Part shown: positions 1-64,000 of the stretch, in pieces
How positions within the stretch are numbered: position 1 is the first letter of the stretch
How the letters are laid out: every line of letters starts with the position of its first letter
Program-made: the position numbers and the translations under genes
DNA from: a virus
DNA length: 64,000 bases
Strand: one strand, 5' to 3'
Virus record (IMG/VR): IMGVR_UViG_3300009506_000023
Location: 1,597 to 65,596 of that record
Notes under the pieces: generated by a model
Databases searched by the model: none
Told to the model about the DNA's origin: nothing
What the model saw: only the letters and a program-made list of their open reading frames with translations

Positions 1-2
1 GG

Positions 3-803
3 GCAAAAGATGCAAGGCTTATTCATGATCACCCATTTAGAGATGCTCAATACATAGATGATGATTATAGAAAAGTCTATTCTGATGAGACAACGAGACA
101 TGATATAAAACTTTTTATTAATAGAAAAAAAGCAAGGGGTTATTTCAAACTTGGGATAGGATTCCCATTAACTGATATTAAGGTTTATTCATCATTTATG
201 ATTTCTTGGACTTTGATGCATAAACCTGAATATACATTGTTAATGCCTGCTTCGCCAGGCACTTTAGAAGTTATCAGGAATAATCTGGTTGTGCAATCGT
301 TAAGGGAGTATTGCACCCATCTTCTTATGATGGACACAGATCAGACATATCCAGTGGATGTTGTCACGAAGCTGCTGAGTCATGAGAAGGATGTTGTGGC
401 GGTTAATGTCCATAGAAGGTATCCGCCATTTGATTCAATATTGTATCGTGGAGAGCTTGGCAATTATCATCATGTACCAGATGATGAGTGCTTCTCAGGC
501 AAGCTTATAGAGATCGATGCCACGGGTTGCGGGTGCATATTGTATAACACAGATGTTTTTCTTGATATACCTCATCCTTGGTTTGAAGTTTATAGGATGA
601 GTGATGGCAGAGTTGTAGGAGAGGACATTGATTTCTGTAGCAAGATAAAAGACGCAGGGTATAATATTTATGCGGATACGTCCATTAAGGTTGGGCATAT
701 ATCGACTATGGAAATAACCAGAAGCTTTTACGAACTCTATAAAAAAGTTAAAGGGTTGGAGTGGAGACCACCACCCGAACCCGCAAACCCAAGTAATCTT
801 TAA
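3..803 (+). CDS. Glycosyltransferase family 2-like protein (5' partial; frame open to window edge)
   Basis: Frame 3 is open from nt 3 through the ATG at 198. Motifs LMMDTDQTYP (DxD-like) and GEDIDFCSKIKDAGYNIY resemble the GT2 EDxDxC motif. Confidence 0.5.
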   Translation, partial: AKDARLIHDHPFRDAQYIDDDYRKVYSDETTRHDIKLFINRKKARGYFKLGIGFPLTDIKVYSSFMISWTLMHKPEYTLLMPASPGTLEVIRNNLVVQSLREYCTHLLMMDTDQTYPVDVVTKLLSHEKDVVAVNVHRRYPPFDSILYRGELGNYHHVPDDECFSGKLIEIDATGCGCILYNTDVFLDIPHPWFEVYRMSDGRVVGEDIDFCSKIKDAGYNIYADTSIKVGHISTMEITRSFYELYKKVKGLEWRPPPEPANPSNL

Positions 804-817
804 CTTGGAGGTGAAAG

Positions 818-1273
818 ATGGCTGTAAAAGTTGGTTATAAGGGGAAAGTTGCCCTTGGAGCGGATACGATTGTTGGCATGGGCACATGGTCTATGAGTGG
901 TATTACTGCTGATCAAATGGAATCATCTGACTTCGGAGACAACTGGAAACAGTATGAATTCGGTATGAAAGACGGTGGTCAGGTATCATTTGATGGTCTT
1001 CTCGACCCAGCAGATACTACAGGCCAACAAGCCCTACAGAAAGCCAACCTTGACAACACAGATTTGACAAGTCTAAGGCTTTATATTGATAACACTTCCT
1101 ACTATGAGCCCTGTCAGTCTACAGGGTACTTCGCACCTGGTTCTTTATCTACAGGTCAGGATACGATTTATTCTTATGTCAATGTTACGTCTTATGATAT
1201 AGGCTTGGATAAGTCTGGGCTTGGTACAATCTCTTTTACAGGGAAAGTATCAGGTGTCATGGTTTTGATTTAA
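818..1273 (+). CDS. Phage major tail (tube) protein
   Basis: 151 aa and Gly/Ser/Thr-rich. RBS GGAGGTG upstream. Sits directly before the chaperone-frameshift pair and the tape measure gene, a conserved siphovirus gene order. Confidence 0.55.
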   Translation: MAVKVGYKGKVALGADTIVGMGTWSMSGITADQMESSDFGDNWKQYEFGMKDGGQVSFDGLLDPADTTGQQALQKANLDNTDLTSLRLYIDNTSYYEPCQSTGYFAPGSLSTGQDTIYSYVNVTSYDIGLDKSGLGTISFTGKVSGVMVLI

Positions 1274-1280
1274 TGTAAGC

Positions 1281-1363
1281 ATGTGCGGGATTAGGCACTA
1301 GGCAAGGGTGGCCCTGGTGTCCTTTATTATGGTTATAGCCCCTTCCATTTTAATCCCGCACAT
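1281..1363 (+). terminator. Inverted repeat with a 13-bp perfect stem (atgtgcgggatta / taatcccgcacat) and a ~57-nt loop between the major tail and chaperone genes
   Basis: Exact reverse-complement arms at 1281-1293 and 1351-1363. Aaggggctt repeats follow. Confidence 0.35.
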
Positions 1364-1398
1364 TACCCAAAGGGGCTTAACCTTTAACAATAAGGGGC

Positions 1399-1809
1399 TT
1401 GGATATCATGAAATTTGATCTTGAAAATTTAAACCCAGGTACATTCTTCCCATTTCCTGAAGAGGATGGTGAAGGTGGCGTAACGATTCGCTTGGCAAGT
1501 GGAGATGAGCTTACAAAGATTGAGAAAGCTTGTGTAAAGAAGAAATTTGAGTACAAGAAAAATCAGAGGTTTGAGGTCATTGAAGAGGATGATCAAAAAA
1601 GAAGCAAGATGCTTTGGGATTATGTAATCTGTGATTGGGAAGGAATCACTGATATGAATGGCAATGAGATTCCTTGTAATACAGCGAATAAGATCAAGCT
1701 TATGCAAAATTCAACAAAGTTCTCGACATTTGTAGGTGAATGTATATCTGTTCTTACTGAACAGATGGATGAATATAGGGGAGAACTGGAAAAAAACTTT
1801 TCGAGGTAG
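1399..1809 (+). CDS. Tail assembly chaperone (gpG-like)
   Basis: 136 aa and acidic, immediately upstream of the TMP. The ORF ends just after the slippery A AAA AAC heptamer. Confidence 0.6.
   Translation: MDIMKFDLENLNPGTFFPFPEEDGEGGVTIRLASGDELTKIEKACVKKKFEYKKNQRFEVIEEDDQKRSKMLWDYVICDWEGITDMNGNEIPCNTANKIKLMQNSTKFSTFVGECISVLTEQMDEYRGELEKNFSR
1791..1797 (+). promoter_or_regulatory. Programmed -1 ribosomal frameshift site (A AAA AAC) giving a G-T-like fusion of 1399..1797 with 1797..2165
   Basis: The heptamer is in the X XXY YYZ register of ORF 1399. The -1 frame continues without a stop into the 1863..2165 ORF, which shares that frame (checked codon by codon). This matches the conserved chaperone frameshift upstream of the TMP. 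Confidence 0.5.
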
Positions 1810-1862
1810 CCGAGAGGCTACAAGATAAGCCAGATTGTGATCTCTGTATAGAAACTTGGAAG

Positions 1863-2165
1863 ATGTATGGTAAAACCCCTAAATGTGATGCTTGTATACC
1901 TGAGCTAATGGAGGGGAATGAGGAAGTTTTACAAGTCTTCCTAAGAGTTCAAGGGCAGCATATAATGGGTTCATCTGGCCCAGTTGACTTGAATTTCCAG
2001 TCTGTAGAGTTTGTGCTGAACCTAATGGGAGTAGAAAATAAGAGAGAAGTTTTTGAAAGAGTTCATAAAGTGTATAGGCATATTTTAGATTTACAATACA
2101 AAGAGGCTGAGCACAAGAAGGCTTTGGAGAAAGCCAGCCAGCCTAAAGGCAGGTTCAGGAAATGA
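1863..2165 (+). CDS. gpT-like extension of the tail assembly chaperone, probably made only by frameshift
   Basis: Frame 0 ORF that is reachable by a -1 slip from ORF 1399. Its stop overlaps the TMP start at 2162. Confidence 0.45.
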   Translation: MYGKTPKCDACIPELMEGNEEVLQVFLRVQGQHIMGSSGPVDLNFQSVEFVLNLMGVENKREVFERVHKVYRHILDLQYKEAEHKKALEKASQPKGRFRK

Positions 2166-5100
2166 GAGTTGGCGTAGCATATGTAGATGTTAGAGTCAAC
2201 ACTACACAATTTAGAACTGATTTAAATAATCTTGAAAATTTAGCTAGGGGTGCGACAACACGAGTAAATGCTGAACTATCAAAGATGGGTGTTGGTCTTT
2301 CTAGTGTTGGCACAGCAAGCAGAACAACGGCAGCTGGCATGGATCAGGTAGCAACTGCTGCTACAAGACAAAGTAAAAGCTTTACTGGTCTACTTCCACA
2401 TGTTGCTGCTGTTACTGCTTCGTATATGGCTATGCGTACTGCTTGGAGAGGGCTTATATCTGCTATAGGGGCTGGCGTCGAATTTGAACAAAAGATGTCT
2501 GCTGTTAAAGCTATAACAAGATCAACAGAAGAGTCTTTTCAAGAACTTACTGTTACAGCAAGAACTATGGCTGCTCAGACAGTATTCACTGCTACAGAAA
2601 CTGCTGAGGCACTCAGATATTTAGCTATGGCTGGATTTAGTGTACGTGAATCAATAGCTGCCCTGCCTGGAGTCCTAAACCTTGCCTTAATTGGCCAACT
2701 TGAACTTCAAAGAGCTACAGATATTGCTACTGACACTCTTCGTGCTTTCGGAATGGAAGCAAGCGACCTTGATAAAGTCGTTGATGTTTTTACAGCAACT
2801 ATTACCAGAACAAATACAAATATTGAGATGATGGGGCAGTCTATGAAATTTGCTGCTCCAGTTGCTAAGAGTCTTGGTTATGAAATAGAGTCTGTTGCTG
2901 CCATGATAGGCATTTTGTCTCAATCTGGTATTAAGGCTGGTATTGCTGGTAGAACTCTCCAACAAGCATTTATTAGGACTATGGATGCTGCCAGAGGTCT
3001 TGGATTAGAAGTCGGCTCTAAGCTTATTGATGTCCTTAAGGCATACAATAAACAACAAGCTGTACTTGAAGGCCAGATAGGTAAGGTTGCTGCTCAAGAA
3101 AAGATTGCTATGCAGATAAAGAAGGACTATGGTCTCATAGCATTGAAGAGCATACTTGTTCTTAAAGACAATATTGATGCATATGAGAAGTTAGAAGAGG
3201 CAGCAAGGAAATCTTCTGGAGAAACACAGAGAGCAGTTGATATAATGATGCAGAATGTTGATTCTGCTTGGAAACTTGTAAAATCTGCTGTTCAGGAAAT
3301 CTCAATAAACATATTCTCAGAATATGGTGATACAATAAGATCATTTCTCGAAGACACAGCAATGTGGTTCAGAGAGAACAAAGATGGTATAACTGAATTA
3401 GCTACTGGGTTTATCACTGGTATAAGCTCAATGATAGATATTATTGGTAGCATAGGAACACCATTAGCATCACTTTTTAGACATCTTTGGGATATTCTAA
3501 GTATATCAGACTCGCTCCCGCCTCACGTTATTGGTGCTGGTGGTATTGGCATGATTGCTTGGATACTTGGTGGGCCAGTATTAGGTGGAGTGGCACTTGG
3601 AATTGCTGGAGTAGATGCTGCTTTGAGAAGTGCTAATTTAAGTATTGGGGATTTATGGAATTATGCTGATGAAAAGATTAGTAACTGGCTGATAGATATA
3701 GCAAGAGGATTGGCTGGATTAGATGAGCCAGGACAGAAGGCTTCTACATCAGTAAGGGGGGTTATAGGTGAGATTGATAACTTGAATGATACTGATGTAG
3801 CAGCTTGGGGGAACAAATGGGCAGAGGCTGCTAGTGATTTCCAATCGGATTCTAGAGAAGTGTCCAACCACTTTCTTGTTATGAAAGCATCAGCTGAAGA
3901 ATTTGCTTCTGCTGCTCCAGATGTCAAGAAGGCTTTTTTTGATGCTCTTGCCCTTGAAGAATATAAACTTAAAACAGAGAAATTTTTTGCTGGATTAAAA
4001 CCATATCTTGTTGAGAAGTATGGAGATGCTGCTGGAGCTGCAATGAAGGCTGGCATGAATGCCATGATTAAGGAGTATAAGGCTGCTGTAAAAGAAGCTG
4101 AGAAAGCTGTTAGTGACCATGAGAAATTTGTACAAAAGACAAATGACATGATCATTAAGGATGAAGGTGATAAGTATGATGTTCTAATAAAGGCTGCTGA
4201 AAAGCACAGAGATGACCTGCTTAAAATACTCAAAGATGGTACAGAACAACAGAAAAAAATACTTATAGAAGCAGGTCTAACAGAAGAAAAGATTATAAAA
4301 GATACAATTGATAGAACAACAATACTTAGAAAACAACAGATAGAGGCTGCTCACGATGCTATTGTATCAGCTTTAGCTGATATTGATAAGATGGCTGTTG
4401 GCGTTGATAAGAAAGCCATAGCTGATATGAAAGCAGTAGTAGATGCCAAAAAAGACCTCCTTAAACAGCTTACCATAGCAGACACTCAATATTTTGATCT
4501 CAAGAAGCAAATTCTTGATGAAGAATATGCTATTGCTATGATGGAGCATAAAACTGAAGCTGAGGCAGCTGCCTTAACTGCTGCATATCATAAGGCAAGT
4601 ATAGAGCTTATGAAAGAAAAGACCCTTGCTCATGGTTCTATGTTAGAAGGCATGATAATAGGCTTACAGGATTATCAAGAACAAGCCCAGATAACTTGGG
4701 GTGAGCAAGGATACAAGCTTGTAACTAATTATATAGGCTATGTAGAAGATGCTTTTAAGGGAACTTTCAAAGACGCCATCCACGGGAATTTCGACGACAT
4801 CGGAAAGCACTGGTCTGATGTCTGGGATAAGATGGTTGACGACTTTGAAAATGCCCTTATTGAGATGGCTGCTAAATGGGCAGTATCCAAGCTTATTCAG
4901 ATACTTACTGGTCAAGGTGAAGGCACATTCTTAGGCTCCATAGGTGGTATAATAAGCAAGATAACAGGAGTTGGTGGAGAAAAAGAATCAATAGCTGGAG
5001 CCTTTGGCTCATTAGGTAGTGGCCTATCAGAAAAAGGGGAAGGGACACTTCTTGGTAGCCTAACTGGTATATCTGATTCTGTTGCTGGAGATGAAGGGTC

Positions 5101-7222
5101 GATACTTGGAGCAGTAGGGCAAGTTACTGATAAACTGTTAGGAGAAGGATCAGGTACACTTCTTGGCTCTTTCGGCATAATCCATGAGAAAAACGAAGAG
5201 GTGATGGGAGAGATCACCTATGGCTCGACAACAACAGCGGAAGGTGTATGCGGTCTATTCTCAAAAGCATTTGGTTGGATAGGGGATGCTGCTGTAAAAC
5301 TCTGGGGGGATGTTAAAGGTGGTTTCGTTGCTATTTGGAACTGGGTATCTAATGCTACAGGAATAACATTTGAAAATGTTAAAATCTATGCTGGAAAAGT
5401 ATGGGACTGGATAAGTGAAGGTGCCAGCAAATTATGGAATTGGCTTACTTCAAGTGCTGGAGAAACTTTTGGTGGAATATCTGGTGCTGCGAGTGGGTTA
5501 TGGGATTGGATATCATCTAGTGCATCAAGCATATGGAACTTTTTATCATCAGGATTTAGCTCTATTATCAGCTCAATAACCAGTGGTTTAAGTAGCTTAT
5601 GGGACTGGATATCAAAGTCTGCCAGTGGAGTTTGGGATTGGCTTGGAGATGGTCTTAGTAGTATTCTTAGTGGGATGACCAGTGGCTTCGGAAGTATGTG
5701 GGACTGGATAACCGAAGGTACATCAGGGGTATTTGATTGGCTTGGTGACGGTGCCTCAAGTCTTTGGGATTCTCTATCAGGAGGGTTTAGTGAATTATTT
5801 GGTGATATTGGCAGCAGTGGATCAGATCTGTTTGGTGGTGTTGGTGAAGCAGCAAAAAGTCTTTTTAATTTTCTTGGTGGTGGTGCTGAAAAGATTTATA
5901 ATTCTGTAGCGGATGCAGCAGGAAAGATATTCCGTGGCATAGCAGGTTCTGGTTCTGGCATGTTCGACTCTATGGTAAGTGCTGCCAGAAAGACCTATAA
6001 TTCAATAGTTAGCATTCTTAGTGGTGGTGGAGGCAGTGCTGGTGATATATGGTCTGGAGGTGGCATTGGAGGGGTTGATATTGGTGGAATTGCTGGTGAT
6101 ATAGCCAGCCAAATCTTATCAACTGGTAGGATAGATGTTGGTGCAACAATCAATAGCATAGGCTCATCTTATGTATATGATCAAATTGGTGGTGCAATAT
6201 CTAGTGCTGTTGGAAGCATACTTGGTGGTAGTGCACTGAGTAGTGGTGCGGTTGCATTACAAACTGGTGCTCCAGCAGCTCTCGGAAGTGCTTATGGTGC
6301 TATATCTGGCACTGGAGCTGGAGCAGGTGGGACATTAGCAGGAGGAGCTACTGCAGCAGGTTATTCTGCTATGAGTATTCTTGGGCCAGTAGCAGCCGCA
6401 GCGACTATATCTCAATGGGGGCCATCAACACTTGGCCCAATAGCTGAAGCAATAGGTTCTGTATTTGGTATGGGAAAAACTACTGCTCCATCGACACTTG
6501 ATTGGACAGAGGCTTGGCTTTTAGGCGTACCATCTGGAACTGATATAGGGTATGGTCAATTAATGCCAGAAACACCAAGTTATTACAACTTTGCGTCATG
6601 GATCGGTGCTTCACCTGGTAGCGGTGTTACAGTATTAAGAGATGCATCTGGTAAAAGTTTAATTGATTATCTTGAAGCCAAAGATTATCAGAAGCTTTTA
6701 GATATAGGGTATTTAGTTGATGTTACAGGCACTTCTTCTGCCAGTGGACCATCAGCTGATGTAATACCAAACATGCCTGGAAAACAAGTCATATCTCCTT
6801 GGTTTGATAGTAGTAGTTGGATAGGGGTAGAAGATATGAGTTGGGCTGGCGAAGGTGCTCAATCAGGTGGTGTTATAAAGTCTGTCCTCAAGGGTCTAGG
6901 GATACCAAGAGGGGAGGATGGGCTAATAGGAGTCCAGATTGGTGAGGGTGTAGTAAGCAGAAGAGGCATGAAAACTCTTGATCAGATAAATACAGGAGAA
7001 TTTGCTAATTCAATAAGAGAGTCAATAAAAGAAGCCTTTAGTGAATTTGTCGGAGAATTTGGAAGTGAATTTTCTTCTCAAGGAGGTGGAGATTTGCACC
7101 TACATGTGAAGATTGATGGGAAAGAAATCGGTTATGCTGTAGCAAAACAGTATCGTTCTAATTTTGAGTTAATAGAGGCAACTAAGAGAGTAACAAGAAA
7201 ACAGGCACATAAGTATAATTAG
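2162..7222 (+). CDS. Tail tape measure protein
   Basis: 1686 aa. N-terminal core resembles the TMP core domain (MSAVKAITRSTEES...TATETAEALRYLAMAGF...GQSMKFAAPVAKSLGYEIESVAAMIGILSQSGIKAGIAGRTLQQAF). Long coiled-coil middle, a W-repeat block and a Gly-rich C-terminus. Confidence 0.9.
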   Translation: MRVGVAYVDVRVNTTQFRTDLNNLENLARGATTRVNAELSKMGVGLSSVGTASRTTAAGMDQVATAATRQSKSFTGLLPHVAAVTASYMAMRTAWRGLISAIGAGVEFEQKMSAVKAITRSTEESFQELTVTARTMAAQTVFTATETAEALRYLAMAGFSVRESIAALPGVLNLALIGQLELQRATDIATDTLRAFGMEASDLDKVVDVFTATITRTNTNIEMMGQSMKFAAPVAKSLGYEIESVAAMIGILSQSGIKAGIAGRTLQQAFIRTMDAARGLGLEVGSKLIDVLKAYNKQQAVLEGQIGKVAAQEKIAMQIKKDYGLIALKSILVLKDNIDAYEKLEEAARKSSGETQRAVDIMMQNVDSAWKLVKSAVQEISINIFSEYGDTIRSFLEDTAMWFRENKDGITELATGFITGISSMIDIIGSIGTPLASLFRHLWDILSISDSLPPHVIGAGGIGMIAWILGGPVLGGVALGIAGVDAALRSANLSIGDLWNYADEKISNWLIDIARGLAGLDEPGQKASTSVRGVIGEIDNLNDTDVAAWGNKWAEAASDFQSDSREVSNHFLVMKASAEEFASAAPDVKKAFFDALALEEYKLKTEKFFAGLKPYLVEKYGDAAGAAMKAGMNAMIKEYKAAVKEAEKAVSDHEKFVQKTNDMIIKDEGDKYDVLIKAAEKHRDDLLKILKDGTEQQKKILIEAGLTEEKIIKDTIDRTTILRKQQIEAAHDAIVSALADIDKMAVGVDKKAIADMKAVVDAKKDLLKQLTIADTQYFDLKKQILDEEYAIAMMEHKTEAEAAALTAAYHKASIELMKEKTLAHGSMLEGMIIGLQDYQEQAQITWGEQGYKLVTNYIGYVEDAFKGTFKDAIHGNFDDIGKHWSDVWDKMVDDFENALIEMAAKWAVSKLIQILTGQGEGTFLGSIGGIISKITGVGGEKESIAGAFGSLGSGLSEKGEGTLLGSLTGISDSVAGDEGSILGAVGQVTDKLLGEGSGTLLGSFGIIHEKNEEVMGEITYGSTTTAEGVCGLFSKAFGWIGDAAVKLWGDVKGGFVAIWNWVSNATGITFENVKIYAGKVWDWISEGASKLWNWLTSSAGETFGGISGAASGLWDWISSSASSIWNFLSSGFSSIISSITSGLSSLWDWISKSASGVWDWLGDGLSSILSGMTSGFGSMWDWITEGTSGVFDWLGDGASSLWDSLSGGFSELFGDIGSSGSDLFGGVGEAAKSLFNFLGGGAEKIYNSVADAAGKIFRGIAGSGSGMFDSMVSAARKTYNSIVSILSGGGGSAGDIWSGGGIGGVDIGGIAGDIASQILSTGRIDVGATINSIGSSYVYDQIGGAISSAVGSILGGSALSSGAVALQTGAPAALGSAYGAISGTGAGAGGTLAGGATAAGYSAMSILGPVAAAATISQWGPSTLGPIAEAIGSVFGMGKTTAPSTLDWTEAWLLGVPSGTDIGYGQLMPETPSYYNFASWIGASPGSGVTVLRDASGKSLIDYLEAKDYQKLLDIGYLVDVTGTSSASGPSADVIPNMPGKQVISPWFDSSSWIGVEDMSWAGEGAQSGGVIKSVLKGLGIPRGEDGLIGVQIGEGVVSRRGMKTLDQINTGEFANSIRESIKEAFSEFVGEFGSEFSSQGGGDLHLHVKIDGKEIGYAVAKQYRSNFELIEATKRVTRKQAHKYN
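5300..5960 (+). repeat. Tryptophan-repeat block inside the TMP (11-residue period, LWDWIS/VWDWLG type, about 18 units)
   Basis: Translated repeats include VWDWISEGASKLWNWLTSSAG..GLWDWISSSASSIWNFLSS..LWDWISKSASGVWDWLGDG..MWDWITEGTSGVFDWLGDGASSLWDSLSGGFSELFGDIG. Confidence 0.6.
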
Positions 7223-7249
7223 GGGGTGATATAAATTAGTGCTAAAGAG

Positions 7250-8887
7250 ATGTATGATTATTTATCGGGTACTCAACCAGATAGCTTTATTACTCTTTCT
7301 GTTAGCCCATCATATATTGAAGAATTTGCTTATAAGAATCAATCTATTATAAGGTGTGATGATTTAACAGAAGAGGTAATATCAGCATCAGATGATCCAT
7401 TCTTTACTGTAAATCTTGGCTGGAATGTTAAGAGTGAGTCAGACTCTGGAACAATCATGGATTTCTGGCTCAGCCTTAGTAGAGGAAATGGTATAAAGAA
7501 CAGTTTTCTATGGACTCATAATTATGACGGATATACTTATGTTGTAAAGTTTGCTTCTGCTATGACAAGAAGCCTTCTAACCTCATCAATCTTTAGACCT
7601 GCCAATTTTACACTCAGAGTCTTAGGCTATTGCTCAGCAGAATATTATCTGTATTATGATTTAGATGAGCAGACAGGTAGCTTTACTGCTGGAAATACTA
7701 TATATGGTGCTACATCAGGTGAATCTGCTGTTATAGAATCTGTTGATACAACTAATGGCAGATTATGGATAACATCAATATCTGGTAGCTTTACTAATGG
7801 TGAAATAATATATGAGGATGCCTATAGCAGTAATATCTTAAGTAATGGCGGGTTCGATGATGATAGCTATTGGTCTTATGATACAGGGATATCAATAGCA
7901 GGTGGAGTGGCTGTTTTTAATGGTGTCGCCTATACTGATCAGATATATCAAACTGTAAATTACCAAAAAGTTGGTGTTTTTTATAAAGTAGAATATACAG
8001 TTTCTAATTATACTATTGGGTCAATAATTGTTACTGGAGGATTTGTACATGCTGATAGTAATGGGACATTTACTGACCTATATGAAGCAGATCAGACAAC
8101 GTTTGCTATGTATGCATCAAATTTTGGTGGTGTAACGACTTTAGACCTTGATGATGTATCTTTGAAACAAATATTAAATGCTTCTACTGCCATTGGCACA
8201 AATACCTCTCCAGCAGCATATTATCTCTCTTATGACGAACCAACAGGAGAGTTTTCACCTGGTAATACAATATATGGTGCTTCATCTGGTGCATCCGCCA
8301 AGGTGGAACGTGGAGATTATGATAATATGATGGTATTTCTTACTAACATATCTGGGACTTTTATTGATAATGAGATAATATATGAAGCAACTTACGGAGA
8401 TGATCTTCTTGATGGAGAAGGTAATATGGAAGTAGCAACAGATTTCAGCACTGATATTTATACACCAGATACGAATGAAAGAAGCTCTGATCATGCATAT
8501 GCTGGGACATATTCAAGGAAATTAGTTGTATCTGCTGATATTGGTGGTTGTATGTCAAGAACATTTGATGGTGACCCAATTGAAGAGGATTCTTTTTACT
8601 ACTTCACTGGGTATATATGGCCTGTTGACAACCAATCTGCTCACATAACATGTGATTTTGGCACAGACTGGTATTCAAAGACTATTGGTGGATTATCGTT
8701 AGGGCAGTGGAATAGCTTTACATGGATATTACAAGCGAATGTTGAGCACTTTACAGCAATAGATGGTAGTGGAAGAGTTGGCTTTCAGTCATACCCTTTT
8801 TCAGCTGGAACATGGTATGGGGATAATTTTAGAGTGTATAAAATAACAAATGCTGCTTTTGTAAATGGGGCGTTAACAGCTATATGA
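7250..8887 (+). CDS. Tail protein (distal tail or baseplate candidate) with two copies of a ~70-aa module
   Basis: 545 aa, directly after the TMP. Internal repeats are YYLYYDLDEQTGSFTAGNTIYGATSGESAVIES..GEIIYEDAY and YYLSYDEPTGEFSPGNTIYGASSGASAKVER..NEIIYEATYGDDLL. N-terminus and C-terminus (KITNAAFVNGALTAI) are paralogous to ORF 8884. Confidence 0.4.
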   Translation: MYDYLSGTQPDSFITLSVSPSYIEEFAYKNQSIIRCDDLTEEVISASDDPFFTVNLGWNVKSESDSGTIMDFWLSLSRGNGIKNSFLWTHNYDGYTYVVKFASAMTRSLLTSSIFRPANFTLRVLGYCSAEYYLYYDLDEQTGSFTAGNTIYGATSGESAVIESVDTTNGRLWITSISGSFTNGEIIYEDAYSSNILSNGGFDDDSYWSYDTGISIAGGVAVFNGVAYTDQIYQTVNYQKVGVFYKVEYTVSNYTIGSIIVTGGFVHADSNGTFTDLYEADQTTFAMYASNFGGVTTLDLDDVSLKQILNASTAIGTNTSPAAYYLSYDEPTGEFSPGNTIYGASSGASAKVERGDYDNMMVFLTNISGTFIDNEIIYEATYGDDLLDGEGNMEVATDFSTDIYTPDTNERSSDHAYAGTYSRKLVVSADIGGCMSRTFDGDPIEEDSFYYFTGYIWPVDNQSAHITCDFGTDWYSKTIGGLSLGQWNSFTWILQANVEHFTAIDGSGRVGFQSYPFSAGTWYGDNFRVYKITNAAFVNGALTAI

Positions 8888-9978
8888 CTACAAAATATTT
8901 ATATGATTATCTCTCTGCAGCTGTGCCTGATGTTATACAGGTACTTGATGTAACACCTACAACTATAGATGAAACATTTTCTAAATCCCAGAGAAGAATA
9001 GGTGGCGATGATTTATCTGAAATTGTATATTCTTTTTCAGATAGTCCAATATTAACTGCTACTATGAGATGGGACGTAAGGAATGCCTCAGACTCTGGGA
9101 TAATATTTGATTTTTGGTTAGACTCGAATAAAGCTAATGGTGCGGCAAATAAATTTATATGGACTCATCCTCATGATGGATATAATTATGTAGCTAGAAT
9201 GAGTAGCAATATCTCCAGAGGGATAATGATGCCAGGGTTGTTCCAGCCATCAGATTTAGCTTTGCATGTAATTGGCTATATTGAAAGTGGATATTATTTA
9301 AACTTTGATAATAAAACAGGTGGTTTTACTGCTGGGAATATTATTTATGGTGTTACATCTGAGGCATCAGCAACAATAGAAGCTGCAGATAATATTAATG
9401 ATAGACTTCTTCTAACTGATATAATTGGCACTTTTCAGGATGATGAAATAATATATGAGACTAGTTATAGCGATGAGATTTTAACTGATCCAAACATTGA
9501 ATTATGGGTTGGTGATGACCCTGATTATTGGGGAGATTATGGGTCTCCTACAGTTGTGAAGGAGTCTTCAACTGTTCAATCTGGATCATATAGTCTTAAA
9601 TTTACAGTTAATAGTGAATACGATGGTGTCCAGACTGCTCTCCCAGCAGGAGAATTAGAGCTAACTCCTGGGTGTTTTTATATTTCTTCATTTTATATAT
9701 ATGGTGATGGAACAAATGGAGTTTTGGCAAGATTTGTTATGGTAAATGGCGGTACGAGTTATGAGTATTTTAGTGATATGGGTGCTGGTGATGATTACAT
9801 ACCAGCTGCATCTTGGACACAACATTCACTTATTTTTTATAATGAGAATGGTACAAGTGGTGGCTTACAAATAATTGGTGACACAGGTGAAAATACTGGT
9901 ACACACTATGTTGACACAACATCTCTTAAAAAGATAACAAATGCTGCACTTGTCAATGGCACATTAACTAGTTTATAA
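8884..9978 (+). CDS. Tail protein, paralog of 7250..8887
   Basis: 364 aa. Paralogous N-terminus (LYDYLS..DFWL..WTH.YDGY.YV), one copy of the ~70-aa module (YYLNFDNKTGGFTAGNIIYGVTSEASATIEA..DEIIYETSYSDEIL) and a conserved C-terminus (KITNAALVNGTLTSL). Confidence 0.4.
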   Translation: MTTKYLYDYLSAAVPDVIQVLDVTPTTIDETFSKSQRRIGGDDLSEIVYSFSDSPILTATMRWDVRNASDSGIIFDFWLDSNKANGAANKFIWTHPHDGYNYVARMSSNISRGIMMPGLFQPSDLALHVIGYIESGYYLNFDNKTGGFTAGNIIYGVTSEASATIEAADNINDRLLLTDIIGTFQDDEIIYETSYSDEILTDPNIELWVGDDPDYWGDYGSPTVVKESSTVQSGSYSLKFTVNSEYDGVQTALPAGELELTPGCFYISSFYIYGDGTNGVLARFVMVNGGTSYEYFSDMGAGDDYIPAASWTQHSLIFYNENGTSGGLQIIGDTGENTGTHYVDTTSLKKITNAALVNGTLTSL

Positions 9979-12900
9979 TGCTAACACTTACTACAGAACA
10001 AGAAAGAATAATAAACTCAAATTATAAGCTTATTGCTTGGTTGTTTGATGTCAACAATAGGTATCTTGAATTTGATGCTCAATCTGGCAAGTTTACACCA
10101 GGAAATTTGATATATCAGATGACGGATGGTACAGTAACTGCCACAGCTATGATTGAGACAGTTATTAAGCATACATCTACTACTGGTAGAGTTGTGTTAT
10201 CAAACATAAATGGTACATTTATTGACAATAGACCTATATATGAAGATACTTATGGAGATGAATTATTAAGGAATGGTGATTTTCAATCTGAGTCTGGTTG
10301 GTCAACAACTGATTCTAGTATTGAGATAAATCCAATAGAATCACCATCAATTAGTCCAAGTGAATCACCTTCAGTATCTCCAAGTGAATCACCATCAGAA
10401 AGCCCTTCGCCATCAAATACTCCTTCTATATCACAATCAGAGTCTGTTAGCCCATCAATGTCTCCATCTGTTAGTCCAAGTTACTCAGTTAGTCCTTCGG
10501 CTTCTCCATCAGAGTCACCAAGCGAATCTCCTTCAGAATCTCTATCTCAATCTCAATCGCCATCAGTCAGCCCAAGTGCTTCCGAGTCACCAAGCGAATC
10601 TCCATCTATGAGCCCAAGTCAATCAGAATCACCAAGCGAGAGCCCATCTGTCTCACAAAGTCCTTCAGAATCGCCAAGCGAGAGCCCATCAGTTTCCCCA
10701 AGTTACTCGATTAGCCCATCAGTATCGCCATCTATAAGCCCAAGCGAATCACCATCAGTATCACCATCAGTATCACCATCACCATCAGAGTCACCAAGTG
10801 AATCTCCAAGCGAAAGCCCATCAGAGTCACCCTCTGTTTCACAAAGTCCTTCTGAATCTCCAAGTGAATCACCATCAATATCTCCATCATCAACTCCTTC
10901 AGTATCACAAAGTTCATCTGAGTCACCTTCAGTTTCACCAAGTGAAAGCCCTTCTGAATCACCTTCTATTTCACCATCAGTTAGCCCATCTATAAGCCCA
11001 AGTGAATCTCCTTCGGAAAGCCCGTCTGAATCTCCCTCTGAGAGTCCTTCAGAATCTCCTTCAGTAAGCCCATCAAGTGAGCCAGCTGCAGACATGGTAT
11101 TCGGAACTGATATCCAAGGGGTATTTACAACTGATGGAGGTGTGCTAATAACACAAGAAGGGGCTGGAGATGTTGAAGTTATTACTGATGATTATTGGGA
11201 ATGGGATGATGAGTGGCCAGTGGTAAGCGTATCTCCTTCTGCTAGTCCATCTGAGTCACCTTCGGCTTCTCCAAGTTACTCTGTTTCTCCATCTGTTAGT
11301 CCAAGTGAAAGCCCTTCAGCTTCACCAAGTGAATCTCCCTCAGAGAGCCCATCTATAAGTCCAAGTGAATCACCATCTGAGTCACCTTCAGTTTCACCAA
11401 GTTACTCAGTAAGCCCAAGTGGTGGAGAATCACCTTCGGTTTCTCCATCAGTTAGCCCAAGTGCTTCTGAATCACCTTCGGTTTCTCCATCAGTTAGCCC
11501 AAGTGCTTCTGAATCACCTTCGGTTTCTCCATCAGTTAGCCCATCTTATTCAGTTTCTCCAAGTGGGGAAACAGAATTTGATTTTGTGGACGATGGTGAT
11601 TTTATATTTGTTGATGACACAGATTTTGATTTTATAGATGCTACATCTGGGTCAGCAAGCCTGAGCCCATCAGCATCAGAGTCACCAAGTGCTTCAATTA
11701 GCCCAAGTGAATCACCTTCGGAGTCACCTTCAGTTTCTCCTTCTGTTTCACCAAGTTATTCAGTTAGCCCTTCGGTTTCTCCGTCAATTTCACCTTCGGT
11801 TTCTCCATCTGAATCTCCAAGCGAGTCACCTTCGGTTTCTCCATCAATATCTCCATCTATAAGTCCAAGTTATTCAGTTAGCCCATCAGAATCACCTTCA
11901 GAATCACCATCTTCGACTCCATCAGTTTCTCAAAGCTACTCTGTTTCTCCAAGTGCTTCAGAGTCACCAAGTGAATCTCCATCAGAGAGTCCATCAGAAT
12001 CACCTTCGGTGTCTCCAAGTTACTCAGTTAGCCCAAGTGAAAGCCAATCTGAGTCACCTTCGGCTTCACCAAGTTATTCAGTTAGCCCTAGTGTGTCACC
12101 TTCAGCTTCGCCAAGTGTTTCACCTTCAACTTCTCCATCTGGGTCAGTTTCTCCGTCTCCATCAATTTCTCCTTCATCATCTGTATCACCTTCTCCTTCG
12201 CCATCTCCTATACCAGATGGTGTTTGCAGGTTTTGGAATACTCCTGCTTTAAGTAGCAACCTTAGTCAAGCTGGGGCTACTTCTGCTGGCAAATACTACA
12301 GATTTGAGGGGACAATATCAAATTATGTAAGAGGTAGCATCATAGCAGATGGTAGTTATTATTACATAAGTGGTAATGGTGATTTCATAGATATATTCTA
12401 TTCTGATAGCAGCAGTTTTGTGCTATATGCAGGTGAAGATAACACAATACTTGATGTTGATGATTTATCCATCGTTGAAGTAATAAATGCTGCCACAGCT
12501 AATGGTACAGCTGCTGGAGATAGATATTATTGGTCAACAAGGTTGTATCCAGGTGCAGGTGAGGCATTATTCTTTGATGAAGAACAATTATGGATAGGAG
12601 AAGAGGCTCTAACATTTGAGGATGAGCCAATAGCTGGTATAAATTATTTATATAAAGTAATTCCTGATTCTTTTGATGGCATAACAGTTCAAAGCAATCT
12701 TACTGAAAGTGGCCAGTATAACCCAACTACTTTATCATTCTCTATAATAAATCAGAATAATGAATATACTGCTGATGACTTTAAAGGTGCCGTTATATCT
12801 TTGAAGCTTGTTGCATCAGATAGAGTTAGTGCTTCAACAATATCAAATTGGAAGTTCTTGGTAAGGCAAGCAAACCCCATGTATGAAGTTATGTCGATTG

Positions 12901-15446
12901 AGTGTGATGACTTTATAGCAAATATAATGGATTCAGAATATCCAAACATGTCTCTTGTGTCAGACCTCTTCGCACCAACTGAATCAGATAAGGCAGACGA
13001 CCCATTTTGTGTACCTAAAACATTTGGGACAGCATATATCCCTCTTAAGTCTGTGGAAGTAACTAATTATTTAAGAGGGTACTTGCTTGGTGATGATGAT
13101 GATTCATTTACAGTAAATAGGATTACATCGCCAAGAGAATTTGATTCGAGACAGACTTGGACTGTAAACGATGCAAACTTCAAGACTGTTGAGCATGTGG
13201 ATAGAACTGGTAATTATAGCTGGAATGTCTTATTTCCATTTATACTGAAAATGGATGTTACTAACTATTCTGGTGTTACCTCAGGTAGCCAGAACAATGT
13301 CTGTGTAGATTTGACAAAGACATGGGATGAGGATGAACTTGTTGGGCTTCTTGCTTATAATTCGACAGATGGATCAGTTGGCCTGATAACTAGCAACATA
13401 GCAACTGAATTTTCTTGTGTTCTTGAAGGCGGGACAAATAATAGCTGGGGTTATTGGGATTCTTATTCAATTTTTTCATCTGGTCTATGGAGAGATCAAT
13501 CTGGATATGTAAACCCGCTGTTTGAATTCTCAAATGATGAGACTATAAATGTAGTTAGCCCAGAGTCTATTGTTGAGGAAGTTTTAAAGGATTCTGGAGT
13601 ATCTGATACACATATTGACTCAGCAACAACATTTGATGATGCTGGAACAACATTCACAGATTGGGGATTAGAGCTTCAAGGTGGTTTTTATTATAAAAGG
13701 CTTGTATCAGAGGTTCTTGCTGAGATAATGAACAGCAGCCATTCTGTCCTTGATATAACAGATAAAGTAAGATGGAGAGTTAGATCGAAAACGAGTCAAG
13801 CAACTATAACAGGGTCAGATATTGTAGAGGGAAGTTTTAATTATTCACTTCTTACACAAGTGGTTAATGACTCAGGAAATGTAGCCTTTGCTCCAGAAGG
13901 TAGCCCACATGACATCCTCATTAAAGCGGTAGTCCCAGCAAAGGGTATGACAGAGAACCCTTCATCAGATGTCTTGCCTCTTCCTATGTTACATAATTCT
14001 GCTAATGCCCAGAGAGCTGGAACACTATATTTTCAAAGAAAGTTCTTAAGGGAAGCAAATTTATCATTCTCTGGTAGATCATCACTTTTTGGTATTCAAC
14101 CAGATGATGTTATAACAATAAGTGATGATGATTATGGCGGTGAATATGATGTCCTAGTAAACAACATCCATATCGGTAAGATGCTCAATCTTGGCTTTAC
14201 ATGTACAAAGTATAAGGTTGATCTTGATGATTGGGATGATCTAACACCAGAAGCTATTACTGTTGCTACGGACAATGTGACTGCCTTTTGGCAACCTGTA
14301 ATTGCTGGGCCAGAAAGTGTAGATCCATCTACTGGTGATCCGTGCCATTTGGTTCCTGGCCATTTGCGTATTGGTTCTGGTGCACCATACATATATATTG
14401 ATAGTACCCAGCCGTATATCTCTGTTGTTGATAGTGATTCAACAAACATAGTCGGGTTCGGGAATATAGAAAACTTTGTTGGGTATTCAAGTTACGGTAT
14501 GTATATAGGTTATGGTGGAGACGCTGTATTTGCTGGATCAACTTATTCAACAGCATTCAACAACAGCTCTACTGGAGCAGCATTTTATATTGATCCAAGC
14601 TCATCTGGAAATGTTGACCTTCTTTTAGGGAGTAATACCCCTTTTGGTGATATTGAAGTAGTTGGTACTGGAAATATTGCATTATGGTCAGAAGTAGATT
14701 CTAATAATAGTGTTAGTTTTAGTGTTGAACACAGTTCTGAAGCTTATGCAATATTGTCTCTTGAAGATGGTGGAACGACAAAGACCCTAACATTTGAGTA
14801 TGACAATGGTACATTCCTTGGTATGTATCCAGGATCAGATGAAGATTTTGATATTGGAACAAATACCCTTGCTTTCTCAGATGGATATGCTACTCAATGG
14901 CTTAACCCAGCAGATTTATTCTATATGGATAAAATTATCATTGATGGTGTAGAGGTTGAAATAGATGATATAGAAGCTATTAACCAAATTCTTCCATCTG
15001 GGAATTATGACCCAGTAACAGGGTTGATGCTAATAGATGATAACACACTGCCAAATTGGTTGATAGCTAAACACAGAAAAGATGGCTTTGATAAAGATGC
15101 GAGATGTAATATAATAAGAGAGGTAAAGCGTGGCGATCCAATATATGATAAGACTGGTACAAAGCCTTGGCTAAGCATATCAACTTTGATATCGCTTTGT
15201 ATGGGAGGCGTAAGAAGGGCAGATAAGAGGATGAAGATAATGGCAAAAAGGATAAGGGATTTGGAGAAATATTATCCAGTTCCTTCCTCATCAGTTAGCC
15301 CATCTCCTTCAGCTTCTGAGAGCCATTCACCATCAGCAAGCTATAGCCCAAGTTCGAGTGTGAGTTACTCAGAATCAGCAAGTACAAGTTCAAGTGAATC
15401 ACATAGCTTATCGCCAAGCCCTTCTGAGCCTATACACACTGAATGA
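9978..15446 (+). CDS. Giant tail fibre or host-specificity protein with Ser/Pro tetrapeptide repeat linkers
   Basis: 1822 aa. N-terminal copy of the ~70-aa module. Four x-S-P-S repeat blocks. Large non-repetitive central and C-terminal domain. Sits downstream of the TMP and tail proteins. Confidence 0.6.
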   Translation: MLTLTTEQERIINSNYKLIAWLFDVNNRYLEFDAQSGKFTPGNLIYQMTDGTVTATAMIETVIKHTSTTGRVVLSNINGTFIDNRPIYEDTYGDELLRNGDFQSESGWSTTDSSIEINPIESPSISPSESPSVSPSESPSESPSPSNTPSISQSESVSPSMSPSVSPSYSVSPSASPSESPSESPSESLSQSQSPSVSPSASESPSESPSMSPSQSESPSESPSVSQSPSESPSESPSVSPSYSISPSVSPSISPSESPSVSPSVSPSPSESPSESPSESPSESPSVSQSPSESPSESPSISPSSTPSVSQSSSESPSVSPSESPSESPSISPSVSPSISPSESPSESPSESPSESPSESPSVSPSSEPAADMVFGTDIQGVFTTDGGVLITQEGAGDVEVITDDYWEWDDEWPVVSVSPSASPSESPSASPSYSVSPSVSPSESPSASPSESPSESPSISPSESPSESPSVSPSYSVSPSGGESPSVSPSVSPSASESPSVSPSVSPSASESPSVSPSVSPSYSVSPSGETEFDFVDDGDFIFVDDTDFDFIDATSGSASLSPSASESPSASISPSESPSESPSVSPSVSPSYSVSPSVSPSISPSVSPSESPSESPSVSPSISPSISPSYSVSPSESPSESPSSTPSVSQSYSVSPSASESPSESPSESPSESPSVSPSYSVSPSESQSESPSASPSYSVSPSVSPSASPSVSPSTSPSGSVSPSPSISPSSSVSPSPSPSPIPDGVCRFWNTPALSSNLSQAGATSAGKYYRFEGTISNYVRGSIIADGSYYYISGNGDFIDIFYSDSSSFVLYAGEDNTILDVDDLSIVEVINAATANGTAAGDRYYWSTRLYPGAGEALFFDEEQLWIGEEALTFEDEPIAGINYLYKVIPDSFDGITVQSNLTESGQYNPTTLSFSIINQNNEYTADDFKGAVISLKLVASDRVSASTISNWKFLVRQANPMYEVMSIECDDFIANIMDSEYPNMSLVSDLFAPTESDKADDPFCVPKTFGTAYIPLKSVEVTNYLRGYLLGDDDDSFTVNRITSPREFDSRQTWTVNDANFKTVEHVDRTGNYSWNVLFPFILKMDVTNYSGVTSGSQNNVCVDLTKTWDEDELVGLLAYNSTDGSVGLITSNIATEFSCVLEGGTNNSWGYWDSYSIFSSGLWRDQSGYVNPLFEFSNDETINVVSPESIVEEVLKDSGVSDTHIDSATTFDDAGTTFTDWGLELQGGFYYKRLVSEVLAEIMNSSHSVLDITDKVRWRVRSKTSQATITGSDIVEGSFNYSLLTQVVNDSGNVAFAPEGSPHDILIKAVVPAKGMTENPSSDVLPLPMLHNSANAQRAGTLYFQRKFLREANLSFSGRSSLFGIQPDDVITISDDDYGGEYDVLVNNIHIGKMLNLGFTCTKYKVDLDDWDDLTPEAITVATDNVTAFWQPVIAGPESVDPSTGDPCHLVPGHLRIGSGAPYIYIDSTQPYISVVDSDSTNIVGFGNIENFVGYSSYGMYIGYGGDAVFAGSTYSTAFNNSSTGAAFYIDPSSSGNVDLLLGSNTPFGDIEVVGTGNIALWSEVDSNNSVSFSVEHSSEAYAILSLEDGGTTKTLTFEYDNGTFLGMYPGSDEDFDIGTNTLAFSDGYATQWLNPADLFYMDKIIIDGVEVEIDDIEAINQILPSGNYDPVTGLMLIDDNTLPNWLIAKHRKDGFDKDARCNIIREVKRGDPIYDKTGTKPWLSISTLISLCMGGVRRADKRMKIMAKRIRDLEKYYPVPSSSVSPSPSASESHSPSASYSPSSSVSYSESASTSSSESHSLSPSPSEPIHTE
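10330..11080 (+). repeat. 12-nt-periodic tandem repeat encoding (E/V/A/I)-S-P-S units, block 1, about 60 units
   Basis: Repeats such as tcaccatcagaatcaccttcagtttcaccaagtgaa. Protein reads SPSESPSVSPSESPSESPS... Confidence 0.8.
11224..11570 (+). repeat. x-S-P-S tandem repeat block 2
   Basis: Protein reads VSPSASPSESPSASPSYSVSPSVSPSESPS... It ends at an acidic-aromatic stretch ETEFDFVDDGDFIFVDDTDFDFID. Confidence 0.8.
11650..12225 (+). repeat. x-S-P-S tandem repeat block 3
   Basis: Protein reads SLSPSASESPSASISPSESPSESPSVSPS...SPSPSPIPDG. Confidence 0.8.
15290..15440 (+). repeat. C-terminal Ser-rich S-P-S-like repeat tail of the tail-fibre protein
   Basis: Protein reads SSVSPSPSASESHSPSASYSPSSSVSYSESASTSSSESHSLSPSPSEP. 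Confidence 0.6.
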
Positions 15447-15459
15447 TAGGATAATTTGA

Positions 15460-15636
15460 ATGAATGAAAAACTAAAAATAAATGTTGATCAAGTTTCTAT
15501 GTGGCTTGGAGAAGCACAGATAAATCTAAAGCTTGCTCAGGAGCAGATTAACAATTTAACAAAAGAGAATATGAGGCTTAATGCACTTCTTAGTAAGTGT
15601 AAGTGTGGAGTGAAAGAAAATGATAAAAAAGTATGA
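15460..15636 (+). CDS. Small coiled-coil protein (58 aa), not in the ORF track
   Basis: My manual translation gives MNEKLKINVDQVSMWLGEAQINLKLAQEQINNLTKENMRLNALLSKCKCGVKENDKKV. It overlaps the start of ORF 15620. Confidence 0.25.
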   Translation: MNEKLKINVDQVSMWLGEAQINLKLAQEQINNLTKENMRLNALLSKCKCGVKENDKKV

Positions 15637-16057
15637 TGAGATAGCATCTCTATATAAATCAATATACATTGAACTTGAAACAAATAGAGTTGTCTTGACA
15701 AGTGAAGAATTTTTAATCCCTACACAGATAGAAGTTGAAAATGCTATTAATAAGCATGCGGTTCTTGATCTCCCTCATATAAAGAACATCTCTGACTGTG
15801 AAAAGCATGCTTGGTATCTACACTCTGCTATTCAAAGAGAAAGGTCTGAGAATGCATCGTCCATACCTGAAGAAGAGAGATACACTTGGTCGTTTGGGTG
15901 GTGCATAGGTATGAGATCGGGTCTTATGGGTAGCTTTAGCCATACAATGTGCACAGCTTTAACTTCTGATTCTGGAATAATAATTATAGAATCGGAAAGC
16001 AATATAATTGAGAAGCCAGATATAAGGAAGTTTAACGTATTATTTGTTTGTATGTAG
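15620..16057 (+). CDS. Hypothetical protein
   Basis: 145-aa ORF with an RBS, downstream of the tail fibre gene. No recognisable motif. Confidence 0.45.
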   Translation: MIKKYDEIASLYKSIYIELETNRVVLTSEEFLIPTQIEVENAINKHAVLDLPHIKNISDCEKHAWYLHSAIQRERSENASSIPEEERYTWSFGWCIGMRSGLMGSFSHTMCTALTSDSGIIIIESESNIIEKPDIRKFNVLFVCM

Positions 16058-16067
16058 AGGTGAAATT

Positions 16068-17282
16068 ATGAAAAAATTTATACCATTTATTTTAGTTCTC
16101 TTCTTAGTCTTTGGGTGTGCTGGGCTAAAGCAGTCAAAGACAGGCAAGGATTATACAAGTATTTTTGCTAAATCTGGTCTTAACATTGATACTAACTCAA
16201 ATGATAAAGTTGATGAGGCATATGGCGGTACAGATTCATCTTCTATGGAAGGTGGTCTTGATAAAGTATGGTCATCTACAGGTATTCTAAAGAGAACTGC
16301 TTCTGAAACATATGATGTTGCTACAGAGAATACAGACTATGCAGCAGCTACACATGCTTCAAGACATGGAATCGGAGGAGCAGATGTAATAGACCGATAC
16401 TTTGAAGGCGTGACAGTTACACAGGCAGTACCAGCTGAAGGTAATACAGATTTTACAGTAGCCTCTAAAAAGCTATATTACACAAGTGGTCTTGGTGCAT
16501 GTACAGTGGATGACTTTTCAGATTCAGACGGTGACCACACAGACTTTAGTGATGGCGACTACTTTGGTCTTATAATGAATGACTCAAGTGTTATTTTAGA
16601 GTTTTCTGATGGTACTAATATATCTGGTAATCTTGGTGTTGATTTCACTGGCGATGACTCTTATATGGTATTCTTTATGTTTGTATATTATAATGGTAAA
16701 TGGTATTGTACGAATTACAACTATGGTTTTGCTGACCCTCTTACAATTAAGATTAATTCTTTAGAGATACCATACTCAACGTCTGGAGATGCCACTCTTA
16801 CCCAAGGGAGAATACAACAAAAGTCTGATGAGGATGCTATAGCATTGAATGGAGGAAGTTCTGGAGAAGTCCAAGGAGAAGTTCTAATTTCAATGTTACA
16901 ACATCTATCTGTTGCATTAGACCCAACTGCTGCGTATAACCAAGACTCGTCTACACATAACTTCCCGCTATTTACAGTAGGGGATGATTATCCACATGGA
17001 ATAAAAATTGTTGAGTGGCAATGCACTTATACAACAGGTGACCCTTCTACAGAATTGAATGCTAATCTATATCGTGCATCTGATTGGTCATGGACCAGCG
17101 AAACTTCTATGGATGCACTGGATACAACAAATGGTACTTCGAGTGAGGACACAGCAGCAAATATAAATAGTGGTAATGCTGTAGCGAATGGCCAGAAAGT
17201 TTATATCGGTTTCGATGCTGATCCAGCCGATGCTAATGTGCTTGTTATATTTGAAATGTGGTTCTATGCAGAGGAGGATTGA
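16068..17282 (+). CDS. Predicted lipoprotein (signal peptide plus lipobox LVFGC)
   Basis: Internal start MKKFIPFILVLFLVFGCAGL with RBS GAGGTGA. The track ORF begins 8 codons earlier. Confidence 0.5.
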   Translation: MKKFIPFILVLFLVFGCAGLKQSKTGKDYTSIFAKSGLNIDTNSNDKVDEAYGGTDSSSMEGGLDKVWSSTGILKRTASETYDVATENTDYAAATHASRHGIGGADVIDRYFEGVTVTQAVPAEGNTDFTVASKKLYYTSGLGACTVDDFSDSDGDHTDFSDGDYFGLIMNDSSVILEFSDGTNISGNLGVDFTGDDSYMVFFMFVYYNGKWYCTNYNYGFADPLTIKINSLEIPYSTSGDATLTQGRIQQKSDEDAIALNGGSSGEVQGEVLISMLQHLSVALDPTAAYNQDSSTHNFPLFTVGDDYPHGIKIVEWQCTYTTGDPSTELNANLYRASDWSWTSETSMDALDTTNGTSSEDTAANINSGNAVANGQKVYIGFDADPADANVLVIFEMWFYAEED

Positions 17283-18121
17283 TGAATAGAAGAAAATTTA
17301 TAAAAAGTGGGCTTCTATATCTGCCTTTTACATATGCTTTAGATCCAATATCTAATATCTTTTTTAACAAGATAGCAAAGGCTGCACAACTTAGGGTTTT
17401 AAGCCCATTCTTAGCAGGATATGAGTCAAATCTAGTAGCCAAATACCGCTTTGAGGATTCACCTGGTTTTACAGCAGATAGTGCAGGAAGCAACACTTTG
17501 ACAAATAATGGGGCTGATGGAGAAAATTCAATTATTATGGAAGGCTCTCAGTCAGCACATTTTGTGCGTAGTAATACTGATAATATGTACTGCACTGATG
17601 CTAATCTTGATTCAGGTTTTCCTTGGAGGTATGACGATACGCCAAGTGAGGTTAAGGATTATTCATTTGCTTTTTGGGTTCGTCTTGATACACTTCCATC
17701 TTCTGCTGTTGAGACATATTATATATGCTGTAAATGGGCAGCAGGGGCATCAGATAGAGTTTTTGCTATTTGGGTTGATCATAATGATAATAAGCTTTAT
17801 GTTAATATGGGGATAACTAGTGGTACGGATTATGATAGTGTTGGTTTTGGAACAGCATTTATAGCAGATAGATGGTATTTTTGTGGCATATCATATACTG
17901 ATTCAACAAGGAATTGTAAGATAAGGATATGGGGTAATACAGAAGGTGACTATCTTGGATCTGATGTAAATGATACTTTCACTGGAACAACTGTAAACCA
18001 GGATTTACCTTTCTGGATTGGTGCCAGGAGTGATGGGAATAGATATGCAGACATGTATCTTGATAAATTTATGGTATATGATACACCGTTACCTTTAAGT
18101 TATTATGACACGTTGCGTTAA
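17282..18121 (+). CDS. Secreted protein with Tat-like signal (MNRRKFIKSGLLYLPFTYA), possible LamG / concanavalin-like fold
   Basis: ATG in an ATGA overlap with the upstream stop, with RBS GAGGAGG. Twin-arginine motif RRKFIK. The fold assignment is a guess from composition. Confidence 0.4.
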   Translation: MNRRKFIKSGLLYLPFTYALDPISNIFFNKIAKAAQLRVLSPFLAGYESNLVAKYRFEDSPGFTADSAGSNTLTNNGADGENSIIMEGSQSAHFVRSNTDNMYCTDANLDSGFPWRYDDTPSEVKDYSFAFWVRLDTLPSSAVETYYICCKWAAGASDRVFAIWVDHNDNKLYVNMGITSGTDYDSVGFGTAFIADRWYFCGISYTDSTRNCKIRIWGNTEGDYLGSDVNDTFTGTTVNQDLPFWIGARSDGNRYADMYLDKFMVYDTPLPLSYYDTLR

Positions 18122-18130
18122 GGTGTTAAA

Positions 18131-20500
18131 ATGAAAAGATTATTGTTCATAATTCTATTTATAATATTCAGTTCTACACAATTATACTCAGCAACACAGA
18201 GTTATTTTGTTACGCCTACAGGAAATGCCTCAGACCCAGACTGCTCTGGAGGAGGTGCTCCCTCTTGTTCTGGAGCATGGGATGTCTCTGATTTTAATAG
18301 CTCAAGTAATTGGAGTACTTCAGAAAATGCTAATAAAATAGATCCAGATGATGTTGTGTATTTTACTGGTAGCTTTACAGATAATATTAGACTTCCTGAT
18401 GGTTACTACGGAACATCTGGCACACATATAGTGCTTGATGGTTACTATGCTGGAGATTGTGACCCAGTAGCAGATATGGAAAGACCTTATGGCTTTCATG
18501 ATGGCAGCAACGATGCAAGTGTTTTACAAGATTCGTATGCTACTTGGACAGATAATGTTATAGGGATGTATATAAAGAACGTCACAGATGGATCTGGGTG
18601 TACAATTACAGCAAGAACAGCTACAACTCTCACCTGTACATTAGGCGGTGGAAGCGAGAATAAGTGGGACGCTGGAGATTTGTATGCACTATCTGTTGGT
18701 GGAAATGATCCATCAGCCTGCCCAAATGCTGCTACAATAGATGTCACAAGATACAATGCATCAAGTGGACACGCTATAACTATTACTGACACTGATTACA
18801 TGACAATACAAGATTTTAATTTAAAAGGGAGTTATACAGGAATTTATGTTAGGCCATCAACATCAAGCAACAATACAGGTCTAACAATTAGACGCAATTA
18901 CATACATGATATGGAAGGTAATTGCATGTCGCTCCTAACTGATGATTCATATAATTATTGGGAAGAGGATTTAGTGATAGGAGGTGCTGATGGAGACGGT
19001 AATTATTTGTATGACTGTAATGAAGGAGCAAGAAGTGAAACGACTTGGGCAAGGTCTATACACATAACTGCAACAGATTTCATAATTAGTTATAATTTTA
19101 TAGCAAATAACCCAAGGTACCAGAATACTGGTAATAATTGTGAAATTATATTAGTTAGTAGAAGGCGTAATGGCTTAATTGAGAGAAATGTATTAGGATA
19201 CCCTCATGGGCAATCAGCATTAATGTTTGATGACAAATCGACGAATAGGTTTATAGTTAGATTTAACAGGATTGATGGTAGTAATGGCACTGGTGCTATT
19301 TCACTAAGGACACTAAATGCTACAATAGATGATGTATGGTTGTATGGAAATTATATATTAAATAGCAAAGGCGGTGGATTTGAGATAAGTAGATATTTTG
19401 ATGATATATACATATGGGCAAATGTTATTAATAATTTAGACCCAGAATATGGGTCATCAAATTCCAGAGGGATAGACATATATAAATACCCAAGTGACTC
19501 TATAGGAAGAGATGTTTGGGCCACAAATAATACAATAGCAAGAGTATACAGATATGCATCAGGAACTTATGGTGGCGGTATTTATTTTGGAAGCAGCTCA
19601 CCAGCAGACGGAAGGTTTGCTAATAACATACTTTATTATAATAGCACATCAACAGATAGACAATTTATTGTGAACTCTGGAAATGAATCATATGTAACAG
19701 CTATCAAAAACAACACAATATGGAGCAATAGTACGCCATATTTCTATTATAATGGTGCTAGTAGAACTGTTTCATATATTAACAGCTTAAGTAAAGGATC
19801 GGATAATAAAGCTGAAGATCCATTGTTTAACTCGCCAGCTGGACCAGATGGTGATTATGGTGATTATGACGATGATTATTCTTTATCTGGAGATAGCCCA
19901 TCCGTTGAGGATGGTACAAGTGAGTATGCTGAATGTTGGTACCCAGAAATAATGGGTGCAATTTATACTGTGTGTAGGCAGTATCTGCTTAACCCAGCAG
20001 ATACAGATTTCGGCAAGATACCACCAGACGCTGAAACATCAGATGTTTCGGGGCTATCTGCTTGGCCAAGGGGAGCATATGCACCTGCTGGACCAGAGAC
20101 TAACCTTCTTGCACCTCTTGGTAGACAGGCTTGTACAACCGACCCAGAAACAATAACAATATCAGTAAGCACACCAGATAATAATGCCAACTGTAAATAC
20201 TCAGACGCAAGCGTTGAAGGGTGTGAAACATCATTTGATAATCTTAATACAAATTTCACTAATGGCCAAGGGACAACATCTCATACAACTAATATAAGCC
20301 AAGACTGTGATGGTGTAAAAAGCTATGTAATAAAATGTCAAGATACAACATCAGGATTTGTTAGCCAATGTGTTACTGCTGTAGTTGATATCGCTGAATA
20401 TGGAGGAGCATTGCCCCCTTTAAATATTTGGTATGACTCTGGTGCTCCATTAGAAATGCCACTTAACGGCACAGTAAACATAGAATCAGGGATAGAATAA
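18131..20500 (+). CDS. Secreted right-handed beta-helix protein (pectate-lyase-like; possible depolymerase)
   Basis: 789 aa. N-terminal signal peptide MKRLLFIILFIIFSSTQLYSA. Segments of NxxG / I-x-D-x-D-Y-MTIQDFNLKG-type repeats are typical of parallel beta-helix proteins. Confidence 0.5.
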   Translation: MKRLLFIILFIIFSSTQLYSATQSYFVTPTGNASDPDCSGGGAPSCSGAWDVSDFNSSSNWSTSENANKIDPDDVVYFTGSFTDNIRLPDGYYGTSGTHIVLDGYYAGDCDPVADMERPYGFHDGSNDASVLQDSYATWTDNVIGMYIKNVTDGSGCTITARTATTLTCTLGGGSENKWDAGDLYALSVGGNDPSACPNAATIDVTRYNASSGHAITITDTDYMTIQDFNLKGSYTGIYVRPSTSSNNTGLTIRRNYIHDMEGNCMSLLTDDSYNYWEEDLVIGGADGDGNYLYDCNEGARSETTWARSIHITATDFIISYNFIANNPRYQNTGNNCEIILVSRRRNGLIERNVLGYPHGQSALMFDDKSTNRFIVRFNRIDGSNGTGAISLRTLNATIDDVWLYGNYILNSKGGGFEISRYFDDIYIWANVINNLDPEYGSSNSRGIDIYKYPSDSIGRDVWATNNTIARVYRYASGTYGGGIYFGSSSPADGRFANNILYYNSTSTDRQFIVNSGNESYVTAIKNNTIWSNSTPYFYYNGASRTVSYINSLSKGSDNKAEDPLFNSPAGPDGDYGDYDDDYSLSGDSPSVEDGTSEYAECWYPEIMGAIYTVCRQYLLNPADTDFGKIPPDAETSDVSGLSAWPRGAYAPAGPETNLLAPLGRQACTTDPETITISVSTPDNNANCKYSDASVEGCETSFDNLNTNFTNGQGTTSHTTNISQDCDGVKSYVIKCQDTTSGFVSQCVTAVVDIAEYGGALPPLNIWYDSGAPLEMPLNGTVNIESGIE

Positions 20501-20832
20501 TGAGTATAAGCATGGATGATAAAACACTGATAAGACTGCTTATAATTTTCATTGTTGGTTTAATAGGGTTTACTACCACAAGGGAAATTTCAAGAGTAGA
20601 CAGAAGTGTGACGGTACTACACACAAGGATAAATGCTACAGACAGTAAAAAAGCAGATAATAGTGATCTCCAACGCCTTGAAGATGAGATGAAAGGTAAG
20701 GCTACTCAAGAGCAGATACATAGAGCATTTGATTTAATAAAGACAAAGTTGGATAAGGAGGATGGGCAGAGAGAATTTGGATTTGTGTGGAAAGAGATTG
20801 ATAAACTGAGGAACAAGAGCTGTAATCAATGA
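20500..20832 (+). CDS. Membrane protein, holin- or i-spanin-like
   Basis: 110 aa with a single N-terminal TM (LIRLLIIFIVGLIGF) and a charged coiled C-terminus. Immediately upstream of the endolysin. Confidence 0.35.
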   Translation: MSISMDDKTLIRLLIIFIVGLIGFTTTREISRVDRSVTVLHTRINATDSKKADNSDLQRLEDEMKGKATQEQIHRAFDLIKTKLDKEDGQREFGFVWKEIDKLRNKSCNQ

Positions 20833-21299
20833 TGTTCATACCTGACGGGATAAAGCTTTACGAAGTTTTACCGCATTACTTTTATGATGCTAACTATCCA
20901 AAGTACCAAGATGTTCTTTGGATGATGTTTGATTATCGTCTTTTAATCACTGCTCATAGGCTTCGTAAAAGATACGGAGTAGTATATCTTAATAATTGGT
21001 ATTGGGGAGGAGATAAACAATATAGAGGTTGGAGACCACTTGATACAGGAATTGGAGCCCATCTCTCTCAACACAAGTTCGGTAGAGCATTAGATATGGT
21101 ATTTAAAGATGCTACGGCTGATGAAATAAGAAATAATATACTGAATTCTCCTTATTCTGATGACCATAAATTTATCTGTGGAGTAGAAATGGATGTAGGA
21201 TGGCTACATATTGACTCTGGAAATAGGAATAGGCACCATGTTGAGATACATGGTATGATGCCAGGTGGAGTTAACCCAATAAAAAGGATATACCCATGA
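20829..21299 (+). CDS. Endolysin, peptidase M15 (VanY / L-Ala-D-Glu peptidase-like)
   Basis: Zn-ligand pattern SQHKFGRALD...DHKF...WLHID matches the M15 H-x6-D / D-x-H motif. Confidence 0.6.
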   Translation: MMFIPDGIKLYEVLPHYFYDANYPKYQDVLWMMFDYRLLITAHRLRKRYGVVYLNNWYWGGDKQYRGWRPLDTGIGAHLSQHKFGRALDMVFKDATADEIRNNILNSPYSDDHKFICGVEMDVGWLHIDSGNRNRHHVEIHGMMPGGVNPIKRIYP

Positions 21300-21553
21300 A
21301 AGGTGACTATATAACATTTGAGAATTGGCCAAGCAATTATATGTTTTATAGATGGTCAAGTCTAAATCTGGCAAATAGGTGTAAAAGAAAGGAGGTGAAT
21401 AAGAAAAAATTTACTAAGGCTGAAATTGAGGAAAATGTTAAGAGGTATTCACACCTTGACAACAAGGAGCAAGCAGCAAAACTCGATATCAGTGTAGCTA
21501 AGTATTTCAAATTGAAAAGAGAATTTGGCTTAACTAAAAAACGGAAGGGGTAA
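21296..21553 (+). CDS. Hypothetical basic protein
   Basis: 85-aa ORF in an overlapping ATGA arrangement. Confidence 0.35.
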   Translation: MKGDYITFENWPSNYMFYRWSSLNLANRCKRKEVNKKKFTKAEIEENVKRYSHLDNKEQAAKLDISVAKYFKLKREFGLTKKRKG

Positions 21554-21557
21554 AATC

Positions 21558-22268
21558 ATGAAGAAATTAGTTTTAGTTTTTATTAGTATTTTTGTATTTG
21601 CAAGTATGTCTGTTGCCAAAGATATAACATTAAAGTTTGAATGGCAACCAAACTCAGAATCAGACTTGGCTGGTTATGCTGTATATAGCAAAGTTGAGGG
21701 GCAAAATTACAACTATTCTTCGCCTATTAAAACTGTGGGATTGGTTACTACTGCAGATGTAACATTTCCTGTGGCAGATAATACAGAGCAGAAGAATTAT
21801 TTTATTATCCGAGCATTCGACTCAAATGCCAATTTCTCAGATGATTCAAATGAGGTTTGGGGAGATATTGATTTAAGAGTTCCACCTGCCCCGAATATAA
21901 CAGCAGCAGCCTATAATGATACAACTCAAACCATAGACTTCACTTTTGACCAGAGCAACTTGGATCTTGTTGATAAGTGGGAACTCTATATGTCAAACGC
22001 ATCAGGTGGCCCATGGACAAAGATAGCAGATATTGCTAAGGCAGACCCTCCTGCTCTTTCTACTTCTTGGCAGGTACCAGGTGATGGAGACTACTTTTTT
22101 GCTATGGTGGCTTTTAGAGATGGCTCTGACTCGCTCTCAGAAGATGGGTCTCAATTCACTTCTATAAATGCTGGCTTTAGCCCCAACTCTAATGAGGCAT
22201 CAGCACAAGTTAAAATTCATCCAAGCCCCAACTTTACATTTAAAATTAAGTTGAGAGTCTATCAATAA
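21558..22268 (+). CDS. Secreted protein with signal peptide (Ig/FN3-like?)
   Basis: MKKLVLVFISIFVFASMSVA signal, with RBS GGGG..ATG. Confidence 0.4.
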   Translation: MKKLVLVFISIFVFASMSVAKDITLKFEWQPNSESDLAGYAVYSKVEGQNYNYSSPIKTVGLVTTADVTFPVADNTEQKNYFIIRAFDSNANFSDDSNEVWGDIDLRVPPAPNITAAAYNDTTQTIDFTFDQSNLDLVDKWELYMSNASGGPWTKIADIAKADPPALSTSWQVPGDGDYFFAMVAFRDGSDSLSEDGSQFTSINAGFSPNSNEASAQVKIHPSPNFTFKIKLRVYQ

Positions 22269-22279
22269 GAGGTGATAAA

Positions 22280-22498
22280 ATGAAAGAATGGGCAAAAATT
22301 TTCTGGGACAAGCATGGTGAGCGGTTAATATATGCTTTCTTGGCTCTTTCTATCGCTGTTGTTATGTATCAAGTTGATCTTAAAAAGGAAGCAAATACCA
22401 TAATTATAGGGGTTGCTACTTTATTCGTTAATAAAATGCGAAGTGGTAATGGTGCCCCTACACCAGAAGTCCCAAAAACAAATGAGGGGGCTACATGA
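22280..22498 (+). CDS. Small membrane protein (holin-like)
   Basis: 72 aa with hydrophobic stretches LIYAFLALSIAVVMY and IIIGVATLFV. Confidence 0.35.
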   Translation: MKEWAKIFWDKHGERLIYAFLALSIAVVMYQVDLKKEANTIIIGVATLFVNKMRSGNGAPTPEVPKTNEGAT

Positions 22499-22878
22499 AC
22501 AGACAGAGAAACATAAATATTGTTTTGGTTATTTTGAGTTTAGTGCTTATCTTCTCGTGTGCTAAGAAAGAAGTTATACTTACTCAGGAGCAAGAGGCAG
22601 AGCGTGCCTACTATGAGGCTAAGTATGTCCATGCTACAGCTGAGATGAAGTTTACACAGGCTCTATTAAAGTACAATCTCTGGTGTAATAATCCAGAATA
22701 TAAAGAGGCATGTTCTAAAGTGGATGATCTTTGGCTAAAGGCAAATAGTGCTCTTGATACATGGGGGGCACTTGTTGATTCAAAATCGCCTTCTACTGGT
22801 GCTGCTGATGATTATCAGAGCCAGCTAAAAGCACTGAAGACAAAACTCCTGATGGAGTTACCAACATATTCTTGGTAA
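22495..22878 (+). CDS. Lipoprotein (o-spanin-like candidate)
   Basis: Signal plus lipobox LIFSCAK. 127 aa, adjacent to a membrane-protein gene in the lysis region. Confidence 0.35.
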   Translation: MNRQRNINIVLVILSLVLIFSCAKKEVILTQEQEAERAYYEAKYVHATAEMKFTQALLKYNLWCNNPEYKEACSKVDDLWLKANSALDTWGALVDSKSPSTGAADDYQSQLKALKTKLLMELPTYSW

Positions 22879-22884
22879 GGAGGA

Positions 22885-23097
22885 ATGATGTCAATTACAC
22901 CGCTTGAGATGAAACTCCTATTAGTAGGAGCAGATTTAGCATCCGATGTTCTCATGGACATATACTTTGACATGAAAGGGTCTGGTAAAAAATCCATAAC
23001 TGCTGAGGAAATTCTTGCCATGGCTCAGAAATGGAAGAGTATAAAAGATACTGAGATCAGAAAAGTCCAAGAGAGGATTTCTGCCAGTAAAACCTGA
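22885..23097 (+). CDS. Hypothetical protein
   Basis: 70-aa ORF, the last + strand gene before the convergence point. Confidence 0.3.
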   Translation: MMSITPLEMKLLLVGADLASDVLMDIYFDMKGSGKKSITAEEILAMAQKWKSIKDTEIRKVQERISASKT

Positions 23098-23101
23098 TAT
23101 G

Positions 23102-23201
23102 TGCGACAGCTTGCTGCGACCACTAACTAGACGAAACACTACAATAAAATTACCTTAAGAAAAGGCGTACTAGTTGAATCGGGCTATGCTGTCGCATTTT
23201 T
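23102..23201 (+). terminator. Candidate intrinsic terminator for the + arm (9-bp stem tgcgacagc / gctgtcgca with a long loop, then TTTTT)
   Basis: Reverse-complement arms at 23102-23110 and 23188-23196, followed by ttttt, at the convergence of the two arms. Confidence 0.3.
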
Positions 23202-23260
23202 AGGATAAAATCGTTTTTAGCCCTTTTATAGTAATGGCTCAGGAAAACGGCTCCTGCATT

Positions 23261-23318
23261 TCGCTTGCATTCTACAATCTAGGGTTGGGGAATACCTAAG
23301 TATAGGGGAATTTTAGCC
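23261..23318. repeat. Conserved ~58-nt intergenic element, copy A
   Basis: CTCCTGCATTTCGCTTGCATTCTACAATCT AGGGTTGGGGAATACCTAAGTATAGGGG. Related copies at 32651, 48297 and 57476. Confidence 0.7.
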
Positions 23319-23978
23319 TTTTTTAACAGAACTAACTTTTTTAGTCTTAGTTACATGGAAAGTTGTCTCTGCCTCTATATTTACACCCTCAGCATGTGAG
23401 ACAATTATCTGTTGGAAGCCCAAATCATTAGAAACCATATTAAGCATTTCTGAGATTTTATATTGTAGAGCAGGGTCAGCATTTCTGAAAGGCTCATCAG
23501 AAAGTAAAGTCTTCCTAACTTCATAATCACAATACTCATCCTCTAAGAGAATATAGGCAATTCTCAAAATATAATCTGCTACATCAACGTAGCCATAACC
23601 TGAACACTCTAATGGGTGCTGCTCTCTTTCTCCTTCCTTAAAAAGTAAGTCGCACTCTGTAGCACCTCTTCTCTCAACCATCCTTACAACAAATTCTGGT
23701 GGCTTCGGTATTGTAGCAGATTTCACTTCTACTGAAGATAACGCCATAGTTGTTATGTTAGATAGGTGTTTCTCTATTTCACTCTGAGTCTCACGAGCAA
23801 CTACCTTGAGGATTTCTTGGGCTTCTTTGGCTGCTATTAAGTCTTTCTCAGCCTCTTCTTTATCAGCCTTGAGTCTCACCAGCCTATCTCTTGTGCTATT
23901 TAGGCTTATAAGCATCTCGTCAACGTATTCTCTTATATCAACTAGTTGCTCTTTCATATTCATTTGAGATTTCCTCAT
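23313..23978 (-). CDS. SbcC/Rad50-like ATPase, C-terminal lobe (Walker B, D-loop, H-loop)
   Basis: N-terminal coiled coil. ECSGYGY is a degenerate signature. LLSDEPFRNADPA matches Walker B/D-loop and QQIIVSH the H-loop. Confidence 0.5.
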   Translation of the reverse strand: MRKSQMNMKEQLVDIREYVDEMLISLNSTRDRLVRLKADKEEAEKDLIAAKEAQEILKVVARETQSEIEKHLSNITTMALSSVEVKSATIPKPPEFVVRMVERRGATECDLLFKEGEREQHPLECSGYGYVDVADYILRIAYILLEDEYCDYEVRKTLLSDEPFRNADPALQYKISEMLNMVSNDLGFQQIIVSHAEGVNIEAETTFHVTKTKKVSSVKKG

Positions 23979-24195
23979 ATAATTTCTTTATTCTTTTGCT
24001 AATATTCTCAAGTTCTGCTTTACCGTCTTCTATAAAAGAATTCATTTCTTCCTTAGAATTAATATCATATGAGTCCTTAAGTTGTTTCATATAAGTCTTT
24101 ATAGCCCCTTGAGATTGAGCCCTTGCCTCTTTTCTCTCTACTATATAAGACTCCATAGTTTCAACTTCGTCTTTTATTCTTTCAATCTCACCCAT
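23938..24195 (-). CDS. Coiled-coil protein, likely the returning coiled-coil arm of the SbcC C-half (frameshifted relative to 23313..23978)
   Basis: 85 aa and entirely heptad-like. Overlaps the next ORF by 41 nt in another frame. Confidence 0.35.
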   Translation of the reverse strand: MGEIERIKDEVETMESYIVERKEARAQSQGAIKTYMKQLKDSYDINSKEEMNSFIEDGKAELENISKRIKKLYEEISNEYERATS

Positions 24196-25102
24196 CTCCC
24201 ATAATCCTTCCTATGAAGTTTTCTGTCCTTTTACTCAAAGCCTCATCCTTCTTTAAAGACTCGACTCGGTTAAAAACTCGTTTCCTATAATCAAGACCTT
24301 TTATCTTAGTCTTTTTCTTTAGGACATCTCTAAGCTCATTGAGCCTTAGATTTTCTTTCTCCTCTTTCTCTACTTCCTCAAAGTCAACTACTTTATCAAA
24401 AGGCTCTATTGGTATAAATACTTCTTCAATTTCTCTTGAGTCTGTATCATATATAAATACTGATGGCCTATGTCTTGCTTGATCTATTCTGCTTCTCATA
24501 AGAGAGCCACAATTAATAAGAATCCTGTCCTTCCACCTGTGAAGAAATGATGTGTGGTTATCTCCACTTACTACAAGGTCATAGCCATAACGTCTTAGGA
24601 AGGTTCCAGCTACTTCGTAATCTTCTTGACCAGCCCAAAGCTTGTCTGCAACTATCATCCTATGAGTTATAAGTATATTCAGCTTATCTTTATCTTGTAT
24701 TTTCGGAACTGGCTTTCCCCATCCAGAGCCATAAACATTGGTTCTTCCACTTAAGAGTGGTATATCGTAAGCCATCCTCATACCAATACCAGATTTTATT
24801 ACACCGTATGGTGTATTAGATAGGTTACTTGTATGGTATCTCATATCGTGCTGACCAGGAACTGAGATTATTATTGGAAGTGCTGGTCTCTTCAAAATAT
24901 CTATCCACCTAACTTTGAAGCTATCGCTTGAGAAATGTTTATCTGTTAGATCACCTGGCTGTAAAATAAATGAGCACTCGAAATGAGCAGCTGCTTCAAG
25001 TATGAATTTTATCTTCTTCTCTTGTGCTAATTGATAATCATCTATCCTACATCTTGGAGTCTTATCTGTTAGGTGCCAGTCACCCGTAATTAAGAGTTTT
25101 AT
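24188..25102 (-). CDS. SbcD/Mre11-like nuclease, probably starting at a non-canonical codon upstream of the track start
   Basis: The frame is open up to a TGA at 25127-25129. It encodes DIKLLITGDWHLTDK...QPGDLTDKH (Mre11 motifs I and II) upstream of the first ATG/GTG/TTG, with RBS GGGAGGTG 6 nt before an ATA codon. Later motifs are GDNH and ITHRMIV. Confidence 0.5.
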   Translation of the reverse strand: MKLLITGDWHLTDKTPRCRIDDYQLAQEKKIKFILEAAAHFECSFILQPGDLTDKHFSSDSFKVRWIDILKRPALPIIISVPGQHDMRYHTSNLSNTPYGVIKSGIGMRMAYDIPLLSGRTNVYGSGWGKPVPKIQDKDKLNILITHRMIVADKLWAGQEDYEVAGTFLRRYGYDLVVSGDNHTSFLHRWKDRILINCGSLMRSRIDQARHRPSVFIYDTDSREIEEVFIPIEPFDKVVDFEEVEKEEKENLRLNELRDVLKKKTKIKGLDYRKRVFNRVESLKKDEALSKRTENFIGRIMGDG

Positions 25103-25103
25103 A

Positions 25104-26210
25104 TCACACCTCCCGCCAGTGTTTTCTCAAAGCACCACATTTAGTACAGTATTCTAACTGGCTCTCTAACTCTTTTAGCTTTTTATCACTTTTATCTATC
25201 TGATTAGAAAGAGATGATATTATTACCTCTGTATTTTTTATCATAGAAGATATATCCATAACATCAAGAACTGCATTATTTATGAAGTTATAATCATTTA
25301 TAAGCTTTTTCACCTCAGATACTTTTGGCTCTAAGGCTATTATAGCATTAGCTTGATCTTCATCTGCCTCCCAGCTCTCTATCATTGTGCGTATATAAAC
25401 AGCTCCACTTATTTCTTCTTCTTTTTTATCACTCTCTTCTATTAGCCTTTTTAAAACCCCTATGGCTGGGAGTATGTGCTCAACAGAGTTATAAGACTTT
25501 ATATTAAGCTCATGCTCACTAATATTATCTTTAATCTCTAAAAGATAGGCTAATTCTGCTTCATCAGAATCGAATGTATCTATTAACTCATCAATTTTCG
25601 CAAGCTTAAGCCTTAGTCTTTCTGCTGTCTTAAATTCAACACTTTCGAGTTCTTTCTCTGTACCCTCTATCTGCTCACCTAAAAGAGTGATTTTATTCGA
25701 CAGGTGTTTGACTATTGTCTTAGCCTTAGATGCTTTCTCGTCTATTATCTTTAGACCTACAACCTTATTGAGTTCAGAAGACACTTGCCCAGGTGTCTTA
25801 TCTATAAGAAAGTATTTATCTTTTTGTGTGAGGATATTATGAGATCGTAGCTTTGTTATTTCTCTTATCTCGTCTGGTACATCTGTTCTTAATGCTACAA
25901 AAGGCTCTTTGTGCTCAGAGGTTATGTAGCCATTAATCGTTCTATTTTTCTGCCTACTTATAAATGACCCTTCACCGAAGGCGATTGATACAGATACTTC
26001 GTCAGCAAGTTTAGCATCATCATTTCTGTATTTATCACCAGCCCCTCTTGGTCTATTCTCAGCAGCCCATTCTACAGCCCTAACAATAGATGATTTTCCA
26101 GAATGAGTACGACCTTTAATTATATTCAATCCAGAAGAGAAGTCAAGTAATGTGTACTTGTGCCCTTGAAAGTTTATGATTTCTATTTGGTCTATTGGCC
26201 AATTAGACAT
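25104..26210 (-). CDS. SbcC/Rad50-like ATPase, N-terminal half (Walker A plus coiled coil, ending at a CxxC zinc-hook-like motif)
   Basis: GRTHSGKSS is Walker A. A ~250-aa coiled coil follows. Terminal ...LEYCTKCGALRKHWREV. Confidence 0.55.
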   Translation of the reverse strand: MSNWPIDQIEIINFQGHKYTLLDFSSGLNIIKGRTHSGKSSIVRAVEWAAENRPRGAGDKYRNDDAKLADEVSVSIAFGEGSFISRQKNRTINGYITSEHKEPFVALRTDVPDEIREITKLRSHNILTQKDKYFLIDKTPGQVSSELNKVVGLKIIDEKASKAKTIVKHLSNKITLLGEQIEGTEKELESVEFKTAERLRLKLAKIDELIDTFDSDEAELAYLLEIKDNISEHELNIKSYNSVEHILPAIGVLKRLIEESDKKEEEISGAVYIRTMIESWEADEDQANAIIALEPKVSEVKKLINDYNFINNAVLDVMDISSMIKNTEVIISSLSNQIDKSDKKLKELESQLEYCTKCGALRKHWREV

Positions 26211-26709
26211 ATTGTCTCCGACACCAGTCAGCTATTAGAAGGGCATCAGCTCTACCATCTTTAGCACCACCCCTTGGCCCAGTAAGTTTAGCTTGAGGAA
26301 ACATCCTCTGAGCTGCTGCTAATGCTGGCTTTTTATCTTGGGCTTTAGCTATAACCCCCTTTTGCCAAGTTCTTGGAGTTATCTCTCTGAATGGTATACC
26401 AAAAGAGGCAAGTATCCCTTTCCAAATACCATAGTTCATTCCAAACTTGAACATAGACCTTACGCCCTGTTTAGGCATGGCTTGACCCTTCTCTATGGCA
26501 GCATAAGTCGTCCAATGCTGTGACCAATCTCTAAGAAGCTGTGCTGCTGCTATCTCGTTTCCTGGCCAATCTTGGAGCATAATTATATGTTGCTGATCAT
26601 TTATTACAGCAATAGCCCCGTTAGCACCTGGGTCTATTCCTATGTAGACATTACTCGTCTTTTGCGTCTTCGAGTATCGAGTCAATTTTCCGCTTTCTCC
26701 TTTCCTCAT
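26203..26709 (-). CDS. RuvC-like Holliday junction resolvase
   Basis: YIGIDPGANGAIAV matches the RuvC N-terminal catalytic Asp motif. C-terminal DALLIADW. Confidence 0.6.
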   Translation of the reverse strand: MRKGESGKLTRYSKTQKTSNVYIGIDPGANGAIAVINDQQHIIMLQDWPGNEIAAAQLLRDWSQHWTTYAAIEKGQAMPKQGVRSMFKFGMNYGIWKGILASFGIPFREITPRTWQKGVIAKAQDKKPALAAAQRMFPQAKLTGPRGGAKDGRADALLIADWCRRQYV

Positions 26710-26989
26710 CCATAGGTCTTAGAGTAGTATTTTTATCATCTATGAGTTTGCCCTCTTCTCTTAGTTCTTTCATCAGTTCTTCTCTTACTCTATCAACTTC
26801 GCTTGGGCTTAAAGGTCTATTGCTGATATATGCTGTTGTGTATGATGATGGAGAATGTGCTGCTGATGAGAAAACACCAGAGGAAGTAGAGCTATATACT
26901 GCTACACTTGATCCAGCATTCCTTCCTGTAAAGAAGCTTGTTACATGCTGTATTATTCCAGGTCTTTCGTCGTCATCGAAACTACTCAT
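26651..26989 (-). CDS. Hypothetical Ser-rich acidic protein
   Basis: 112-aa ORF that overlaps ORF 26203..26709 by 59 nt. Confidence 0.3.
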   Translation of the reverse strand: MSSFDDDERPGIIQHVTSFFTGRNAGSSVAVYSSTSSGVFSSAAHSPSSYTTAYISNRPLSPSEVDRVREELMKELREEGKLIDDKNTTLRPMDEERRKRKIDSILEDAKDE

Positions 26990-27518
26990 CTAATTTCCTC
27001 GAAGGTCTATCTTTTGGGCTTGGTGAGAATACTGTTTCATCTTCTTTTTCTCTTCTTCTTGTTCCTACTATGTATTGGTTGCCATAACTATCTCTTCTTA
27101 CAATTATCTCATCTTCTATCCTATGGTGGTGTACTGCTGGATTTGGGATATAAGATATAGATGAAACTGCATCCATGTTATATAGCTGTGTTCCTTCATA
27201 CGGATCAACATAGTCACCACTAGGAGATATACTTTCAGTTCCAGTAGGCTCTATAGATGGTGATACAGATGCTGAAGGAGATACTGAAACGGATGGCCCA
27301 GTTGATACATTCCCTGATGGTGCGGCAGCAACTGATGGTTCATATCCATACACATCATCTAATGTTCTATTAGTCATAGTAGTTGTTACAAGCCCCCTAT
27401 CTGCCCATATTTTCTCATACCTTCGCCTATCAAGATAGAGAATTATTCTTGCTATTATAAAGACTAATATCATTGTTATAAAGCAAACAATGACTACCTT
27501 TAAAACTGGGCTACCCAT
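26982..27518 (-). CDS. Membrane protein with an N-terminal TM and an S-P-S-type Ser/Pro-rich segment
   Basis: VLKVVIVCFITMILVFIIARIILY TM segment. GPSVSVSPSASVSPSIEPTG echoes the tail-fibre repeat unit. Confidence 0.4.
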   Translation of the reverse strand: MGSPVLKVVIVCFITMILVFIIARIILYLDRRRYEKIWADRGLVTTTMTNRTLDDVYGYEPSVAAAPSGNVSTGPSVSVSPSASVSPSIEPTGTESISPSGDYVDPYEGTQLYNMDAVSSISYIPNPAVHHHRIEDEIIVRRDSYGNQYIVGTRRREKEDETVFSPSPKDRPSRKLDE

Positions 27519-27852
27519 CCAACTTTCTCAAAAGTCTTAAAAGCTTTTTGCCTTTCTCATCAGACAATCTCCTTGCCTTTATTTCTATTGAGCCATCTTC
27601 CTGTTCTGTTATTTCAAAATTATAATCTGGTGTTTCAATTCCTTTCTCTATTGGAGAGAATAGCCATGATACTGCTATATACTCTATAGAGTCGCTATCA
27701 TACATAAATTCTGCTCTAACTATTATAAAATTTTTGAAGAACTCGAAAAGTATGTGTGATGGTGCATCTATCAGATCTCTTGATACATTGAATCTCCCCC
27801 TTCTTCTTAGTAGATCATCTGGGTATGCCTTCCTCTTTCTTATCTTTAACAC
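27511..27852 (-). CDS. Hypothetical protein
   Basis: 113-aa ORF in an overlapping operon arrangement. Confidence 0.4.
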   Translation of the reverse strand: MLKIRKRKAYPDDLLRRRGRFNVSRDLIDAPSHILFEFFKNFIIVRAEFMYDSDSIEYIAVSWLFSPIEKGIETPDYNFEITEQEDGSIEIKARRLSDEKGKKLLRLLRKLDG

Positions 27853-28706
27853 TTTATCTTATCCCACTTATTGAGATTTTTTTCTGTTATTAGCGATTTA
27901 AACCCGTATCTCTCACATACTTTTATAAATTTATGTCTATTAGTATCATCTTTTACATCTGATATATTTATAGGCATAGTACCATCTAAAGGGAGAATGA
28001 CTAAATATCTGTTTATATCTGTAATATCTTTATTCTCCTCAATTGCCTGGTATTTTTTAGAATCTGGTTTTAGCTTTTTAATTAGATACTTAATAGCTGT
28101 TTTCTCTGCTACTCCTTTAACTCCTACTACATTGTCTGTAGAGCAACCAGATATTGCTCTGGCTTCTCCCCATAAAGCTGGGTGACAACCAAATTCCTCA
28201 GCAAAAGTATTTATAGTCTGGATGGATTTCGTTACTGGGTTAAAAAGCATAACTCTGTGATCAATTAGCTGGTACATATCTTGATCTGTAGTTATGATTA
28301 TAAACTTATAATTCTTATTACACATCTTTATAGATGCCATAAGATCATCAGCTTCATATCCATCCTGAGAATAAATGTGTTTAAAACCGAGCATAGGGAG
28401 CATTACCTCCCTAATCTCAGTAAACTGATCTTGAGCCAAGCGTTTATTCAGCTTGTCCTCTTCTGTCATATTTTGATCACGATTAGCCCTCACCTTTTTA
28501 TAATCAGGATATACTTCCTTTCTTATGCTTGACTGCGAGTCCCATACAAATATCATTCTATTTGATGGGAACTGGCTGGCAAAGGCTATAATTCTTTTTA
28601 AGAAGCCAAAAATTACACCAGTATTCCTGGTTTGATAGGTGAGTTTAGGCATGGAGTGATATACAGCATGACAGATGTAATTAGAATCTATAATTAGACC
28701 TTTCAT
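27846..28706 (-). CDS. 5'-3' exonuclease / flap endonuclease (T4 RNase H / FEN family)
   Basis: GYEADDL acidic cluster. GVKGVAEKTAIKYL helix-hairpin-helix matches the G-x-PGIG-KTA motif. Confidence 0.65.
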   Translation of the reverse strand: MKGLIIDSNYICHAVYHSMPKLTYQTRNTGVIFGFLKRIIAFASQFPSNRMIFVWDSQSSIRKEVYPDYKKVRANRDQNMTEEDKLNKRLAQDQFTEIREVMLPMLGFKHIYSQDGYEADDLMASIKMCNKNYKFIIITTDQDMYQLIDHRVMLFNPVTKSIQTINTFAEEFGCHPALWGEARAISGCSTDNVVGVKGVAEKTAIKYLIKKLKPDSKKYQAIEENKDITDINRYLVILPLDGTMPINISDVKDDTNRHKFIKVCERYGFKSLITEKNLNKWDKIKC

Positions 28707-29788
28707 TCTGGAAACCTCCTTTTCCTATCCACCTTTGGTTCTTCGACTTTCCTCCACTTTTCCTCTACTAATGGTATCAACTCCTCTCTTAAGTTATTAG
28801 CATCTATGTATTTCCAAGCAGTTATATACTCCTTGAAATTCTTATCAAAAAGACCTTTGATCTCCTTGCTCTTTGAGCCATAAAGATATTGTATCATAGA
28901 CATGACATCATCTATTCCATAATCAAACATTATTGGGAAGTCTGCCTCTCTAAAAGGTTTTGCTGTTTTATTCCTCTCGAATCTTGCCTTTACGCTTATC
29001 CCATCTACAACCCTTACCTTCATAGTCACTCTGTCTATTTTGCCTTTATCGGCAAGCCAGCATACTTGGTGGGTATAAAAATTTAAGGCATCTCCTCCAG
29101 CTCTATATGTTTTCTTCCCAAATGTTACACCTATCTTCTTTCTCACCTGAGAAACTATGAGAAGAGTGCAATCTTTCTTTACCTTACCATCGTCGCCCTC
29201 TATCTCAGAGCATAGAGTTTTGAAAAACCGCTTTGAGCCATACCTCTGTTTACCAAGATCGTATGACCCATCTTGAGGCTTATCTTCTTCTATGCTCTTG
29301 AGAAATGCCTCATACTCATCCTCGCTATCCAAGGCATCCCAGCTGTCCACAACGTAAAGGAGAAAGTCACCTTTCTTCATCTTTCTAACTCTCTTGAAGA
29401 AATCTCTCCCAAACTCTTGTATAGTGCCAGTCCTTATCCACTCAACTCCTTCATTAAACTGCCTCCCATACATGTCTTCGATAGGGAAGTCCATTACACC
29501 TTCTACATTATTATAGACAATAGAAACATCCTTAACTTTCGGGAAGTTATAGCTGTCCTTATCTTTTATAAAGTAGAAGGCGTCAGCACATGCTTCAAGG
29601 GCAATAAGCGTTTTACCTGATGAACCGTCACCGACGATGTTATCTATTCTGCCTCTTGCCCATCCACCGTCTAACGCCTTCTGAGAAGCTGCAAGGTTGA
29701 GGAGTGTGGAGCCAGTATTAAGGAAGTCTACTGGCTGCTGGCTAACAAGCTCTTTTTTTTCTCTGGTTGGCCGTTCAATTTTTGGCAT
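28703..29788 (-). CDS. RecA-family recombinase (UvsX-like)
   Basis: LNTGSTLLNLAASQKALDGGWARGRIDNIVGDGSSGKTLIALE matches the RecA L-x-TGS-LD...GG-P-GRI...G-SGKT core. Confidence 0.65.
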   Translation of the reverse strand: MPKIERPTREKKELVSQQPVDFLNTGSTLLNLAASQKALDGGWARGRIDNIVGDGSSGKTLIALEACADAFYFIKDKDSYNFPKVKDVSIVYNNVEGVMDFPIEDMYGRQFNEGVEWIRTGTIQEFGRDFFKRVRKMKKGDFLLYVVDSWDALDSEDEYEAFLKSIEEDKPQDGSYDLGKQRYGSKRFFKTLCSEIEGDDGKVKKDCTLLIVSQVRKKIGVTFGKKTYRAGGDALNFYTHQVCWLADKGKIDRVTMKVRVVDGISVKARFERNKTAKPFREADFPIMFDYGIDDVMSMIQYLYGSKSKEIKGLFDKNFKEYITAWKYIDANNLREELIPLVEEKWRKVEEPKVDRKRRFPE

Positions 29789-30849
29789 TATTTATTCTGC
29801 CTCCGTTCTTGGGCTTCTTTAATTTTACTCTTTATGTCCTTTTTCTCTTCCTCTTCGTTTGATGAGTTATTCCTCTTTGGTCGTTGAGGCTTTGCTGGTT
29901 TCTTTGGTTTTACTTCTTCTGGCTCAGAGCACTCAGAGTTATATTCACATTCAGCACAATCTTGCCACTTATCGTATTCTTTCTTAAAACAATCTGGTGG
30001 ACCAGAAGGCTGTTCTTGTTCTGGCTGGTCATCCTCGCCAATATCCATTTTTCTTAAGCCATTAGTTTCATGAGTTCTTGAATATTCCTGACCAAGATAC
30101 GCTTTCTTGACTTCCTCGTATTCAGGTATTATAAGGACATCTCTAAATTCTGGAAGCTGATTGAGAGCATCTTCTGTTAATGGCATAGGATTTTTGAAAA
30201 TCTGTACATTGACATACTTCGTTAATTTACCAGTGCCCTGTCTTTCAAATGAGACGGGAACGCCCTCTGTTGGGTGGCTAACATCAACAAACCGTTGAGT
30301 TTCCTCATCTGTTGATCTTGATAGAATCTCTTGATACAAAGTCCATGGACAACTCCACAAGAATACCTCTTGAGGGTCGTCAGCGAGAAGATTATGTACG
30401 AAGAACCACATCCTTCTATCTGGATAAAAGGTCTTAGCAAGTTGTGGGTCTGTATCCCATAGTTCTGATGTCTGCTGCTCACAAACATAGCATTTTGCTG
30501 GGACAACAATATCGTCGTACATTTTTCTGAGGAAGTGTTTCATTATTGAGTTACAAAGATAATCACCAAAACCTTCCTCTCCATCATCCCCTACACTTCT
30601 ATGGAAGTGCATTTCTAAGCCATAGAAGAGTAGCTCATCTACCTCAAGAGGTTGAATTATTCTAATTCTGTTCTTGCCCTCTTTCGGTACAAATGATTTT
30701 ACTGTAGACCTGTCAAAATATGACACTCTATCGCCAGGTGCTCGATAGAATTGGTCTTTCTTTTCATTTCTTTCTTTTAAAACCTCACTACTAACACCAC
30801 TCTTCCATTTTCTTTTACGGTTCTTCGACATCAGCTTCTCCTTTTCCAT
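29788..30849 (-). CDS. Single-stranded DNA-binding protein, T4 gp32-like (tentative)
   Basis: IRIIQPL resembles gp32 AVIRFLP. A C...H...CxxC pattern suits the gp32 Zn site. Acidic C-terminal tail. Located beside the recombinase. Confidence 0.4.
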   Translation of the reverse strand: MEKEKLMSKNRKRKWKSGVSSEVLKERNEKKDQFYRAPGDRVSYFDRSTVKSFVPKEGKNRIRIIQPLEVDELLFYGLEMHFHRSVGDDGEEGFGDYLCNSIMKHFLRKMYDDIVVPAKCYVCEQQTSELWDTDPQLAKTFYPDRRMWFFVHNLLADDPQEVFLWSCPWTLYQEILSRSTDEETQRFVDVSHPTEGVPVSFERQGTGKLTKYVNVQIFKNPMPLTEDALNQLPEFRDVLIIPEYEEVKKAYLGQEYSRTHETNGLRKMDIGEDDQPEQEQPSGPPDCFKKEYDKWQDCAECEYNSECSEPEEVKPKKPAKPQRPKRNNSSNEEEEKKDIKSKIKEAQERRQNK

Positions 30850-30966
30850 GTCTTCTTTTAAAGTCTCTGATCGCTCTAAGTATCATCCCAGGCACTATAT
30901 AAGCAAGCATAGCCACTACAAAGGAGAACACAAGGGCTATCCATATGATATCATATATATCCATGT

Positions 30967-31437
30967 TTATCTCGCTGGCCTCTTTGGTTTCTTTTCAGTT
31001 TTCCTGCTTTTAATCTGTTCCTCAATCTTTTTTCTGATTGAGTCAGCAAGAAGTGCCTTTGTTTCCTTCTTTGACTCTATTTTTGAGAAGTACCCTTGGC
31101 CATGAAGCTTTGCCATAGTTTCGAGAAGGCTGATTTTCTTATCGTATGCCTTTCTGTTTGCTTCTGCCTGAAGAAACTGTCTCCGAAGCGTTTTGTACTG
31201 CGGATTTGACCTTATAACAGAAGTTATAGCCCCTTCTGTCAATTTTGGAATACCGTACTTAGCCTTAAGCTCACTCTCATCACAAGCCCGTATGTCCTTG
31301 CTAAGTTCTGCTTCCTTATTCTCAAGGTCTGTCTTTAGGTTTGCTTCTTGTGTATGCCAGTAGTCAAAGAAGGCGGGTGCCCTAGAGCACTCTTCTTCCA
31401 ATGCGTTACGATCAATGATTATATCCTCATTAAACAT
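30967..31437 (-). CDS. Hypothetical protein, possible UvsY-like recombination mediator
   Basis: 156 aa with a helical charged pattern, between dnaE and the SSB/recombinase genes. Assignment rests only on size, position and weak pattern similarity. Confidence 0.25.
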   Translation of the reverse strand: MFNEDIIIDRNALEEECSRAPAFFDYWHTQEANLKTDLENKEAELSKDIRACDESELKAKYGIPKLTEGAITSVIRSNPQYKTLRRQFLQAEANRKAYDKKISLLETMAKLHGQGYFSKIESKKETKALLADSIRKKIEEQIKSRKTEKKPKRPAR

Positions 31438-31487
31438 AGCTGTCCTCCTTTAACTACTTAGACGCTAAAATAAAACTTTCATAGATA

Positions 31488-32090
31488 TTACATTAGTATC
31501 TCAAGCTTACGAACAAACTCATCTATTGAGCTTGTAAGTAATGGCATGTTCTCAGGGCTGTATAACGTCATAGCTGGGTGAACAGAGTATGTTACCCAAC
31601 AGTTGTAATCCCTATGCCATTCAGTTGTAGCATTTATAGACATTATACCAGAGTCTTGACCTCTAAAGAAAAAGTTACCTGTATTACCAAAAGATAGTAT
31701 GAGAAATGGCTTTACTATTTCTATTTCTTTTTCAAGCCAGTGTCTACATTTATTAACATTAGTCTTTTTTGGAGTCTTTGTTTTAGATGGATAACACTTA
31801 CAGACATTAGTTACGTGGAAAAGTTCTCTTTCTAATCCTAGCATAGTCCATAATCTATCACCAGAGTCACCAATAAAGCCTATTCCTTCTCTGTCCTCAT
31901 CCCTACCAGGTGCCTCTCCGACTATCATAACATTCATTCTACCTTGGCTGGGCAATACTGGTCTACGGCACTCATCTCTTAGGTTACACTCTATACATTC
32001 TTCAGCTTTATATATTTCTGATAGGTCTGGTATAGAGCAGTCAATAAATAAATCGTGTTCATCATCCTTTAGCCCACCTAATTCACCAGA
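31488..32090 (-). other. UDG family 4-like domain at the C-terminus of DnaE
   Basis: Motif A GEAPG, motif B VHPA and a C-x2-C...C...C pattern consistent with a 4Fe-4S site. Confidence 0.55.
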
Positions 32091-35000
32091 AATTAGTTCA
32101 TCTCCGAACCAAGAAGCTTGGGTCATAAGTGCTGCCTTATCATCTGAATTTCTTGCTAAGGTTAAGACTGCCTCACCTTCGCAGTGCTCTATTGTATATT
32201 TTTTCTCGTTATAAATCTTACTACCAAATATAAGCATCTTAAAGTCGGTATCGTCTTTAAGATTTCCGTAAACACCACCCATAGAGCCGAACCCCGTAGT
32301 ATCTTTTGTTTGAGATGCTGCTTCCCTATAGCCTACCCTTAAGGACTCCATCCTTCCAAAGAAGAATCTGCTTTTATCTCCGATGTCGTAGGATTCGGAT
32401 AGGTCGAGGATATTGATTTTTTCGGATAGTTTTCTGATTAGCTTTCGGTATTTATAGAGAGGGTCATTAGATAATTCAAAGTCGAAGAATTGGGATAATT
32501 CCTCAAGTTCCTCTTCTGTTGAGTTTAACTTATCTTTAGAAGACTCGTATGCTTTTATGGAAATTAGAGTTTCTCTTACTTTTTTATTAACTTTTCTTAA
32601 AGTTTTCCGTTTTCTTAATTTCTCTTCTAAGTCTTCGGGGCTAGCGAAAACTCCTGCATTCGCTCTGCATTCGACAATCTCGTTAGAAGCTACCTCCCCT
32701 ACTCCCTTTATTTCTCGGAATGGAGCAAGTAAGCTATTATCTTTCCCTATAATCCAGACATTTGAGTCGGATTGATTAATATCAGGGAGTTCGATTTTTA
32801 TTCCAAGCCTTTTTGACTCGTTTATTAACTCGTGTTTCTTACTGGCTGGCCCATAGGATAGTAATGCTGCCATAAACTCAAGAGGATAGTAGACTTTAAG
32901 GAACATCTGCCATACTCCTATTAAAGAGTACTCGACAGCGTGGCTGAGATTAAATCCGTAAGAACCATAGTTCTTTAATTCATCGAATACTTCATCAGCT
33001 TCGGTCTCATCAAGGGTGCCTAATTCTTTACAACCCTTTATAAAGTCATCCTTAAAACTCATAAACTGTTCGACACCCTTAGACTTACTCACAACTTTTC
33101 TAATAGTATCAGCTGTTTTCCAAGGCAAACCACCTAACTCATACATCATCTTCATTATCTGCTCTTGGTAGAGTATAATCCCGTAGGTGTCTTTTGTGAT
33201 CTCTTGGAGTATTGGATGCTTTTCTGGTACTTCCTCTATGCCAAATTTTCTATCTCTGTACTTTTGACACAGCCCCGACCTCAAGGCACCTGGTCTATGG
33301 AGGGCATTTATTGCCACTACTTGGTCAAAATTCTCTCCTTGTATATCTCGACACAGCTTAATCATACTTGAAGAGTTAAATTGAAATATCCCTATTGTGT
33401 TCCCTTGAATAAATTGGTCATAAAGCTTTGGGTCATCGATATCAATCAGGTTGTAGTTGATATCCTCACCGTGTCTTTCCTTTATCAGCCTCTTCGTTTC
33501 AGCGAGTATAGTCAGCGAGTTCAAGCCAAGTATATCTAATTTCATTAGCCCCATATACTCAGCGTCTTCCTTATCCCAATTACAGACATTCACACCTTTT
33601 CTAACAACAAAGGAGGCATTTTCACCCGTTCTGAGATCGTGCTCTGAGACACACACCCCCGCAGCGTGACGCCCTGCTGCTTTTATCTGCCCTTCAAACG
33701 CCATCGCCATCTCGGTGATTTCAGGATACTTCTCTTTAAACTTTATGCCGTCCTCAAAAGTTGAGAAGGCATCCTCTATGGTAAAGTCAGCACGAAAGTC
33801 ACCGCCTGATCTCACAACTATACATTTAGCAGCCTTATCAACTTCTATTAAGGGAATATCAAAGACTCTTGAGACATCTCTCAGTGAGCCTCTACCATGC
33901 ATTTTTAGGAAAGTAGAAACCTCAATTACATTCCATTTACCGTAGGTATCGGCTAAATGTTGTTTAACTAAATCTCTTTTTCTGTCCTCGAAGTCCATGT
34001 CTATATCAGGCAAGTCGATTCTGCCTGGAGAAATAAATCTTGAGAACACAAGCTTATATTTTATAGGGTCAACATGAGTAATTCCAAGGCAATATGAGAC
34101 AAGGCTCCCACCAACAGAGCCTCTGCCTGGTCCAGACATTATATTATTCTTTTCACACCAATTTATCAGTTCCCAGACAATCAAAAAATATCTGGTAAAT
34201 TTTGGCATGATGTGGCTGAGTTCTTCTTCAATTCGATTTTCATATTTCAGATAATCTCTTCTTATCCAATCATGGTCTTTTGCTCTTTTTTCAAGCCCAT
34301 CAAAAACAAGGTTGATCAGTTGTTCATCTTCATCCATGTGGTCAATGCCTGGCATGAAGACCTTGGGCAGTTTTGGCTCTCGTTGCTGAATTTGAAAATC
34401 ACCACACAACGTTTTTACCATAGTCACGTTGGAAATTGCTTGTGTGAAAACTGATGGAAATACATCTGTGTATTTGTTGAATGCCAACTCCATTTCACCT
34501 GCTGTCTTCAAATACAATTCATCAAAGTCAAATTTCCATCGCTCTGGGTTGCTCCATTTGTCCTTGCGTTGCATGCACAGTAGGACTTCTTGGAGTTTAC
34601 TGTCTGAGGCATTTATGTAATGACAGTCGTTGGTTGCCACAAGGTTGAAGCCATAGTCTTGGGACATTTCTAGTGCCAGCAGATTTGCTGATCTGGTTCC
34701 GTCAATATCCAGTGGCATTATTTCCCCGAAAAATTCTGTCTGTTCCATAATTCGAGGGACTAGCTCAGGTGCCTCAGACATCCTTAGAAATGTCGAGGCA
34801 CAAGCAGACATGATAACTAATCCGTCTAAATGGTCTAACAAAATGCTTGGGTCGATTCTTGGTCTGTAATAAAACCCCTGAAGGTTTGCTTTAGTTAGAA
34901 TTTGTAGCAGGTTTTTCCAACCTACTTCGTTTTTAACAAGGGCAGTTATGTGATATCTTTCCTCACCCTTTTCTTTTACCATTATATCTGAGACAATGTA

Positions 35001-35201
35001 TAACTCGCAACCATGGATCGGCTTTATTCCTTCTTCATTACATGCTTGCTGGAAGCGTATTGCACCATCTACGTTAGCATGGTTGGTCAGGGCTAAGTGA
35101 GTAAATTCAAGTTCTTTGGCTCTCTTAGCCCAATCTGGAGCAGTGCCCAATCCGTCCAGTAGCGAGTATTCATTATGACAATGCAGGTGTACAAAGCCCA
35201 T
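31488..35201 (-). CDS. dnaE: DNA polymerase III alpha (DnaE-type) with a C-terminal family-4 uracil-DNA-glycosylase-like domain
   Basis: N-terminal PHP motif MGFVHLHCHNEYSLLDG. Long polymerase core with an HhH region (GVGEVASNEIVECRANAG). C-terminus reads CIECNLRDEC...MIVGEAPGRDEDREGIGFIGDSGDRLW...VHPAMTLYSPEN, giving the UDG4 GEAPG and H-P-(S/A) motifs plus 4 Cys. Confidence 0.85.
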   Translation of the reverse strand: MGFVHLHCHNEYSLLDGLGTAPDWAKRAKELEFTHLALTNHANVDGAIRFQQACNEEGIKPIHGCELYIVSDIMVKEKGEERYHITALVKNEVGWKNLLQILTKANLQGFYYRPRIDPSILLDHLDGLVIMSACASTFLRMSEAPELVPRIMEQTEFFGEIMPLDIDGTRSANLLALEMSQDYGFNLVATNDCHYINASDSKLQEVLLCMQRKDKWSNPERWKFDFDELYLKTAGEMELAFNKYTDVFPSVFTQAISNVTMVKTLCGDFQIQQREPKLPKVFMPGIDHMDEDEQLINLVFDGLEKRAKDHDWIRRDYLKYENRIEEELSHIMPKFTRYFLIVWELINWCEKNNIMSGPGRGSVGGSLVSYCLGITHVDPIKYKLVFSRFISPGRIDLPDIDMDFEDRKRDLVKQHLADTYGKWNVIEVSTFLKMHGRGSLRDVSRVFDIPLIEVDKAAKCIVVRSGGDFRADFTIEDAFSTFEDGIKFKEKYPEITEMAMAFEGQIKAAGRHAAGVCVSEHDLRTGENASFVVRKGVNVCNWDKEDAEYMGLMKLDILGLNSLTILAETKRLIKERHGEDINYNLIDIDDPKLYDQFIQGNTIGIFQFNSSSMIKLCRDIQGENFDQVVAINALHRPGALRSGLCQKYRDRKFGIEEVPEKHPILQEITKDTYGIILYQEQIMKMMYELGGLPWKTADTIRKVVSKSKGVEQFMSFKDDFIKGCKELGTLDETEADEVFDELKNYGSYGFNLSHAVEYSLIGVWQMFLKVYYPLEFMAALLSYGPASKKHELINESKRLGIKIELPDINQSDSNVWIIGKDNSLLAPFREIKGVGEVASNEIVECRANAGVFASPEDLEEKLRKRKTLRKVNKKVRETLISIKAYESSKDKLNSTEEELEELSQFFDFELSNDPLYKYRKLIRKLSEKINILDLSESYDIGDKSRFFFGRMESLRVGYREAASQTKDTTGFGSMGGVYGNLKDDTDFKMLIFGSKIYNEKKYTIEHCEGEAVLTLARNSDDKAALMTQASWFGDELISGELGGLKDDEHDLFIDCSIPDLSEIYKAEECIECNLRDECRRPVLPSQGRMNVMIVGEAPGRDEDREGIGFIGDSGDRLWTMLGLERELFHVTNVCKCYPSKTKTPKKTNVNKCRHWLEKEIEIVKPFLILSFGNTGNFFFRGQDSGIMSINATTEWHRDYNCWVTYSVHPAMTLYSPENMPLLTSSIDEFVRKLEILM
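32651..32680. repeat. Copy D of the conserved element core, lying inside the dnaE coding sequence
   Basis: CTCCTGCATTCGCTCTGCATTCGACAATCT. Its complement encodes EIVECRANAG of DnaE. Confidence 0.6.
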
Positions 35202-35407
35202 TATTCTGTCCTCAGTGCTAAAGTTTTAAACTCTTCATCTCCTTCTCTTAAATCAATTACTTGTATTAACTCTCCTGTTTCCTCATCCTCTATGAATACA
35301 TCAGATGTTTTACTTAATAACCAAACTCCATTAGGTATATGGTTTTTAAGTTTTTGTTCATCTGTCATTTTCCAGATAACTCTTTGTCTTGAAGATTCTT
35401 TTGACAT
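35201..35407 (-). CDS. Small hypothetical protein
   Basis: 68-aa ORF immediately upstream of dnaE, in an ATGA overlap. Confidence 0.3.
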   Translation of the reverse strand: MSKESSRQRVIWKMTDEQKLKNHIPNGVWLLSKTSDVFIEDEETGELIQVIDLREGDEEFKTLALRTE

Positions 35408-36326
35408 GTTTCCTCCCTATTTTGCTATTGTCCCATCCTTCCAATACTGCATAGTCTATCGTATAATTTGGATCTTGGTAAGCAATATCTTTGCCACCAT
35501 TCCTTGTATAAGACTCCCACAGTGCTTTTGGGAATTTCTTTTCTTCATATAACCACTCCCAATCGCCCCATCTTTCCTTTAAATATGCTCCGATAAAACT
35601 ATTAATCAGATTAATATTATGGAAGTCGTCAGGCTGATTGTCGTAATCCGATAGCTTTCCTGTAATATGAATAGTAGGATTATTCATTTGCTTAGCACAG
35701 AAGTAGCCAAGGGCAATCCTCTCAAATGTCATCAGTGTTTCTTCCAATCCACCAGCAAGGAAATGGGTCTGGCTTGGTGCCAACAAGAACCCATGATCTT
35801 TCATGTTTCTCAAAAAGAGCCCACGATTAGTGGCATACATATCATCTCTCGTAGGCACTATCCTTAACTTCTGAGGGGTGCCGCCAAGGAAGGACTTAGT
35901 GTTTATTACACCGCATTCTGGAAATCTTGTCATGTAATCCACTGAATGCAAATATCTTTGACCGCTTGAGAATGGATACTTATTAGTTCCTCCAACAAAT
36001 TCAAAGTCGTCATCAATAAATAAGTAGATATCACATTCTGGATACAACTCAGCACATTTCTCTCTCATCTTTATGAGTTGTATAGGCTTTGCCCAAACCC
36101 CAGAAAGAATGAACCTTGCGTCAAAGCCGTAACTCATTATATCAGCTACGGCTTTAGTGGCAAGGTTTAAGTTCCAGTCTTTCCCATTAAAGTTGATAAG
36201 CCAAGTTGTAAAGTTGGCCATCTCCACTACATGTTTCACTGACGGAATTAGCTTTTTAAAAAAAATATCAACATTATTCGTCGGACATATGATTCCAACT
36301 GTGCTTGCTAGTAATCTTTTTTTCAT
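35358..36326 (-). CDS. Putative glycosyltransferase-like protein (DxD motif)
   Basis: IYLFIDDDFEFVGG DxD-like motif. 322 aa. Confidence 0.35.
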   Translation of the reverse strand: MKKRLLASTVGIICPTNNVDIFFKKLIPSVKHVVEMANFTTWLINFNGKDWNLNLATKAVADIMSYGFDARFILSGVWAKPIQLIKMREKCAELYPECDIYLFIDDDFEFVGGTNKYPFSSGQRYLHSVDYMTRFPECGVINTKSFLGGTPQKLRIVPTRDDMYATNRGLFLRNMKDHGFLLAPSQTHFLAGGLEETLMTFERIALGYFCAKQMNNPTIHITGKLSDYDNQPDDFHNINLINSFIGAYLKERWGDWEWLYEEKKFPKALWESYTRNGGKDIAYQDPNYTIDYAVLEGWDNSKIGRKHVKRIFKTKSYLENDR

Positions 36327-37129
36327 CTATTCCCCAAATTTAAAAATGGTAAAGTAGCATTCGGTATAATTTGGACAGGCAGTTTCCCGTCCCATTTTTC
36401 AATAGCTTTTAGCTGGACATAGTCCTTCCCGCCTTGAGCATTAACAGCCTGTGCTTGAATTTTAATCTTTTCTGCTTCGGCTTTAGCAGATACAACTGTC
36501 TGTTCGGCTTCGTATTTTCTTTGCTCTAACACATTTTTAGCTTGTAGTGCTTTCTGTTCAGCTGTTACTTTAGCTTCGATAGCTGCATTAAATTCTGGAG
36601 AGAAGTTAAAGTCTGTCATAAAAACATCATCAACCATAATATGGCTTTTTGCTAGTAAACTTGAAATAGTTTCCCTTAAATCATCCTTAACTTTCTCCCT
36701 ATGTGTAATTAGCTGTTCAGCTGTATATTTAGCAGTTGTTTTCTTTATTGATTCTTCAATAGAGGGTGCTACAATTCTAACATTTGCTTCATGTCTTAAA
36801 TTCTGATATATCCAATTAACGTGTAATGGATCAAGATGATAATTTACAGCTACTTTAGTAGATACAATTTGTAAATCTTTGCTTGATGCTGATGTTCCTT
36901 TCTCTTCTTTTTGAATAGTTACATCCATTTTCTCAACATCTTTAACAATAGGTGCTATCCAATGGATACCTTCATTCAAGATAATATTCTCTACAGCACC
37001 CCACCTTAAAACAACACCTCTCTCACCAGCAGAAATCTTTACAAGCGGGTTTAAGATAAAGAAAGCAACTATGGCAAAAACGATCAAGGTTGCTGCTACA
37101 TATGTTCTTGGTCTTGTAAAATCAATCAT
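36323..37129 (-). CDS. SPFH / band-7 (prohibitin/HflC-like) membrane protein
   Basis: N-terminal TM (TYVAATLIVFAIVAFFIL) and a GERGVVLRWGAV... SPFH core, with an Ala/Glu/Gln-rich coiled C-terminus. Start chosen at MIDFTRP with RBS AAGGAGG. Confidence 0.55.
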   Translation of the reverse strand: MIDFTRPRTYVAATLIVFAIVAFFILNPLVKISAGERGVVLRWGAVENIILNEGIHWIAPIVKDVEKMDVTIQKEEKGTSASSKDLQIVSTKVAVNYHLDPLHVNWIYQNLRHEANVRIVAPSIEESIKKTTAKYTAEQLITHREKVKDDLRETISSLLAKSHIMVDDVFMTDFNFSPEFNAAIEAKVTAEQKALQAKNVLEQRKYEAEQTVVSAKAEAEKIKIQAQAVNAQGGKDYVQLKAIEKWDGKLPVQIIPNATLPFLNLGNR

Positions 37130-37259
37130 TTTCTTCCTCCTTTTTAATTTCCTTGTTTTTCTTACCAAAAAGTAATTTAGCCACAACCAATAGGATTATT
37201 AAAAAGAATAATAGTTCAAACAATATTCTCATATTAACCCCCTTTCATAAAGAATATCC

Positions 37260-37670
37260 CTACAATCCTTTTGAGGATATTGCTGAGCCAAGTTCTTTAC
37301 CCCATCTTCTGAAATTGACGACGGCTTTGTATGTCTCATGCCATTCACCTCTAAATGGTAAGCCCCTATCATCTATGTAAATATCAGCACCAATCTTAGC
37401 TTCACTCATTTTTGACTTCTTATTTCTTGGTGAGAAATTTATATAGTCGAATGGTATTTTGTGAGTCCTTAGATGCTGTTCTACTTTATCCGTCATCTTT
37501 CGGCAGGTATGGACAACTATGATAGCACCCATTTCTTTAAATTTCTCTAACGCCCACTTAGCCCCTTGTAGTGGCTCTCCGAATACTGCTGGGCCACGCC
37601 ACTCATCGTATTCAAGAATCGTTCCATCCAAGTCAACTGCTATAATCTTATCCTTTAGCCTATTTTCCAT
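37260..37670 (-). CDS. HAD-superfamily phosphatase (possible nucleotide phosphatase)
   Basis: IIAVDLDGTIL matches HAD motif I DxDGT. ADIYIDDR matches motif IV. Confidence 0.5.
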   Translation of the reverse strand: MENRLKDKIIAVDLDGTILEYDEWRGPAVFGEPLQGAKWALEKFKEMGAIIVVHTCRKMTDKVEQHLRTHKIPFDYINFSPRNKKSKMSEAKIGADIYIDDRGLPFRGEWHETYKAVVNFRRWGKELGSAISSKGL

Positions 37671-37765
37671 TTCACCTCCGCTAAACTTTTGTTATAAGAT
37701 ATATAATTGTTATCCAAAAAGGTGTGGCTATAACTGTCCCCCAAAAGACCCCTTTAATGAATTTG

Positions 37766-38776
37766 TTATTCTTCATCTCCTCTCAACCTCCTTTTCTCCA
37801 TTTCTTCTTCATAGAGTAAGGCTAAAACAAAATAGACTGCCCCATCACGAAGAGTATCTTTAATATTTTCTGAGGTCAGGCTCTCTCCTGCCTCATAATG
37901 GTTATAAGTCCTTACAAGCTTTCTGTAGATATCATGCATAAGACCTTCTTTGCCTCTTGGAGCAAATTGTATGCCGTATCTGTTAGTAGCATCTATCTTT
38001 ATCTCAAGTATCTCTTTGAGATGTTTGTTTATAGCATGTTTAGCTATGTTCTTTAATTCGTTATTAAAATGATTATTATGATCAGTTTTGTAGTTCGTAG
38101 TATCGAACCATTTATCATTAATATCTTTGAGAAGTTTTTCACTCTTTTCGTCTTTTTGTTCCTTTTTATTAAGAGGAAACTTACCAACATATTTTATGTA
38201 ATGATCATAGTCTTTTAAGAGAAGAAACTCTATCATCTTACAGTACTTTTCTCCTCTATCATCTTTACAAGATTGCGGGAAGTATTTTCTTGGATTATTC
38301 TGCCAGAAAATTGCTTCTATGCCATAATCGAGTTTATGCTTTGTAAGATACTCCCCACAGAAGAATTTAAACGAATCCTCAACAAAGTAGTTCCTGTGAG
38401 TAGGGTCTTGCCAAGCAAGGATACAGTCTTTATGAGGAACATGTATCCACATCTTCCCCGTATCCTCATAATCTGATTTATCATCTGTCCACTTCAATAC
38501 TCTCCAACACTCATTCATCAAGAATATCAGCTGTCTACCAGTTATATGCTCAAGAGTATGAGAGGTATAGATTGTATCGACAGACATGTCTGGGAAGGGT
38601 AGAGGGGTTACTGTAAAATCCATACATATATCTGGGTTTACAGCTTTAGAAATATCAATGCCTTTATACCAAGGTTGATACTTATTTCTGCCACAACCCA
38701 AGTCTAATGCTATTGGCTCCTCGAAAATCTGAAGACCTTTATGGGTCATTATTTTATATTTCTTTTTCTCAGTCAT
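37766..38776 (-). CDS. Class I SAM-dependent methyltransferase
   Basis: ALDLGCGRNKY matches motif I. YTSHTLEH follows the post-motif II pattern. Confidence 0.5.
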   Translation of the reverse strand: MTEKKKYKIMTHKGLQIFEEPIALDLGCGRNKYQPWYKGIDISKAVNPDICMDFTVTPLPFPDMSVDTIYTSHTLEHITGRQLIFLMNECWRVLKWTDDKSDYEDTGKMWIHVPHKDCILAWQDPTHRNYFVEDSFKFFCGEYLTKHKLDYGIEAIFWQNNPRKYFPQSCKDDRGEKYCKMIEFLLLKDYDHYIKYVGKFPLNKKEQKDEKSEKLLKDINDKWFDTTNYKTDHNNHFNNELKNIAKHAINKHLKEILEIKIDATNRYGIQFAPRGKEGLMHDIYRKLVRTYNHYEAGESLTSENIKDTLRDGAVYFVLALLYEEEMEKRRLRGDEE

Positions 38777-38784
38777 AACACCTC

Positions 38785-39588
38785 CTATTTAGATTGTTCT
38801 GGTTGAGGTGAATATCCTTTCTCCATAAGAGTACACCAATCTTCAAATACTTGTGACTGTTTAATATTATCTACTGGCTTAAGGTGGTCATACTTATTCT
38901 TTAATGGGCAACCAGCAAATCTTGGGAAGAGACATGTTTCCTTTACTAAACAGTTAGGAAGTAAAACTCTTTCAGCCCAATGGTGGACTTTTTGTACGAG
39001 TTTCTTCATCTCTAATGCTGCCTTTTGGAATTCACCTTGGGCTCTAACACATAATCTTGAGCACATTAGTTCGGATAGTGATCTAAGATTACAGCCAACG
39101 AGTATGTTAGTACATATATTAGTTGGAAGAACCCCTCTGGCGTCTTGGATTGATGCCCCCTTCCCAAGAAGTAGATTGTAAAATTCTTGAATATCACCCA
39201 TACAGTTGGTATACAAGGCACTTTGATACTCATCATTCTGTATGCCGTCTGGTATATAATAGGCAAACCCAGTAGCTGGGAATACTCTCATACTTTGTTG
39301 GGCAAAAGAGAACCCTACTCTATGCCTAACAAGCTGATGGGTAAATGCCCTTGTAACATCTTGTAGAAGAAAAGTGTAGTTAACAAACTCCCAAGATGAG
39401 GAGATGGTATTGAATACATACTCTAACTCCTCACCTTTTTGCCTTTCAGTCATATCCAGTATTTCTTCAAACCTTCTTGGGCTTGAGAGATGCCTTGTAT
39501 TTTTGCTGAGTATGAGTATCTCTCTAGCGTTTTTTGTATAGTCAATCAGAGTTACTCTCAATTTCACCTCCTTACATACAAGCAGCAA
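38785..39588 (-). CDS. thyX: Flavin-dependent thymidylate synthase (ThyX family)
   Basis: THQLVRHRVGFSFAQQSMRV matches the ThyX RHR-x7-S signature. Confidence 0.65.
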   Translation of the reverse strand: MLLVCKEVKLRVTLIDYTKNAREILILSKNTRHLSSPRRFEEILDMTERQKGEELEYVFNTISSSWEFVNYTFLLQDVTRAFTHQLVRHRVGFSFAQQSMRVFPATGFAYYIPDGIQNDEYQSALYTNCMGDIQEFYNLLLGKGASIQDARGVLPTNICTNILVGCNLRSLSELMCSRLCVRAQGEFQKAALEMKKLVQKVHHWAERVLLPNCLVKETCLFPRFAGCPLKNKYDHLKPVDNIKQSQVFEDWCTLMEKGYSPQPEQSK

Positions 39589-40468
39589 GAGGAAGTTCTT
39601 TCACCTCTCTTGTGCTCATTCGGTTTGCTATCTGAATAACTTTGTTGTCGTCATGCTCAAGCATGGTTTTCAATGCGATAACGTCGTCTGTTGGAGGGCA
39701 TTTATATCTTCTATCTGTATAGACACAGAAGTTGGTTATCTTTTTACCCTCTATTTTAGACACTCCTCCACCTTTCTTAGCAAGGTAAAGGCCATTCCTG
39801 CCTCGGACATAAATCTGTCCAGTTTCTTTGTACTTCTCTAGCTCCTCTTCACCTATGAATGACGATAGCAGAATAAGGGCTTTGTCTTCAGCAGCATTTC
39901 TTGCTCTTTCCCTCTCGACATATAGCCTTCTGTTTTCTACTCTCTCTTCCTCTCTACACAGCTCTCTCCACTCTTGATCTATCTTGAGTTGCATTACCTG
40001 AGCATGAGTAAGATCAGCTTTTCTAATCCAGACATTATCAACATAATACAACTGGTCTCTCTCAGCAGCTCTGTCATAGAAGTATTCTCTTGTATCATAA
40101 GTTATCCAAGTAGATGCTGATGAAGTCGGTGACCAATTACCAGAAGTTGTATATGTTGCTGTTACAGTTGAATCAGTTGCTGTTGAAGTTGTATAATATC
40201 TATAGTGAGGAACATAGGTTGTAGTAGTGCTGGAAGTATCTGCTGTCCAAGATACCACTTCTTGCTCCTTTTCATGTATCATGTGTTTTATATGTTTTTT
40301 CTTATACTCAAGGATTGGGTCAAGCATTTGAGGATTTTCGGATATTTGATGCAAATCTACATCAAAGCTGTATCGCAGCCGTTCTCCAGAAACAATGCCG
40401 TCATATACATACCTTCTGGACATTGAATCTGGAGAATCGACTACTCTGAAATTTATAACTCTTTCCAT
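39572..40468 (-). CDS. Hypothetical protein (Thr/Ser-rich middle, charged coiled C-terminus)
   Basis: 298-aa ORF. No recognised motif. Confidence 0.4.
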   Translation of the reverse strand: MERVINFRVVDSPDSMSRRYVYDGIVSGERLRYSFDVDLHQISENPQMLDPILEYKKKHIKHMIHEKEQEVVSWTADTSSTTTTYVPHYRYYTTSTATDSTVTATYTTSGNWSPTSSASTWITYDTREYFYDRAAERDQLYYVDNVWIRKADLTHAQVMQLKIDQEWRELCREEERVENRRLYVERERARNAAEDKALILLSSFIGEEELEKYKETGQIYVRGRNGLYLAKKGGGVSKIEGKKITNFCVYTDRRYKCPPTDDVIALKTMLEHDDNKVIQIANRMSTREVKELPLAACM

Positions 40469-40737
40469 TACCCACCAGCAAGTCTTGGTACAAAAAGAAG
40501 TCTGGCTGCGTGCTCAGGGAATCTGGTTATCTTTCTACCTGCCTTATTCCCTTTATCGTCCATGCGGAAGCATGTATAGCCCTTCTTAATATAGCTATCA
40601 AACTGCTTTCGAGCATCCTCAATTTGCTTATCGCTATCTGGATCCCAGAAGATTTTATCATCACCCTTTGAGCATAGTACTTCCATAACTCCTAATTTCA
40701 TCTGGCACCTCCTAGAAAATTTCAGCTTGTACATCAA
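40468..40737 (-). CDS. Hypothetical protein
   Basis: 89-aa ORF. Confidence 0.35.
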   Translation of the reverse strand: MMYKLKFSRRCQMKLGVMEVLCSKGDDKIFWDPDSDKQIEDARKQFDSYIKKGYTCFRMDDKGNKAGRKITRFPEHAARLLFVPRLAGG

Positions 40738-40930
40738 TCGTCAGAAGGTCTGCTTTAGCCAACTCTTTGATATTTTTCAGCACTGCTCTAAGTATAGCAG
40801 TTCTCTGATTTCTGGCAGAGACTGGTATTGGGCCAAGAATCTCTTTGTCTTTCTTCTCCTTGCTATACCATGTGAATATCACCTGCCATACAACTTCTTT
40901 TCCATCGTTGTCAGTTTTGTCTTTTCCCAT
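40712..40930 (-). CDS. Hypothetical protein
   Basis: 72-aa ORF. Confidence 0.35.
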   Translation of the reverse strand: MGKDKTDNDGKEVVWQVIFTWYSKEKKDKEILGPIPVSARNQRTAILRAVLKNIKELAKADLLTIDVQAEIF

Positions 40931-40942
40931 ATTATTTCTCCT

Positions 40943-41596
40943 TTACATGCTTGCCCTTTTACCATATCCGACTATTTTATCTTTTATAAAGAACCAAGAT
41001 GGTGATGTATCACCTTTAGCTTCTACAGCAGAAGGGTCTGTTAAATAAATAGGTGAAAATTTATGATTAGAAGTGTACTGTTCAACTACAGTTCTCACAG
41101 CACACTTCTTCCCACGGTTAGCGAAGTCATGCCCACTGACAATCCCGTTACGTTTAACCTTTCTTGTCCATAAAATAATATCCAGCATGAAGAAATCATA
41201 CATATGATTACCATCAATGTATACAAAATCCAGAGAGTTATCCTTCACTCTATCAAAGACAAACTCGCTGAAACCTATAAGCCATGTAGCATCATGGTGC
41301 ATCACAGCTTTAATTGCTTTCTCCATATTCTTTGAATGTAACTGGCTACCCCACCTTATTGTGCTAAATGGGTGATCCTTGTATGGATCAACGAGAAATA
41401 GCTTAAGGTCTGGTATTGTCTTAAACATATGAACAGCATTACTGCCTTTTAGGACACCGACTTCACATCCCTTCCTAAAATTAAGGGATGAGAAGAATTT
41501 ATATAAACCAATTCTGCTCATCCCTTCTACTGTTACAATGCCAACACGATTTAATCTTAAATCGTATTTTTCATCAAGAACCTTCTTTGGATTCAT
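40943..41596 (-). CDS. Class I SAM-dependent methyltransferase (TylF/MycF-like O-MT fold)
   Basis: VGVLKGSNAVHM resembles a glycine-loop region. LDFVYIDGNHMYDFFMLD is typical of that MT family. Confidence 0.5.
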   Translation of the reverse strand: MNPKKVLDEKYDLRLNRVGIVTVEGMSRIGLYKFFSSLNFRKGCEVGVLKGSNAVHMFKTIPDLKLFLVDPYKDHPFSTIRWGSQLHSKNMEKAIKAVMHHDATWLIGFSEFVFDRVKDNSLDFVYIDGNHMYDFFMLDIILWTRKVKRNGIVSGHDFANRGKKCAVRTVVEQYTSNHKFSPIYLTDPSAVEAKGDTSPSWFFIKDKIVGYGKRASM

Positions 41597-42963
41597 TTAT
41601 CCTCCCGAACCCGTTGAAATATTGGTAATCTTAAACTTCCGTCATTAGTCTCAGAGTCTGCGTGTACCTCAATAACTGAAGGCAAATCCTCAACGTAAGC
41701 TTTCCGCTGGTCATCGGACATTTTACCTGATACTCTCACCTTCTTTCCTTTATACTCGCATATAAAGGCACCGAGCATCTCTTCCATCCTTGTTCCTTTT
41801 CTGCCATACTCAAATCCAATAACAGGCAAATCAACCTCTATACCCATACCTTTCAGATATAGAGCTTTAATCCTAAACCAGTGGTCAGACCTTTCCATCT
41901 CGTGCCGATGGTCTTTTGTCTTAAGAATAATGCCTTCATTCCCGTCAGCAATTACACCTTTAGTCAAGATTCTTGCGGCATCAGCAGGGTCTGTAGTCTT
42001 GCCTACACCAACAAGATAATCCCAAAAGTCCATATGCTTCAGCCTAAAAACTTTATCGCTAGACTTAGACGCTAATTTTAAGAAATCATATTTCTCACCA
42101 GATGTTGTGTGTAAGTACCCTAACATATTGTATCTCTCTATGTATGGTAGGTCACATATAACATCCCAAACAAGAAACCGATAAATCTCAGGGTCAATAT
42201 TGTAGATTCTTCTGGCATGTTTCTGCATTGACTGGAAGTCACCATCTTTTGAGACACACTCACCATCAAATACCATAGGGTAGTCTACACCAAAACCAAA
42301 GTGGATTGTTTTAGCGAGCCTCACCAGCTCCTTATCAAATACTTTAAAGTTCTCATACGGCTTGCCATTTGTTGATAGATATTCTACCTCACCATTTCTC
42401 TGTACAGTAGCATAAGATATTCTGAACCCATCAACTTTTATAGCATAGCCAATATTGTCCAAGGTCTTTGCTAATTTGAGAAATTTTTGCCATTGCCTGT
42501 CTGGAAACGGGTTGTCACCCTTTGGCTTCATAACTTCGTAGAGAGGAAGTTCATCCTCACTAATAAAGTTCTGGGCAGTTTTTATGTTTACACCGCACCT
42601 TAAGTCTTTCTTTAAGATTTTAAGCACAACATCCCGTGTTTTATCTGAATACGAACACAAATTGGCAAGAAATTGTTTCTCTGAATCAGTAGCCCCCCTC
42701 TTATTTGACATAAGCATAAGAAAGTGGAATATTGCCCCTGGTTCTTGGAAGTCAACTCGTCTGGTTTGTTTTATGTCAAGAGTTGCTTTGGGAAGTTTGT
42801 TAATGTTGTAGTGCATGTGCGGGTGTAAAGCATAGATAACTGTATTCTTTAGCCAAGGTGTCTCTTTTAGAAGAATGCCCAGCTTTTCCAGCTTCTCATT
42901 CCTCGAAGAGATTTTTGCCAGCTCTGACAATGCGTCAGATACTCCATTCAAATTATCAATCAC
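41593..42963 (-). CDS. ATP-dependent DNA ligase
   Basis: AIKVDGFRI matches motif I K-x-DG-x-R. EGIILK matches motif IV. C-terminal LRLPIFQRVREDK is ligase-like. Confidence 0.7.
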   Translation of the reverse strand: MIDNLNGVSDALSELAKISSRNEKLEKLGILLKETPWLKNTVIYALHPHMHYNINKLPKATLDIKQTRRVDFQEPGAIFHFLMLMSNKRGATDSEKQFLANLCSYSDKTRDVVLKILKKDLRCGVNIKTAQNFISEDELPLYEVMKPKGDNPFPDRQWQKFLKLAKTLDNIGYAIKVDGFRISYATVQRNGEVEYLSTNGKPYENFKVFDKELVRLAKTIHFGFGVDYPMVFDGECVSKDGDFQSMQKHARRIYNIDPEIYRFLVWDVICDLPYIERYNMLGYLHTTSGEKYDFLKLASKSSDKVFRLKHMDFWDYLVGVGKTTDPADAARILTKGVIADGNEGIILKTKDHRHEMERSDHWFRIKALYLKGMGIEVDLPVIGFEYGRKGTRMEEMLGAFICEYKGKKVRVSGKMSDDQRKAYVEDLPSVIEVHADSETNDGSLRLPIFQRVREDK

Positions 42964-42976
42964 TCATATCACCTCC

Positions 42977-43174
42977 TTATTCAACGAATATGTGAACATC
43001 ATCAAAATTTCCTTTGTATATATTCATAACAATGTTCTTTACCTCATAGTGCTTATCTCCTATACTTATAAATTCTCCTATTTGTGGTAAGCATGGTAAC
43101 CAAGGCTCACATATTAAATCAGACTCCTCTTGACCAGATTTCTTAACCACTCTGTATATTGCTGACCTTATCAC
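42977..43174 (-). CDS. Small hypothetical protein
   Basis: 65-aa ORF. Confidence 0.3.
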   Translation of the reverse strand: MIRSAIYRVVKKSGQEESDLICEPWLPCLPQIGEFISIGDKHYEVKNIVMNIYKGNFDDVHIFVE

Positions 43175-43185
43175 ATATCACCTCC

Positions 43186-43479
43186 TTATCCTAAAGTTGT
43201 ATGGTACCTAATAAATGTAGCAAAATCTACTGCGAATTCAGGTGATTTGCCTTTGCCAAGAGCAAAACCGATAGTTATTGACCGCCAATCTTCATTATTC
43301 TCTGGATCAATTTTATCACATTTATTATGAACTTCATCTTCAAACTGGGTTGTTATTTCCTCTTTTAGAAAACAAGAAGTGCAAAGATACAGCCCATTAT
43401 CTGGGTTCTCAAAGAACTCAAACTTATCTTCTGTAGATAAGCCACATTGGTTACAATACGTCTTTCCCAAATTTATCAC
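43186..43479 (-). CDS. Zinc-ribbon protein (CxxC...CxxC)
   Basis: CNQCGL...CTSCF. Confidence 0.4.
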   Translation of the reverse strand: MINLGKTYCNQCGLSTEDKFEFFENPDNGLYLCTSCFLKEEITTQFEDEVHNKCDKIDPENNEDWRSITIGFALGKGKSPEFAVDFATFIRYHTTLG

Positions 43480-43643
43480 CTACTTATGTGGCCTTGGCAG
43501 GCAGCGTTCAATTTAAAGTGTAGAAACCACTACCTACGGGCTGAGCTTTGCCTGCCAAGTATTATGGTCTTGTGATGGCTGGGTGGTGTGTACACTCCTT
43601 CCTCGGCAGGATTCCACACAACTCGCTCTCTTACAAGATGCCA

Positions 43644-44582
43644 TCAATGATCTATATAGTATGCTTTATGCTTCACCTTTATGAGCATAATAATTTTCTT
43701 AACGTCTTCGACAACCTGATCTATCCTGAGTGACCTCCATGTAGCAAATCTACCCAAGGAGTAAATTCCAAATTCATCAGTCAAGTCCATTAAAATCCGT
43801 CTTCTTAGGTTATCATCAATTGGCTCAATCTTACCAAAATCCTGTTTGGTTATATCAATTGTACCATCAATTATATGATTTCTATTCAAGCCAAACTGCT
43901 CTATAGAATTATACATATCTGTCGCACCAAACATAGACTCAGCTATTACATCTTCATCCTGTATAGTCATTCTGTACGGTATAGTACTCCTACTATCTGT
44001 AAAGTACAATGTTTGGTGGATATTTGACCTGATGTTCAGTTTTGCTCTTGTTACAAATATTGGTCTATAATCAAATTTTACATGATACTTTAACCCACAC
44101 ATCTTTAATAAGGCTGGCATCGGCACTGTACTTATACAAATATCATAATCGTACTTTGATTCACTTTCGAGAACCAGCTTTTTATCTTTCAGTATGATAT
44201 AAACCTTCTCTTTTATGTAATTGATATCATTTGCTCTTATATTAGAAATCAGATACCTGTCAACGTCACCGAGAGATGATAGTGATCTGTTGCCTAATGA
44301 ACCGTAGGCTTTAAGGCTGTAGAGATTGTTAAGGAGCAGGTTAGGTCTATCATACAGAACGCCTTTATGGAGTATGGCCTTTTGAGCTTTTATCTTTTTA
44401 AGATCACAATTAACATACTCCTTGATAGACCGATCACGGAGCCTCATAACTGCCTTATGGCCATCAGATAGCCCCTTTTTTGGCTTATCATCAAATACTG
44501 CTATATCATTGCCAAATGTTTTAAGCATAGCACCTTCTGCTATGAGACCCGCAATCCCTGCTCCTATAACAGCAACTTTCAT
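43644..44582 (-). CDS. FAD/NAD(P)-binding Rossmann-fold protein (oxidoreductase; UDP-galactopyranose-mutase or amine-oxidase-like?)
   Basis: MKVAVIGAGIAGL is a GxGxxG dinucleotide-binding motif. C-terminal GRFATWRSLRIDQVVED. Confidence 0.45.
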   Translation of the reverse strand: MKVAVIGAGIAGLIAEGAMLKTFGNDIAVFDDKPKKGLSDGHKAVMRLRDRSIKEYVNCDLKKIKAQKAILHKGVLYDRPNLLLNNLYSLKAYGSLGNRSLSSLGDVDRYLISNIRANDINYIKEKVYIILKDKKLVLESESKYDYDICISTVPMPALLKMCGLKYHVKFDYRPIFVTRAKLNIRSNIHQTLYFTDSRSTIPYRMTIQDEDVIAESMFGATDMYNSIEQFGLNRNHIIDGTIDITKQDFGKIEPIDDNLRRRILMDLTDEFGIYSLGRFATWRSLRIDQVVEDVKKIIMLIKVKHKAYYIDH

Positions 44583-45406
44583 TATTTAGCCTCTGGAATA
44601 GTGGCACCCTTTTTATAAAAGAGCCCATTATGTTTGAATACTTGCTCACCGCCCTCAGGCAATTGGGCGTATTTTAAGACACCAGACACCCTCGTCCTGA
44701 CATTATTTGAGGACACATTAGCTTTCTCACAGGCATCTTGTATATCCTTAATCTTCAAACCTTCACCTTTAGCTTTAGACCATAAGCTATCGAAAACAGA
44801 CATGATCTGGTGTGCGTTTGTGCCTTCAGTAAAAGTGAAGTCAGGTCTTGGCCCAATTGGTTTCTTTTTCTTCTTAACCTTTTCATCAGTTTCACCCTTA
44901 CTCGAAGAGGTTTCGTCTTTACTCGAAGAGGCTGACGTGTTTTTAACAGCTGGTTCTGGCTTGGTCTTTGCTGCCTTCTTCATTTCTTTAACCTTTTTGC
45001 CCATATCAGCATCCCACTCTTGAGTTGCTAATGGGAGTTGATCCCAGTCTGCTTGGTCAAGATTATCTAATGTTTCAAACAAAAGATTCTCCAAACCCTT
45101 TAATGAAAGTTTCTCATTTACTTCAATACCCAAAACTCCTGCGTGCTCCTTTAGCACCTCAAAAGTGTTGCCGAGTTTGGTTGCTTCAGCACATGCAACA
45201 TCTTCAAGCTGGTCAATAAAATGCTTGTTGTAAAATTCTGTAACAACAGAAGGGATACCATCCAAGCTGTCTTCTACAGCCTTACGCACTTCCGCAATCA
45301 GGACATCTTTCTTAATCCCAATCACCTTGATTGCTGTCCCACAAGCATCATTAAGGTTCTTTGCCATTTCTTTAAGTTCATTGTAGTCTACATTAGCCAT
45401 TAGCAC
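44582..45406 (-). CDS. Hypothetical protein with a Lys/Ser-rich linker
   Basis: 274-aa ORF. Confidence 0.4.
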   Translation of the reverse strand: MLMANVDYNELKEMAKNLNDACGTAIKVIGIKKDVLIAEVRKAVEDSLDGIPSVVTEFYNKHFIDQLEDVACAEATKLGNTFEVLKEHAGVLGIEVNEKLSLKGLENLLFETLDNLDQADWDQLPLATQEWDADMGKKVKEMKKAAKTKPEPAVKNTSASSSKDETSSSKGETDEKVKKKKKPIGPRPDFTFTEGTNAHQIMSVFDSLWSKAKGEGLKIKDIQDACEKANVSSNNVRTRVSGVLKYAQLPEGGEQVFKHNGLFYKKGATIPEAK

Positions 45407-45451
45407 TCCTCCTTTTCAATGTAAAAAATTTACCATAAAAATCTGGCGTTC

Positions 45452-46009
45452 TTAAAGATACTTTGAGACTAAAAATTTTAAATTGTCGATGTCTATTTTA
45501 AAAAAATCCTCCAACATATGTTTTGGGTAGGATATGCTACCACCTAAGTTCTTAAAATTATTGCCTATTCTCTTCGATCTCATGTGTCTACGAGCCACGA
45601 ATAAAAGGTCTTTGGGGACACCCTCCACAACCATGGTAGCAAAGTCATAGGATACCTCAGACAGTGCTATTATTGCCTGAATAGCCATAGCAGTGCTCTC
45701 TGGGCTGAGCTTTTTGCTTTTAATATTGAAGTCTTCTAAACATGCCTTCTCATGCTTTCTCTTTTTATAAATGTTCTCATTTCGGTAGAGTGTCTTATAT
45801 TTGTTCTCGACTGCAACATACAGGTATGTAGTAAATTCACACTCGACATCATCTCTCTTTTTTAGACACTCCAAATATGTTACCCACCCTTCTGATATCA
45901 AATCATCAAGGTCATAGATAGTGTTTCTTGAGAATTTATATATGAACTGATGGGCTAATTTGACAATGATAGCTTCGCATTTTTTGAATTCTTCAGTCAT
46001 ATTCGCCAC
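45452..46009 (-). CDS. Putative RNA polymerase sigma factor-like protein (T4 gp55-like size)
   Basis: 185 aa. IYDLDDLISEGWVTYLECLKKRD resembles sigma region 2. Tentative. Confidence 0.3.
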   Translation of the reverse strand: MANMTEEFKKCEAIIVKLAHQFIYKFSRNTIYDLDDLISEGWVTYLECLKKRDDVECEFTTYLYVAVENKYKTLYRNENIYKKRKHEKACLEDFNIKSKKLSPESTAMAIQAIIALSEVSYDFATMVVEGVPKDLLFVARRHMRSKRIGNNFKNLGGSISYPKHMLEDFFKIDIDNLKFLVSKYL

Positions 46010-46426
46010 CTATACCAAAATTAGCAGTCCATCTTTAACAGCTTGTTCCTCTGTCAGCCCTTGCCTCTTTAAAAACTTTTTAATAGTGTCTTCTGTTCCA
46101 CCTTTTCTGTCACTTGCTACACAAGCAATTAGGACATCAGAGTTATCAGCAATATCTGTATTTCTTATGAAACCAGCAGCCTTACCATGCTTATCCCACT
46201 GGGCAGGGAATACTGTTATTGGTACACCGTAAGCATCAGAGAGAATCTCAGCAAATTGGTCACCGCCTTGAGGGCAACCACCGCTTACAATCTCTAAAGT
46301 GAATTCACCCTCAAGCAAGGACTCCTCTGCCTTTTCCCATACCTCAAGGAATGCTTTGCGAATTGCTCCATAGTCATCTTTTTTGTTCCTTCTTCTTGAT
46401 CCAACTATCCCTATTTTCATAGGCAC
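46010..46426 (-). CDS. SLOG / DUF2493-like Rossmann protein (LOG/DprA-like fold)
   Basis: MKIGIVGSRR...VSGGCPQGGDQFAE pattern. Confidence 0.4.
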   Translation of the reverse strand: MPMKIGIVGSRRRNKKDDYGAIRKAFLEVWEKAEESLLEGEFTLEIVSGGCPQGGDQFAEILSDAYGVPITVFPAQWDKHGKAAGFIRNTDIADNSDVLIACVASDRKGGTEDTIKKFLKRQGLTEEQAVKDGLLILV

Positions 46427-46435
46427 CTCCTAAAT

Positions 46436-46461
46436 ACATGCACCCTAAAGGGTGCATGTGT
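46436..46461. terminator. Perfect palindromic hairpin acatgcaccc-taaa-gggtgcatgt between two - strand genes
   Basis: Read directly from the sequence. 11-bp stem with no strong U-run. Confidence 0.3.
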
Positions 46462-46473
46462 TTAAAATCAATA

Positions 46474-46689
46474 TCATTGGACTTTTACCTCCTCTTCTTC
46501 ACTCTTTCCCTTACCATTAAGTATGACCTCAAAGTCTGGGTCGTGTGTTGCATGGTATGTTACTTCGATTAACATACCTAATGACCGTGTCAATTCTATG
46601 AATTTGTTTAGTATAACAATGACCGCTTTGAGTATTATCAAAGTTATCATTCCAGACACTCCAAAAAAGATCATAGTCTCTGTTGACAT
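46474..46689 (-). CDS. Small membrane protein (71 aa)
   Basis: Hydrophobic MIFFGVSGMITLIILKAVIVIL with an acidic C-terminus. Preceded by the operator-like palindromes. Confidence 0.4.
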   Translation of the reverse strand: MSTETMIFFGVSGMITLIILKAVIVILNKFIELTRSLGMLIEVTYHATHDPDFEVILNGKGKSEEEEVKVQ

Positions 46690-46714
46690 TTCAGTTTCCT
46701 TTCAGTTTAGTGTT

Positions 46715-46864
46715 ATGAATTCACGCTAAAATCTATGAGATTTATGAATTCACTGGTTTATAGTTCGTTATATCTCGTTCGGATTGCAAAGCAATCCTCT
46801 CTCGACATAACTCCTATAATTTGCATTCAAAGAAGTATGCATTGCACACAACAAGTGAATTCAC
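46715..46864. promoter_or_regulatory. Operator-like sites: three copies of a GTGAATTCAC-type palindrome at 46715-46724, 46744-46753 and 46855-46864, plus the ggattgc-aaa-gcaatcc palindrome at 46781-46797
   Basis: Site 46855-46864 is a perfect 10-bp palindrome. The other two read ATGAATTCAC (9/10). Two copies lie 20-55 nt upstream of the start codon of gene 46474..46689 on the - strand. Confidence 0.45.
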
Positions 46865-46896
46865 TCGAACCCCCCGAAGTCTGGTCAAGGTCTGGT

Positions 46897-47301
46897 TTAG
46901 ACATCCAACTTCCTGAGTAACCGTTGCATGTCCTCAGCCTTCCCTTTCCTCAAATGTACCCTTCCATACTCCTGTGTATCTAACACTTTCAGACTGTTAA
47001 TTTTCTCTTTAGTCAAGTATGAAAGCAAATCCTTTTGAACAACAGAGACCACAGACATAAAGACACTTATCTTTTTGTCTAACGCATTGTACACTCTTCT
47101 CGGATTGATCCAAGCAGTTGAGTGTTTTGTCACAACGGCATAACCAGAGTTACCTTTAATGCCCCTAATGCCTGTCTCTCTGGCATGCCTTTTGATCTCG
47201 TCTTTGAGAAGATTTAGGCGATTACTTTTTGCCCTGACTTCTTCGTTGAGTCGGCATGCCTCGTCAACTATGCTTTTGATTCCTCTGACTCCTGGCGACA
47301 T
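46897..47301 (-). CDS. Hypothetical protein
   Basis: 134-aa ORF with RBS GGAGGTGATTAG. Confidence 0.4.
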   Translation of the reverse strand: MSPGVRGIKSIVDEACRLNEEVRAKSNRLNLLKDEIKRHARETGIRGIKGNSGYAVVTKHSTAWINPRRVYNALDKKISVFMSVVSVVQKDLLSYLTKEKINSLKVLDTQEYGRVHLRKGKAEDMQRLLRKLDV

Positions 47302-47439
47302 CTAATCACCTCCTTTTGTTAAGTGCTTGGGGCAAGTCTAATCCTGTAGCCAATCTTTTATGCGGCATTGGTCAACCATTTTTGTATTGTTTCCATTAGA
47401 CACGCACTCCAATACTCGTAATTGCCCCAAGCACACTCA

Positions 47440-48228
47440 TTACTGCCTTGACGGATAAGTCTTTTTGAATACGTCACCAAAAGTACCAAGGCTGGTTTTC
47501 TTATTTTGTTTGTGTTTCTCGTAGCCTCTGATGATAGAACCCATCTTTGTAATTCTTTCGTTGAGCTCACCCATCTGCTTCTCTTTGGTTTTCAGTTCTG
47601 CCTTGAGATCATTGATTATTCGGCTGTAATCCCTATCAGCATTTTCAAGACCTCTATTGAGCCTGTTAATTTCTTCGTGCTGAGACTTGATGTAGATGAG
47701 GAACTGCTGGGTAAACATATCTGCGAAGCTTAACTGTTCTTGAGTAAATTCTTTTAAGTCTATAGACTTAATCAAGTCGTCAATCTCGTCAAGGTTCGGT
47801 GGAGCAGAGGATGTCTTATCCAGATCATCATCTTCTCTAACATCAGAGACAGTTTTCTTAGCAGACGACTCCAATGCTCTTAGCCTCGCACTCATCTTAG
47901 CTTTAGTCAAGGCTTTAGATGAAGGCAATTCATTCGGATTACACTTGATGCCCTTTTCTGTTATGCTAAATGGCACCTCACCTTTGCCCTTACCGCTTTG
48001 GTGTATTGGTACTCGACCAGATTTTCTAACAAGACCAGCAGCACTAATTATAGATGAGAAAGCACCCTTGATTTGCTTTAAGCTTATGTCTGGTTGCTTC
48101 TCTTGGACGAGAGATTCAAGATCACTAATCTTGAACTTTAGAGATTTATCCCCATTGCACAATTCCTGTATTGTAGACATAACATAGTACTTTATGGGGT
48201 ACTCGTGTTGTTGTAAATGATGAGCCAT
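47440..48228 (-). CDS. Hypothetical protein with a C-terminal coiled coil
   Basis: 262-aa ORF with RBS AAGGAGGAG. Confidence 0.45.
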   Translation of the reverse strand: MAHHLQQHEYPIKYYVMSTIQELCNGDKSLKFKISDLESLVQEKQPDISLKQIKGAFSSIISAAGLVRKSGRVPIHQSGKGKGEVPFSITEKGIKCNPNELPSSKALTKAKMSARLRALESSAKKTVSDVREDDDLDKTSSAPPNLDEIDDLIKSIDLKEFTQEQLSFADMFTQQFLIYIKSQHEEINRLNRGLENADRDYSRIINDLKAELKTKEKQMGELNERITKMGSIIRGYEKHKQNKKTSLGTFGDVFKKTYPSRQ

Positions 48229-48296
48229 AACTCCTCCTTTACGTTGGTTTGGTAAAAATTAGGGATACGATTTATAGAATAACATATAATGTCATC

Positions 48297-48358
48297 CCTG
48301 CATTTCGCTGACATTCGACAATCTAGGGTTAGGATATACCCGAATATACCCTAACCCT
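48297..48358. repeat. Conserved intergenic element, copy B, ending in an inverted repeat agggttagg...cctaaccct with an internal atataccc direct repeat
   Basis: CCCTGCATTTCGCTGACATTCGACAATCTAGGGTTAGGATATACCCGAATATACCCTAACCCT. Confidence 0.65.
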
Positions 48359-48386
48359 CTTGAAGCCGATAAATCGAATGCCACAT

Positions 48387-48743
48387 TTAACACTCGACGG
48401 TGATTTTCAATCCGTCTTTTACTTCTTCTTCCCACCAATTTGTTGCGAACCCGAAGATTTTGGACATAACGAGTTCTTTGTTGTAGTCCTTTACAACCTC
48501 ACCAAGTTTAGAGAAAGTCTTGCTCGCACTACCGTAATGGTCGTACAATATCTCTCCTTGGAGATTGACAGCACAAGGATAACGCCAGCCTTCGAGTTGA
48601 AACTCGACTTCGGCATTAACTCTGTTGCTACCATAAAGGCTTGTTGTTACGTTCTCACGAAACGCAATGTTATTAGCTTCGAGAACAGCCTTGAACTTGT
48701 CGATGTCCTTGATTCGCATCTTGTACTTAGACACGTGGCTCAT
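48387..48743 (-). CDS. Hypothetical protein
   Basis: 118-aa ORF with RBS AAGGAGGTG. Confidence 0.45.
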   Translation of the reverse strand: MSHVSKYKMRIKDIDKFKAVLEANNIAFRENVTTSLYGSNRVNAEVEFQLEGWRYPCAVNLQGEILYDHYGSASKTFSKLGEVVKDYNKELVMSKIFGFATNWWEEEVKDGLKITVEC

Positions 48744-48777
48744 TTAATCACCTCCTTTGCTGTGAAATGTCATTCTT

Positions 48778-49218
48778 TTACAGAAATGAATGGCTATTAA
48801 TTATTTCTATTTTTTGATAGCAGATTGTGCCTATTGGCAATTCGTTGGTGGCATCACCAATAACTCTTCTCATACCTTCAATGCGGCCATATTCTTGTAT
48901 GTGTCTCATTACAGATTTTAGCCATACATCACCGAAGTGGCCAAGGAAGACCTTTGGTGTATGCCCTCTTCCTATGCCCTTTACTCTTAATACTTCATAC
49001 TTACGGTCTGAGTAGGATACTCTCCTTTTTGGAGCAAGACACATCTTGTTAAACAAATGCACATCTTGGAGTCTTTTGAAGACCATTATTCCAAGAGTGT
49101 TTTTTGGTGCACTTATTGTGCTACCATTCGAGTAATTTATCTCGAAATCTCCATCAACAAAACATGATAGGCGTAAGCCTTCATCTGAAATTCTTACAAC
49201 CTTGAATTTAAGATTCAT
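48778..49218 (-). CDS. Hypothetical protein
   Basis: 146-aa ORF with RBS AAGGAGGGAAGGAGGTG. Confidence 0.45.
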   Translation of the reverse strand: MNLKFKVVRISDEGLRLSCFVDGDFEINYSNGSTISAPKNTLGIMVFKRLQDVHLFNKMCLAPKRRVSYSDRKYEVLRVKGIGRGHTPKVFLGHFGDVWLKSVMRHIQEYGRIEGMRRVIGDATNELPIGTICYQKIEIINSHSFL

Positions 49219-49276
49219 CTAATCACCTCCTTCCCTCCTTGTGTGGATTTTTATTAACTTTCGTCTATCGTACATA

Positions 49277-49340
49277 GAAGAGGGGGCATTCAGATCCCCC
49301 CCTTTTATGTACAATAGCTACGCTATTGTACATATTTTTC
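49277..49340 (+). terminator. Two tandem hairpins followed by T-runs on the + strand (GGGGG/CCCCCCC stem then tttt; perfect palindrome tgtacaatag-ctacg-ctattgtaca then tatttttc)
   Basis: Read directly from the sequence. T-runs follow the stems only in the + orientation, although all neighbouring genes are on the - strand. Confidence 0.4.
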
Positions 49341-49385
49341 AGAAGCTCTTGTGCCAGGCTGCAAAGTTCTTCCTTGCAGCAATGG

Positions 49386-50255
49386 TTAGATATCAAGACG
49401 ACGAGTTAGACGAGCATCTTTGGAGTTGACGATCAGAGAAGTAACTTCCTTCATCTTTTCACCAACGATTCGCCTAAAGTCACCGTCGGCTTTGAGCATT
49501 GCGTACTCCGTACCGTCCATATACATCCTGATATCTTCAATCATACTCTGTAACTCTTCGTGCTGGATACAACCGTCATAGACGGTAGCGAATCTATCAA
49601 GGACATTAGTTACGGATTTAACAGTAGACGCAGAAATATCGCCTGTCCCAATACATTGATCTCGGAGTTTATCTATGCGGTCATAGAACTCTTTGGCGAC
49701 AATAGATACTAAGGAATCTTCAAACTCCTTCATACTTTTCTGAAACTTGGCGACTTCTGCCTCATACATCTCTGGAGACAATACTCCGTAGTCTTTACCA
49801 GGTGGTTGGATCATAACGAACTGCCAATCAAATACAAAGTTATCTCTGAGTTGGGCTGGGGTCGGGTAGTTACCCTCTGAGTACAACTCTGGATACTTAT
49901 TAGCGTACTTCTGCTTTTCGTGCTCAAACACCCTAATAAGATCATCGAGTGCCTCCATAGCCCACTCTTTCCGAGATTCAAGGGCTTCGTTGACGTATGA
50001 TATACGGTTTTTGTTAATGAAGTCGACACTTGGGACTGGAAAATAAATCGTATTCGACTTCACGAATCGCCTTGCCTCACCCAAGATACCACGTACCGCT
50101 GCGACCTTGCTGTTATCTAAGAGTAAATCTCTCGTCGCACGAACGATCTCTGTGGGCAATTCTCCCATCTGGCTGGGGTCTAATTTTTTCGTAGCACCCC
50201 AGAATCGGGTTGTGAGAATGATCAAACAACCCTTCTGATAGATGTTCTGAGACAT
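49386..50255 (-). CDS. Hypothetical protein
   Basis: 289-aa ORF. Confidence 0.45.
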   Translation of the reverse strand: MSQNIYQKGCLIILTTRFWGATKKLDPSQMGELPTEIVRATRDLLLDNSKVAAVRGILGEARRFVKSNTIYFPVPSVDFINKNRISYVNEALESRKEWAMEALDDLIRVFEHEKQKYANKYPELYSEGNYPTPAQLRDNFVFDWQFVMIQPPGKDYGVLSPEMYEAEVAKFQKSMKEFEDSLVSIVAKEFYDRIDKLRDQCIGTGDISASTVKSVTNVLDRFATVYDGCIQHEELQSMIEDIRMYMDGTEYAMLKADGDFRRIVGEKMKEVTSLIVNSKDARLTRRLDI

Positions 50256-50284
50256 TTTTCATCCTCCTTTTGCTTTGTTAATGG

Positions 50285-50431
50285 TTATTCCTCAACTAAA
50301 TCCTCGTATTCAATGAGCCAAGATTCTTTGAGAGGATATTTTTTGTGCTTAATGGTGATTGAGCATTCATTTGCGAAATGATCAACTTCATCAGGCTCTA
50401 GGCTCTCTTTGAATACAACTTTTATTTTCAT
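50285..50431 (-). CDS. Small hypothetical protein (48 aa), not in the ORF track
   Basis: My manual translation gives MKIKVVFKESLEPDEVDHFANECSITIKHKKYPLKESWLIEYEDLVEE, with RBS GGAG upstream. Confidence 0.2.
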   Translation of the reverse strand: MKIKVVFKESLEPDEVDHFANECSITIKHKKYPLKESWLIEYEDLVEE

Positions 50432-50460
50432 AATAACTCCAGATAGTTTAGACAAGTCTA

Positions 50461-50649
50461 TCACCTCCCTTTCTTCTTTGCTAAGAACGATGTTTCAAGC
50501 ATAGAAATTAGAGAAGCCAGCTCGTAGACAGCCAGCTTATCTAAAGCCTTTTTACAGGTCACATACACAGCGGAGTTCGGGGCATAGTTATCGTCGATAT
50601 GTCCCAGAATCTCCTTAATCATATCTTTCTTTTTTTCAGAGATTTTCAT
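50461..50649 (-). CDS. Small hypothetical protein
   Basis: 62-aa ORF in an ATGA overlap with the downstream gene. Confidence 0.35.
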   Translation of the reverse strand: MKISEKKKDMIKEILGHIDDNYAPNSAVYVTCKKALDKLAVYELASLISMLETSFLAKKKGR

Positions 50650-51161
50650 CTATCCTCCTTGATTGGATACTCGTCTTCGCCTGTTAGGAGAGGGTAACCA
50701 ATCTCCCAACAGTCAAGGACACCCCAAGCTTTCCGCTTGAGTATAATTTCTCTGACATAGTGAAGAGGAAAGGTAACACCATAGTATGCCTTTCCGTCTT
50801 CCCACGTCGGATCATAGACATAATTTCCTGGATCAATAGCCCAAGCGTGTAACATAGGGAAGCCAAAAGAGTAAGCATAGCCTTCGACATATCTGAGATA
50901 ACCATCTTCTCTTTCACACAAGTCAAAGGCATTCTTGAAGCACTCCTTTTTCTTTCCCATTTCTAGGTAAGGAGTGCCACAAGTAGCCTTATGTAGACTT
51001 CCATTCCTCAACACAAACTCATACAGGTTGCCGTACTTGAAATCTTTTGGTTTGTAATTTGCGTTAAACTTGGACATTGTTCTCAGGAATTTTAGTAATT
51101 CCTGATCACTCATCTCTTTCCTCCCTTGCCCAGTTAAGGGCTTTCCAGAATTGATCCACAA
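50646..51161 (-). CDS. Hypothetical protein
   Basis: 171-aa ORF. Confidence 0.4.
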   Translation of the reverse strand: MWINSGKPLTGQGRKEMSDQELLKFLRTMSKFNANYKPKDFKYGNLYEFVLRNGSLHKATCGTPYLEMGKKKECFKNAFDLCEREDGYLRYVEGYAYSFGFPMLHAWAIDPGNYVYDPTWEDGKAYYGVTFPLHYVREIILKRKAWGVLDCWEIGYPLLTGEDEYPIKEDR

Positions 51162-51390
51162 CAGTAGACTTAGAGAAGATATTACAAGGGCAATCTTCTG
51201 TTACATCTATTCCCCAATCGCCATAAATCTCTCCGCACCTATCGTTACAGAACTCTTCTCTTTGTGATTCCTTATCAATCATTGATGCCCCGTAGGGCGG
51301 GCTGAAAGGACAGCATATCAGCCCGCTCCCACGGTCTTTACTGATTGTATCATAGTCAAGGTCTTTTAGAAGCGTCACAATATAAGCCAT
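51106..51390 (-). CDS. Hypothetical Cys-containing protein
   Basis: 94-aa ORF. Confidence 0.35.
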   Translation of the reverse strand: MAYIVTLLKDLDYDTISKDRGSGLICCPFSPPYGASMIDKESQREEFCNDRCGEIYGDWGIDVTEDCPCNIFSKSTVVDQFWKALNWAREERDE

Positions 51391-51399
51391 TGTACCCTC

Positions 51400-51624
51400 C
51401 TAACCGCAGAACCCGCCAAACAAACCGTCTTTCTGCTTTGTCTTCATATAGAACGAAGATTTTAGAGTAACCTTTTCAGCCTCTCCGAAAAGTTCATCTA
51501 AGAACTTGGTGGCCTCAACACAACCTTCACCCTCGAAGTCAACGCCTTCTGCTTGGATGGTTCCGTCATTCTTTAAAGTGATTTCTATTTTTGGCATTTC
51601 AACCTCCTTACTTTGCCAGGTCAA
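51400..51624 (-). CDS. Small hypothetical protein
   Basis: 74-aa ORF with RBS GGAGGTTG. Confidence 0.4.
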   Translation of the reverse strand: MTWQSKEVEMPKIEITLKNDGTIQAEGVDFEGEGCVEATKFLDELFGEAEKVTLKSSFYMKTKQKDGLFGGFCG

Positions 51625-53029
51625 GTTTACGAGTCTTCACTTTTGGCTCGACGATCTCAGAAGCATTAATTGCGAACTCCTTGAGTTCCTCAGCCTCAGA
51701 GAAGCCTCTCTTATTTTGTGGAATAATGTAAGCAGCAGCTTCGATCAACGGTACTTCCAAGTTAGAAGCCATTTGGCAGCAAGCTTCGATCTCAGCTCCT
51801 GTCCATTGATCCATAGGTGGAGCATTACCGTTATCTATCTTGAACTTCTTCACATAATAGTCAAGAATCAGAGCCTTCTCTTCATCGTTAGGAAGATCAA
51901 TATAGAAAGGACTCGAATCCCAGCGACCAGTCCTAAGATATTCATCGGGAATACCCTTAAAGCTGTTACAAGTACCCATCATATAAACGCCTTCTGGCTT
52001 CTCCTGCATGAACTGGAGCCATCTACCTGTCATTCTTTTCGATACTCCAGAGTCGGTTTCGCCAGACGATGCGGCACCAGCAAACTGCTTTTCAAACTCG
52101 TCCATTATTACCACACAATCTCCGATAGCTTCGATTATGTCGATCACTTCTTCTACCTGCTCGAAGCCTTCACCTTGCCATTTAGAATACAACCTACCGA
52201 AATTAATCAGTAAGCCGATCTTATTAAACTGGCCAACGGTACACTCCATAAAGAGAGTTTTACCACAGCCAGGTGGGCCAACGATGAGAATACCTTTAGA
52301 TGTTCGTTTAGTGATCATCTTGCTTACAACCGTCTTCATCCTTTGGTATCCAAGAATGTCGTTGTAGTCCTTTGTAGTTTGAAGAACGTCTATGAGACCA
52401 GATTTCTCTATCGTCTGGACTTTTTGCTCATTAATAAGTTTAATATCAAACTTCTTTGTCTCAGTATAAGAGAGAGCCAAGACGTTTTCAATCTCCGTTT
52501 TGGTTAGCCCTTTCGCTGCATGGATGACGGCTTCGTTATCTCCGTCAAGTAGCTCCATCTTACCAGCAGAAGTAGCGACGTGATGCATACACCCTTTAAT
52601 CTCTTTAACATCGGGTAACGGCATCTCCAAGAGCATAAAATCTTTGCGGATTTCAATGGGAATCCTTGTATCAGGAGAAAGGACGATTATGGATTTACCC
52701 TGATTCTTCCAGACATCCGTATAATTCTGTACGGTCTGGATCACAGGGGGTTTATCCAAGAACCAATGATAGTTGTGCAGGATTAATACTGTGAAGTCCT
52801 CAGCCTTTTCGGTGAGTTCCTTCAACGGCAGCAATGGATCTTGTTGCTTTGCCGAGATTACATCCCATTGTACTACCTTGTACACACTACCATCCTTTCT
52901 CTGGGCAGACGATATGATCTCGTCGAGTACATCCGCAGCTCTTTTAGCTTCGTTAGTACGGACAAGAAACCCTGAGTAACCCGCAGCAAGAAAGTTGATA
53001 ATACGCTCAGCTTTTACTTCACGTTTCAT
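51608..53029 (-). CDS. AAA+ ATPase
   Basis: GPPGCGKT is Walker A. VVIMDEFEK is Walker B. The ATPase sits in the C-terminal half of 473 aa. Confidence 0.6.
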   Translation of the reverse strand: MKREVKAERIINFLAAGYSGFLVRTNEAKRAADVLDEIISSAQRKDGSVYKVVQWDVISAKQQDPLLPLKELTEKAEDFTVLILHNYHWFLDKPPVIQTVQNYTDVWKNQGKSIIVLSPDTRIPIEIRKDFMLLEMPLPDVKEIKGCMHHVATSAGKMELLDGDNEAVIHAAKGLTKTEIENVLALSYTETKKFDIKLINEQKVQTIEKSGLIDVLQTTKDYNDILGYQRMKTVVSKMITKRTSKGILIVGPPGCGKTLFMECTVGQFNKIGLLINFGRLYSKWQGEGFEQVEEVIDIIEAIGDCVVIMDEFEKQFAGAASSGETDSGVSKRMTGRWLQFMQEKPEGVYMMGTCNSFKGIPDEYLRTGRWDSSPFYIDLPNDEEKALILDYYVKKFKIDNGNAPPMDQWTGAEIEACCQMASNLEVPLIEAAAYIIPQNKRGFSEAEELKEFAINASEIVEPKVKTRKLDLAK

Positions 53030-53052
53030 TTTCCCCTCCTTTCAAAAAGTTA

Positions 53053-53376
53053 TTACTGCTTATAATTTGGTAGACTATCAAGAATACTTGGGTCAACAAA
53101 CTTCCAGAACTCGACGGTAACATGCTCCGTCTGCCCTCTAACCCCTGTATCCTCGAACATTCCTGTGTTGAAAATCACTTGGGCTATCTCTCGATTTTCT
53201 GCCCAAGTCTTTACGGCAAAAACGTCGTCAGGTAGATTATCAATCTCTGGGACATTCGTTGTCAATATGCCGTATCTCTTGCCCGTTTCTTTCATTACTA
53301 TAACAAGGGCTATCCGCTTATTGTTATATTGTGCTCGTTGTAATGAAAATTTCTTACGTTTAAAGTTGAAGTCCAT
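53053..53376 (-). CDS. Hypothetical protein
   Basis: 107-aa ORF. Confidence 0.4.
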   Translation of the reverse strand: MDFNFKRKKFSLQRAQYNNKRIALVIVMKETGKRYGILTTNVPEIDNLPDDVFAVKTWAENREIAQVIFNTGMFEDTGVRGQTEHVTVEFWKFVDPSILDSLPNYKQ

Positions 53377-53549
53377 TAATCCTCCTGTATCTCGGTTATG
53401 ATGCCTTTTACTTCTTTCCCGACATCAACAATAACACCTCTAATACCACCATGTTTCTGGATGTAGAAACCAAGAGCAAAGATCCAGAATATCCACAATG
53501 CAAGAAGTATTACAATTGCTGATATCATCCATTTCTCAGCTTTACTCAT
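53376..53549 (-). CDS. Small membrane protein (internal start MSKAEKW chosen)
   Basis: The track ORF 53376..53777 overlaps the upstream gene by 100 nt. An internal ATG with RBS GGAG gives a 57-aa TM protein (ISAIVILLALWIFWIFALGF). Confidence 0.3.
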   Translation of the reverse strand: MSKAEKWMISAIVILLALWIFWIFALGFYIQKHGGIRGVIVDVGKEVKGIITEIQED

Positions 53550-53676
53550 CGTTTTCTCCATCCTTTCTTCTTGCCAAGTTGACCTATCCACACCATAAAA
53601 TACCATCGTAGTATTCTCTGGGTGCCACAGATCACACCTACCAAGAATCGTTTGAGTACTTTCATTTTCCCTCCTG

Positions 53677-54105
53677 TTAAGTGAATTGCTCACAGTTGTC
53701 ACAGACAAACTGTAAAGTCCCTGTGTGGACTTGCCCACATGTGTAACATTTGCTGACTCTTGGAAATTCCTTTCCATACTTTATGATATGGAAGTCTACT
53801 TGGCTGTTAAATGTTGGAAGTGTTATCAGCCCGTTTTCATAGGATTCTTTAGAGGCATTTATTGCTTCAATAATCTCACAAGCCCTCTCGAATCTTTCAG
53901 CATTGAGCACCTCTTCCTTTACATGTGACGCAACTTCATTTAAGTCGTCTAGTGTATACAATTCGATCTCATCATCAGAGTACTTACCACTTCTGGACAT
54001 AGCAATTAGTACTCTTGCTCCAGACATACCTTGATTCTTGATCATCCATCGCTTTAATTCTTTCTTCATCTCTTCTCTTGTACGCATTTCCTCACCTCCC
54101 TTCAT
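53677..54105 (-). CDS. Hypothetical protein with a C-terminal zinc ribbon (CYTCGQ...CDNCEQF)
   Basis: 142-aa ORF. Confidence 0.45.
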   Translation of the reverse strand: MKGGEEMRTREEMKKELKRWMIKNQGMSGARVLIAMSRSGKYSDDEIELYTLDDLNEVASHVKEEVLNAERFERACEIIEAINASKESYENGLITLPTFNSQVDFHIIKYGKEFPRVSKCYTCGQVHTGTLQFVCDNCEQFT

Positions 54106-54177
54106 CGTTTATTCTAAACGCACATAAAGGGCTGAGCCCTTGGAGGCACTCAACCCTTTAAATTTGCTTAGAATTAA

Positions 54178-54525
54178 CTAAGCAGCCTGGCCCACTTCAG
54201 CCTCGGCTTCTTCGACTGCGATGAGTTCATATTTACCGTCAACCTTGTTAGCAATACCGTTATTGGCGAACCAATTGGCAACAGTCTTTGCTCTGCTCTC
54301 GGTCTTCAGCCCAGCTTCAACCGCCCTCTCTGTGAGTTCCTTCAGAGTCAGAGGTTTACGTGCTCGCTGGAGAACACCGAAGATTATAGAAGAACCAGAG
54401 TTCTTCTTAAATTTAATAGTATCAGGTGTAACTGTCTTTTTCTCACCGACAGCCTCTTTAGCCTTGGCTTTAGCAGCCTCTAATTTTTCTTTTTCACTTT
54501 GTTTAGTCATTGTGAAATCCCCCAT
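54178..54525 (-). CDS. Hypothetical protein (Lys/Ala-rich N-terminus; possible DNA-binding protein)
   Basis: 115-aa ORF. Confidence 0.4.
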   Translation of the reverse strand: MGDFTMTKQSEKEKLEAAKAKAKEAVGEKKTVTPDTIKFKKNSGSSIIFGVLQRARKPLTLKELTERAVEAGLKTESRAKTVANWFANNGIANKVDGKYELIAVEEAEAEVGQAA

Positions 54526-54592
54526 TTAGTATTTGTAAGGTTAATTGTTTACAGGGTTACTACCGAAGTTTGCTTGTGTTTACCACCTCCTT

Positions 54593-54796
54593 TTAGTGGC
54601 CTATTAAGCCACGTAATACTCCTAATGCTATTGTTCCGAGCAGATAGAGTATAATTACCGCAGGAATTGAAGCAATTGCCCACTTGACCATAAACCGAAC
54701 CATAGAGCCGAAGGGCATTCTTATGTCTGTAACAACAACAGACTCATTTTCAACAGTAATCTTGGGTGCTTCTTCCCACACCCCTTCTTTCTCCAT
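54593..54796 (-). CDS. Small membrane protein
   Basis: 67 aa. WAIASIPAVIILYLLGTIALGVL. Confidence 0.35.
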   Translation of the reverse strand: MEKEGVWEEAPKITVENESVVVTDIRMPFGSMVRFMVKWAIASIPAVIILYLLGTIALGVLRGLIGH

Positions 54797-54812
54797 AGAT
54801 CAATCACCTCCT

Positions 54813-55091
54813 TTACCATCCGTATCGGTTGTAAGTAAATGCTTTCCTCATAATGACACGCCTTTCTTCCCAAGTTAATTCTTGGTAGAAGCGTCGCATG
54901 TCTTCTTTAGACAGGCCACCGTGAACTTCCATATGGCCAGCATCAGCAACGATCTCCATAACTTCGTCTTTGGTCATAACCTTAGACTCGTCAGGTCTGC
55001 CCCAATCATCCACAAGGCAATCGCCTCCGATTACATCCCAAGTCCTATTGGCAGCTGAGATAACTCTCTCCTCAAAGCTTTGTTCAGACAC
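54813..55091 (-). CDS. Hypothetical protein
   Basis: 92-aa ORF. Confidence 0.4.
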   Translation of the reverse strand: MSEQSFEERVISAANRTWDVIGGDCLVDDWGRPDESKVMTKDEVMEIVADAGHMEVHGGLSKEDMRRFYQELTWEERRVIMRKAFTYNRYGW

Positions 55092-55104
55092 TCTATCACC
55101 TCCT

Positions 55105-55464
55105 TTATTCCCAGTTAAAAGGGTTAATAGTGCTATCTAAATAGCACCAGCACTCTGGTGGCTGTGGCAAGCCTTCGTCTTCTTTGCCATTGAAGCCACA
55201 CTCTTTACAAATTACTTCGTCGGCATCGTACAATTCTTTCCCACACCTTGGGCATATACTGTTTTCTACACATTTTGGGCAAGGGTCGAATTCATACATA
55301 AACCCTGGGCTCAAGGATATTCCAGAAGGACTTGGATCATACTTACTCCAAGAGCCACCCCAACCTTGACAGTGTGTACAGTAATTGGGATAGGATTTCT
55401 CGTACTCTGCCACAAGAACATTGTGTAAAGAAAATGCCCCAACACAATCCTTTGAATGTTCCAT
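55105..55464 (-). CDS. Cys-rich zinc-finger protein
   Basis: CTHCQGWGG...CPKCVENSICPRCGKELYDADEVICKECG. Confidence 0.4.
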   Translation of the reverse strand: MEHSKDCVGAFSLHNVLVAEYEKSYPNYCTHCQGWGGSWSKYDPSPSGISLSPGFMYEFDPCPKCVENSICPRCGKELYDADEVICKECGFNGKEDEGLPQPPECWCYLDSTINPFNWE

Positions 55465-55465
55465 T

Positions 55466-55705
55466 TTACCTCTCCTTTACATTATCCCTCCAAGTATTGA
55501 AGAGAGTTGATGGGCAACCAGTATCAATCCCCACATCGTTTGCTAACATAGGGTTAAGTGCTTCAGCACATCGGTACTGGTGCCCGTTCCAATAAAGCTT
55601 TTCGCATCGGTTATAGGCATCGCCCCACCCATTACGTGTTGCCATACTGCATGGGAATGAGATACAGCAATACCCACAACCAACACATTTAGGAAAATCT
55701 TGCAT
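55466..55705 (-). CDS. Cys-rich small protein (CVGCGYCC...C...C)
   Basis: 79-aa ORF. Confidence 0.4.
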   Translation of the reverse strand: MQDFPKCVGCGYCCISFPCSMATRNGWGDAYNRCEKLYWNGHQYRCAEALNPMLANDVGIDTGCPSTLFNTWRDNVKER

Positions 55706-55710
55706 TACAA

Positions 55711-56145
55711 CTATTCCTCCTGTCTAGATTCAATAAGTGGATCTAAGAACTTCTTTATAGCAACGCTATGTGCCCCTTGGCATAATGAAGTAACTGCCTC
55801 AGGGCCACAAGTTACTGCTACTGTGACCAAGGTCTGTATGAAGAGATATATCTCGTTCATATAATCGCTATCATTTATGAACTCCATATTCATTTTATAG
55901 AAGTCAATGATTTCAAGCGTTTCTCTCCAAGCAGACTCTGAGTATGCGAAGAAGTCTTGATCCTTGAGCACTGTCTGTCTGTAGTGCTCAATAGCCTCAA
56001 GCCTCTTTGAGTCAGTATCTTTATTTGACTCAACGTAGTTTGCTTCATCCTTCCTCATTATCCCCTCCTTTTGTTTTAATGAAATATACTTGTGGCTACC
56101 CTCGCTGGGCTCGGCATTACCACAGTGGTTCGAGGGTAGTGGCAA
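55711..56145 (-). CDS. Hypothetical protein
   Basis: 144-aa ORF. Confidence 0.4.
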   Translation of the reverse strand: MPLPSNHCGNAEPSEGSHKYISLKQKEGIMRKDEANYVESNKDTDSKRLEAIEHYRQTVLKDQDFFAYSESAWRETLEIIDFYKMNMEFINDSDYMNEIYLFIQTLVTVAVTCGPEAVTSLCQGAHSVAIKKFLDPLIESRQEE

Positions 56146-56171
56146 ATTTATTTCATTATTGACCCTCCTTA

Positions 56172-56423
56172 TCAGTCTTTATCTTTGTGGATGAATATTC
56201 TGTCGAAGTGGTACTCAAGGTTAGACCAGTAAAAGTTAGTTTTATACTCGTCTGCCATAGCCATAGCAAGCTTGCTCAAATCAGCAGTCGTCATACTATC
56301 TAATATCTTGCGTATTTCAGCAACCTTTTTTGTTCCAGCAAATTTCAGGTTTAAGTATGTCTCAAGCTCAGAGAATGATAAGCTTGCTATCACAACTCTC
56401 GCTTCTCTTATGTTGTCTGACAC
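56172..56423 (-). CDS. Hypothetical protein
   Basis: 83-aa ORF. Confidence 0.4.
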   Translation of the reverse strand: MSDNIREARVVIASLSFSELETYLNLKFAGTKKVAEIRKILDSMTTADLSKLAMAMADEYKTNFYWSNLEYHFDRIFIHKDKD

Positions 56424-56424
56424 A

Positions 56425-56733
56425 TCACCTCCTCTGGATATTGGCTACAAACCTAAAGAAGTTGTGGATGATTCTCTTCTCGTTCTGCTCTGGTTTATTT
56501 AGCCAATCCCTGCCTATTGGGATGCTCTTGCCTCTTATTGAGGCTCTATCAACCTTAGTAGTGGCGATGTCTTGTCTAACACAATTAATTGAATCTCCGT
56601 TTTTTCTAAACTGATACCAGTTCTTCGTAGTCAGATAGAATACTGAATTACCCTTGGGCATCCAGCTTTGGAGATTCTTTTTTATGTCGTCCATAAACTC
56701 GTCGGCAAGGTTGACTTGATTCTTTCTTGCCAT
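56425..56733 (-). CDS. Hypothetical protein
   Basis: 102-aa ORF. Confidence 0.4.
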   Translation of the reverse strand: MARKNQVNLADEFMDDIKKNLQSWMPKGNSVFYLTTKNWYQFRKNGDSINCVRQDIATTKVDRASIRGKSIPIGRDWLNKPEQNEKRIIHNFFRFVANIQRR

Positions 56734-56765
56734 TTCTCCTCCTTGCCCGACATTTCCTGTCTGGG

Positions 56766-57053
56766 CTATAAATCGCTTGGCTTCCCGATACCTGGGAAGT
56801 TGAAATTGCCTTTCCTAACTTCGGCAAGTTCAGCTGCCCTTGCTTTCGGATAGTCTGGGTGCTGACGCTCCTCTTCTAAACAGCTGAAGCATATCCAATC
56901 TGTATTAAACATAGACATAATGTGAGATGAGGATTTCTTGTCACACCTATCACAGTTTTCGTCGGGAAATTCCCTTACAACCAGCCTTTGGAATTTATTT
57001 GTGCTTGGCTTTGACACTTTTCCTCTCCTTTCTGGGTACATAGAAAGACCCAA
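56766..57053 (-). CDS. Zinc-ribbon protein (CDRCDKK...CFSC)
   Basis: 95-aa ORF. Confidence 0.4.
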   Translation of the reverse strand: MGLSMYPERRGKVSKPSTNKFQRLVVREFPDENCDRCDKKSSSHIMSMFNTDWICFSCLEEERQHPDYPKARAAELAEVRKGNFNFPGIGKPSDL

Positions 57054-57216
57054 GTCTTTCTTTTACGTGCTTGTTCTCTTTCCAGCATTCGCTGAGTACA
57101 AACTCATACTCATTAATAGTTGCTTTATAGTAGTTGATTTTCTCATTCAATAAGTAAGAGATAATCAGCACTAATATGCTGGTTATGAGTAGAGTTATTG
57201 GTGCTAACCAACGCAT
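56995..57216 (-). CDS. Small membrane protein
   Basis: 73 aa. WLAPITLLITSILVLIISYLL. Confidence 0.35.
   Translation of the reverse strand: MRWLAPITLLITSILVLIISYLLNEKINYYKATINEYEFVLSECWKENKHVKERLGSFYVPRKERKSVKAKHK

Positions 57217-64000: not shown

Follow-up and report, generated by a model that had tools for sequence, protein, structure and literature searches.

A phage Rad50-type ATPase predicted to be split at its zinc hook and encoded around an Mre11-like nuclease gene

Known Rad50-type systems and their likeness to the locus

Rad50 of archaea and eukaryotes and its bacterial counterpart SbcC are formed by one chain that runs out to the zinc hook and back. The order of their ATPase motifs, the helical arm tipped by a CxxC hook and the adjacent Mre11/SbcD gene are shared by a locus in the window, a stretch of 64,000 nucleotides of the virus record IMGVR_UViG_3300009506_000023 (positions 1,597 to 65,596). 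Both the N-lobe and the C-lobe motif sets are likewise present here, but on separate proteins. In contrast to Rad50/SbcC, the chain stops 2-16 residues past the hook; two additional genes, located beyond that of the nuclease, encode the remainder. A single polypeptide comprising both lobes and both antiparallel coiled-coil strands was found neither in the window nor in the 70 related loci. Because Rad50 is distributed over three separate genes, often with other genes between them, we regard the family of the window as a variant and not as an ordinary member of Rad50/SbcC.

Phages T4 (gp46/gp47) and T5 (D13/D12) also encode a Rad50-like ATPase and an Mre11-like nuclease in a recombination and replication module. 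With 560 aa, T4 gp46 is similar in size to the three Rad50 pieces together (589-700 aa across the family), but it is a single chain, and gene 46 comes after gene 47, unlike the order in the window. Comparison with gp46 by hhalign aligned the N-lobe only, at 74% probability, indicating a remote similarity; a close kinship of the gp46 type was rejected for this reason. No T4-like phage was present among the tblastn matches of the pieces.

Among the closest known systems are those of Bacillus phages. Like the window, phages phBC6A51, PHBA67-T, vB_BboS-125 and 0305phi8-36 have small ORFs (77-100 aa), an N-half that terminates at a hook (CP[LT]C in these phages) and a stand-alone C-lobe (211-236 aa), the latter being homologous to that of the window (hhalign 99%). 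In phBC6A51, BC1852 ends with ...CPLCESPMSFDHSH and BC1855 is the C-lobe (hhalign 99%); the counterparts in 0305phi8-36 are gp8, with a terminal CPTC hook, and gp5, the C-lobe. The gene orders differ from that of the window, the nuclease gene following the C-lobe in phBC6A51, the N-half of 0305phi8-36 carrying the nuclease as an N-terminal fusion and an AP2-domain gene lying between the pieces in vB_BboS-125. A description of the split in Bacillus phages was not found in the literature searched. Gene pairs of these phages are annotated as 'Exonuclease SbcC' and 'chromosome segregation ATPase'.

Two-chain Rad50 has also been engineered: N- and C-terminal fragments that are expressed as separate chains rebuild the ATPase head. 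Our N-half and C-lobe profiles match PDB chains of such head constructs made for crystallography (1F2T, 1II8 and 3QKR). Rad50 cut at the hook, with FKBP replacing the hook, gives a functional complex (PMC3642328). All of these proteins were made in the laboratory and have shortened or exchanged arms, whereas the system in the window is natural, keeps its hook and consists of three pieces. Phages are also known for genes in pieces, e.g. the ribonucleotide reductase of a T4-like phage, whose gene is interrupted by that of a homing endonuclease. There, too, an essential enzyme is made as separate polypeptides with another gene at the break, and the AP2-domain gene of vB_BboS-125 fits this pattern. 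In the family of the window, however, the gene at the break encodes the nuclease that partners the enzyme itself, and the arrangement is ancient and widespread, not a recent insertion.

The four genes and their conservation

The minus strand of the window carries, in this order, the genes for a Rad50 N-half, an Mre11/SbcD-like nuclease, an 85-aa helical protein (cc) and a Rad50 C-lobe. They lie in a recombination and replication module with a RuvC-like resolvase, a flap exonuclease and a UvsX-like recombinase as neighbours. An earlier sequence-only reading had called the same four ORFs, and their positions and order on this strand were confirmed. The motifs it had named (Walker A, CxxC, signature, Walker B/D-loop and H-loop) proved to be real and conserved across relatives. 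Each ATPase motif is present once, the whole set being shared out between the N-half and the C-lobe proteins.

The N-half (25104..26210, minus strand, stop codon 25106..25104) comprises 368 aa, with an N-terminal ATPase lobe followed by about 195 aa of helices and a CxxC near the C-terminus. It matches Pfam AAA_23 (E 8e-11) and PHROG 16465 'exonuclease' (E 8.5e-25), and the best PDB matches of a profile built with 11 homologues are Rad50 of M. jannaschii and P. furiosus (E 4e-14). The Walker A motif or P-loop, GRTHSGKS (residues 33-40, 26091..26114), has G33, G38, K39 and S40 invariant in alignment A2, and the column of the Q-loop glutamine Q129 (25824..25826) is invariant in alignments A2 and A5. 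Both cysteines of the predicted zinc hook C355-T-K-C358 (25137..25148), which would lie at the apex of the arm, are invariant in homologues. The chain had been read as stopping three residues past the CxxC; it actually extends 10 residues past the second cysteine and ends with CTKCGALRKHWREV. The C-terminus lies 2-16 residues past the CxxC in 69 of the 73 distinct N-halves, and three more carry CPIFxxxC. All scores with the Pfam model Rad50_zn_hook are sub-threshold (13-23 bits, cut-off 24.3).

The nuclease (24188..25102, minus strand) has 304 codons counted from an ATA. It matches Pfam Metallophos (E 4e-9) and the SbcD-like PHROG 100, and the PDB matches of its profile are Mre11/SbcD only. 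The AlphaFold2 model (pLDDT 87.8) retrieved Mre11/SbcD structures exclusively among the top 50 Foldseek matches in the PDB, with TM values of about 0.6. D8, H10, D51, H85, D86, H147 and GDNH 180-183 are invariant; with the PDB and Foldseek matches, they place the protein in the calcineurin-like phosphoesterase fold with the metal-binding motifs of Mre11. Motif III, usually GNHD in Mre11, is GQHD here, the glutamine being found throughout the family. The core of the model extends to about residue 235 and is followed by three helices only (241-266, 272-285 and 291-301), modelled at lower confidence (pLDDT 52-81). The model contains no separate strand-rich domain past the core, where a capping domain is expected in Mre11/SbcD, and the TM of about 0.6 suits a shorter protein.

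The gene of the 85-aa protein (23938..24195, minus strand) overlaps the nuclease stop codon with its start (ATGGGTGA). It is followed by the C-lobe (23313..23963, minus strand), which has 216 aa from its likeliest start and consists of an N-terminal helix of about 55-60 aa and the C-terminal ATPase lobe. Start 23963 is favoured by relatives (L018: MNMRERLVDIR), by a GAGGA 8 nt upstream and by the gene call in an independent assembly (216 aa). Alternative starts are 23978, giving the longest ORF (23978..23313, 221 aa), and 23957, as in a database copy of 214 aa. The C-lobe had been described as lying in a different frame from the 85-aa ORF, which is correct, and as overlapping it by 41 nt, which applies to the longest ORF only (26 nt from 23963). 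No Pfam match was obtained for the C-lobe; PHROG 15167 'ATPase' was matched over its full length. The best PDB match of its profile is the C-terminal chain of P. furiosus Rad50 (3qkr_B, E 1e-11, end-to-end alignment). The doubt that the 221-aa ORF might not be an ABC ATPase lobe was thereby removed, Rad50 being the best solved structure for its profile. Both glycines of the signature motif S-G-Y-G-Y (23589..23603; family consensus SGGG) are invariant, as are D154, E155 and P156 in the Walker B and D-loop segment LLSDEPFRNADPA (23469..23507) and, in the 34-sequence alignment A4, the H-loop histidine H188 (23394..23396).

Of 78 distinct related loci in IMG/VR, 70 have these genes in the same succession (N-half, nuclease, cc and C-lobe), the identity being 25-45%; such a recurrence is far beyond chance. 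Intergenic gaps of more than 150 nt occur in 22-37 of the 70 loci, and a NAD-ligase gene (612-621 aa) lies between cc and C-lobe in loci L019 and L020. At least 507 relatives of the C-lobe are present in IMG/VR. Stand-alone C-lobes form about 1530 clusters (50% identity, E <= 1e-30), almost all of the top 150 having about 200 aa. Hundreds of uncultured relatives, in addition to the few Bacillus phages, encode Rad50 in the same split form. The claim of a natural Rad50/SbcC split with the Mre11-like gene between the halves is supported by the Rad50 profile matches and by the 70 of 78 loci. Judged from sequence, Rad50 is here cut exactly at the predicted zinc hook into three proteins, arranged around an Mre11-type nuclease gene.

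The proposed machine and the 85-aa protein

We consider it probable, at roughly 80%, that the locus encodes a phage DNA-end-processing machine of the Mre11-Rad50 type with Rad50 in pieces and a nuclease that probably starts at AUA. The four genes would be expressed from one operon as separate polypeptides, with overlapping stops and starts. The N-half would supply Walker A, the Q-loop, the outgoing arm helix and, at its very C-terminus, the hook cysteines; the C-lobe protein would supply its N-terminal helix, signature, Walker B, D-loop and H-loop. Since neither of the two is a full ABC ATPase alone, N-half and C-lobe would have to assemble in trans. By analogy with the two-chain PDB constructs and the engineered hook-split Rad50 (PMC3642328), such a physical assembly appears feasible. 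The three C-terminal helices of the nuclease would probably attach it to the base of the arm, as the C-terminal helix-loop-helix does in Mre11/SbcD. AlphaFold2 prediction for the joined window sequence, run without an alignment, gave a pLDDT of 47.5.

For the 85-aa protein a place in the arm is plausible, if weakly supported. A homologue of about 79 aa lies 3' of the nuclease gene in 70 of the 78 loci. The 17 database homologues have 78-90 aa, none of them is fused to another domain, and a natural fusion to either Rad50 piece was not found. When cc was appended to the tail of the N-half, the Rad50_zn_hook score rose and the match spanned the junction into the N-terminus of cc, still below the Pfam cut-off; with the reversed cc no match to this model was obtained. 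The best PDB match of the cc profile, non-significant at E 0.03, is the Rad50 coiled-coil fragment 6zff. For the shortest systems the lengths agree, with about 145-160 aa of helix in the 306-aa N-half compared with 78 aa in cc and about 55 aa in the helix of the C-lobe. These observations are consistent with cc being the second coiled-coil strand, i.e. the return strand of the arm, of which it would most likely fill the hook-proximal part.

Other features would rather suit an accessory subunit (adaptor or regulator), or a helical hairpin capping the free hook end, with the helices of the N-half folding on themselves. The length of cc is nearly constant across loci (75-93 aa, mostly 78-80) whatever the length of the N-half (306 to 416 aa; r = 0.08). 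A simple strand-for-strand pairing would not predict a fixed cc beside a variable N-half, and would require extra N-half segments to fold on themselves; the N-half gains or loses about 50 aa at a time, as expected of helical hairpins. The tightest coupling of cc is to the nuclease gene (median gap -4 nt). The family has an invariant glycine and a conserved mid-protein break, LKxEFGxxS, so that the label of a pure coiled coil, given to this ORF in the sequence-only reading, had to be abandoned. Set against the hook-model score, the 6zff match and the adding up of lengths in the shortest systems, a role of cc outside the arm seems possible, if rather unlikely.

The nuclease start and the readings by silencing, recoding or error

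The motifs GDWH and GDLTD of the nuclease had been noted to lie upstream of any ATG, GTG or TTG. This holds, the first canonical start being a TTG at 24895 and the frame being open from a TGA at 25129..25127 (minus strand). The codon that aligns with residue 1 of the relatives is an ATA (25100..25102), located 1 nt past the N-half stop. A Shine-Dalgarno-like GGGAGG (25109..25114) lies 6 nt upstream of it, within the last N-half codons, and is stronger than the corresponding sequence of the closest relative. In 39 comparable relatives this position is occupied by ATG (37), GTG (1) or TTG (1), the closest one (L023/P0122) having ATG; ATA is unique among the 40 comparable loci. The same ATA is present in a second assembly (Logan contig SRR14699975, 100% identical over 7028 nt). 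Since it stands in the relatives' ATG position and recurs in this assembly, no frameshift is needed for the nuclease start. Of the explanations offered earlier, an AUA start with translational coupling therefore remains, and a sequencing frameshift is excluded. On this alignment the ATA is a real, lineage-specific G-to-A substitution of ATG, and a weak translation start at AUA probably results. Initiation would proceed at low efficiency, helped by the GGGAGG and by ribosomes terminating 1 nt upstream.

In E. coli, AUA initiation reaches 1-2% of AUG (bioRxiv 10.1101/063800). Together with the uniqueness of the ATA this value would suit a recent loss-of-start mutation, leaving the nuclease effectively off in the window phage, with the host SbcCD or another nuclease used instead; the ATA could equally mean a near-silent nuclease in this lineage. 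Since mutations in a silenced gene are unselected, loss of expression predicts accumulating lesions. None were seen: the 304-codon frame is intact and every invariant residue of the family is kept. Furthermore, the Shine-Dalgarno sequence beats that of the closest relative, and the GTG and TTG starts in relatives indicate that weak starts are tolerated. We thus regard a switched-off nuclease as improbable and favour weak initiation at AUA.

Programmed recoding is far less probable still. A frameshift might fuse cc to the C-lobe, for which their overlapping ORFs could speak, or a prfB-like +1 shift at GTG-TGA-T might fuse N-half and nuclease; GGGAGG stands just before the stop, and skipping the T of TGA would give ...REV-DIKLLITGDWH. 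However, the frame offset between cc and C-lobe is mixed (+1 in 24 loci, +2 in 20 and 0 in 4), 22 of the 70 loci have more than 150 nt between these two, and in 37 of the 70 other ORFs or a spacer come between N-half and nuclease. A +1 site of the prfB type failed also in detail, as GUG is unable to re-pair on UGU and GGGAGG overlaps the P-site codon instead of lying 3 nt upstream of it as in prfB; relatives show an ATGA overlap or intervening genes. A tether at the hook end would moreover put the nuclease at the wrong end of the arm.

That a single sbcC was disrupted by frameshifts of sequencing or assembly or by decay into a pseudogene, and that the nuclease lost its ATG through an indel, as the overlap of C-lobe and cc in different frames and the missing canonical start had suggested, is refuted by identical break points in 70 distinct loci at 25-45% identity, by the varied offsets, by whole genes setting the pieces apart in many loci, by the nuclease gene amid the Rad50 pieces, which no indel could remove to rejoin them, by the identical second assembly and by the ATA being a substitution of ATG, and its probability is negligible.

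The reason for the long Rad50 arm is debated, and the split family offers a natural experiment on whether the chain must be continuous at the hook: hundreds of phage lineages have a chain that stops directly past the hook cysteines, and the return path would come from separate proteins. It is a tentative, rather doubtful idea that an ancient and large lineage of such phage machines has a truly discontinuous Rad50 arm, with the hook on a free C-terminus and a return strand of two non-covalently bound proteins including a module of fixed size (about 80 aa). If the discontinuity is functional, it could serve as an inherent gate through which DNA is loaded into the ring, and separate translation could tune assembly and stoichiometry, with the AUA-started nuclease as one extreme. 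The ATA start itself is a minor, lineage-specific curiosity that may report how little nuclease the complex needs. The compact size of the family (about 590-700 aa in total) suits reconstitution and structural work.

For annotation, an AAA_23 protein ending in CxxC beside a metallophosphoesterase leads one to expect an ATPase lobe of about 200 aa and a helical ORF of about 80 aa nearby. The split explains 'truncated' or 'fused' phage Rad50 annotations; the fusion protein of 0305phi8-36 has been reported as being without a P-loop segment.

Gene layout and identity of the ATPase pieces

The window carries four consecutive genes on its minus strand between 23313 and 26210, and together they make up a predicted Mre11-Rad50 system whose kind is known but whose form is unusual, Rad50 being cut at the zinc hook into three pieces. 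The first gene (26210..25104, - strand) encodes the Rad50 N-half of 368 aa with the Walker A motif GRTHSGKS and Q129. Its ABC-type N-lobe is followed by ~195 aa of predicted helix and its C-terminus reads ...LEYCTKCGALRKHWREV*, placing the stop 10 residues past the CxxC and not three, as the sequence-only reading had stated. The nuclease gene follows on the same strand in the +1 frame, open from a TGA at 25129..25127 (DIKLLITGDWH...GDLTD...). As described earlier, GDWH and GDLTD precede the first ATG, GTG or TTG of this frame, a TTG at 24895. The third gene (24195..23938, - strand), encoding an 85-aa helical protein, overlaps with the stop of the nuclease gene (ATGGGTGA). The C-lobe gene (- strand) ends at 23313 and has possible starts at 23978, 23963 and 23957, of which 23963 is favoured because of a GAGGA 8 nt upstream, the start of the closest relative (MNMRERLVDIR) and an independent gene call (216 aa). 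The reported overlap of the last two genes is present, but measured from the favoured start it amounts to 26 nt instead of 41 nt.

The N-half matches Pfam AAA_23 (E 8e-11) as well as a PHROG annotated 'exonuclease', and the best solved relatives of its profile (11 homologues) are Rad50 of M. jannaschii and P. furiosus (E 4e-14). A Pfam search with the C-lobe gave no match, and its identification needed a profile search against PDB sequences. In this search the profile of its homologues aligned end-to-end with 3qkr_B, the C-terminal chain of two-chain P. furiosus Rad50 constructs (E 1e-11). The C-lobe family retains the signature (SGGG; SGYGY in the window), Walker B/D-loop (DEPF) and H-loop residues. 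Together with the motifs of the N-half, the full ABC motif set is therefore present exactly once, shared out over two proteins. Both profiles being best matched to Rad50 structures, the assignment of the two pieces as Rad50/SbcC-like holds.

Conservation of the split in viruses

Scanning IMG/VR with the C-lobe as a single sequence gave no matches, whereas a profile scan did find relatives; 15 loci were retrieved by nuclease sequence and 80 more by the C-lobe profile, out of at least 507 relatives. In 70 of 78 distinct loci (identity 25-45%) all four genes share one strand and follow each other as in the window. Median lengths in the distinct loci were 355 aa for the N-half (range 306-416 for complete copies), ~308 aa for the nuclease, ~79 aa for the helical ORF and ~205 aa for the C-lobe. 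A CxxC, usually CPLC, lies 2-16 residues from the end of 69 of 73 N-halves. In three loci (L007, L010, L084) the hook is of a variant type, CPIF(E/D/S)(I/V)(T/N/P)C, in which six residues instead of two separate the cysteines, and the N-half ORF of L052 ends without a cysteine pair. At E <= 1e-30, a full HMMER scan of 1.84 billion representative proteins with the C-lobe matched 1530 clusters, and nearly all of the best 150 are about 200 aa long; among matches in 90% clusters, the best 120 comprise 187-237 aa.

The alternative offered earlier was a single sbcC broken by frameshifts. The nuclease gene, however, lies between the Rad50 pieces, and the gap between helical ORF and C-lobe exceeds 150 nt in 22 of 70 loci. 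Among loci with the two side by side, 24 have a frame offset of +1, 20 of +2 and 4 of 0. Furthermore, in two relatives whose C-lobes are 65-71% identical to that of the window, a gene for a NAD-dependent DNA ligase (612-621 aa) is situated between helical ORF and C-lobe (L019:2136-4001, L020:2173-4011). Frameshift explanations fail because of the nuclease gene between the pieces, the wide gaps, the ligase insertion and the mixed offsets. Judged from sequence, four lines of evidence concur that the Rad50 split is real, and the main earlier reading of a Rad50 naturally split around an Mre11-like gene is supported with small corrections. A split intein was rejected, as the ends are without any intein-sized sequence.

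The corresponding gap in L025 is about 1.8 kb, and the ligase of the window is ATP-dependent and located elsewhere (41593-42963, - strand). In L012 / L038 (IMGVR_UViG_3300009009_000003) about 7 kb separate the N-half/nuclease pair from the helical ORF and C-lobe downstream of it, indicating that the four genes need not be contiguous.

In 50,697 phage records, neither blastn of the region nor tblastn of the C-lobe gave matches, and tblastn of the N-half matched only Bacillus phages and one Christensenellales phage. In phBC6A51, BC1852 (annotated 'Exonuclease SbcC', 518 aa) ends ...CPLCESPMSFDHSH*. Downstream of it come first two small ORFs, then BC1855 (211 aa, annotated 'Chromosome segregation ATPases') and, further on, SbcD. 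In phage 0305phi8-36, gp8 (L016:2978-5287) is a fusion of Mre11 and the Rad50 N-half ending at a CPTC hook, followed by gp7, gp6 and gp5. BC1855 and gp5 both fit the C-lobe profile with an hhalign probability of 99%. By this profile evidence, the published 'Mre11/Rad50 fusion' of 0305phi8-36 comprises the nuclease and N-half only, the C-lobe being encoded three genes downstream as gp5; further viral fusions in the literature may likewise be incomplete. Comparison of the helical protein with the small ORFs of Bacillus phages by hhalign was non-significant (best BC1854, E 0.012, 36 columns).

BC1855 matched only nine phage records by tblastn, indicating that the split arrangement is rare among cultured phages. 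In Bacillus phage vB_BboS-125 the N-half and a 78-aa ORF are parted by a gene with an AP2 domain (L106:3179-3751), located precisely at the break. AP2-domain genes are usually linked to homing endonucleases. The position of this gene hints that insertion of a mobile gene possibly created or maintained the split. Viral Mre11/Rad50 fusions of this type were catalogued in a 2026 preprint, but no description of the hook split was found in the literature searched, this preprint included. The split form is widespread and, as far as could be found, undescribed, and the annotation of such phage genes is to be corrected accordingly. The family also lets nature test if Rad50 needs a chain that is continuous through the hook.

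The nuclease and its ATA codon

The nuclease is a metallophosphoesterase by Pfam, and the only PDB matches of its profile are Mre11/SbcD. Its AlphaFold2 model (pLDDT 87.8) exhibits a core to about residue 235 followed by three helices, without a separate capping domain, and the top 50 Foldseek matches are all Mre11/SbcD. Motif III of Mre11/SbcD is usually GNHD. In this family it is GQHD throughout (residues 82-85, 24848-24859 in the window) with a nearly invariant Q, and therefore Gln takes the place of the metal-ligand Asn.

An Ile codon, ATA at 25102..25100, lies 6 nt past a GGGAGG and 1 nt past the stop of the N-half gene. It aligns with the first nuclease residue (MK[LIF]L..GDWH) in every comparable relative; of the aligned start codons, 37 are ATG, one is GTG and one TTG, and ATA occurs in none of them. 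The closest relative (nuclease 66% identical), for which the DNA comparison used the 1.6-kb contig L023, reads ...AAAAATATGAAACTCTTAATTACAGGTGACTGG versus ...GGTGTGATATAAAACTCTTAATTACGGGTGACTGG in the window, the start codon differing by a third-base G-to-A substitution and not by an indel. The nuclease frame is intact and all invariant residues of the family are kept. Over 7028 nt, ATA included, the window is matched without any difference by a Logan assembly (run SRR14699975); possibly built from the same reads, it rules out an assembler error and still allows a sample-specific variant.

Of the explanations previously put forward for this start, a frameshift fails, as ATA differs from ATG by substitution, and an AUA start with translational coupling is the most likely one. 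AUA initiation in E. coli reaches 1-2% of AUG (bioRxiv 10.1101/063800). The GGGAGG at ideal spacing and a ribosome terminating 1 nt away would promote low-level initiation or re-initiation at AUA. The main alternative is that the nuclease gene is nearly silent in this phage. From the sequence, N-half and nuclease could formally be fused by a prfB-like +1 shift, but codon context, relatives and topology all oppose it. Reassignment of ATA to Met was rejected, since the codon stands for Ile elsewhere in these genes and falls on Ile or Val positions of conserved columns (e.g. I30 of the N-half). An ATT start at 25090 was likewise rejected; its distance from the Shine-Dalgarno sequence is 18 nt, and its use would delete the first strand of the fold. 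On one IMG/VR contig, L062 (3558-4459), a break divides the nuclease gene into two ORFs (116 and 122 aa), whereas the gene is intact in the near-identical L054; damage to the nuclease gene does happen in this family.

Proposed assembly of the pieces, and genomic neighbourhood

Each ATPase piece being incomplete, the N-half and C-lobe must presumably assemble in trans. This is feasible, since the matched Rad50 PDB chains are themselves co-expressed N and C fragments. An engineered Rad50 split into two halves at the hook formed a functional complex (PMC3642328). In the arrangement we propose, the N-half arm would have its first helix paired with the N-terminal helix of the C-lobe (about 55-60 aa), the ~80-aa protein would pair with the last ~75 N-half residues ahead of the hook, zinc would join two N-halves, and the nuclease would dock via its C-terminal helices.

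The evidence that the ~80-aa protein is the return strand of the arm is mixed. In the shortest systems the lengths add up, the helix of a 306-aa N-half comprising about 145-160 aa compared to 78 + ~55 aa for the return strand. When the protein was joined artificially to the last 70 N-half residues, the match to Rad50_zn_hook (Pfam) spanned the junction for 7 of the 10 loci with 13-22.9 bits, every score being below the Pfam cut-off of 24.3 bits. With the N-half tail alone scores were lower or absent (none compared to 21.2 in L004, 16.3 compared to 22.9 in L090), and the reversed protein joined to the tail gave no match. On the other hand, the small protein keeps one fixed length despite an N-half length variation of 110 aa (r = 0.08). 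One Gly is invariant in it, and a break, LKxEFGxxS, is conserved. Natural fusions to a Rad50 piece were sought and none found: all 17 matches to its profile are 78-90 aa long, and the extensions of longer C-lobe matches are unrelated. Its best PDB match, a Rad50 coiled-coil fragment, is non-significant (E 0.03) and may reflect coiled-coil composition. AlphaFold2 of the three window pieces joined, run without an alignment, gave helices only with the lobes unfolded (pLDDT 47.5).

Indels in the N-half occur in steps of about 50 aa, which we conjecture to be self-folding helical hairpins. Past the hook, the subclade of the window carries an extended tail, CxxCG(A/S)xxxxW, with a conserved Trp (25107-25136 in the window; L023-L028, L033, L036, L037, L041, L045, L070, L089). 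Within this subclade, the small protein of the window and of the two relatives closest to it, L018 and L024, ends in ...YERATS and lacks the C-terminal (Y/F)xW that is conserved elsewhere. From these sequence patterns, the N-half tail and the C-terminus of the small protein may be in contact.

Neighbouring genes encode a RuvC-like resolvase, a 5'-3' exonuclease, a UvsX-like recombinase, a large DNA polymerase and an ATP-dependent ligase; the locus is a phage recombination and replication module. No tRNA genes were detected in the 64 kb. The + strand genes, among them two upstream ORFs of 1686 and 1822 aa, are apparently structural and reach to near 23097, while the - strand replication/recombination genes end at 23313. 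Both transcription directions converge at 22878-23313, where the GC skew changes sign.

Follow-up and report, generated by a model that had tools for sequence, protein, structure and literature searches.

A conserved ThyX–polymerase gene block in an uncultured DnaE-type phage, most likely a replisome-linked pyrimidine-nucleotide module

Results

Layout of the locus

The window is the whole stretch of viral DNA that was analysed, 64,000 nucleotides in length. The genes considered here form a compact array, with intergenic gaps of -50 to +164 nt, and comprise the following features.

46010-46426, minus strand: SLOG/YspA-like (DprA-like Rossmannoid) protein; PHROG 289, E 4e-17; sub-threshold to Pfam YAcAr (PF10686; 22.1 bits, gathering cut-off 28.2)
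45452-46009, minus strand: sigma-70/ECF-like sigma factor; Sigma70_r2, E 3e-7; TIGR02937, E 7e-8
43644-44582, minus strand: UGM-like FAD flavoprotein, 312 aa; PHROG 4828
41593-42963, minus strand: ATP-dependent DNA ligase; Pfam DNA_ligase_A_M and OB_2; PHROG 114, E 1e-53
40943-41596, minus strand: Methyltransf_24 SAM methyltransferase; Pfam E 3e-11
38785-39588, minus strand: variant flavin-dependent thymidylate synthase ThyX; Pfam Thy1 (PF02511), 123.6 bits, above the gathering cut-off of 24.8
37766-38776, minus strand: SAM methyltransferase (Methyltransf_11 type) fused to a divergent DUF1599/Nmad1 domain; Pfam E 8e-7
37260-37670, minus strand: small capless HAD phosphatase of the BT0820 type; NCBIfam NF046079, E 6.6e-10; PHROG 1238, E 1.5e-24; PDB 2obb
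36323-37186, minus strand: SPFH/Band-7 membrane protein; Pfam Band_7, E 1e-28
35358-36326, minus strand: clade-specific GT-A fold glycosyltransferase; GT-A Rossmann-like fold with an invariant DDD
31488-35201, minus strand: DnaE (Pol III alpha) with a C-terminal family-4-like UDG domain; Pfam PHP, DNA_pol3_alpha, finger, HHH_6 and UDG (E 1e-23)

Every ORF named in the initial annotation could be located on the minus strand at the positions given, and profile and structural matches bear out the guessed identities (ThyX, methyltransferases, HAD, GT-A, FAD protein and SLOG-like protein, the last sub-threshold in Pfam). The replication genes described as interleaved with these enzymes are indeed there, as DnaE-UDG and the ligase. 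The DnaE-UDG gene, which anchors the block, lies outside the interval first delimited (35358-46426). Its UDG domain has intact GEAPG and HPA motifs and a CxxC...C...CKC pattern, and the same fusion is present in relatives. There is about an even chance that the region is an operon of middle genes for replication and nucleotide metabolism in an uncultured phage of the DnaE type.

Conservation of a five-gene block

Ten metagenomic relatives carried enough flanking DNA to be informative, and all ten keep the order ThyX, methyltransferase/Nmad1, HAD, GT-A, DnaE-UDG, which persists down to 36-48% protein identity. Because the five genes are co-conserved in order, their clustering is not due to chance. 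The methyltransferase gene follows ThyX in nine relatives, either directly or with only a small ORF or homing endonuclease between them; HAD comes after the methyltransferase in all relatives, and within the clade GT-A is always immediately upstream of DnaE. The UGM-like gene lies upstream of the block in all four relatives whose contigs extend that far, and the sigma factor gene that opens the conserved array is kept in L003, L005 and L013.

Domain fusions provide a second line of evidence. In P0024 a methyltransferase domain is joined to ThyX, and in L013 (10854-11663) an Nmad1-like domain is joined to HAD; each was found on a single contig, and together they support a functional link.

The Methyltransf_24, SPFH, ligase and SLOG genes, on the other hand, are accessory passengers outside the conserved block. 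The ligase gene is variable among relatives (L021 and L025 only), the SLOG gene occurs in L003 only, and the Methyltransf_24 gene, whose nearest phage matches come from cyanophages and, as an 'O-methyltransferase', from a Lokiarchaeota virus, is found in none of the related loci compared. A tblastn search of the relatives gave no match to the SPFH protein, encoded between HAD and GT-A; L010 has a 309-aa ORF at the equivalent position. The proposal that the enzymes form one cluster therefore stands for ThyX, methyltransferase-Nmad1, HAD and GT-A, ordered beside the polymerase with the UGM-like gene upstream, but not for Methyltransf_24 and SLOG, two of the seven enzymes listed.

A variant ThyX

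Inspection of the ThyX active site, suggested in the initial annotation, did reveal changes. The protein was aligned with the canonical enzymes of T. maritima (TM0449) and M. tuberculosis (Rv2754c), and residues are given in T. maritima numbering. It belongs to the same Thy1 fold family and keeps equivalents of R78/H79/R80, S88, R90, R147 and R174. Every residue of the RHRxxSxxxxSxR motif is there, as RHRvGFSFAQQSMR, with one residue inserted between RHR and the first Ser. In contrast to the canonical enzymes, His53 is replaced by Ile and Tyr91 by Val/Phe, and a C-terminal extension carries four conserved extra cysteines. In the alignment, all 11 phage homologues belonging to this subtype lack both His53 and Tyr91. 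The score against the TIGR02170 equivalog (87.6 bits) is marginally below the cut-off of 87.9. Judged by its sequence, the protein is a divergent ThyX subtype. Relatives begin MKVTL, which makes the GTG at 39567 its probable start of translation.

In ThyX enzymes Tyr91 is strictly conserved and its mutation causes a 1000-fold loss of rate, while stacking with both folate and flavin is the role of the conserved His53 (PMC11940539). With both residues missing, ordinary dTMP synthesis by the phage enzyme is not assured.

A fixed partnership with a UGM-like flavoprotein

UDP-galactopyranose mutase (Glf/UGM) is the best structural match of the FAD protein, which has the FAD Rossmann fold and the overall UGM fold. 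The arginines of FYR and GRF are invariant, but the WxY tyrosine varies. Known enzymes have 365-510 aa and a full three-domain architecture that the phage protein, at 312 aa, does not attain; part of the UGM substrate-binding architecture is therefore missing.

At a coverage of at least 80%, the ThyX subtype has 355 records and the UGM-like protein 349, with the same phage distribution and matching genus counts. The two form a fixed pair adjoining DnaE in ~350 cultured phages (PB1-like and others) that have neither GT-A nor the methyltransferase. In the cultured-phage loci examined, the neighbours of the UGM-like gene are ThyX and DnaE, and no glycosyltransferase is annotated near it. Unlike Glf/UGM, then, the phage protein accompanies ThyX and not a glycosyltransferase, which indicates a role in nucleotide supply rather than in sugar metabolism. 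Neither the ThyX subtype nor the FAD protein is peculiar to this phage.

We compared the block with the UGM-like/ThyX/(MazG, HAD, SDR)/Pol III epsilon/DnaE module of Pbunavirus, Myosmarvirus, Kylevirus, Carpasinavirus and Cronobacter phage Ss1. Among cultured DnaE phages, Kyle encodes UGM-like, ThyX, MazG, HAD_PNKP, SDR, epsilon and DnaE, and Ss1 encodes UGM-like, ThyX, HAD-like+DUF3310 and DnaE; the Hera and Carpasina loci resemble these two. Common to this module and the present block are the ThyX subtype (lacking His53/Tyr91 and, in most cases, carrying four cysteines), a UGM-like flavoprotein of the same kind (28-31% identity), adjacency to DnaE, and MazG-like and HAD genes or fusions after ThyX. 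Here, however, UDG is fused to DnaE and GT-A is added; the MazG-like domain is of the Nmad1 type and joined to a SAM methyltransferase, and within the block we saw no SDR and no epsilon subunit as a separate protein.

Methyltransferase-Nmad1, HAD and GT-A

The methyltransferase-Nmad1 family comprises 32 proteins, every one metagenomic. Its methyltransferase domain carries an invariant QDPTH, has nearest relatives that are mostly fused to polysaccharide-type glycosyltransferases, and weakly matches the NCBIfam mycofactocin oligosaccharide methyltransferase. The C-terminal, alpha-helical DUF1599/Nmad1 domain is a weak match in the window protein (E 0.045; 14.6 bits against a gathering cut-off of 25 for PF07659), and DUF1599 is matched in 7 of 26 family members (best E 4.6e-4). 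No EExxE metal motif is evident in the domain, which makes pyrophosphohydrolase activity an assumption. For the HAD protein, BT0820 (PDB 2obb) is closest, and the motifs VDLDGT (DxDGT) and IDDR align to it; the score against the NCBIfam equivalog, 39.5, is below the cut-off of 165.

The glycosyltransferase has a DxD-type motif and the GT-A fold, and no sequence match in Pfam, NCBIfam, PHROG or PDB. It best matches GT2 enzymes of the polysaccharide, teichoic-acid and polyprenol kinds, and its homologues in large phages adjoin a nucleotide-sugar epimerase, other glycosyltransferases and a 5'-nucleotidase. No membrane segment is predicted from the AF2 secondary structure.

Signs of DNA modification

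We scanned minus-strand ORFs of at least 100 aa, plus smaller ORFs in 35-48 kb. No Pfam match to a ThyA-type hydroxymethylase/hydroxylase or a TET/JBP dioxygenase was found among them, and no dNMP kinase or 5-HMUDK-type kinase was detected, although some ORFs are short or unrecognisable and have no assignment. The window contains no CCGG, GCGC, CGCG, TTCGAA or CTCGAG site, compared with 10-41 expected, and four-base palindromes are avoided (mean z -6.3); C-only-containing and T-containing restriction sites are both strongly purged. Such extreme avoidance, though indirect evidence, disfavours a protective genome-wide base replacement and is compatible with partial or sequence-specific modification. 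The most likely state of the virion DNA is one without global hypermodification. The modification route first envisaged is partly supported: it retains the conserved ordered block, the fusions and the ThyX changes in its favour, and has against it the missing hydroxymethylase, kinase and TET/JBP enzymes and the purged restriction sites.

Discussion

The explanation that we favour, at roughly balanced confidence, is that the core of the block supplies pyrimidine nucleotides and controls uracil, as a module with a physical link to the polymerase. The variant ThyX would turn dUMP into dTMP, an activity suggested by its retained dUMP- and FAD-binding residues. The UGM-like flavoprotein would be its dedicated partner, as their co-occurrence suggests, and may supply reductant or handle flavin so as to offset the lost His53/Tyr91 pair. 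Nucleotides would then be processed by the MazG-superfamily-like Nmad1 domain and the small HAD phosphatase, possibly by converting dUTP or dCTP to dNMP and PPi and then hydrolysing the PPi or the nucleotide monophosphate, while the UDG domain fused to DnaE would take out incorporated uracil. The GT-A glycosyltransferase and the SAM methyltransferase domain, of sugar type and joined to Nmad1, would be clade insertions into this block. A housekeeping reading assigns these two no role, though both are conserved like ThyX.

It is also possible, if unlikely, that GT-A, the methyltransferase domain and perhaps HAD act on something other than DNA (candidates being glycans or lipid carriers of the host envelope, proteins of host or phage, and small molecules resembling nucleotide sugars), with their place in the operon reflecting expression timing and ThyX and the UGM-like protein providing ordinary dTMP supply. 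The GT2 enzymes matched by GT-A, the polysaccharide-type glycosyltransferases joined to relatives of the methyltransferase domain, the weak mycofactocin match and the membrane SPFH gene between HAD and GT-A, with the similarly placed ORF in L010, are consistent with such a target. The methyltransferase-Nmad1, methyltransferase-ThyX and Nmad1-HAD fusions, however, put these enzymes in nucleotide chemistry, and GT-A has no predicted membrane segment and an invariant position next to DnaE.

We consider improbable a hypermodification pathway in which ThyX, together with the UGM-like protein, produces not dTMP but a pyrimidine nucleotide bearing a C5-hydroxymethyl or C5-hydroxy group. The canonical nucleotide would be removed by Nmad1 and HAD; once DnaE had incorporated the modified one, GT-A would add a sugar and the methyltransferase would O-methylate it. 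Hydroxymethylating chemistry is plausible, given that 5-hydroxymethyl-dUMP has been trapped in the course of ThyX catalysis, and the absence of both Tyr91 and the folate-stacking His53, the four-cysteine motif and the methyltransferase-ThyX fusion point the same way. So do the strict co-conservation of GT-A and methyltransferase within the polymerase operon, the glycosyltransferase fusions of the nearest methyltransferase relatives and the sugar- and nucleotide-related neighbours of GT-A homologues in large phages. There is also precedent: in another phage family, UGM and glycosyltransferases are proposed to glycosylate DNA, the product being glycosylated 5-hydroxycytosine DNA, and the chemistry of a TS-family enzyme there has changed to flavin/O2 (PMC13326640). 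A thymidylate-synthase-family enzyme is common to our locus and the T4 glucosyl-5hmC, RB69/DLP3 arabinosyl-5hoC and RL38J1 hexosyl-5hoC (phage UGM) pathways, as is the presence in one phage of an NTP pyrophosphatase-like domain, glycosyltransferase(s) and a UGM-type flavoprotein (PMC13326640). Relative to known phage pyrimidine hypermodification, the candidate group transferase here is the conserved GT-A fold enzyme. Against this pathway, the same ThyX/UGM-like pair occurs in the ~350 cultured phages without GT-A and methyltransferase, no kinase was found to bring a modified dNMP to the triphosphate, C-only and T-containing sites are both purged, and a DnaE-fused UDG suits ordinary T-DNA. To our knowledge, modified bases have not been reported in the cultured phages that carry the pair.

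That unrelated early or middle genes are merely chance neighbours is very unlikely and already disfavoured: phage genomes are densely packed, and Methyltransf_24, SLOG, SPFH and the ligase are variable passengers in or beside the listed set, but order is kept across all ten relatives despite protein divergence, two independent domain fusions occur, and the same functional classes recur near ThyX and DnaE in distant cultured phages.

Overall, the locus is most likely a replisome-linked pyrimidine-nucleotide module to which clade-specific glycosyl- and methyltransferases have been added. If the hypermodification pathway were true, it would be the first such route built on ThyX instead of ThyA, and its end product would be a methyl-glycosylated base in DNA.

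Results

The initial annotation had read positions 35358-46426, from sequence alone, as a candidate DNA base or sugar modification pathway. All of the ORFs that it named were present with the boundaries it gave, and profile searches together with structure prediction found its gene-by-gene enzyme assignments to be essentially right.

Genes of the region, with coordinates, strand, assignment and basis
31488-35201, minus strand: Pol III alpha (DnaE) with a fused C-terminal UDG domain; profile search
35358-36326, minus strand: predicted glycosyltransferase (GT-A); structure prediction
36323-37186, minus strand: SPFH/Band-7 protein; profile search
37260-37670, minus strand: small HAD phosphatase, BT0820 type; DxDGT and IDDR align with PDB 2obb
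37766-38776, minus strand: Methyltransf_11 enzyme; profile search
38785-39588, minus strand: ThyX; Pfam Thy1 123.6 bits, TIGR02170 87.6 against a cut-off of 87.9
40943-41596, minus strand: Methyltransf_24 enzyme; profile search
41593-42963, minus strand: ATP-dependent ligase; profile search
43644-44582, minus strand: predicted UDP-galactopyranose mutase (UGM)-like flavoprotein, 312 aa; structure prediction
45452-46009, minus strand: ECF-like (sigma-70/ECF-like) sigma factor; profile search
46010-46426, minus strand: SLOG/YspA-like protein; Pfam sub-threshold, PHROGs E 4e-17

GT-A and the UGM-like flavoprotein matched no family, and their assignments are predictions from structure modelling. 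For GT-A, sequence and profile searches of the PDB returned noise only, and the fold search alone gave the assignment; a PDB search with the Methyltransf_24 protein gave no match. Scanning genome contigs with a GT-A profile recovered no relative and therefore gave no indication of a host or prophage. In a megablast comparison with 50,697 phage records the 11-kb region had no match, indicating a novel phage without a close cultured relative.

Minus-strand genes occupy the window from approximately 23.3 kb to 64 kb, and gene spacing within the block ranges from -50 to +164 nt, consistent with a single transcription unit. The sign of the GC skew reverses near 23 kb, the point where the transcription strand switches, and the presumed structural arm contains two very large plus-strand ORFs, 2162-7222 (1686 aa) and 9978-15446 (1822 aa). 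At the module head, the sigma factor gene (45452-46009, minus strand) is followed by one for a conserved 274-aa protein, both of which are kept in the related metagenomic loci L003, L005 and L013.

Relatives were retrieved through the methyltransferase, GT-A and flavoprotein families, and the window proteins were then scored against them. Ten loci extended 4 kb or more upstream of GT-A, and all ten had the order ThyX, methyltransferase/Nmad1, HAD, GT-A, DnaE-UDG, at protein identities as low as 36-48%; the UGM-like and sigma factor genes lay upstream in every relative contig long enough to show them. The Methyltransf_24, SPFH and 298-aa ORFs were not conserved among the relatives, while SLOG occurred in one relative only and the ligase at two related loci. 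On these sequence comparisons, the listed gene set is a conserved five-enzyme unit plus polymerase, mixed with accessory passengers. Among the enzymes of the initial annotation, Methyltransf_24 and SLOG belong to the passengers.

Among the relatives, NUMOD3 homing-endonuclease genes split ThyX from the methyltransferase in L007 (1069-1851) and L008 (1029-1997 and 3459-4241), and in Cronobacter phage Ss1 an HNH endonuclease lies between the HAD-like gene and the exonuclease gene preceding DnaE; the block is a target of mobile endonucleases. The DnaE gene is interrupted by inteins in L003 (13385-18196) and split around a DUF559 endonuclease in L007 (5949-10857). L009 (103-1969), a more distant relative of 30% GC, has a dimeric all-alpha dUTPase (PF08761) preceding the methyltransferase-Nmad1 gene, a further tie of the methyltransferase to dUTP/dUMP metabolism; its ThyX lies 5 kb off, past a split DnaE.

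A divergent DUF1599, or 'nucleotide modification associated domain 1' (Nmad1), makes up the C-terminal third of the methyltransferase; its E-value is 0.045 in the window protein, and 7 of the 26 family members match, the best at E 4.6e-4. In the relative P0024/L004, the methyltransferase domain is joined instead to a complete ThyX domain, and in L013 an Nmad1-like domain is joined to the HAD phosphatase, the methyltransferase domain being missing. The methyltransferase-ThyX and Nmad1-HAD fusions were each found on one contig, and an IMG/VR search for additional Nmad1-HAD fusions recovered the source contig alone. Taken together, the fusions indicate that methyltransferase, Nmad1, HAD and ThyX are functionally linked. 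A literature search gave no function for DUF1599 or the 'nucleotide modification associated domain'; the three fusions place this orphan domain in a concrete biochemical neighbourhood. We rejected a role for HAD as a PNKP-like DNA-end 3'-phosphatase acting with the ligase, because the ligase is unconserved and HAD occurs next to, or fused with, domains of the Nmad1 type.

The UDG fused to DnaE is family-4-like and appears to be intact, having the GEAPG and HPA motifs and cysteines in an Fe-S-type pattern; the fusion is kept across the clade. An apparently intact UDG on the polymerase is compatible with ordinary thymine DNA.

Changes in the ThyX active site, for which the initial annotation had proposed a check, were present. 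To compare residues, the window ThyX was aligned by HMMER with ThyX proteins of solved structure and also by MAFFT; the central part of the T. maritima sequence used (native residues about 43-203) was verified against the PDB alignment. The window ThyX retains the RHR motif, Ser88, Arg90, Arg147 and Arg174, carries one extra residue following RHR, and has Ile at His53 and Val or Phe at Tyr91. His53 is conserved and stacks onto folate and reduced flavin, and Tyr91 is strictly conserved, its mutation costing 1000-fold in rate (PMC11940539). Both positions carry the same substitutions in the ThyX of four cultured phages: Serratia phage Hera, Pantoea phage Kyle, Xanthomonas phage Carpasina and Ss1. 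The C-terminal part of ThyX (38785-39100, minus strand) includes an extension with four cysteines (RLC...C-x6-C...CP), which are kept in PB1-like ThyX as well as in this clade. Hera, Kyle and Carpasina have the full set, whereas Ss1 and T. maritima lack all four, an all-or-none pattern that suggests a Zn or Fe-S site.

The UGM-like protein matched 360 records in the phage collection (Pseudomonas 290, Escherichia 27, Serratia 9, Rhizobium 8, Xanthomonas 6 and others), and the ThyX subtype 349 records at 80% coverage or more, from the same groups in nearly equal counts. This large, uncharacterised subtype lacks two supposedly essential residues, is present in about 350 cultured phages and is always accompanied by a shortened UGM-like flavoprotein. 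In all four cultured genomes examined, the two genes were adjacent or one or two small ORFs apart, with Pol III epsilon and/or DnaE encoded just downstream. The genes beyond ThyX also match those of the window in functional class: Kyle carries a MazG-like pyrophosphatase together with a PNKP-type HAD, and Ss1 an HAD-like-DUF3310 fusion. An SDR follows ThyX in Kyle and Hera (Pfam-confirmed) and in Carpasina (from the record annotation). That the UGM-like gene is linked to ThyX and polymerase genes in very distant, GT-less phages weakens a UDP-galactofuranose role and indicates a function in nucleotide supply; possibly it offsets the loss of the His53/Tyr91 pair. A canonical UGM supplying UDP-Galf to GT-A was rejected as the primary reading on this ground and because the flavoprotein is truncated. 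Literature searches returned nothing on function for UGM with phage and Pol III, or for Pbunavirus with ThyX.

CCGG, GCGC, CGCG, TTCGAA and CTCGAG were each absent from the 64-kb window, against Markov expectations of 41, 30, 14, 14 and 10, and CTAG, TGCA, GGCC and GATC were depleted two- to four-fold. Four-base palindromes, most of them markedly depleted, had a mean z of -6.3, versus +0.4 for other tetramers. Depletion differed among relatives (for example, no CGCG in L007 and L010; no GGCC, GCGC or CGCG in L009), which suggests host-specific restriction avoidance. Such purging implies that the DNA is exposed to restriction, at C-only and T-containing sites alike; this argues against protective genome-wide base replacement, while partial or sequence-specific modification is still compatible.

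Discussion

The most likely reading, to which we give about an even chance, is that the region is a replisome-linked pyrimidine-nucleotide and uracil-control module. Variant ThyX and its flavoprotein partner would make dTMP, Nmad1 and HAD would process nucleotides, and the polymerase-borne UDG would remove uracil. GT-A and a sugar-type methyltransferase fused to Nmad1, both specific to this clade, would have been added to this core. That these two act on a non-DNA target is possible, if rather unlikely.

We doubt that the module is a true hypermodification route founded on ThyX. All modification pathways known to us have a dNMP kinase and start from either a dioxygenase or a ThyA homologue, and none of these hallmarks was found among the ORFs scanned. 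The ThyX/UGM pair is common to well-studied cultured phages, for which we know of no report of modified bases, and the apparently intact family-4-type UDG and restriction-site purging also count against such a route. The interpretation in the initial annotation holds in part: its toolkit is real, conserved and nucleotide-centred and its ThyX has active-site changes, but the pathway hallmarks are lacking, and the sequence statistics oppose protected DNA. In favour of modification, GT-A and the methyltransferase are conserved within the polymerase operon, and the closest multidomain relatives of the methyltransferase domain are glycosyltransferase fusions (Glycos_transf_2 in 5 of 53 scanned, plus several other GT families). 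In Rhizobium phage RHph_Y65 and Streptococcus phage GXN1, distant homologues of GT-A have a nucleotide-sugar epimerase, other GTs and a 5'-nucleotidase as neighbours. There is also a precedent, proposed in 2026, in which DNA with glycosylated 5-hydroxycytosine is made by a phage UGM and GTs, and a thymidylate-synthase-family enzyme has moved to flavin/O2 chemistry (PMC13326640). PurZ-type Z-DNA (2-aminoadenine DNA) was rejected, candidate PurZ-like genes being found in L003 and L010 and absent from the window; the modules of these relatives hold an adenylosuccinate-synthetase-like gene (L003 5717-6940, PF00709) and a shorter ORF in which a PurA-like motif can be recognised (L010 1076-1843), each followed by an ORF of approximately 495 aa. 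Chance adjacency is the least probable explanation, with synteny and fusions counting against it.

If the enzymes of the pyrimidine-nucleotide module are housekeeping, the region is an ordinary operon for nucleotide metabolism to which unusual genes have been added; if DNA or nucleotides are the substrates of GT-A and the methyltransferase, phage DNA modification would gain a branch based on ThyX. Cooperation between ThyX and the UGM-like protein would constitute a new two-component flavin-dependent thymidylate synthesis. The main value of the finding lies in this uncharacterised pair, whose ThyX subtype occurs in therapeutic PB1-like Pseudomonas phages and is thus directly testable in culturable phages.

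Follow-up and report, generated by a model that had tools for sequence, protein, structure and literature searches.

Palindrome copies and a conserved stem-loop in the spacer ahead of a sigma-factor gene cluster of an uncultured tailed phage

The stretch of DNA analysed here (64,000 nucleotides, hereafter the window) comes from a metagenomic tailed phage, which encodes a tape-measure protein, a 1237-aa DNA polymerase and a ligase. No close relative of the window phage was found among deposited phages, and no lysogeny module was seen in the 64 kb read; a contig identical to the window's was present in one sequencing run. The genes around the locus all lie on the minus strand, in the order 262-aa gene, 134-aa gene, a 207-bp spacer (46690-46896), 71-aa gene, SLOG/YspA-like gene and sigma-factor gene.

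Comparison was made with a small set of related contigs, here given L numbers. The phage group is rare, as exhaustive protein searches returned only five homologues of the 134-aa protein beyond the window's own. Four syntenic lineages were recovered via these homologues together with a DUF3150-like neighbour, namely L002, L003, L007 (with the identical L008) and L006 (with the identical L012-17), whilst L021, L024 and a few short contigs were reached through distant homologues of the 262-aa protein. Used as single queries against viral contigs, the 134-aa and sigma proteins gave zero relatives, and exact-hairpin and sigma-profile searches of the same kind of contigs returned the already known contig alone; the profile A9 had diverged too far to be of use in finding loci. 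In the flanking genes, L007 and the window are 55-72% identical at the protein level, and the L007 spacer has mostly diverged.

Downstream of the spacer, the 71-aa gene (46474..46689, minus strand) encodes a protein that has a single hydrophobic helix at its N-terminus and the conserved motif IEV(T/S)Y.ATH.PDF at its C-terminus, predicted from its sequence to be a single-pass membrane protein with a conserved, cytoplasmic-looking tail. Homologues are found at the same place in L002, L007 and L021, and the counterpart in L006 is a 67-aa membrane protein of weak similarity (17-21% identity). The 71-aa protein had no match in Pfam, PHROG or NCBIfam. It is followed by the gene for a 138-aa SLOG/YspA-like protein (46010..46426, minus strand) and by that for a 185-aa phage sigma factor (45452..46009, minus strand), which scored above the Pfam cut-off for Sigma70_r2 and below the cut-off of the ECF-type superfamily model TIGR02937. 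Between the 71-aa and SLOG genes lies a hairpin (46436..46459, minus strand; 10-bp stem, -18.9 kcal/mol), the sequence of which is conserved in L007, where it scored as terminator-like. The SLOG and sigma genes come after the 71-aa gene in the window and in every relative long enough to show it (L002, L007, L006 and L021).

An initial sequence-only reading of this region had taken the 71-aa gene for the repressed unit and had offered a holin-like protein or toxin as its product. The palindrome cluster described below does precede the 71-aa gene, but the unit also holds the SLOG-like and sigma-factor genes; the holin or toxin suggestion was not borne out, given the want of a family match and neighbours that are SLOG and sigma genes and not lysis genes. 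An anti-sigma-like role for the 71-aa protein would be speculation.

The palindromes that the sequence-only reading had picked out were confirmed in the sequence: ATGAATTCAC at 46715-46724 and 46744-46753, GTGAATTCAC at 46855-46864, and a palindrome of the form GGATTGC-AAA-GCAATCC (GGATTGCaaaGCAATCC) at 46781-46797. All four lie inside the 207-bp gap between two minus-strand genes. The repeated palindrome word is GTGAATTCA, and its three spacer copies, which we call O1, O2 and O3, read GTGAATTCA(C/T), or on the coding strand GTGAATTCAT(AA) at O1 and O2 and GTGAATTCAC at O3. They stand before the 71-aa ATG at 46689, such that the proposed position of the cluster, upstream of a small membrane-protein gene, held. 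O1 (46713..46724, minus strand) reads GTGAATTCATAA on the coding strand and is placed at -35..-26 from this ATG; O2 (46742..46753, minus strand) also reads GTGAATTCATAA on the coding strand and is placed at -64..-55. The perfect palindrome O3 (46855..46864) is placed at -175..-166, 33 nt past the 134-aa stop codon. The 12-mers at O1 and O2 are the same and lie 29 bp apart. The repeated sites have 10-bp cores with dyad symmetry and centre-to-centre spacings of 29 and 111 bp.

Two smaller features complete the spacer. A small palindrome, AAATCT-CAT-AGATTT (46729..46743), sits between O2 and O1, and the ribosome-binding site of the 71-aa gene, AAAGGAAA, is at 46695..46702 on the minus strand, within a stretch, CTGAAAGGAAACTG(A/G)AATG, that is near-identical in L007. 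The ggattgc palindrome and the GTGAATTCA copies are two unrelated kinds of element in one control region, and the best explanation of the spacer 46690-46896 is as the control region before the phage 71-aa/SLOG/sigma-factor operon.

The GTGAATTCA cluster is real and non-random. The core TGAATTCA has five copies in 64 kb, against 2.5 expected, and four of the five fall within 565 bp; likewise, five of the six window sites with at most one mismatch from GTGAATTCAC fall within 45831-46864. First-order Markov simulations of the window never gave any 8-bp palindrome three times in 150 bp (0/300), nor four times in 600 bp (0/300). A search for more occurrences genome-wide, which could have shown the word at a similar density throughout, found the cluster to be local, with GAATTC under-represented in the window (13 vs 23.9 expected). 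The cluster is judged non-random because no simulation reached such clustering and because GAATTC is otherwise under-represented. By copy counts and simulations alike, the locus thus has repeated dyad sites beyond chance, the generic property of an operator set.

Three further copies lie outside the spacer. A fourth perfect GTGAATTCAC (46299..46308) is inside the SLOG gene on G-E-F-T codons, and a copy at 45831 is inside the sigma gene, so that both intragenic copies fall on G/C-E-F-T codons. The remaining copy, at 59871 (with its TGAATTCA core at 59872), is in a small unannotated ORF with two Cys-x-x-Cys motifs, and in the 64 kb this is the only place away from the locus where TGAATTCA is found. 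That restriction fits a dedicated, single-target switch. The same sigma codons carry a perfect GTGAATTCAC in L002, whose spacer is without the motif. The three extra copies (46299, 45831 and 59871) are probably coding coincidences. We considered the intragenic copies at 46299 and 45831 as auxiliary operators and rejected this on the grounds of the G/C-E-F-T codons and of the same sigma-codon copy in the motif-less L002, though the copy at 46299 is a possible auxiliary site.

The ggattgc palindrome, read on the coding strand, is an apical stem-loop, GGATTGC-TTT-GCAATCC (46781..46797, minus strand), with a 7-bp stem and a 3-nt loop. A hairpin with a 7-bp stem follows the 134-aa homologue in six of six lineages, the window included, with a loop of 3 nt (4 nt in L003). 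Its sequence is GTATTGC-ATT-GCAATAC in L002, GTATATC-TTT(A)-GATATAC in L003, L006 and L007, and TACCTGC-ACT-GCAGGTA in L021. Both-sided (compensatory) changes were seen at 6/7 stem pairs, with 35/35 cells paired and 0/500 shuffles matching this, counts that a palindrome in double-stranded DNA would equally yield and that include an L021 hairpin chosen for being a hairpin. On the coding strand, every lineage but L021 (five of six) has the stem bracketed by GA on both sides.

Beneath the stem, a purine-rich internal loop is present in four lineages (the window, L002, L007 and L003). In L007 and L002 its 5' strand is GAACGA and its 3' strand GAGAGA, and L003 has an 11x11 version. The window loop is made of the same two hexamers with the strands swapped (6x6, GAGAGA/GAACGA), and the swap keeps the purine richness of the coding strand together with the same possible G.A, A.G and single C-G oppositions. 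Since the swapped loop stays purine-rich on the coding strand, the structure would be one that is read on that strand, as RNA or single-stranded DNA, and not as a duplex operator. The extended hairpin, which we call element A (46758..46820, minus strand; -24 kcal/mol, z -6.6), comprises the apical stem, the 6x6 purine loop and basal helices formed by GUUAUGUC/GAUAUAAC and UAUAGG/CUAUAA. Lineages have their own closing helices at the same register, being GUUAUGUC/GAUAUAAC in the window (p 0.001) and GUCAUUA/UAAUGAC in L003 (p 0.0004); a closing helix below the loop gave p 0.015 in L002 and p 0.16 in L007 (combined p 8e-6), and L006 showed no closing helix at this position.

Judged by these sequence patterns, the ggattgc hairpin behaves like a structured RNA, and not like an operator or a terminator. 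As a fourth operator it was rejected owing to its conservation in every relative, the compensatory stem changes, the purine flanks on the coding strand and the lineage-specific helices. An intrinsic terminator was likewise rejected, there being no U-tract (the coding-strand tail is GAACGAGA) and a negative terminator scan. Searches against Rfam 15 gave no gathering-score match in the window, and within 46400-47000 only chance-level matches at E up to 5; permissive thresholds brought up neither a hammerhead nor another Rfam family, and the conserved hairpin is without the hammerhead core. The N4-type DNA hairpin promoter, which has a 5-7-bp stem and a 3-nt loop and is used by a giant virion RNA polymerase, was suggested by the hairpin together with a 65-bp DNA match of the window to N4-like Salmonella phages. 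It was also set aside: the stem/loop format fits, but this phage encodes a tape-measure protein as well as its own large DNA polymerase of family 405. Large ORFs of the window gave no match to RNA polymerase families, and an ORF of 1822 aa had no PHROG match of any kind. The stem-loop with its GA-rich loop is predicted to act in the transcript, through processing, stability or protein binding.

The GTGAATTCA copies have a different distribution among the relatives. L007 has one ATGAATTCAC at the place equivalent to O1 in a spacer that has otherwise diverged, and this copy falls in the spacer of a sigma-70-like hexamer pair. In the distant L024, the word GTGAATT occurs three times within 50 bp and nowhere else in its 6.3 kb, directly upstream of that contig's own 262-family gene. 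The L024 copies are direct repeats, GTGAATTATCCCG twice and then TGTGAATTCAAC, and since direct repeats cannot pair, they point to a recognised word and not to RNA helices. GTGAATT is missing from the spacers of L002 and L006, and there is none in the 6.2 kb of L021. The L002 spacer has instead CCTATGATGTGTGA twice and a TATACTAGTATA palindrome, that of L006 has CGTGCGCGCACG at the same place, and that of L021 has an inverted repeat and a true terminator. The GTGAATTCA/GTGAATT word is therefore lineage-specific and not conserved in most relatives.

A cluster with no function, arisen by local duplication or from EcoRI-type sites kept by chance, might account for the exact 12-mer duplication of O1 and O2, and the three other window copies can be explained by coding sequence. 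Against this, clustering was reached in 0/300 simulations, GAATTC is otherwise avoided, L007 keeps the core at the homologous place and L024 has the word in a cluster. We regard a functionless cluster as scarcely credible, and a regulatory role as the most reasonable reading of these copies.

The sequence-only reading had proposed the adjacent 134-aa gene (46897..47301, minus strand) as the cognate regulator. This found no support. The 134-aa protein has a weak, sub-threshold match to Sipho_Gp157, no HTH or other DNA-binding signature was found for it in Pfam, PHROGs, NCBIfam or PDB sequence searches, and its gene does not co-vary with the motif, occurring with and without it and being kept at 61-65% identity in lineages that lack it. 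The 262-aa protein (47440..48228, minus strand), one gene further upstream, is predicted to have an N-terminal winged-helix domain and a long C-terminal coiled coil. Its AlphaFold model, built on an 11-sequence alignment, shows an H-b-H-H-b-b winged helix (pLDDT 84-91) and an 80-residue coiled coil. The best Foldseek matches of this model were winged helices of Fur/PerR, PadR, MarR and forkhead proteins in the PDB (E 6e-3 to 5e-2, probability ~1) and, in BFVD, small wHTH/HTH proteins of phages (E from 2e-3). A DNA-binding fold is thus seen in the 262-aa model, with every E-value of its fold matches above 0.001.

The only close homologue of the 262-aa protein is in L007 (42% identity), with distant members of the family in L024 and L021 (~22% identity for L021); L002 and L006 encode a different, unrelated 261-aa protein. 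The word and the 262-family gene occur together in the window, L007 and L024, which are three of the four lineages with the gene, L021 being the exception, and the word is absent in both of the lineages without it (L002 and L006). This co-occurrence (3/4 vs 0/2) is non-significant by Fisher's exact test (p ~0.2, hand calculation, six lineages). The GTGAATT word appears to track the 262-family gene, imperfectly. Going by the structural model, the regulator is more likely to be the 262-aa winged-helix protein than the product of the adjacent 134-aa gene, and the 262-aa product is the best candidate reader of the GTGAATT word. A first, low-confidence model of the 262-aa protein gave a non-significant match to the MotA activation domain (E 0.31), an observation that we did not count as evidence.

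Our working model, which we put tentatively and at a little under even chances, is that the three copies are operators for the lineage-specific 262-aa regulator and gate the operon that contains the phage sigma factor. The GTGAATTCA(C/T) copies would be the recognition sites of a lineage-specific, phage-encoded dimeric DNA-binding protein, the putative reader being the winged-helix and coiled-coil protein of 262 aa encoded two genes upstream. Bound at O1 and O2, 26-64 nt ahead of the start codon, this protein would gate transcription of the sigma-factor operon, and looping may bring in O3, which lies 111 bp further up. Such gating would time the next stage of infection; its direction, repression or activation, and the transcription start are part of what we infer. 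The operator reading is favoured by the identity of the O1 and O2 12-mers, by the dyad-symmetric core, by clustering that was matched in 0/300 simulations and by the copy that L007 keeps at the O1-equivalent place.

Other observations count against operators. For a classical HTH dimer, a palindrome of 10 bp is short, and L021 has a 262-family gene without GTGAATT. A sigma-70-like promoter (-35/-10 pair) was looked for on the spacer's coding strand and not found, and manual hexamer searches were inconsistent across lineages; with no convincing promoter on this strand, there is no transcription start against which to position the sites. Boxes of the CRP, ArgR and MetJ types were rejected for a misfit in half-site spacing. 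Complementarity also extends past the palindromic cores, at 4/5 positions for O3:O2 and at 6/6 plus a bulge for O2:O1, and this, with the unrelated closing helices in relatives, fits a role in RNA at least as well.

In that reading, the main alternative to operators, the three copies are mutually complementary segments of an mRNA, forming a leader switch, and not sites for a protein. The spacer would be transcribed within the mRNA coming from the 262-aa and 134-aa genes, and either O3:O2 would close a 120-nt domain or O2:O1 would form a 16-bp hairpin before the ribosome-binding site. The choice of pairing would set the processing, stability, read-through or translation of the 71-aa/SLOG/sigma message, and a factor on the conserved GA-loop hairpin might set the switch. 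The domain closed by the O3:O2 helix (46745..46864, minus strand) encloses element A and has a predicted RNA folding energy of -42.3 kcal/mol (z -6.9), and the folding is far stronger than in shuffled controls (z -4.5 for the whole spacer). At long range, O3 serves as the 5' arm in a 14-nt complementarity with the O2 region (13/14 pairs), and O2:O1 together with AAATCT/AGATTT forms the 16-bp hairpin (-12.1 kcal/mol, z -4.3). Around the same stem-loop, long-range helices whose sequences are unrelated were detected in L007 (p 0.0055) and L021 (p 0.015), with a combined p of 0.007 excluding the window, and in L007 a third segment, UAUUAUUU, looks by eye able to compete for the 3' arm. At the position of the window's O2:O1 hairpin, L021 has a genuine intrinsic terminator, and type II hammerhead ribozymes are found in the equivalent gaps of L024 and L020 (L020 by eye), so events at the RNA level between genes may be recurrent in this phage group.

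Several points argue the other way. The palindrome copies are self-complementary by construction, and for this reason folding z-scores cannot separate an RNA function from a DNA function. Free covariation is the norm for RNA helices, yet L007 retains the same 8-10-mer, and in L024 the GTGAATT copies are direct repeats unable to pair. The O2:O1 hairpin has no U-tract and leaves the ribosome-binding site uncovered, and the long-range helices were non-significant in L003, L002 and L006. We consider an RNA leader switch possible but on the unlikely side. The operator and RNA-switch readings are not mutually exclusive.

The repetition could also stem from duplicated promoters in place of operators, with GTGAATTCATAA or the adjacent CTATAAACCA lying within one or two tandem promoters used by the host polymerase or by a phage-modified one. 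CTATAAA is over-represented in the window (30 vs 16 expected, mostly on the minus strand), ACTATAAACCA(G/T)TGAA occurs again at 62861-62845 in another non-coding stretch, and TATAAAT-like boxes come after the conserved hairpin in L007, L006 and L024. The coding strand, however, has no sigma-70-type -35/-10 pair, by a consensus that may not be that of the host, and the CTATAAA sites have no visible shared upstream element. An nhmmer search found no match of the spacer to the promoter-like M motif that has four copies in the window, and with this negative result the spacer was rejected as a member of the M-motif set, despite one common GAATGCA word. Promoter elements therefore seem to us an improbable explanation of the copies.

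A lambda-like form of the three-operator switch first envisaged for the locus would be read by the 134-aa product and would repress the 71-aa gene as that of a holin-like, toxin or exclusion protein. The OR and OL regions of lambda, P22 and 434, which are bound by cI and Cro, have operators of 14-17 bp set 3-7 bp apart over overlapping divergent promoters, beside HTH repressor genes. The present region is like them in having three similar dyad sites in one control region, ahead of a small membrane-protein gene and with the 134-aa gene adjacent, and in site sequences that vary along with a variable regulator gene, as in immunity specificities. It differs in its 10-bp cores, its spacings of 29 and 111 bp, the adjacent gene without an HTH and the absence of a lysogeny module from the 64 kb read. 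Operator geometry and an adjacent HTH repressor gene, two defining features of the lambda-type tripartite operator, are thus lacking. The co-directional genes are also unlike OR/OL, the 134-aa family has no HTH match and is kept at the same 61-65% identity where the motif is missing, and downstream lie SLOG and sigma genes, not lysis genes, after a 71-aa product without a holin or toxin family match. What survives of the three-operator repressor switch is the set of three non-random sites; the 10-bp cores, the 29/111 bp spacings, the co-directional genes and the lack of a sigma-70-like promoter on the coding strand speak against the rest, and we hold the lambda-like version to be very unlikely.

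Taken by analogy, the logic of the region under the operator model most resembles the phi29 p4 switches and the cascades from factor to sigma of T4 and SPO1. In phi29, one small dimeric protein, p4, acts on several short inverted-repeat sites in a control region of ~200 bp to switch between early and late expression in a lytic phage with no lysogeny; divergent, well-defined sigma-A promoters flank the p4 sites, and p4 acts together with the histone-like p6. The likeness is that of a multi-site control region in a lytic phage that switches temporal classes, whereas here the genes are co-directional, no promoter was found, and the candidate is an unrelated winged-helix and coiled-coil protein. 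In T4 (MotA) and SPO1 (gp28 to gp33/34), an early phage DNA-binding factor leads to a unit with a small phage sigma and on to late genes. MotA, which depends on AsiA, has its boxes at a fixed -30 position in dozens of middle promoters. The proposed early factor upstream of a sigma-factor unit is shared with these cascades, but here the word is confined to one locus.

The hairpin has its own parallels. The T7 RNase III hairpins and the lambda N-leader/nut region are irregular intergenic structures of ~50-60 nt, with an upper stem, an internal loop and a lower stem. Element A is like them only in hairpin shape and in its position before the next cistron, with stem sequences that vary while the shape is kept, and it differs in its 6x6 GA-rich loop with tandem G.A potential and its UUU triloop, neither of which is, to our knowledge, known from T7 RNase III or lambda N-leader sites. 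L024 has four copies of the type II hammerhead (RF02276), which are found among other places in the gap before its 262-family gene. These lie ~30 nt upstream of ribosome-binding sites of genes in the syntenic block, the niche that the window hairpin also occupies; in contrast to them, the window spacer matches no Rfam family and its hairpin is without a hammerhead core.

The conserved stem-loop could even be a new class of cis-acting phage RNA that controls entry into the sigma-factor operon, an idea to which we give little weight. Such a class would be defined by the 7-bp stem, the 3-nt loop, the symmetric GA-rich loop with tandem G.A potential and the lineage-specific closing helices. It would further have a 1:2/2:3 scheme of alternative pairing in the window and L007, in which the GTGAATTCA copies would be the window lineage's version of the switching helices. 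The element might then serve for processing, for antitermination that depends on a protein or even for self-cleavage, in the same intergenic niche as the type II hammerheads of the distant relatives.

The kind of system is a known one, a phage control region with a lineage-specific regulator word and a structured leader, and its parts are new. Phage sigma factors time late gene expression, and the gating of their own expression is known in few model phages. The region is a compact and experimentally tractable control region in a poorly sampled, uncultured phage lineage, and it offers a defined DNA word, an RNA-like stem-loop that is conserved, and a candidate regulator from a family that had gone without annotation. 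Should the pairing of protein and word be true, it would give a new orthogonal regulator-operator pair, and if the RNA reading is true, a new structured leader that apparently replaces the hammerhead ribozymes of related phages.

A nhmmer search recovered four copies of a motif of about 100 nt in the window, scoring 60-71 bits and all on the minus strand (57537-57439, 48366-48268, 32724-32624 and 23318-23224). These share the core CTAGATTGT(A/C)GAATG..G(C/A)GAA(A)TGCAGGAG. Two of the four copies have a gene starting 40-45 nt downstream, one such gene being that of the 262-aa protein, the predicted winged-helix candidate regulator; of the other copies, one lies beyond the last minus-strand gene and one within the DNA polymerase ORF. 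A further copy was found in the related phage contig L007 (805-872), upstream of its 256-aa gene, and look-alikes (CTAGATTGT / GTCGATTGT) were seen in the related L021 and L006. The motif family is a candidate for a phage promoter or protein-binding family, and its TGTCGAA resembles a Spo0A box.

Lineages L002 and L006, which do not have the 262-aa family, are those that encode a distinct 261-aa protein (L002 1906-2691; L006 16178-16963). Its gene occupies the position of the 262-aa gene in L002 and lies directly ahead of the sigma gene in L006. The two 261-aa proteins share 26% identity, and that of L006 gave a weak, sub-threshold match to DUF2551. This protein may be a regulator that functionally replaces the 262-aa protein.

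Among more distant relatives, L024 carries hammerhead ribozymes of type II at 550-617, 1354-1421, 2044-2111 and 4678-4745, which match RF02276 at 44-56 bits, and another, recognized by eye only, lies at about 860-925 in L020. Every one of these is intergenic, about 30 nt 5' of the ribosome-binding site of the following gene, and the genes preceded in this way include a member of the 262-aa family.

Inverted repeats were also found between genes of the window. Between the 71-aa and SLOG genes there is a hairpin with a 10-bp stem, CATGCACCC....GGGTGCATG, whose sequence is conserved between the window (46436-46459) and L007 (2594-2617). Its folding energy was -18.9 kcal/mol and the L007 version is terminator-like; the hairpin may attenuate read-through to the SLOG gene and the sigma gene. 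A perfect 13-bp inverted repeat (GTGCTTGGGGCAA / TTGCCCCAAGCAC, 47323-47335 and 47422-47434), its arms 86 nt apart, lies in the gap that separates the 134-aa gene from the 262-aa gene, and may be another structured leader. At the place of this repeat, L002 and L003 have a 66-aa gene. In the gap 5' of the 146-aa gene, a hairpin with a 13-bp stem, TATGTACAATAGC-TAC-GCTATTGTACATA (49306-49334), precedes another hairpin that is G/C-rich.

The word CTATAAA occurred 30 times in the window, where 16 would be expected; 24 of these copies are on the minus strand, and the word may be a -10-like box. The longer word ACTATAAACCA(G/T)TGAA was present at two window sites: at 46749-46766, immediately before O2 (the middle palindrome copy upstream of the 71-aa gene), and at 62845-62861. 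The latter lies in a long non-coding stretch of about 860 nt (62043-62899), which, like one of about 400 nt (61449-61847), is close to the beginning of the minus-strand gene block; neither stretch contained a coding-strand ORF of at least 45 aa or an Rfam match.

A minus-strand stretch of about 1 kb (57600-58650) was devoid of convincing ORFs and held eight of the window's 12 copies of CGTCGAG, a word expected once in the window. These eight lie within degenerate repeats of 30-100 nt, including a 28-nt tandem at 58280-58341. The region has the look of an array, either of RNAs or of an origin or iteron type. Finally, a small unannotated minus-strand ORF (about 59810-59963) has a strong ribosome-binding site (MPEKCDCCDRESYALTITDDYKKVCSKVCEFIIGF...), encodes two Cys-x-x-Cys motifs and contains the copy of ATGAATTCAC at 59871.
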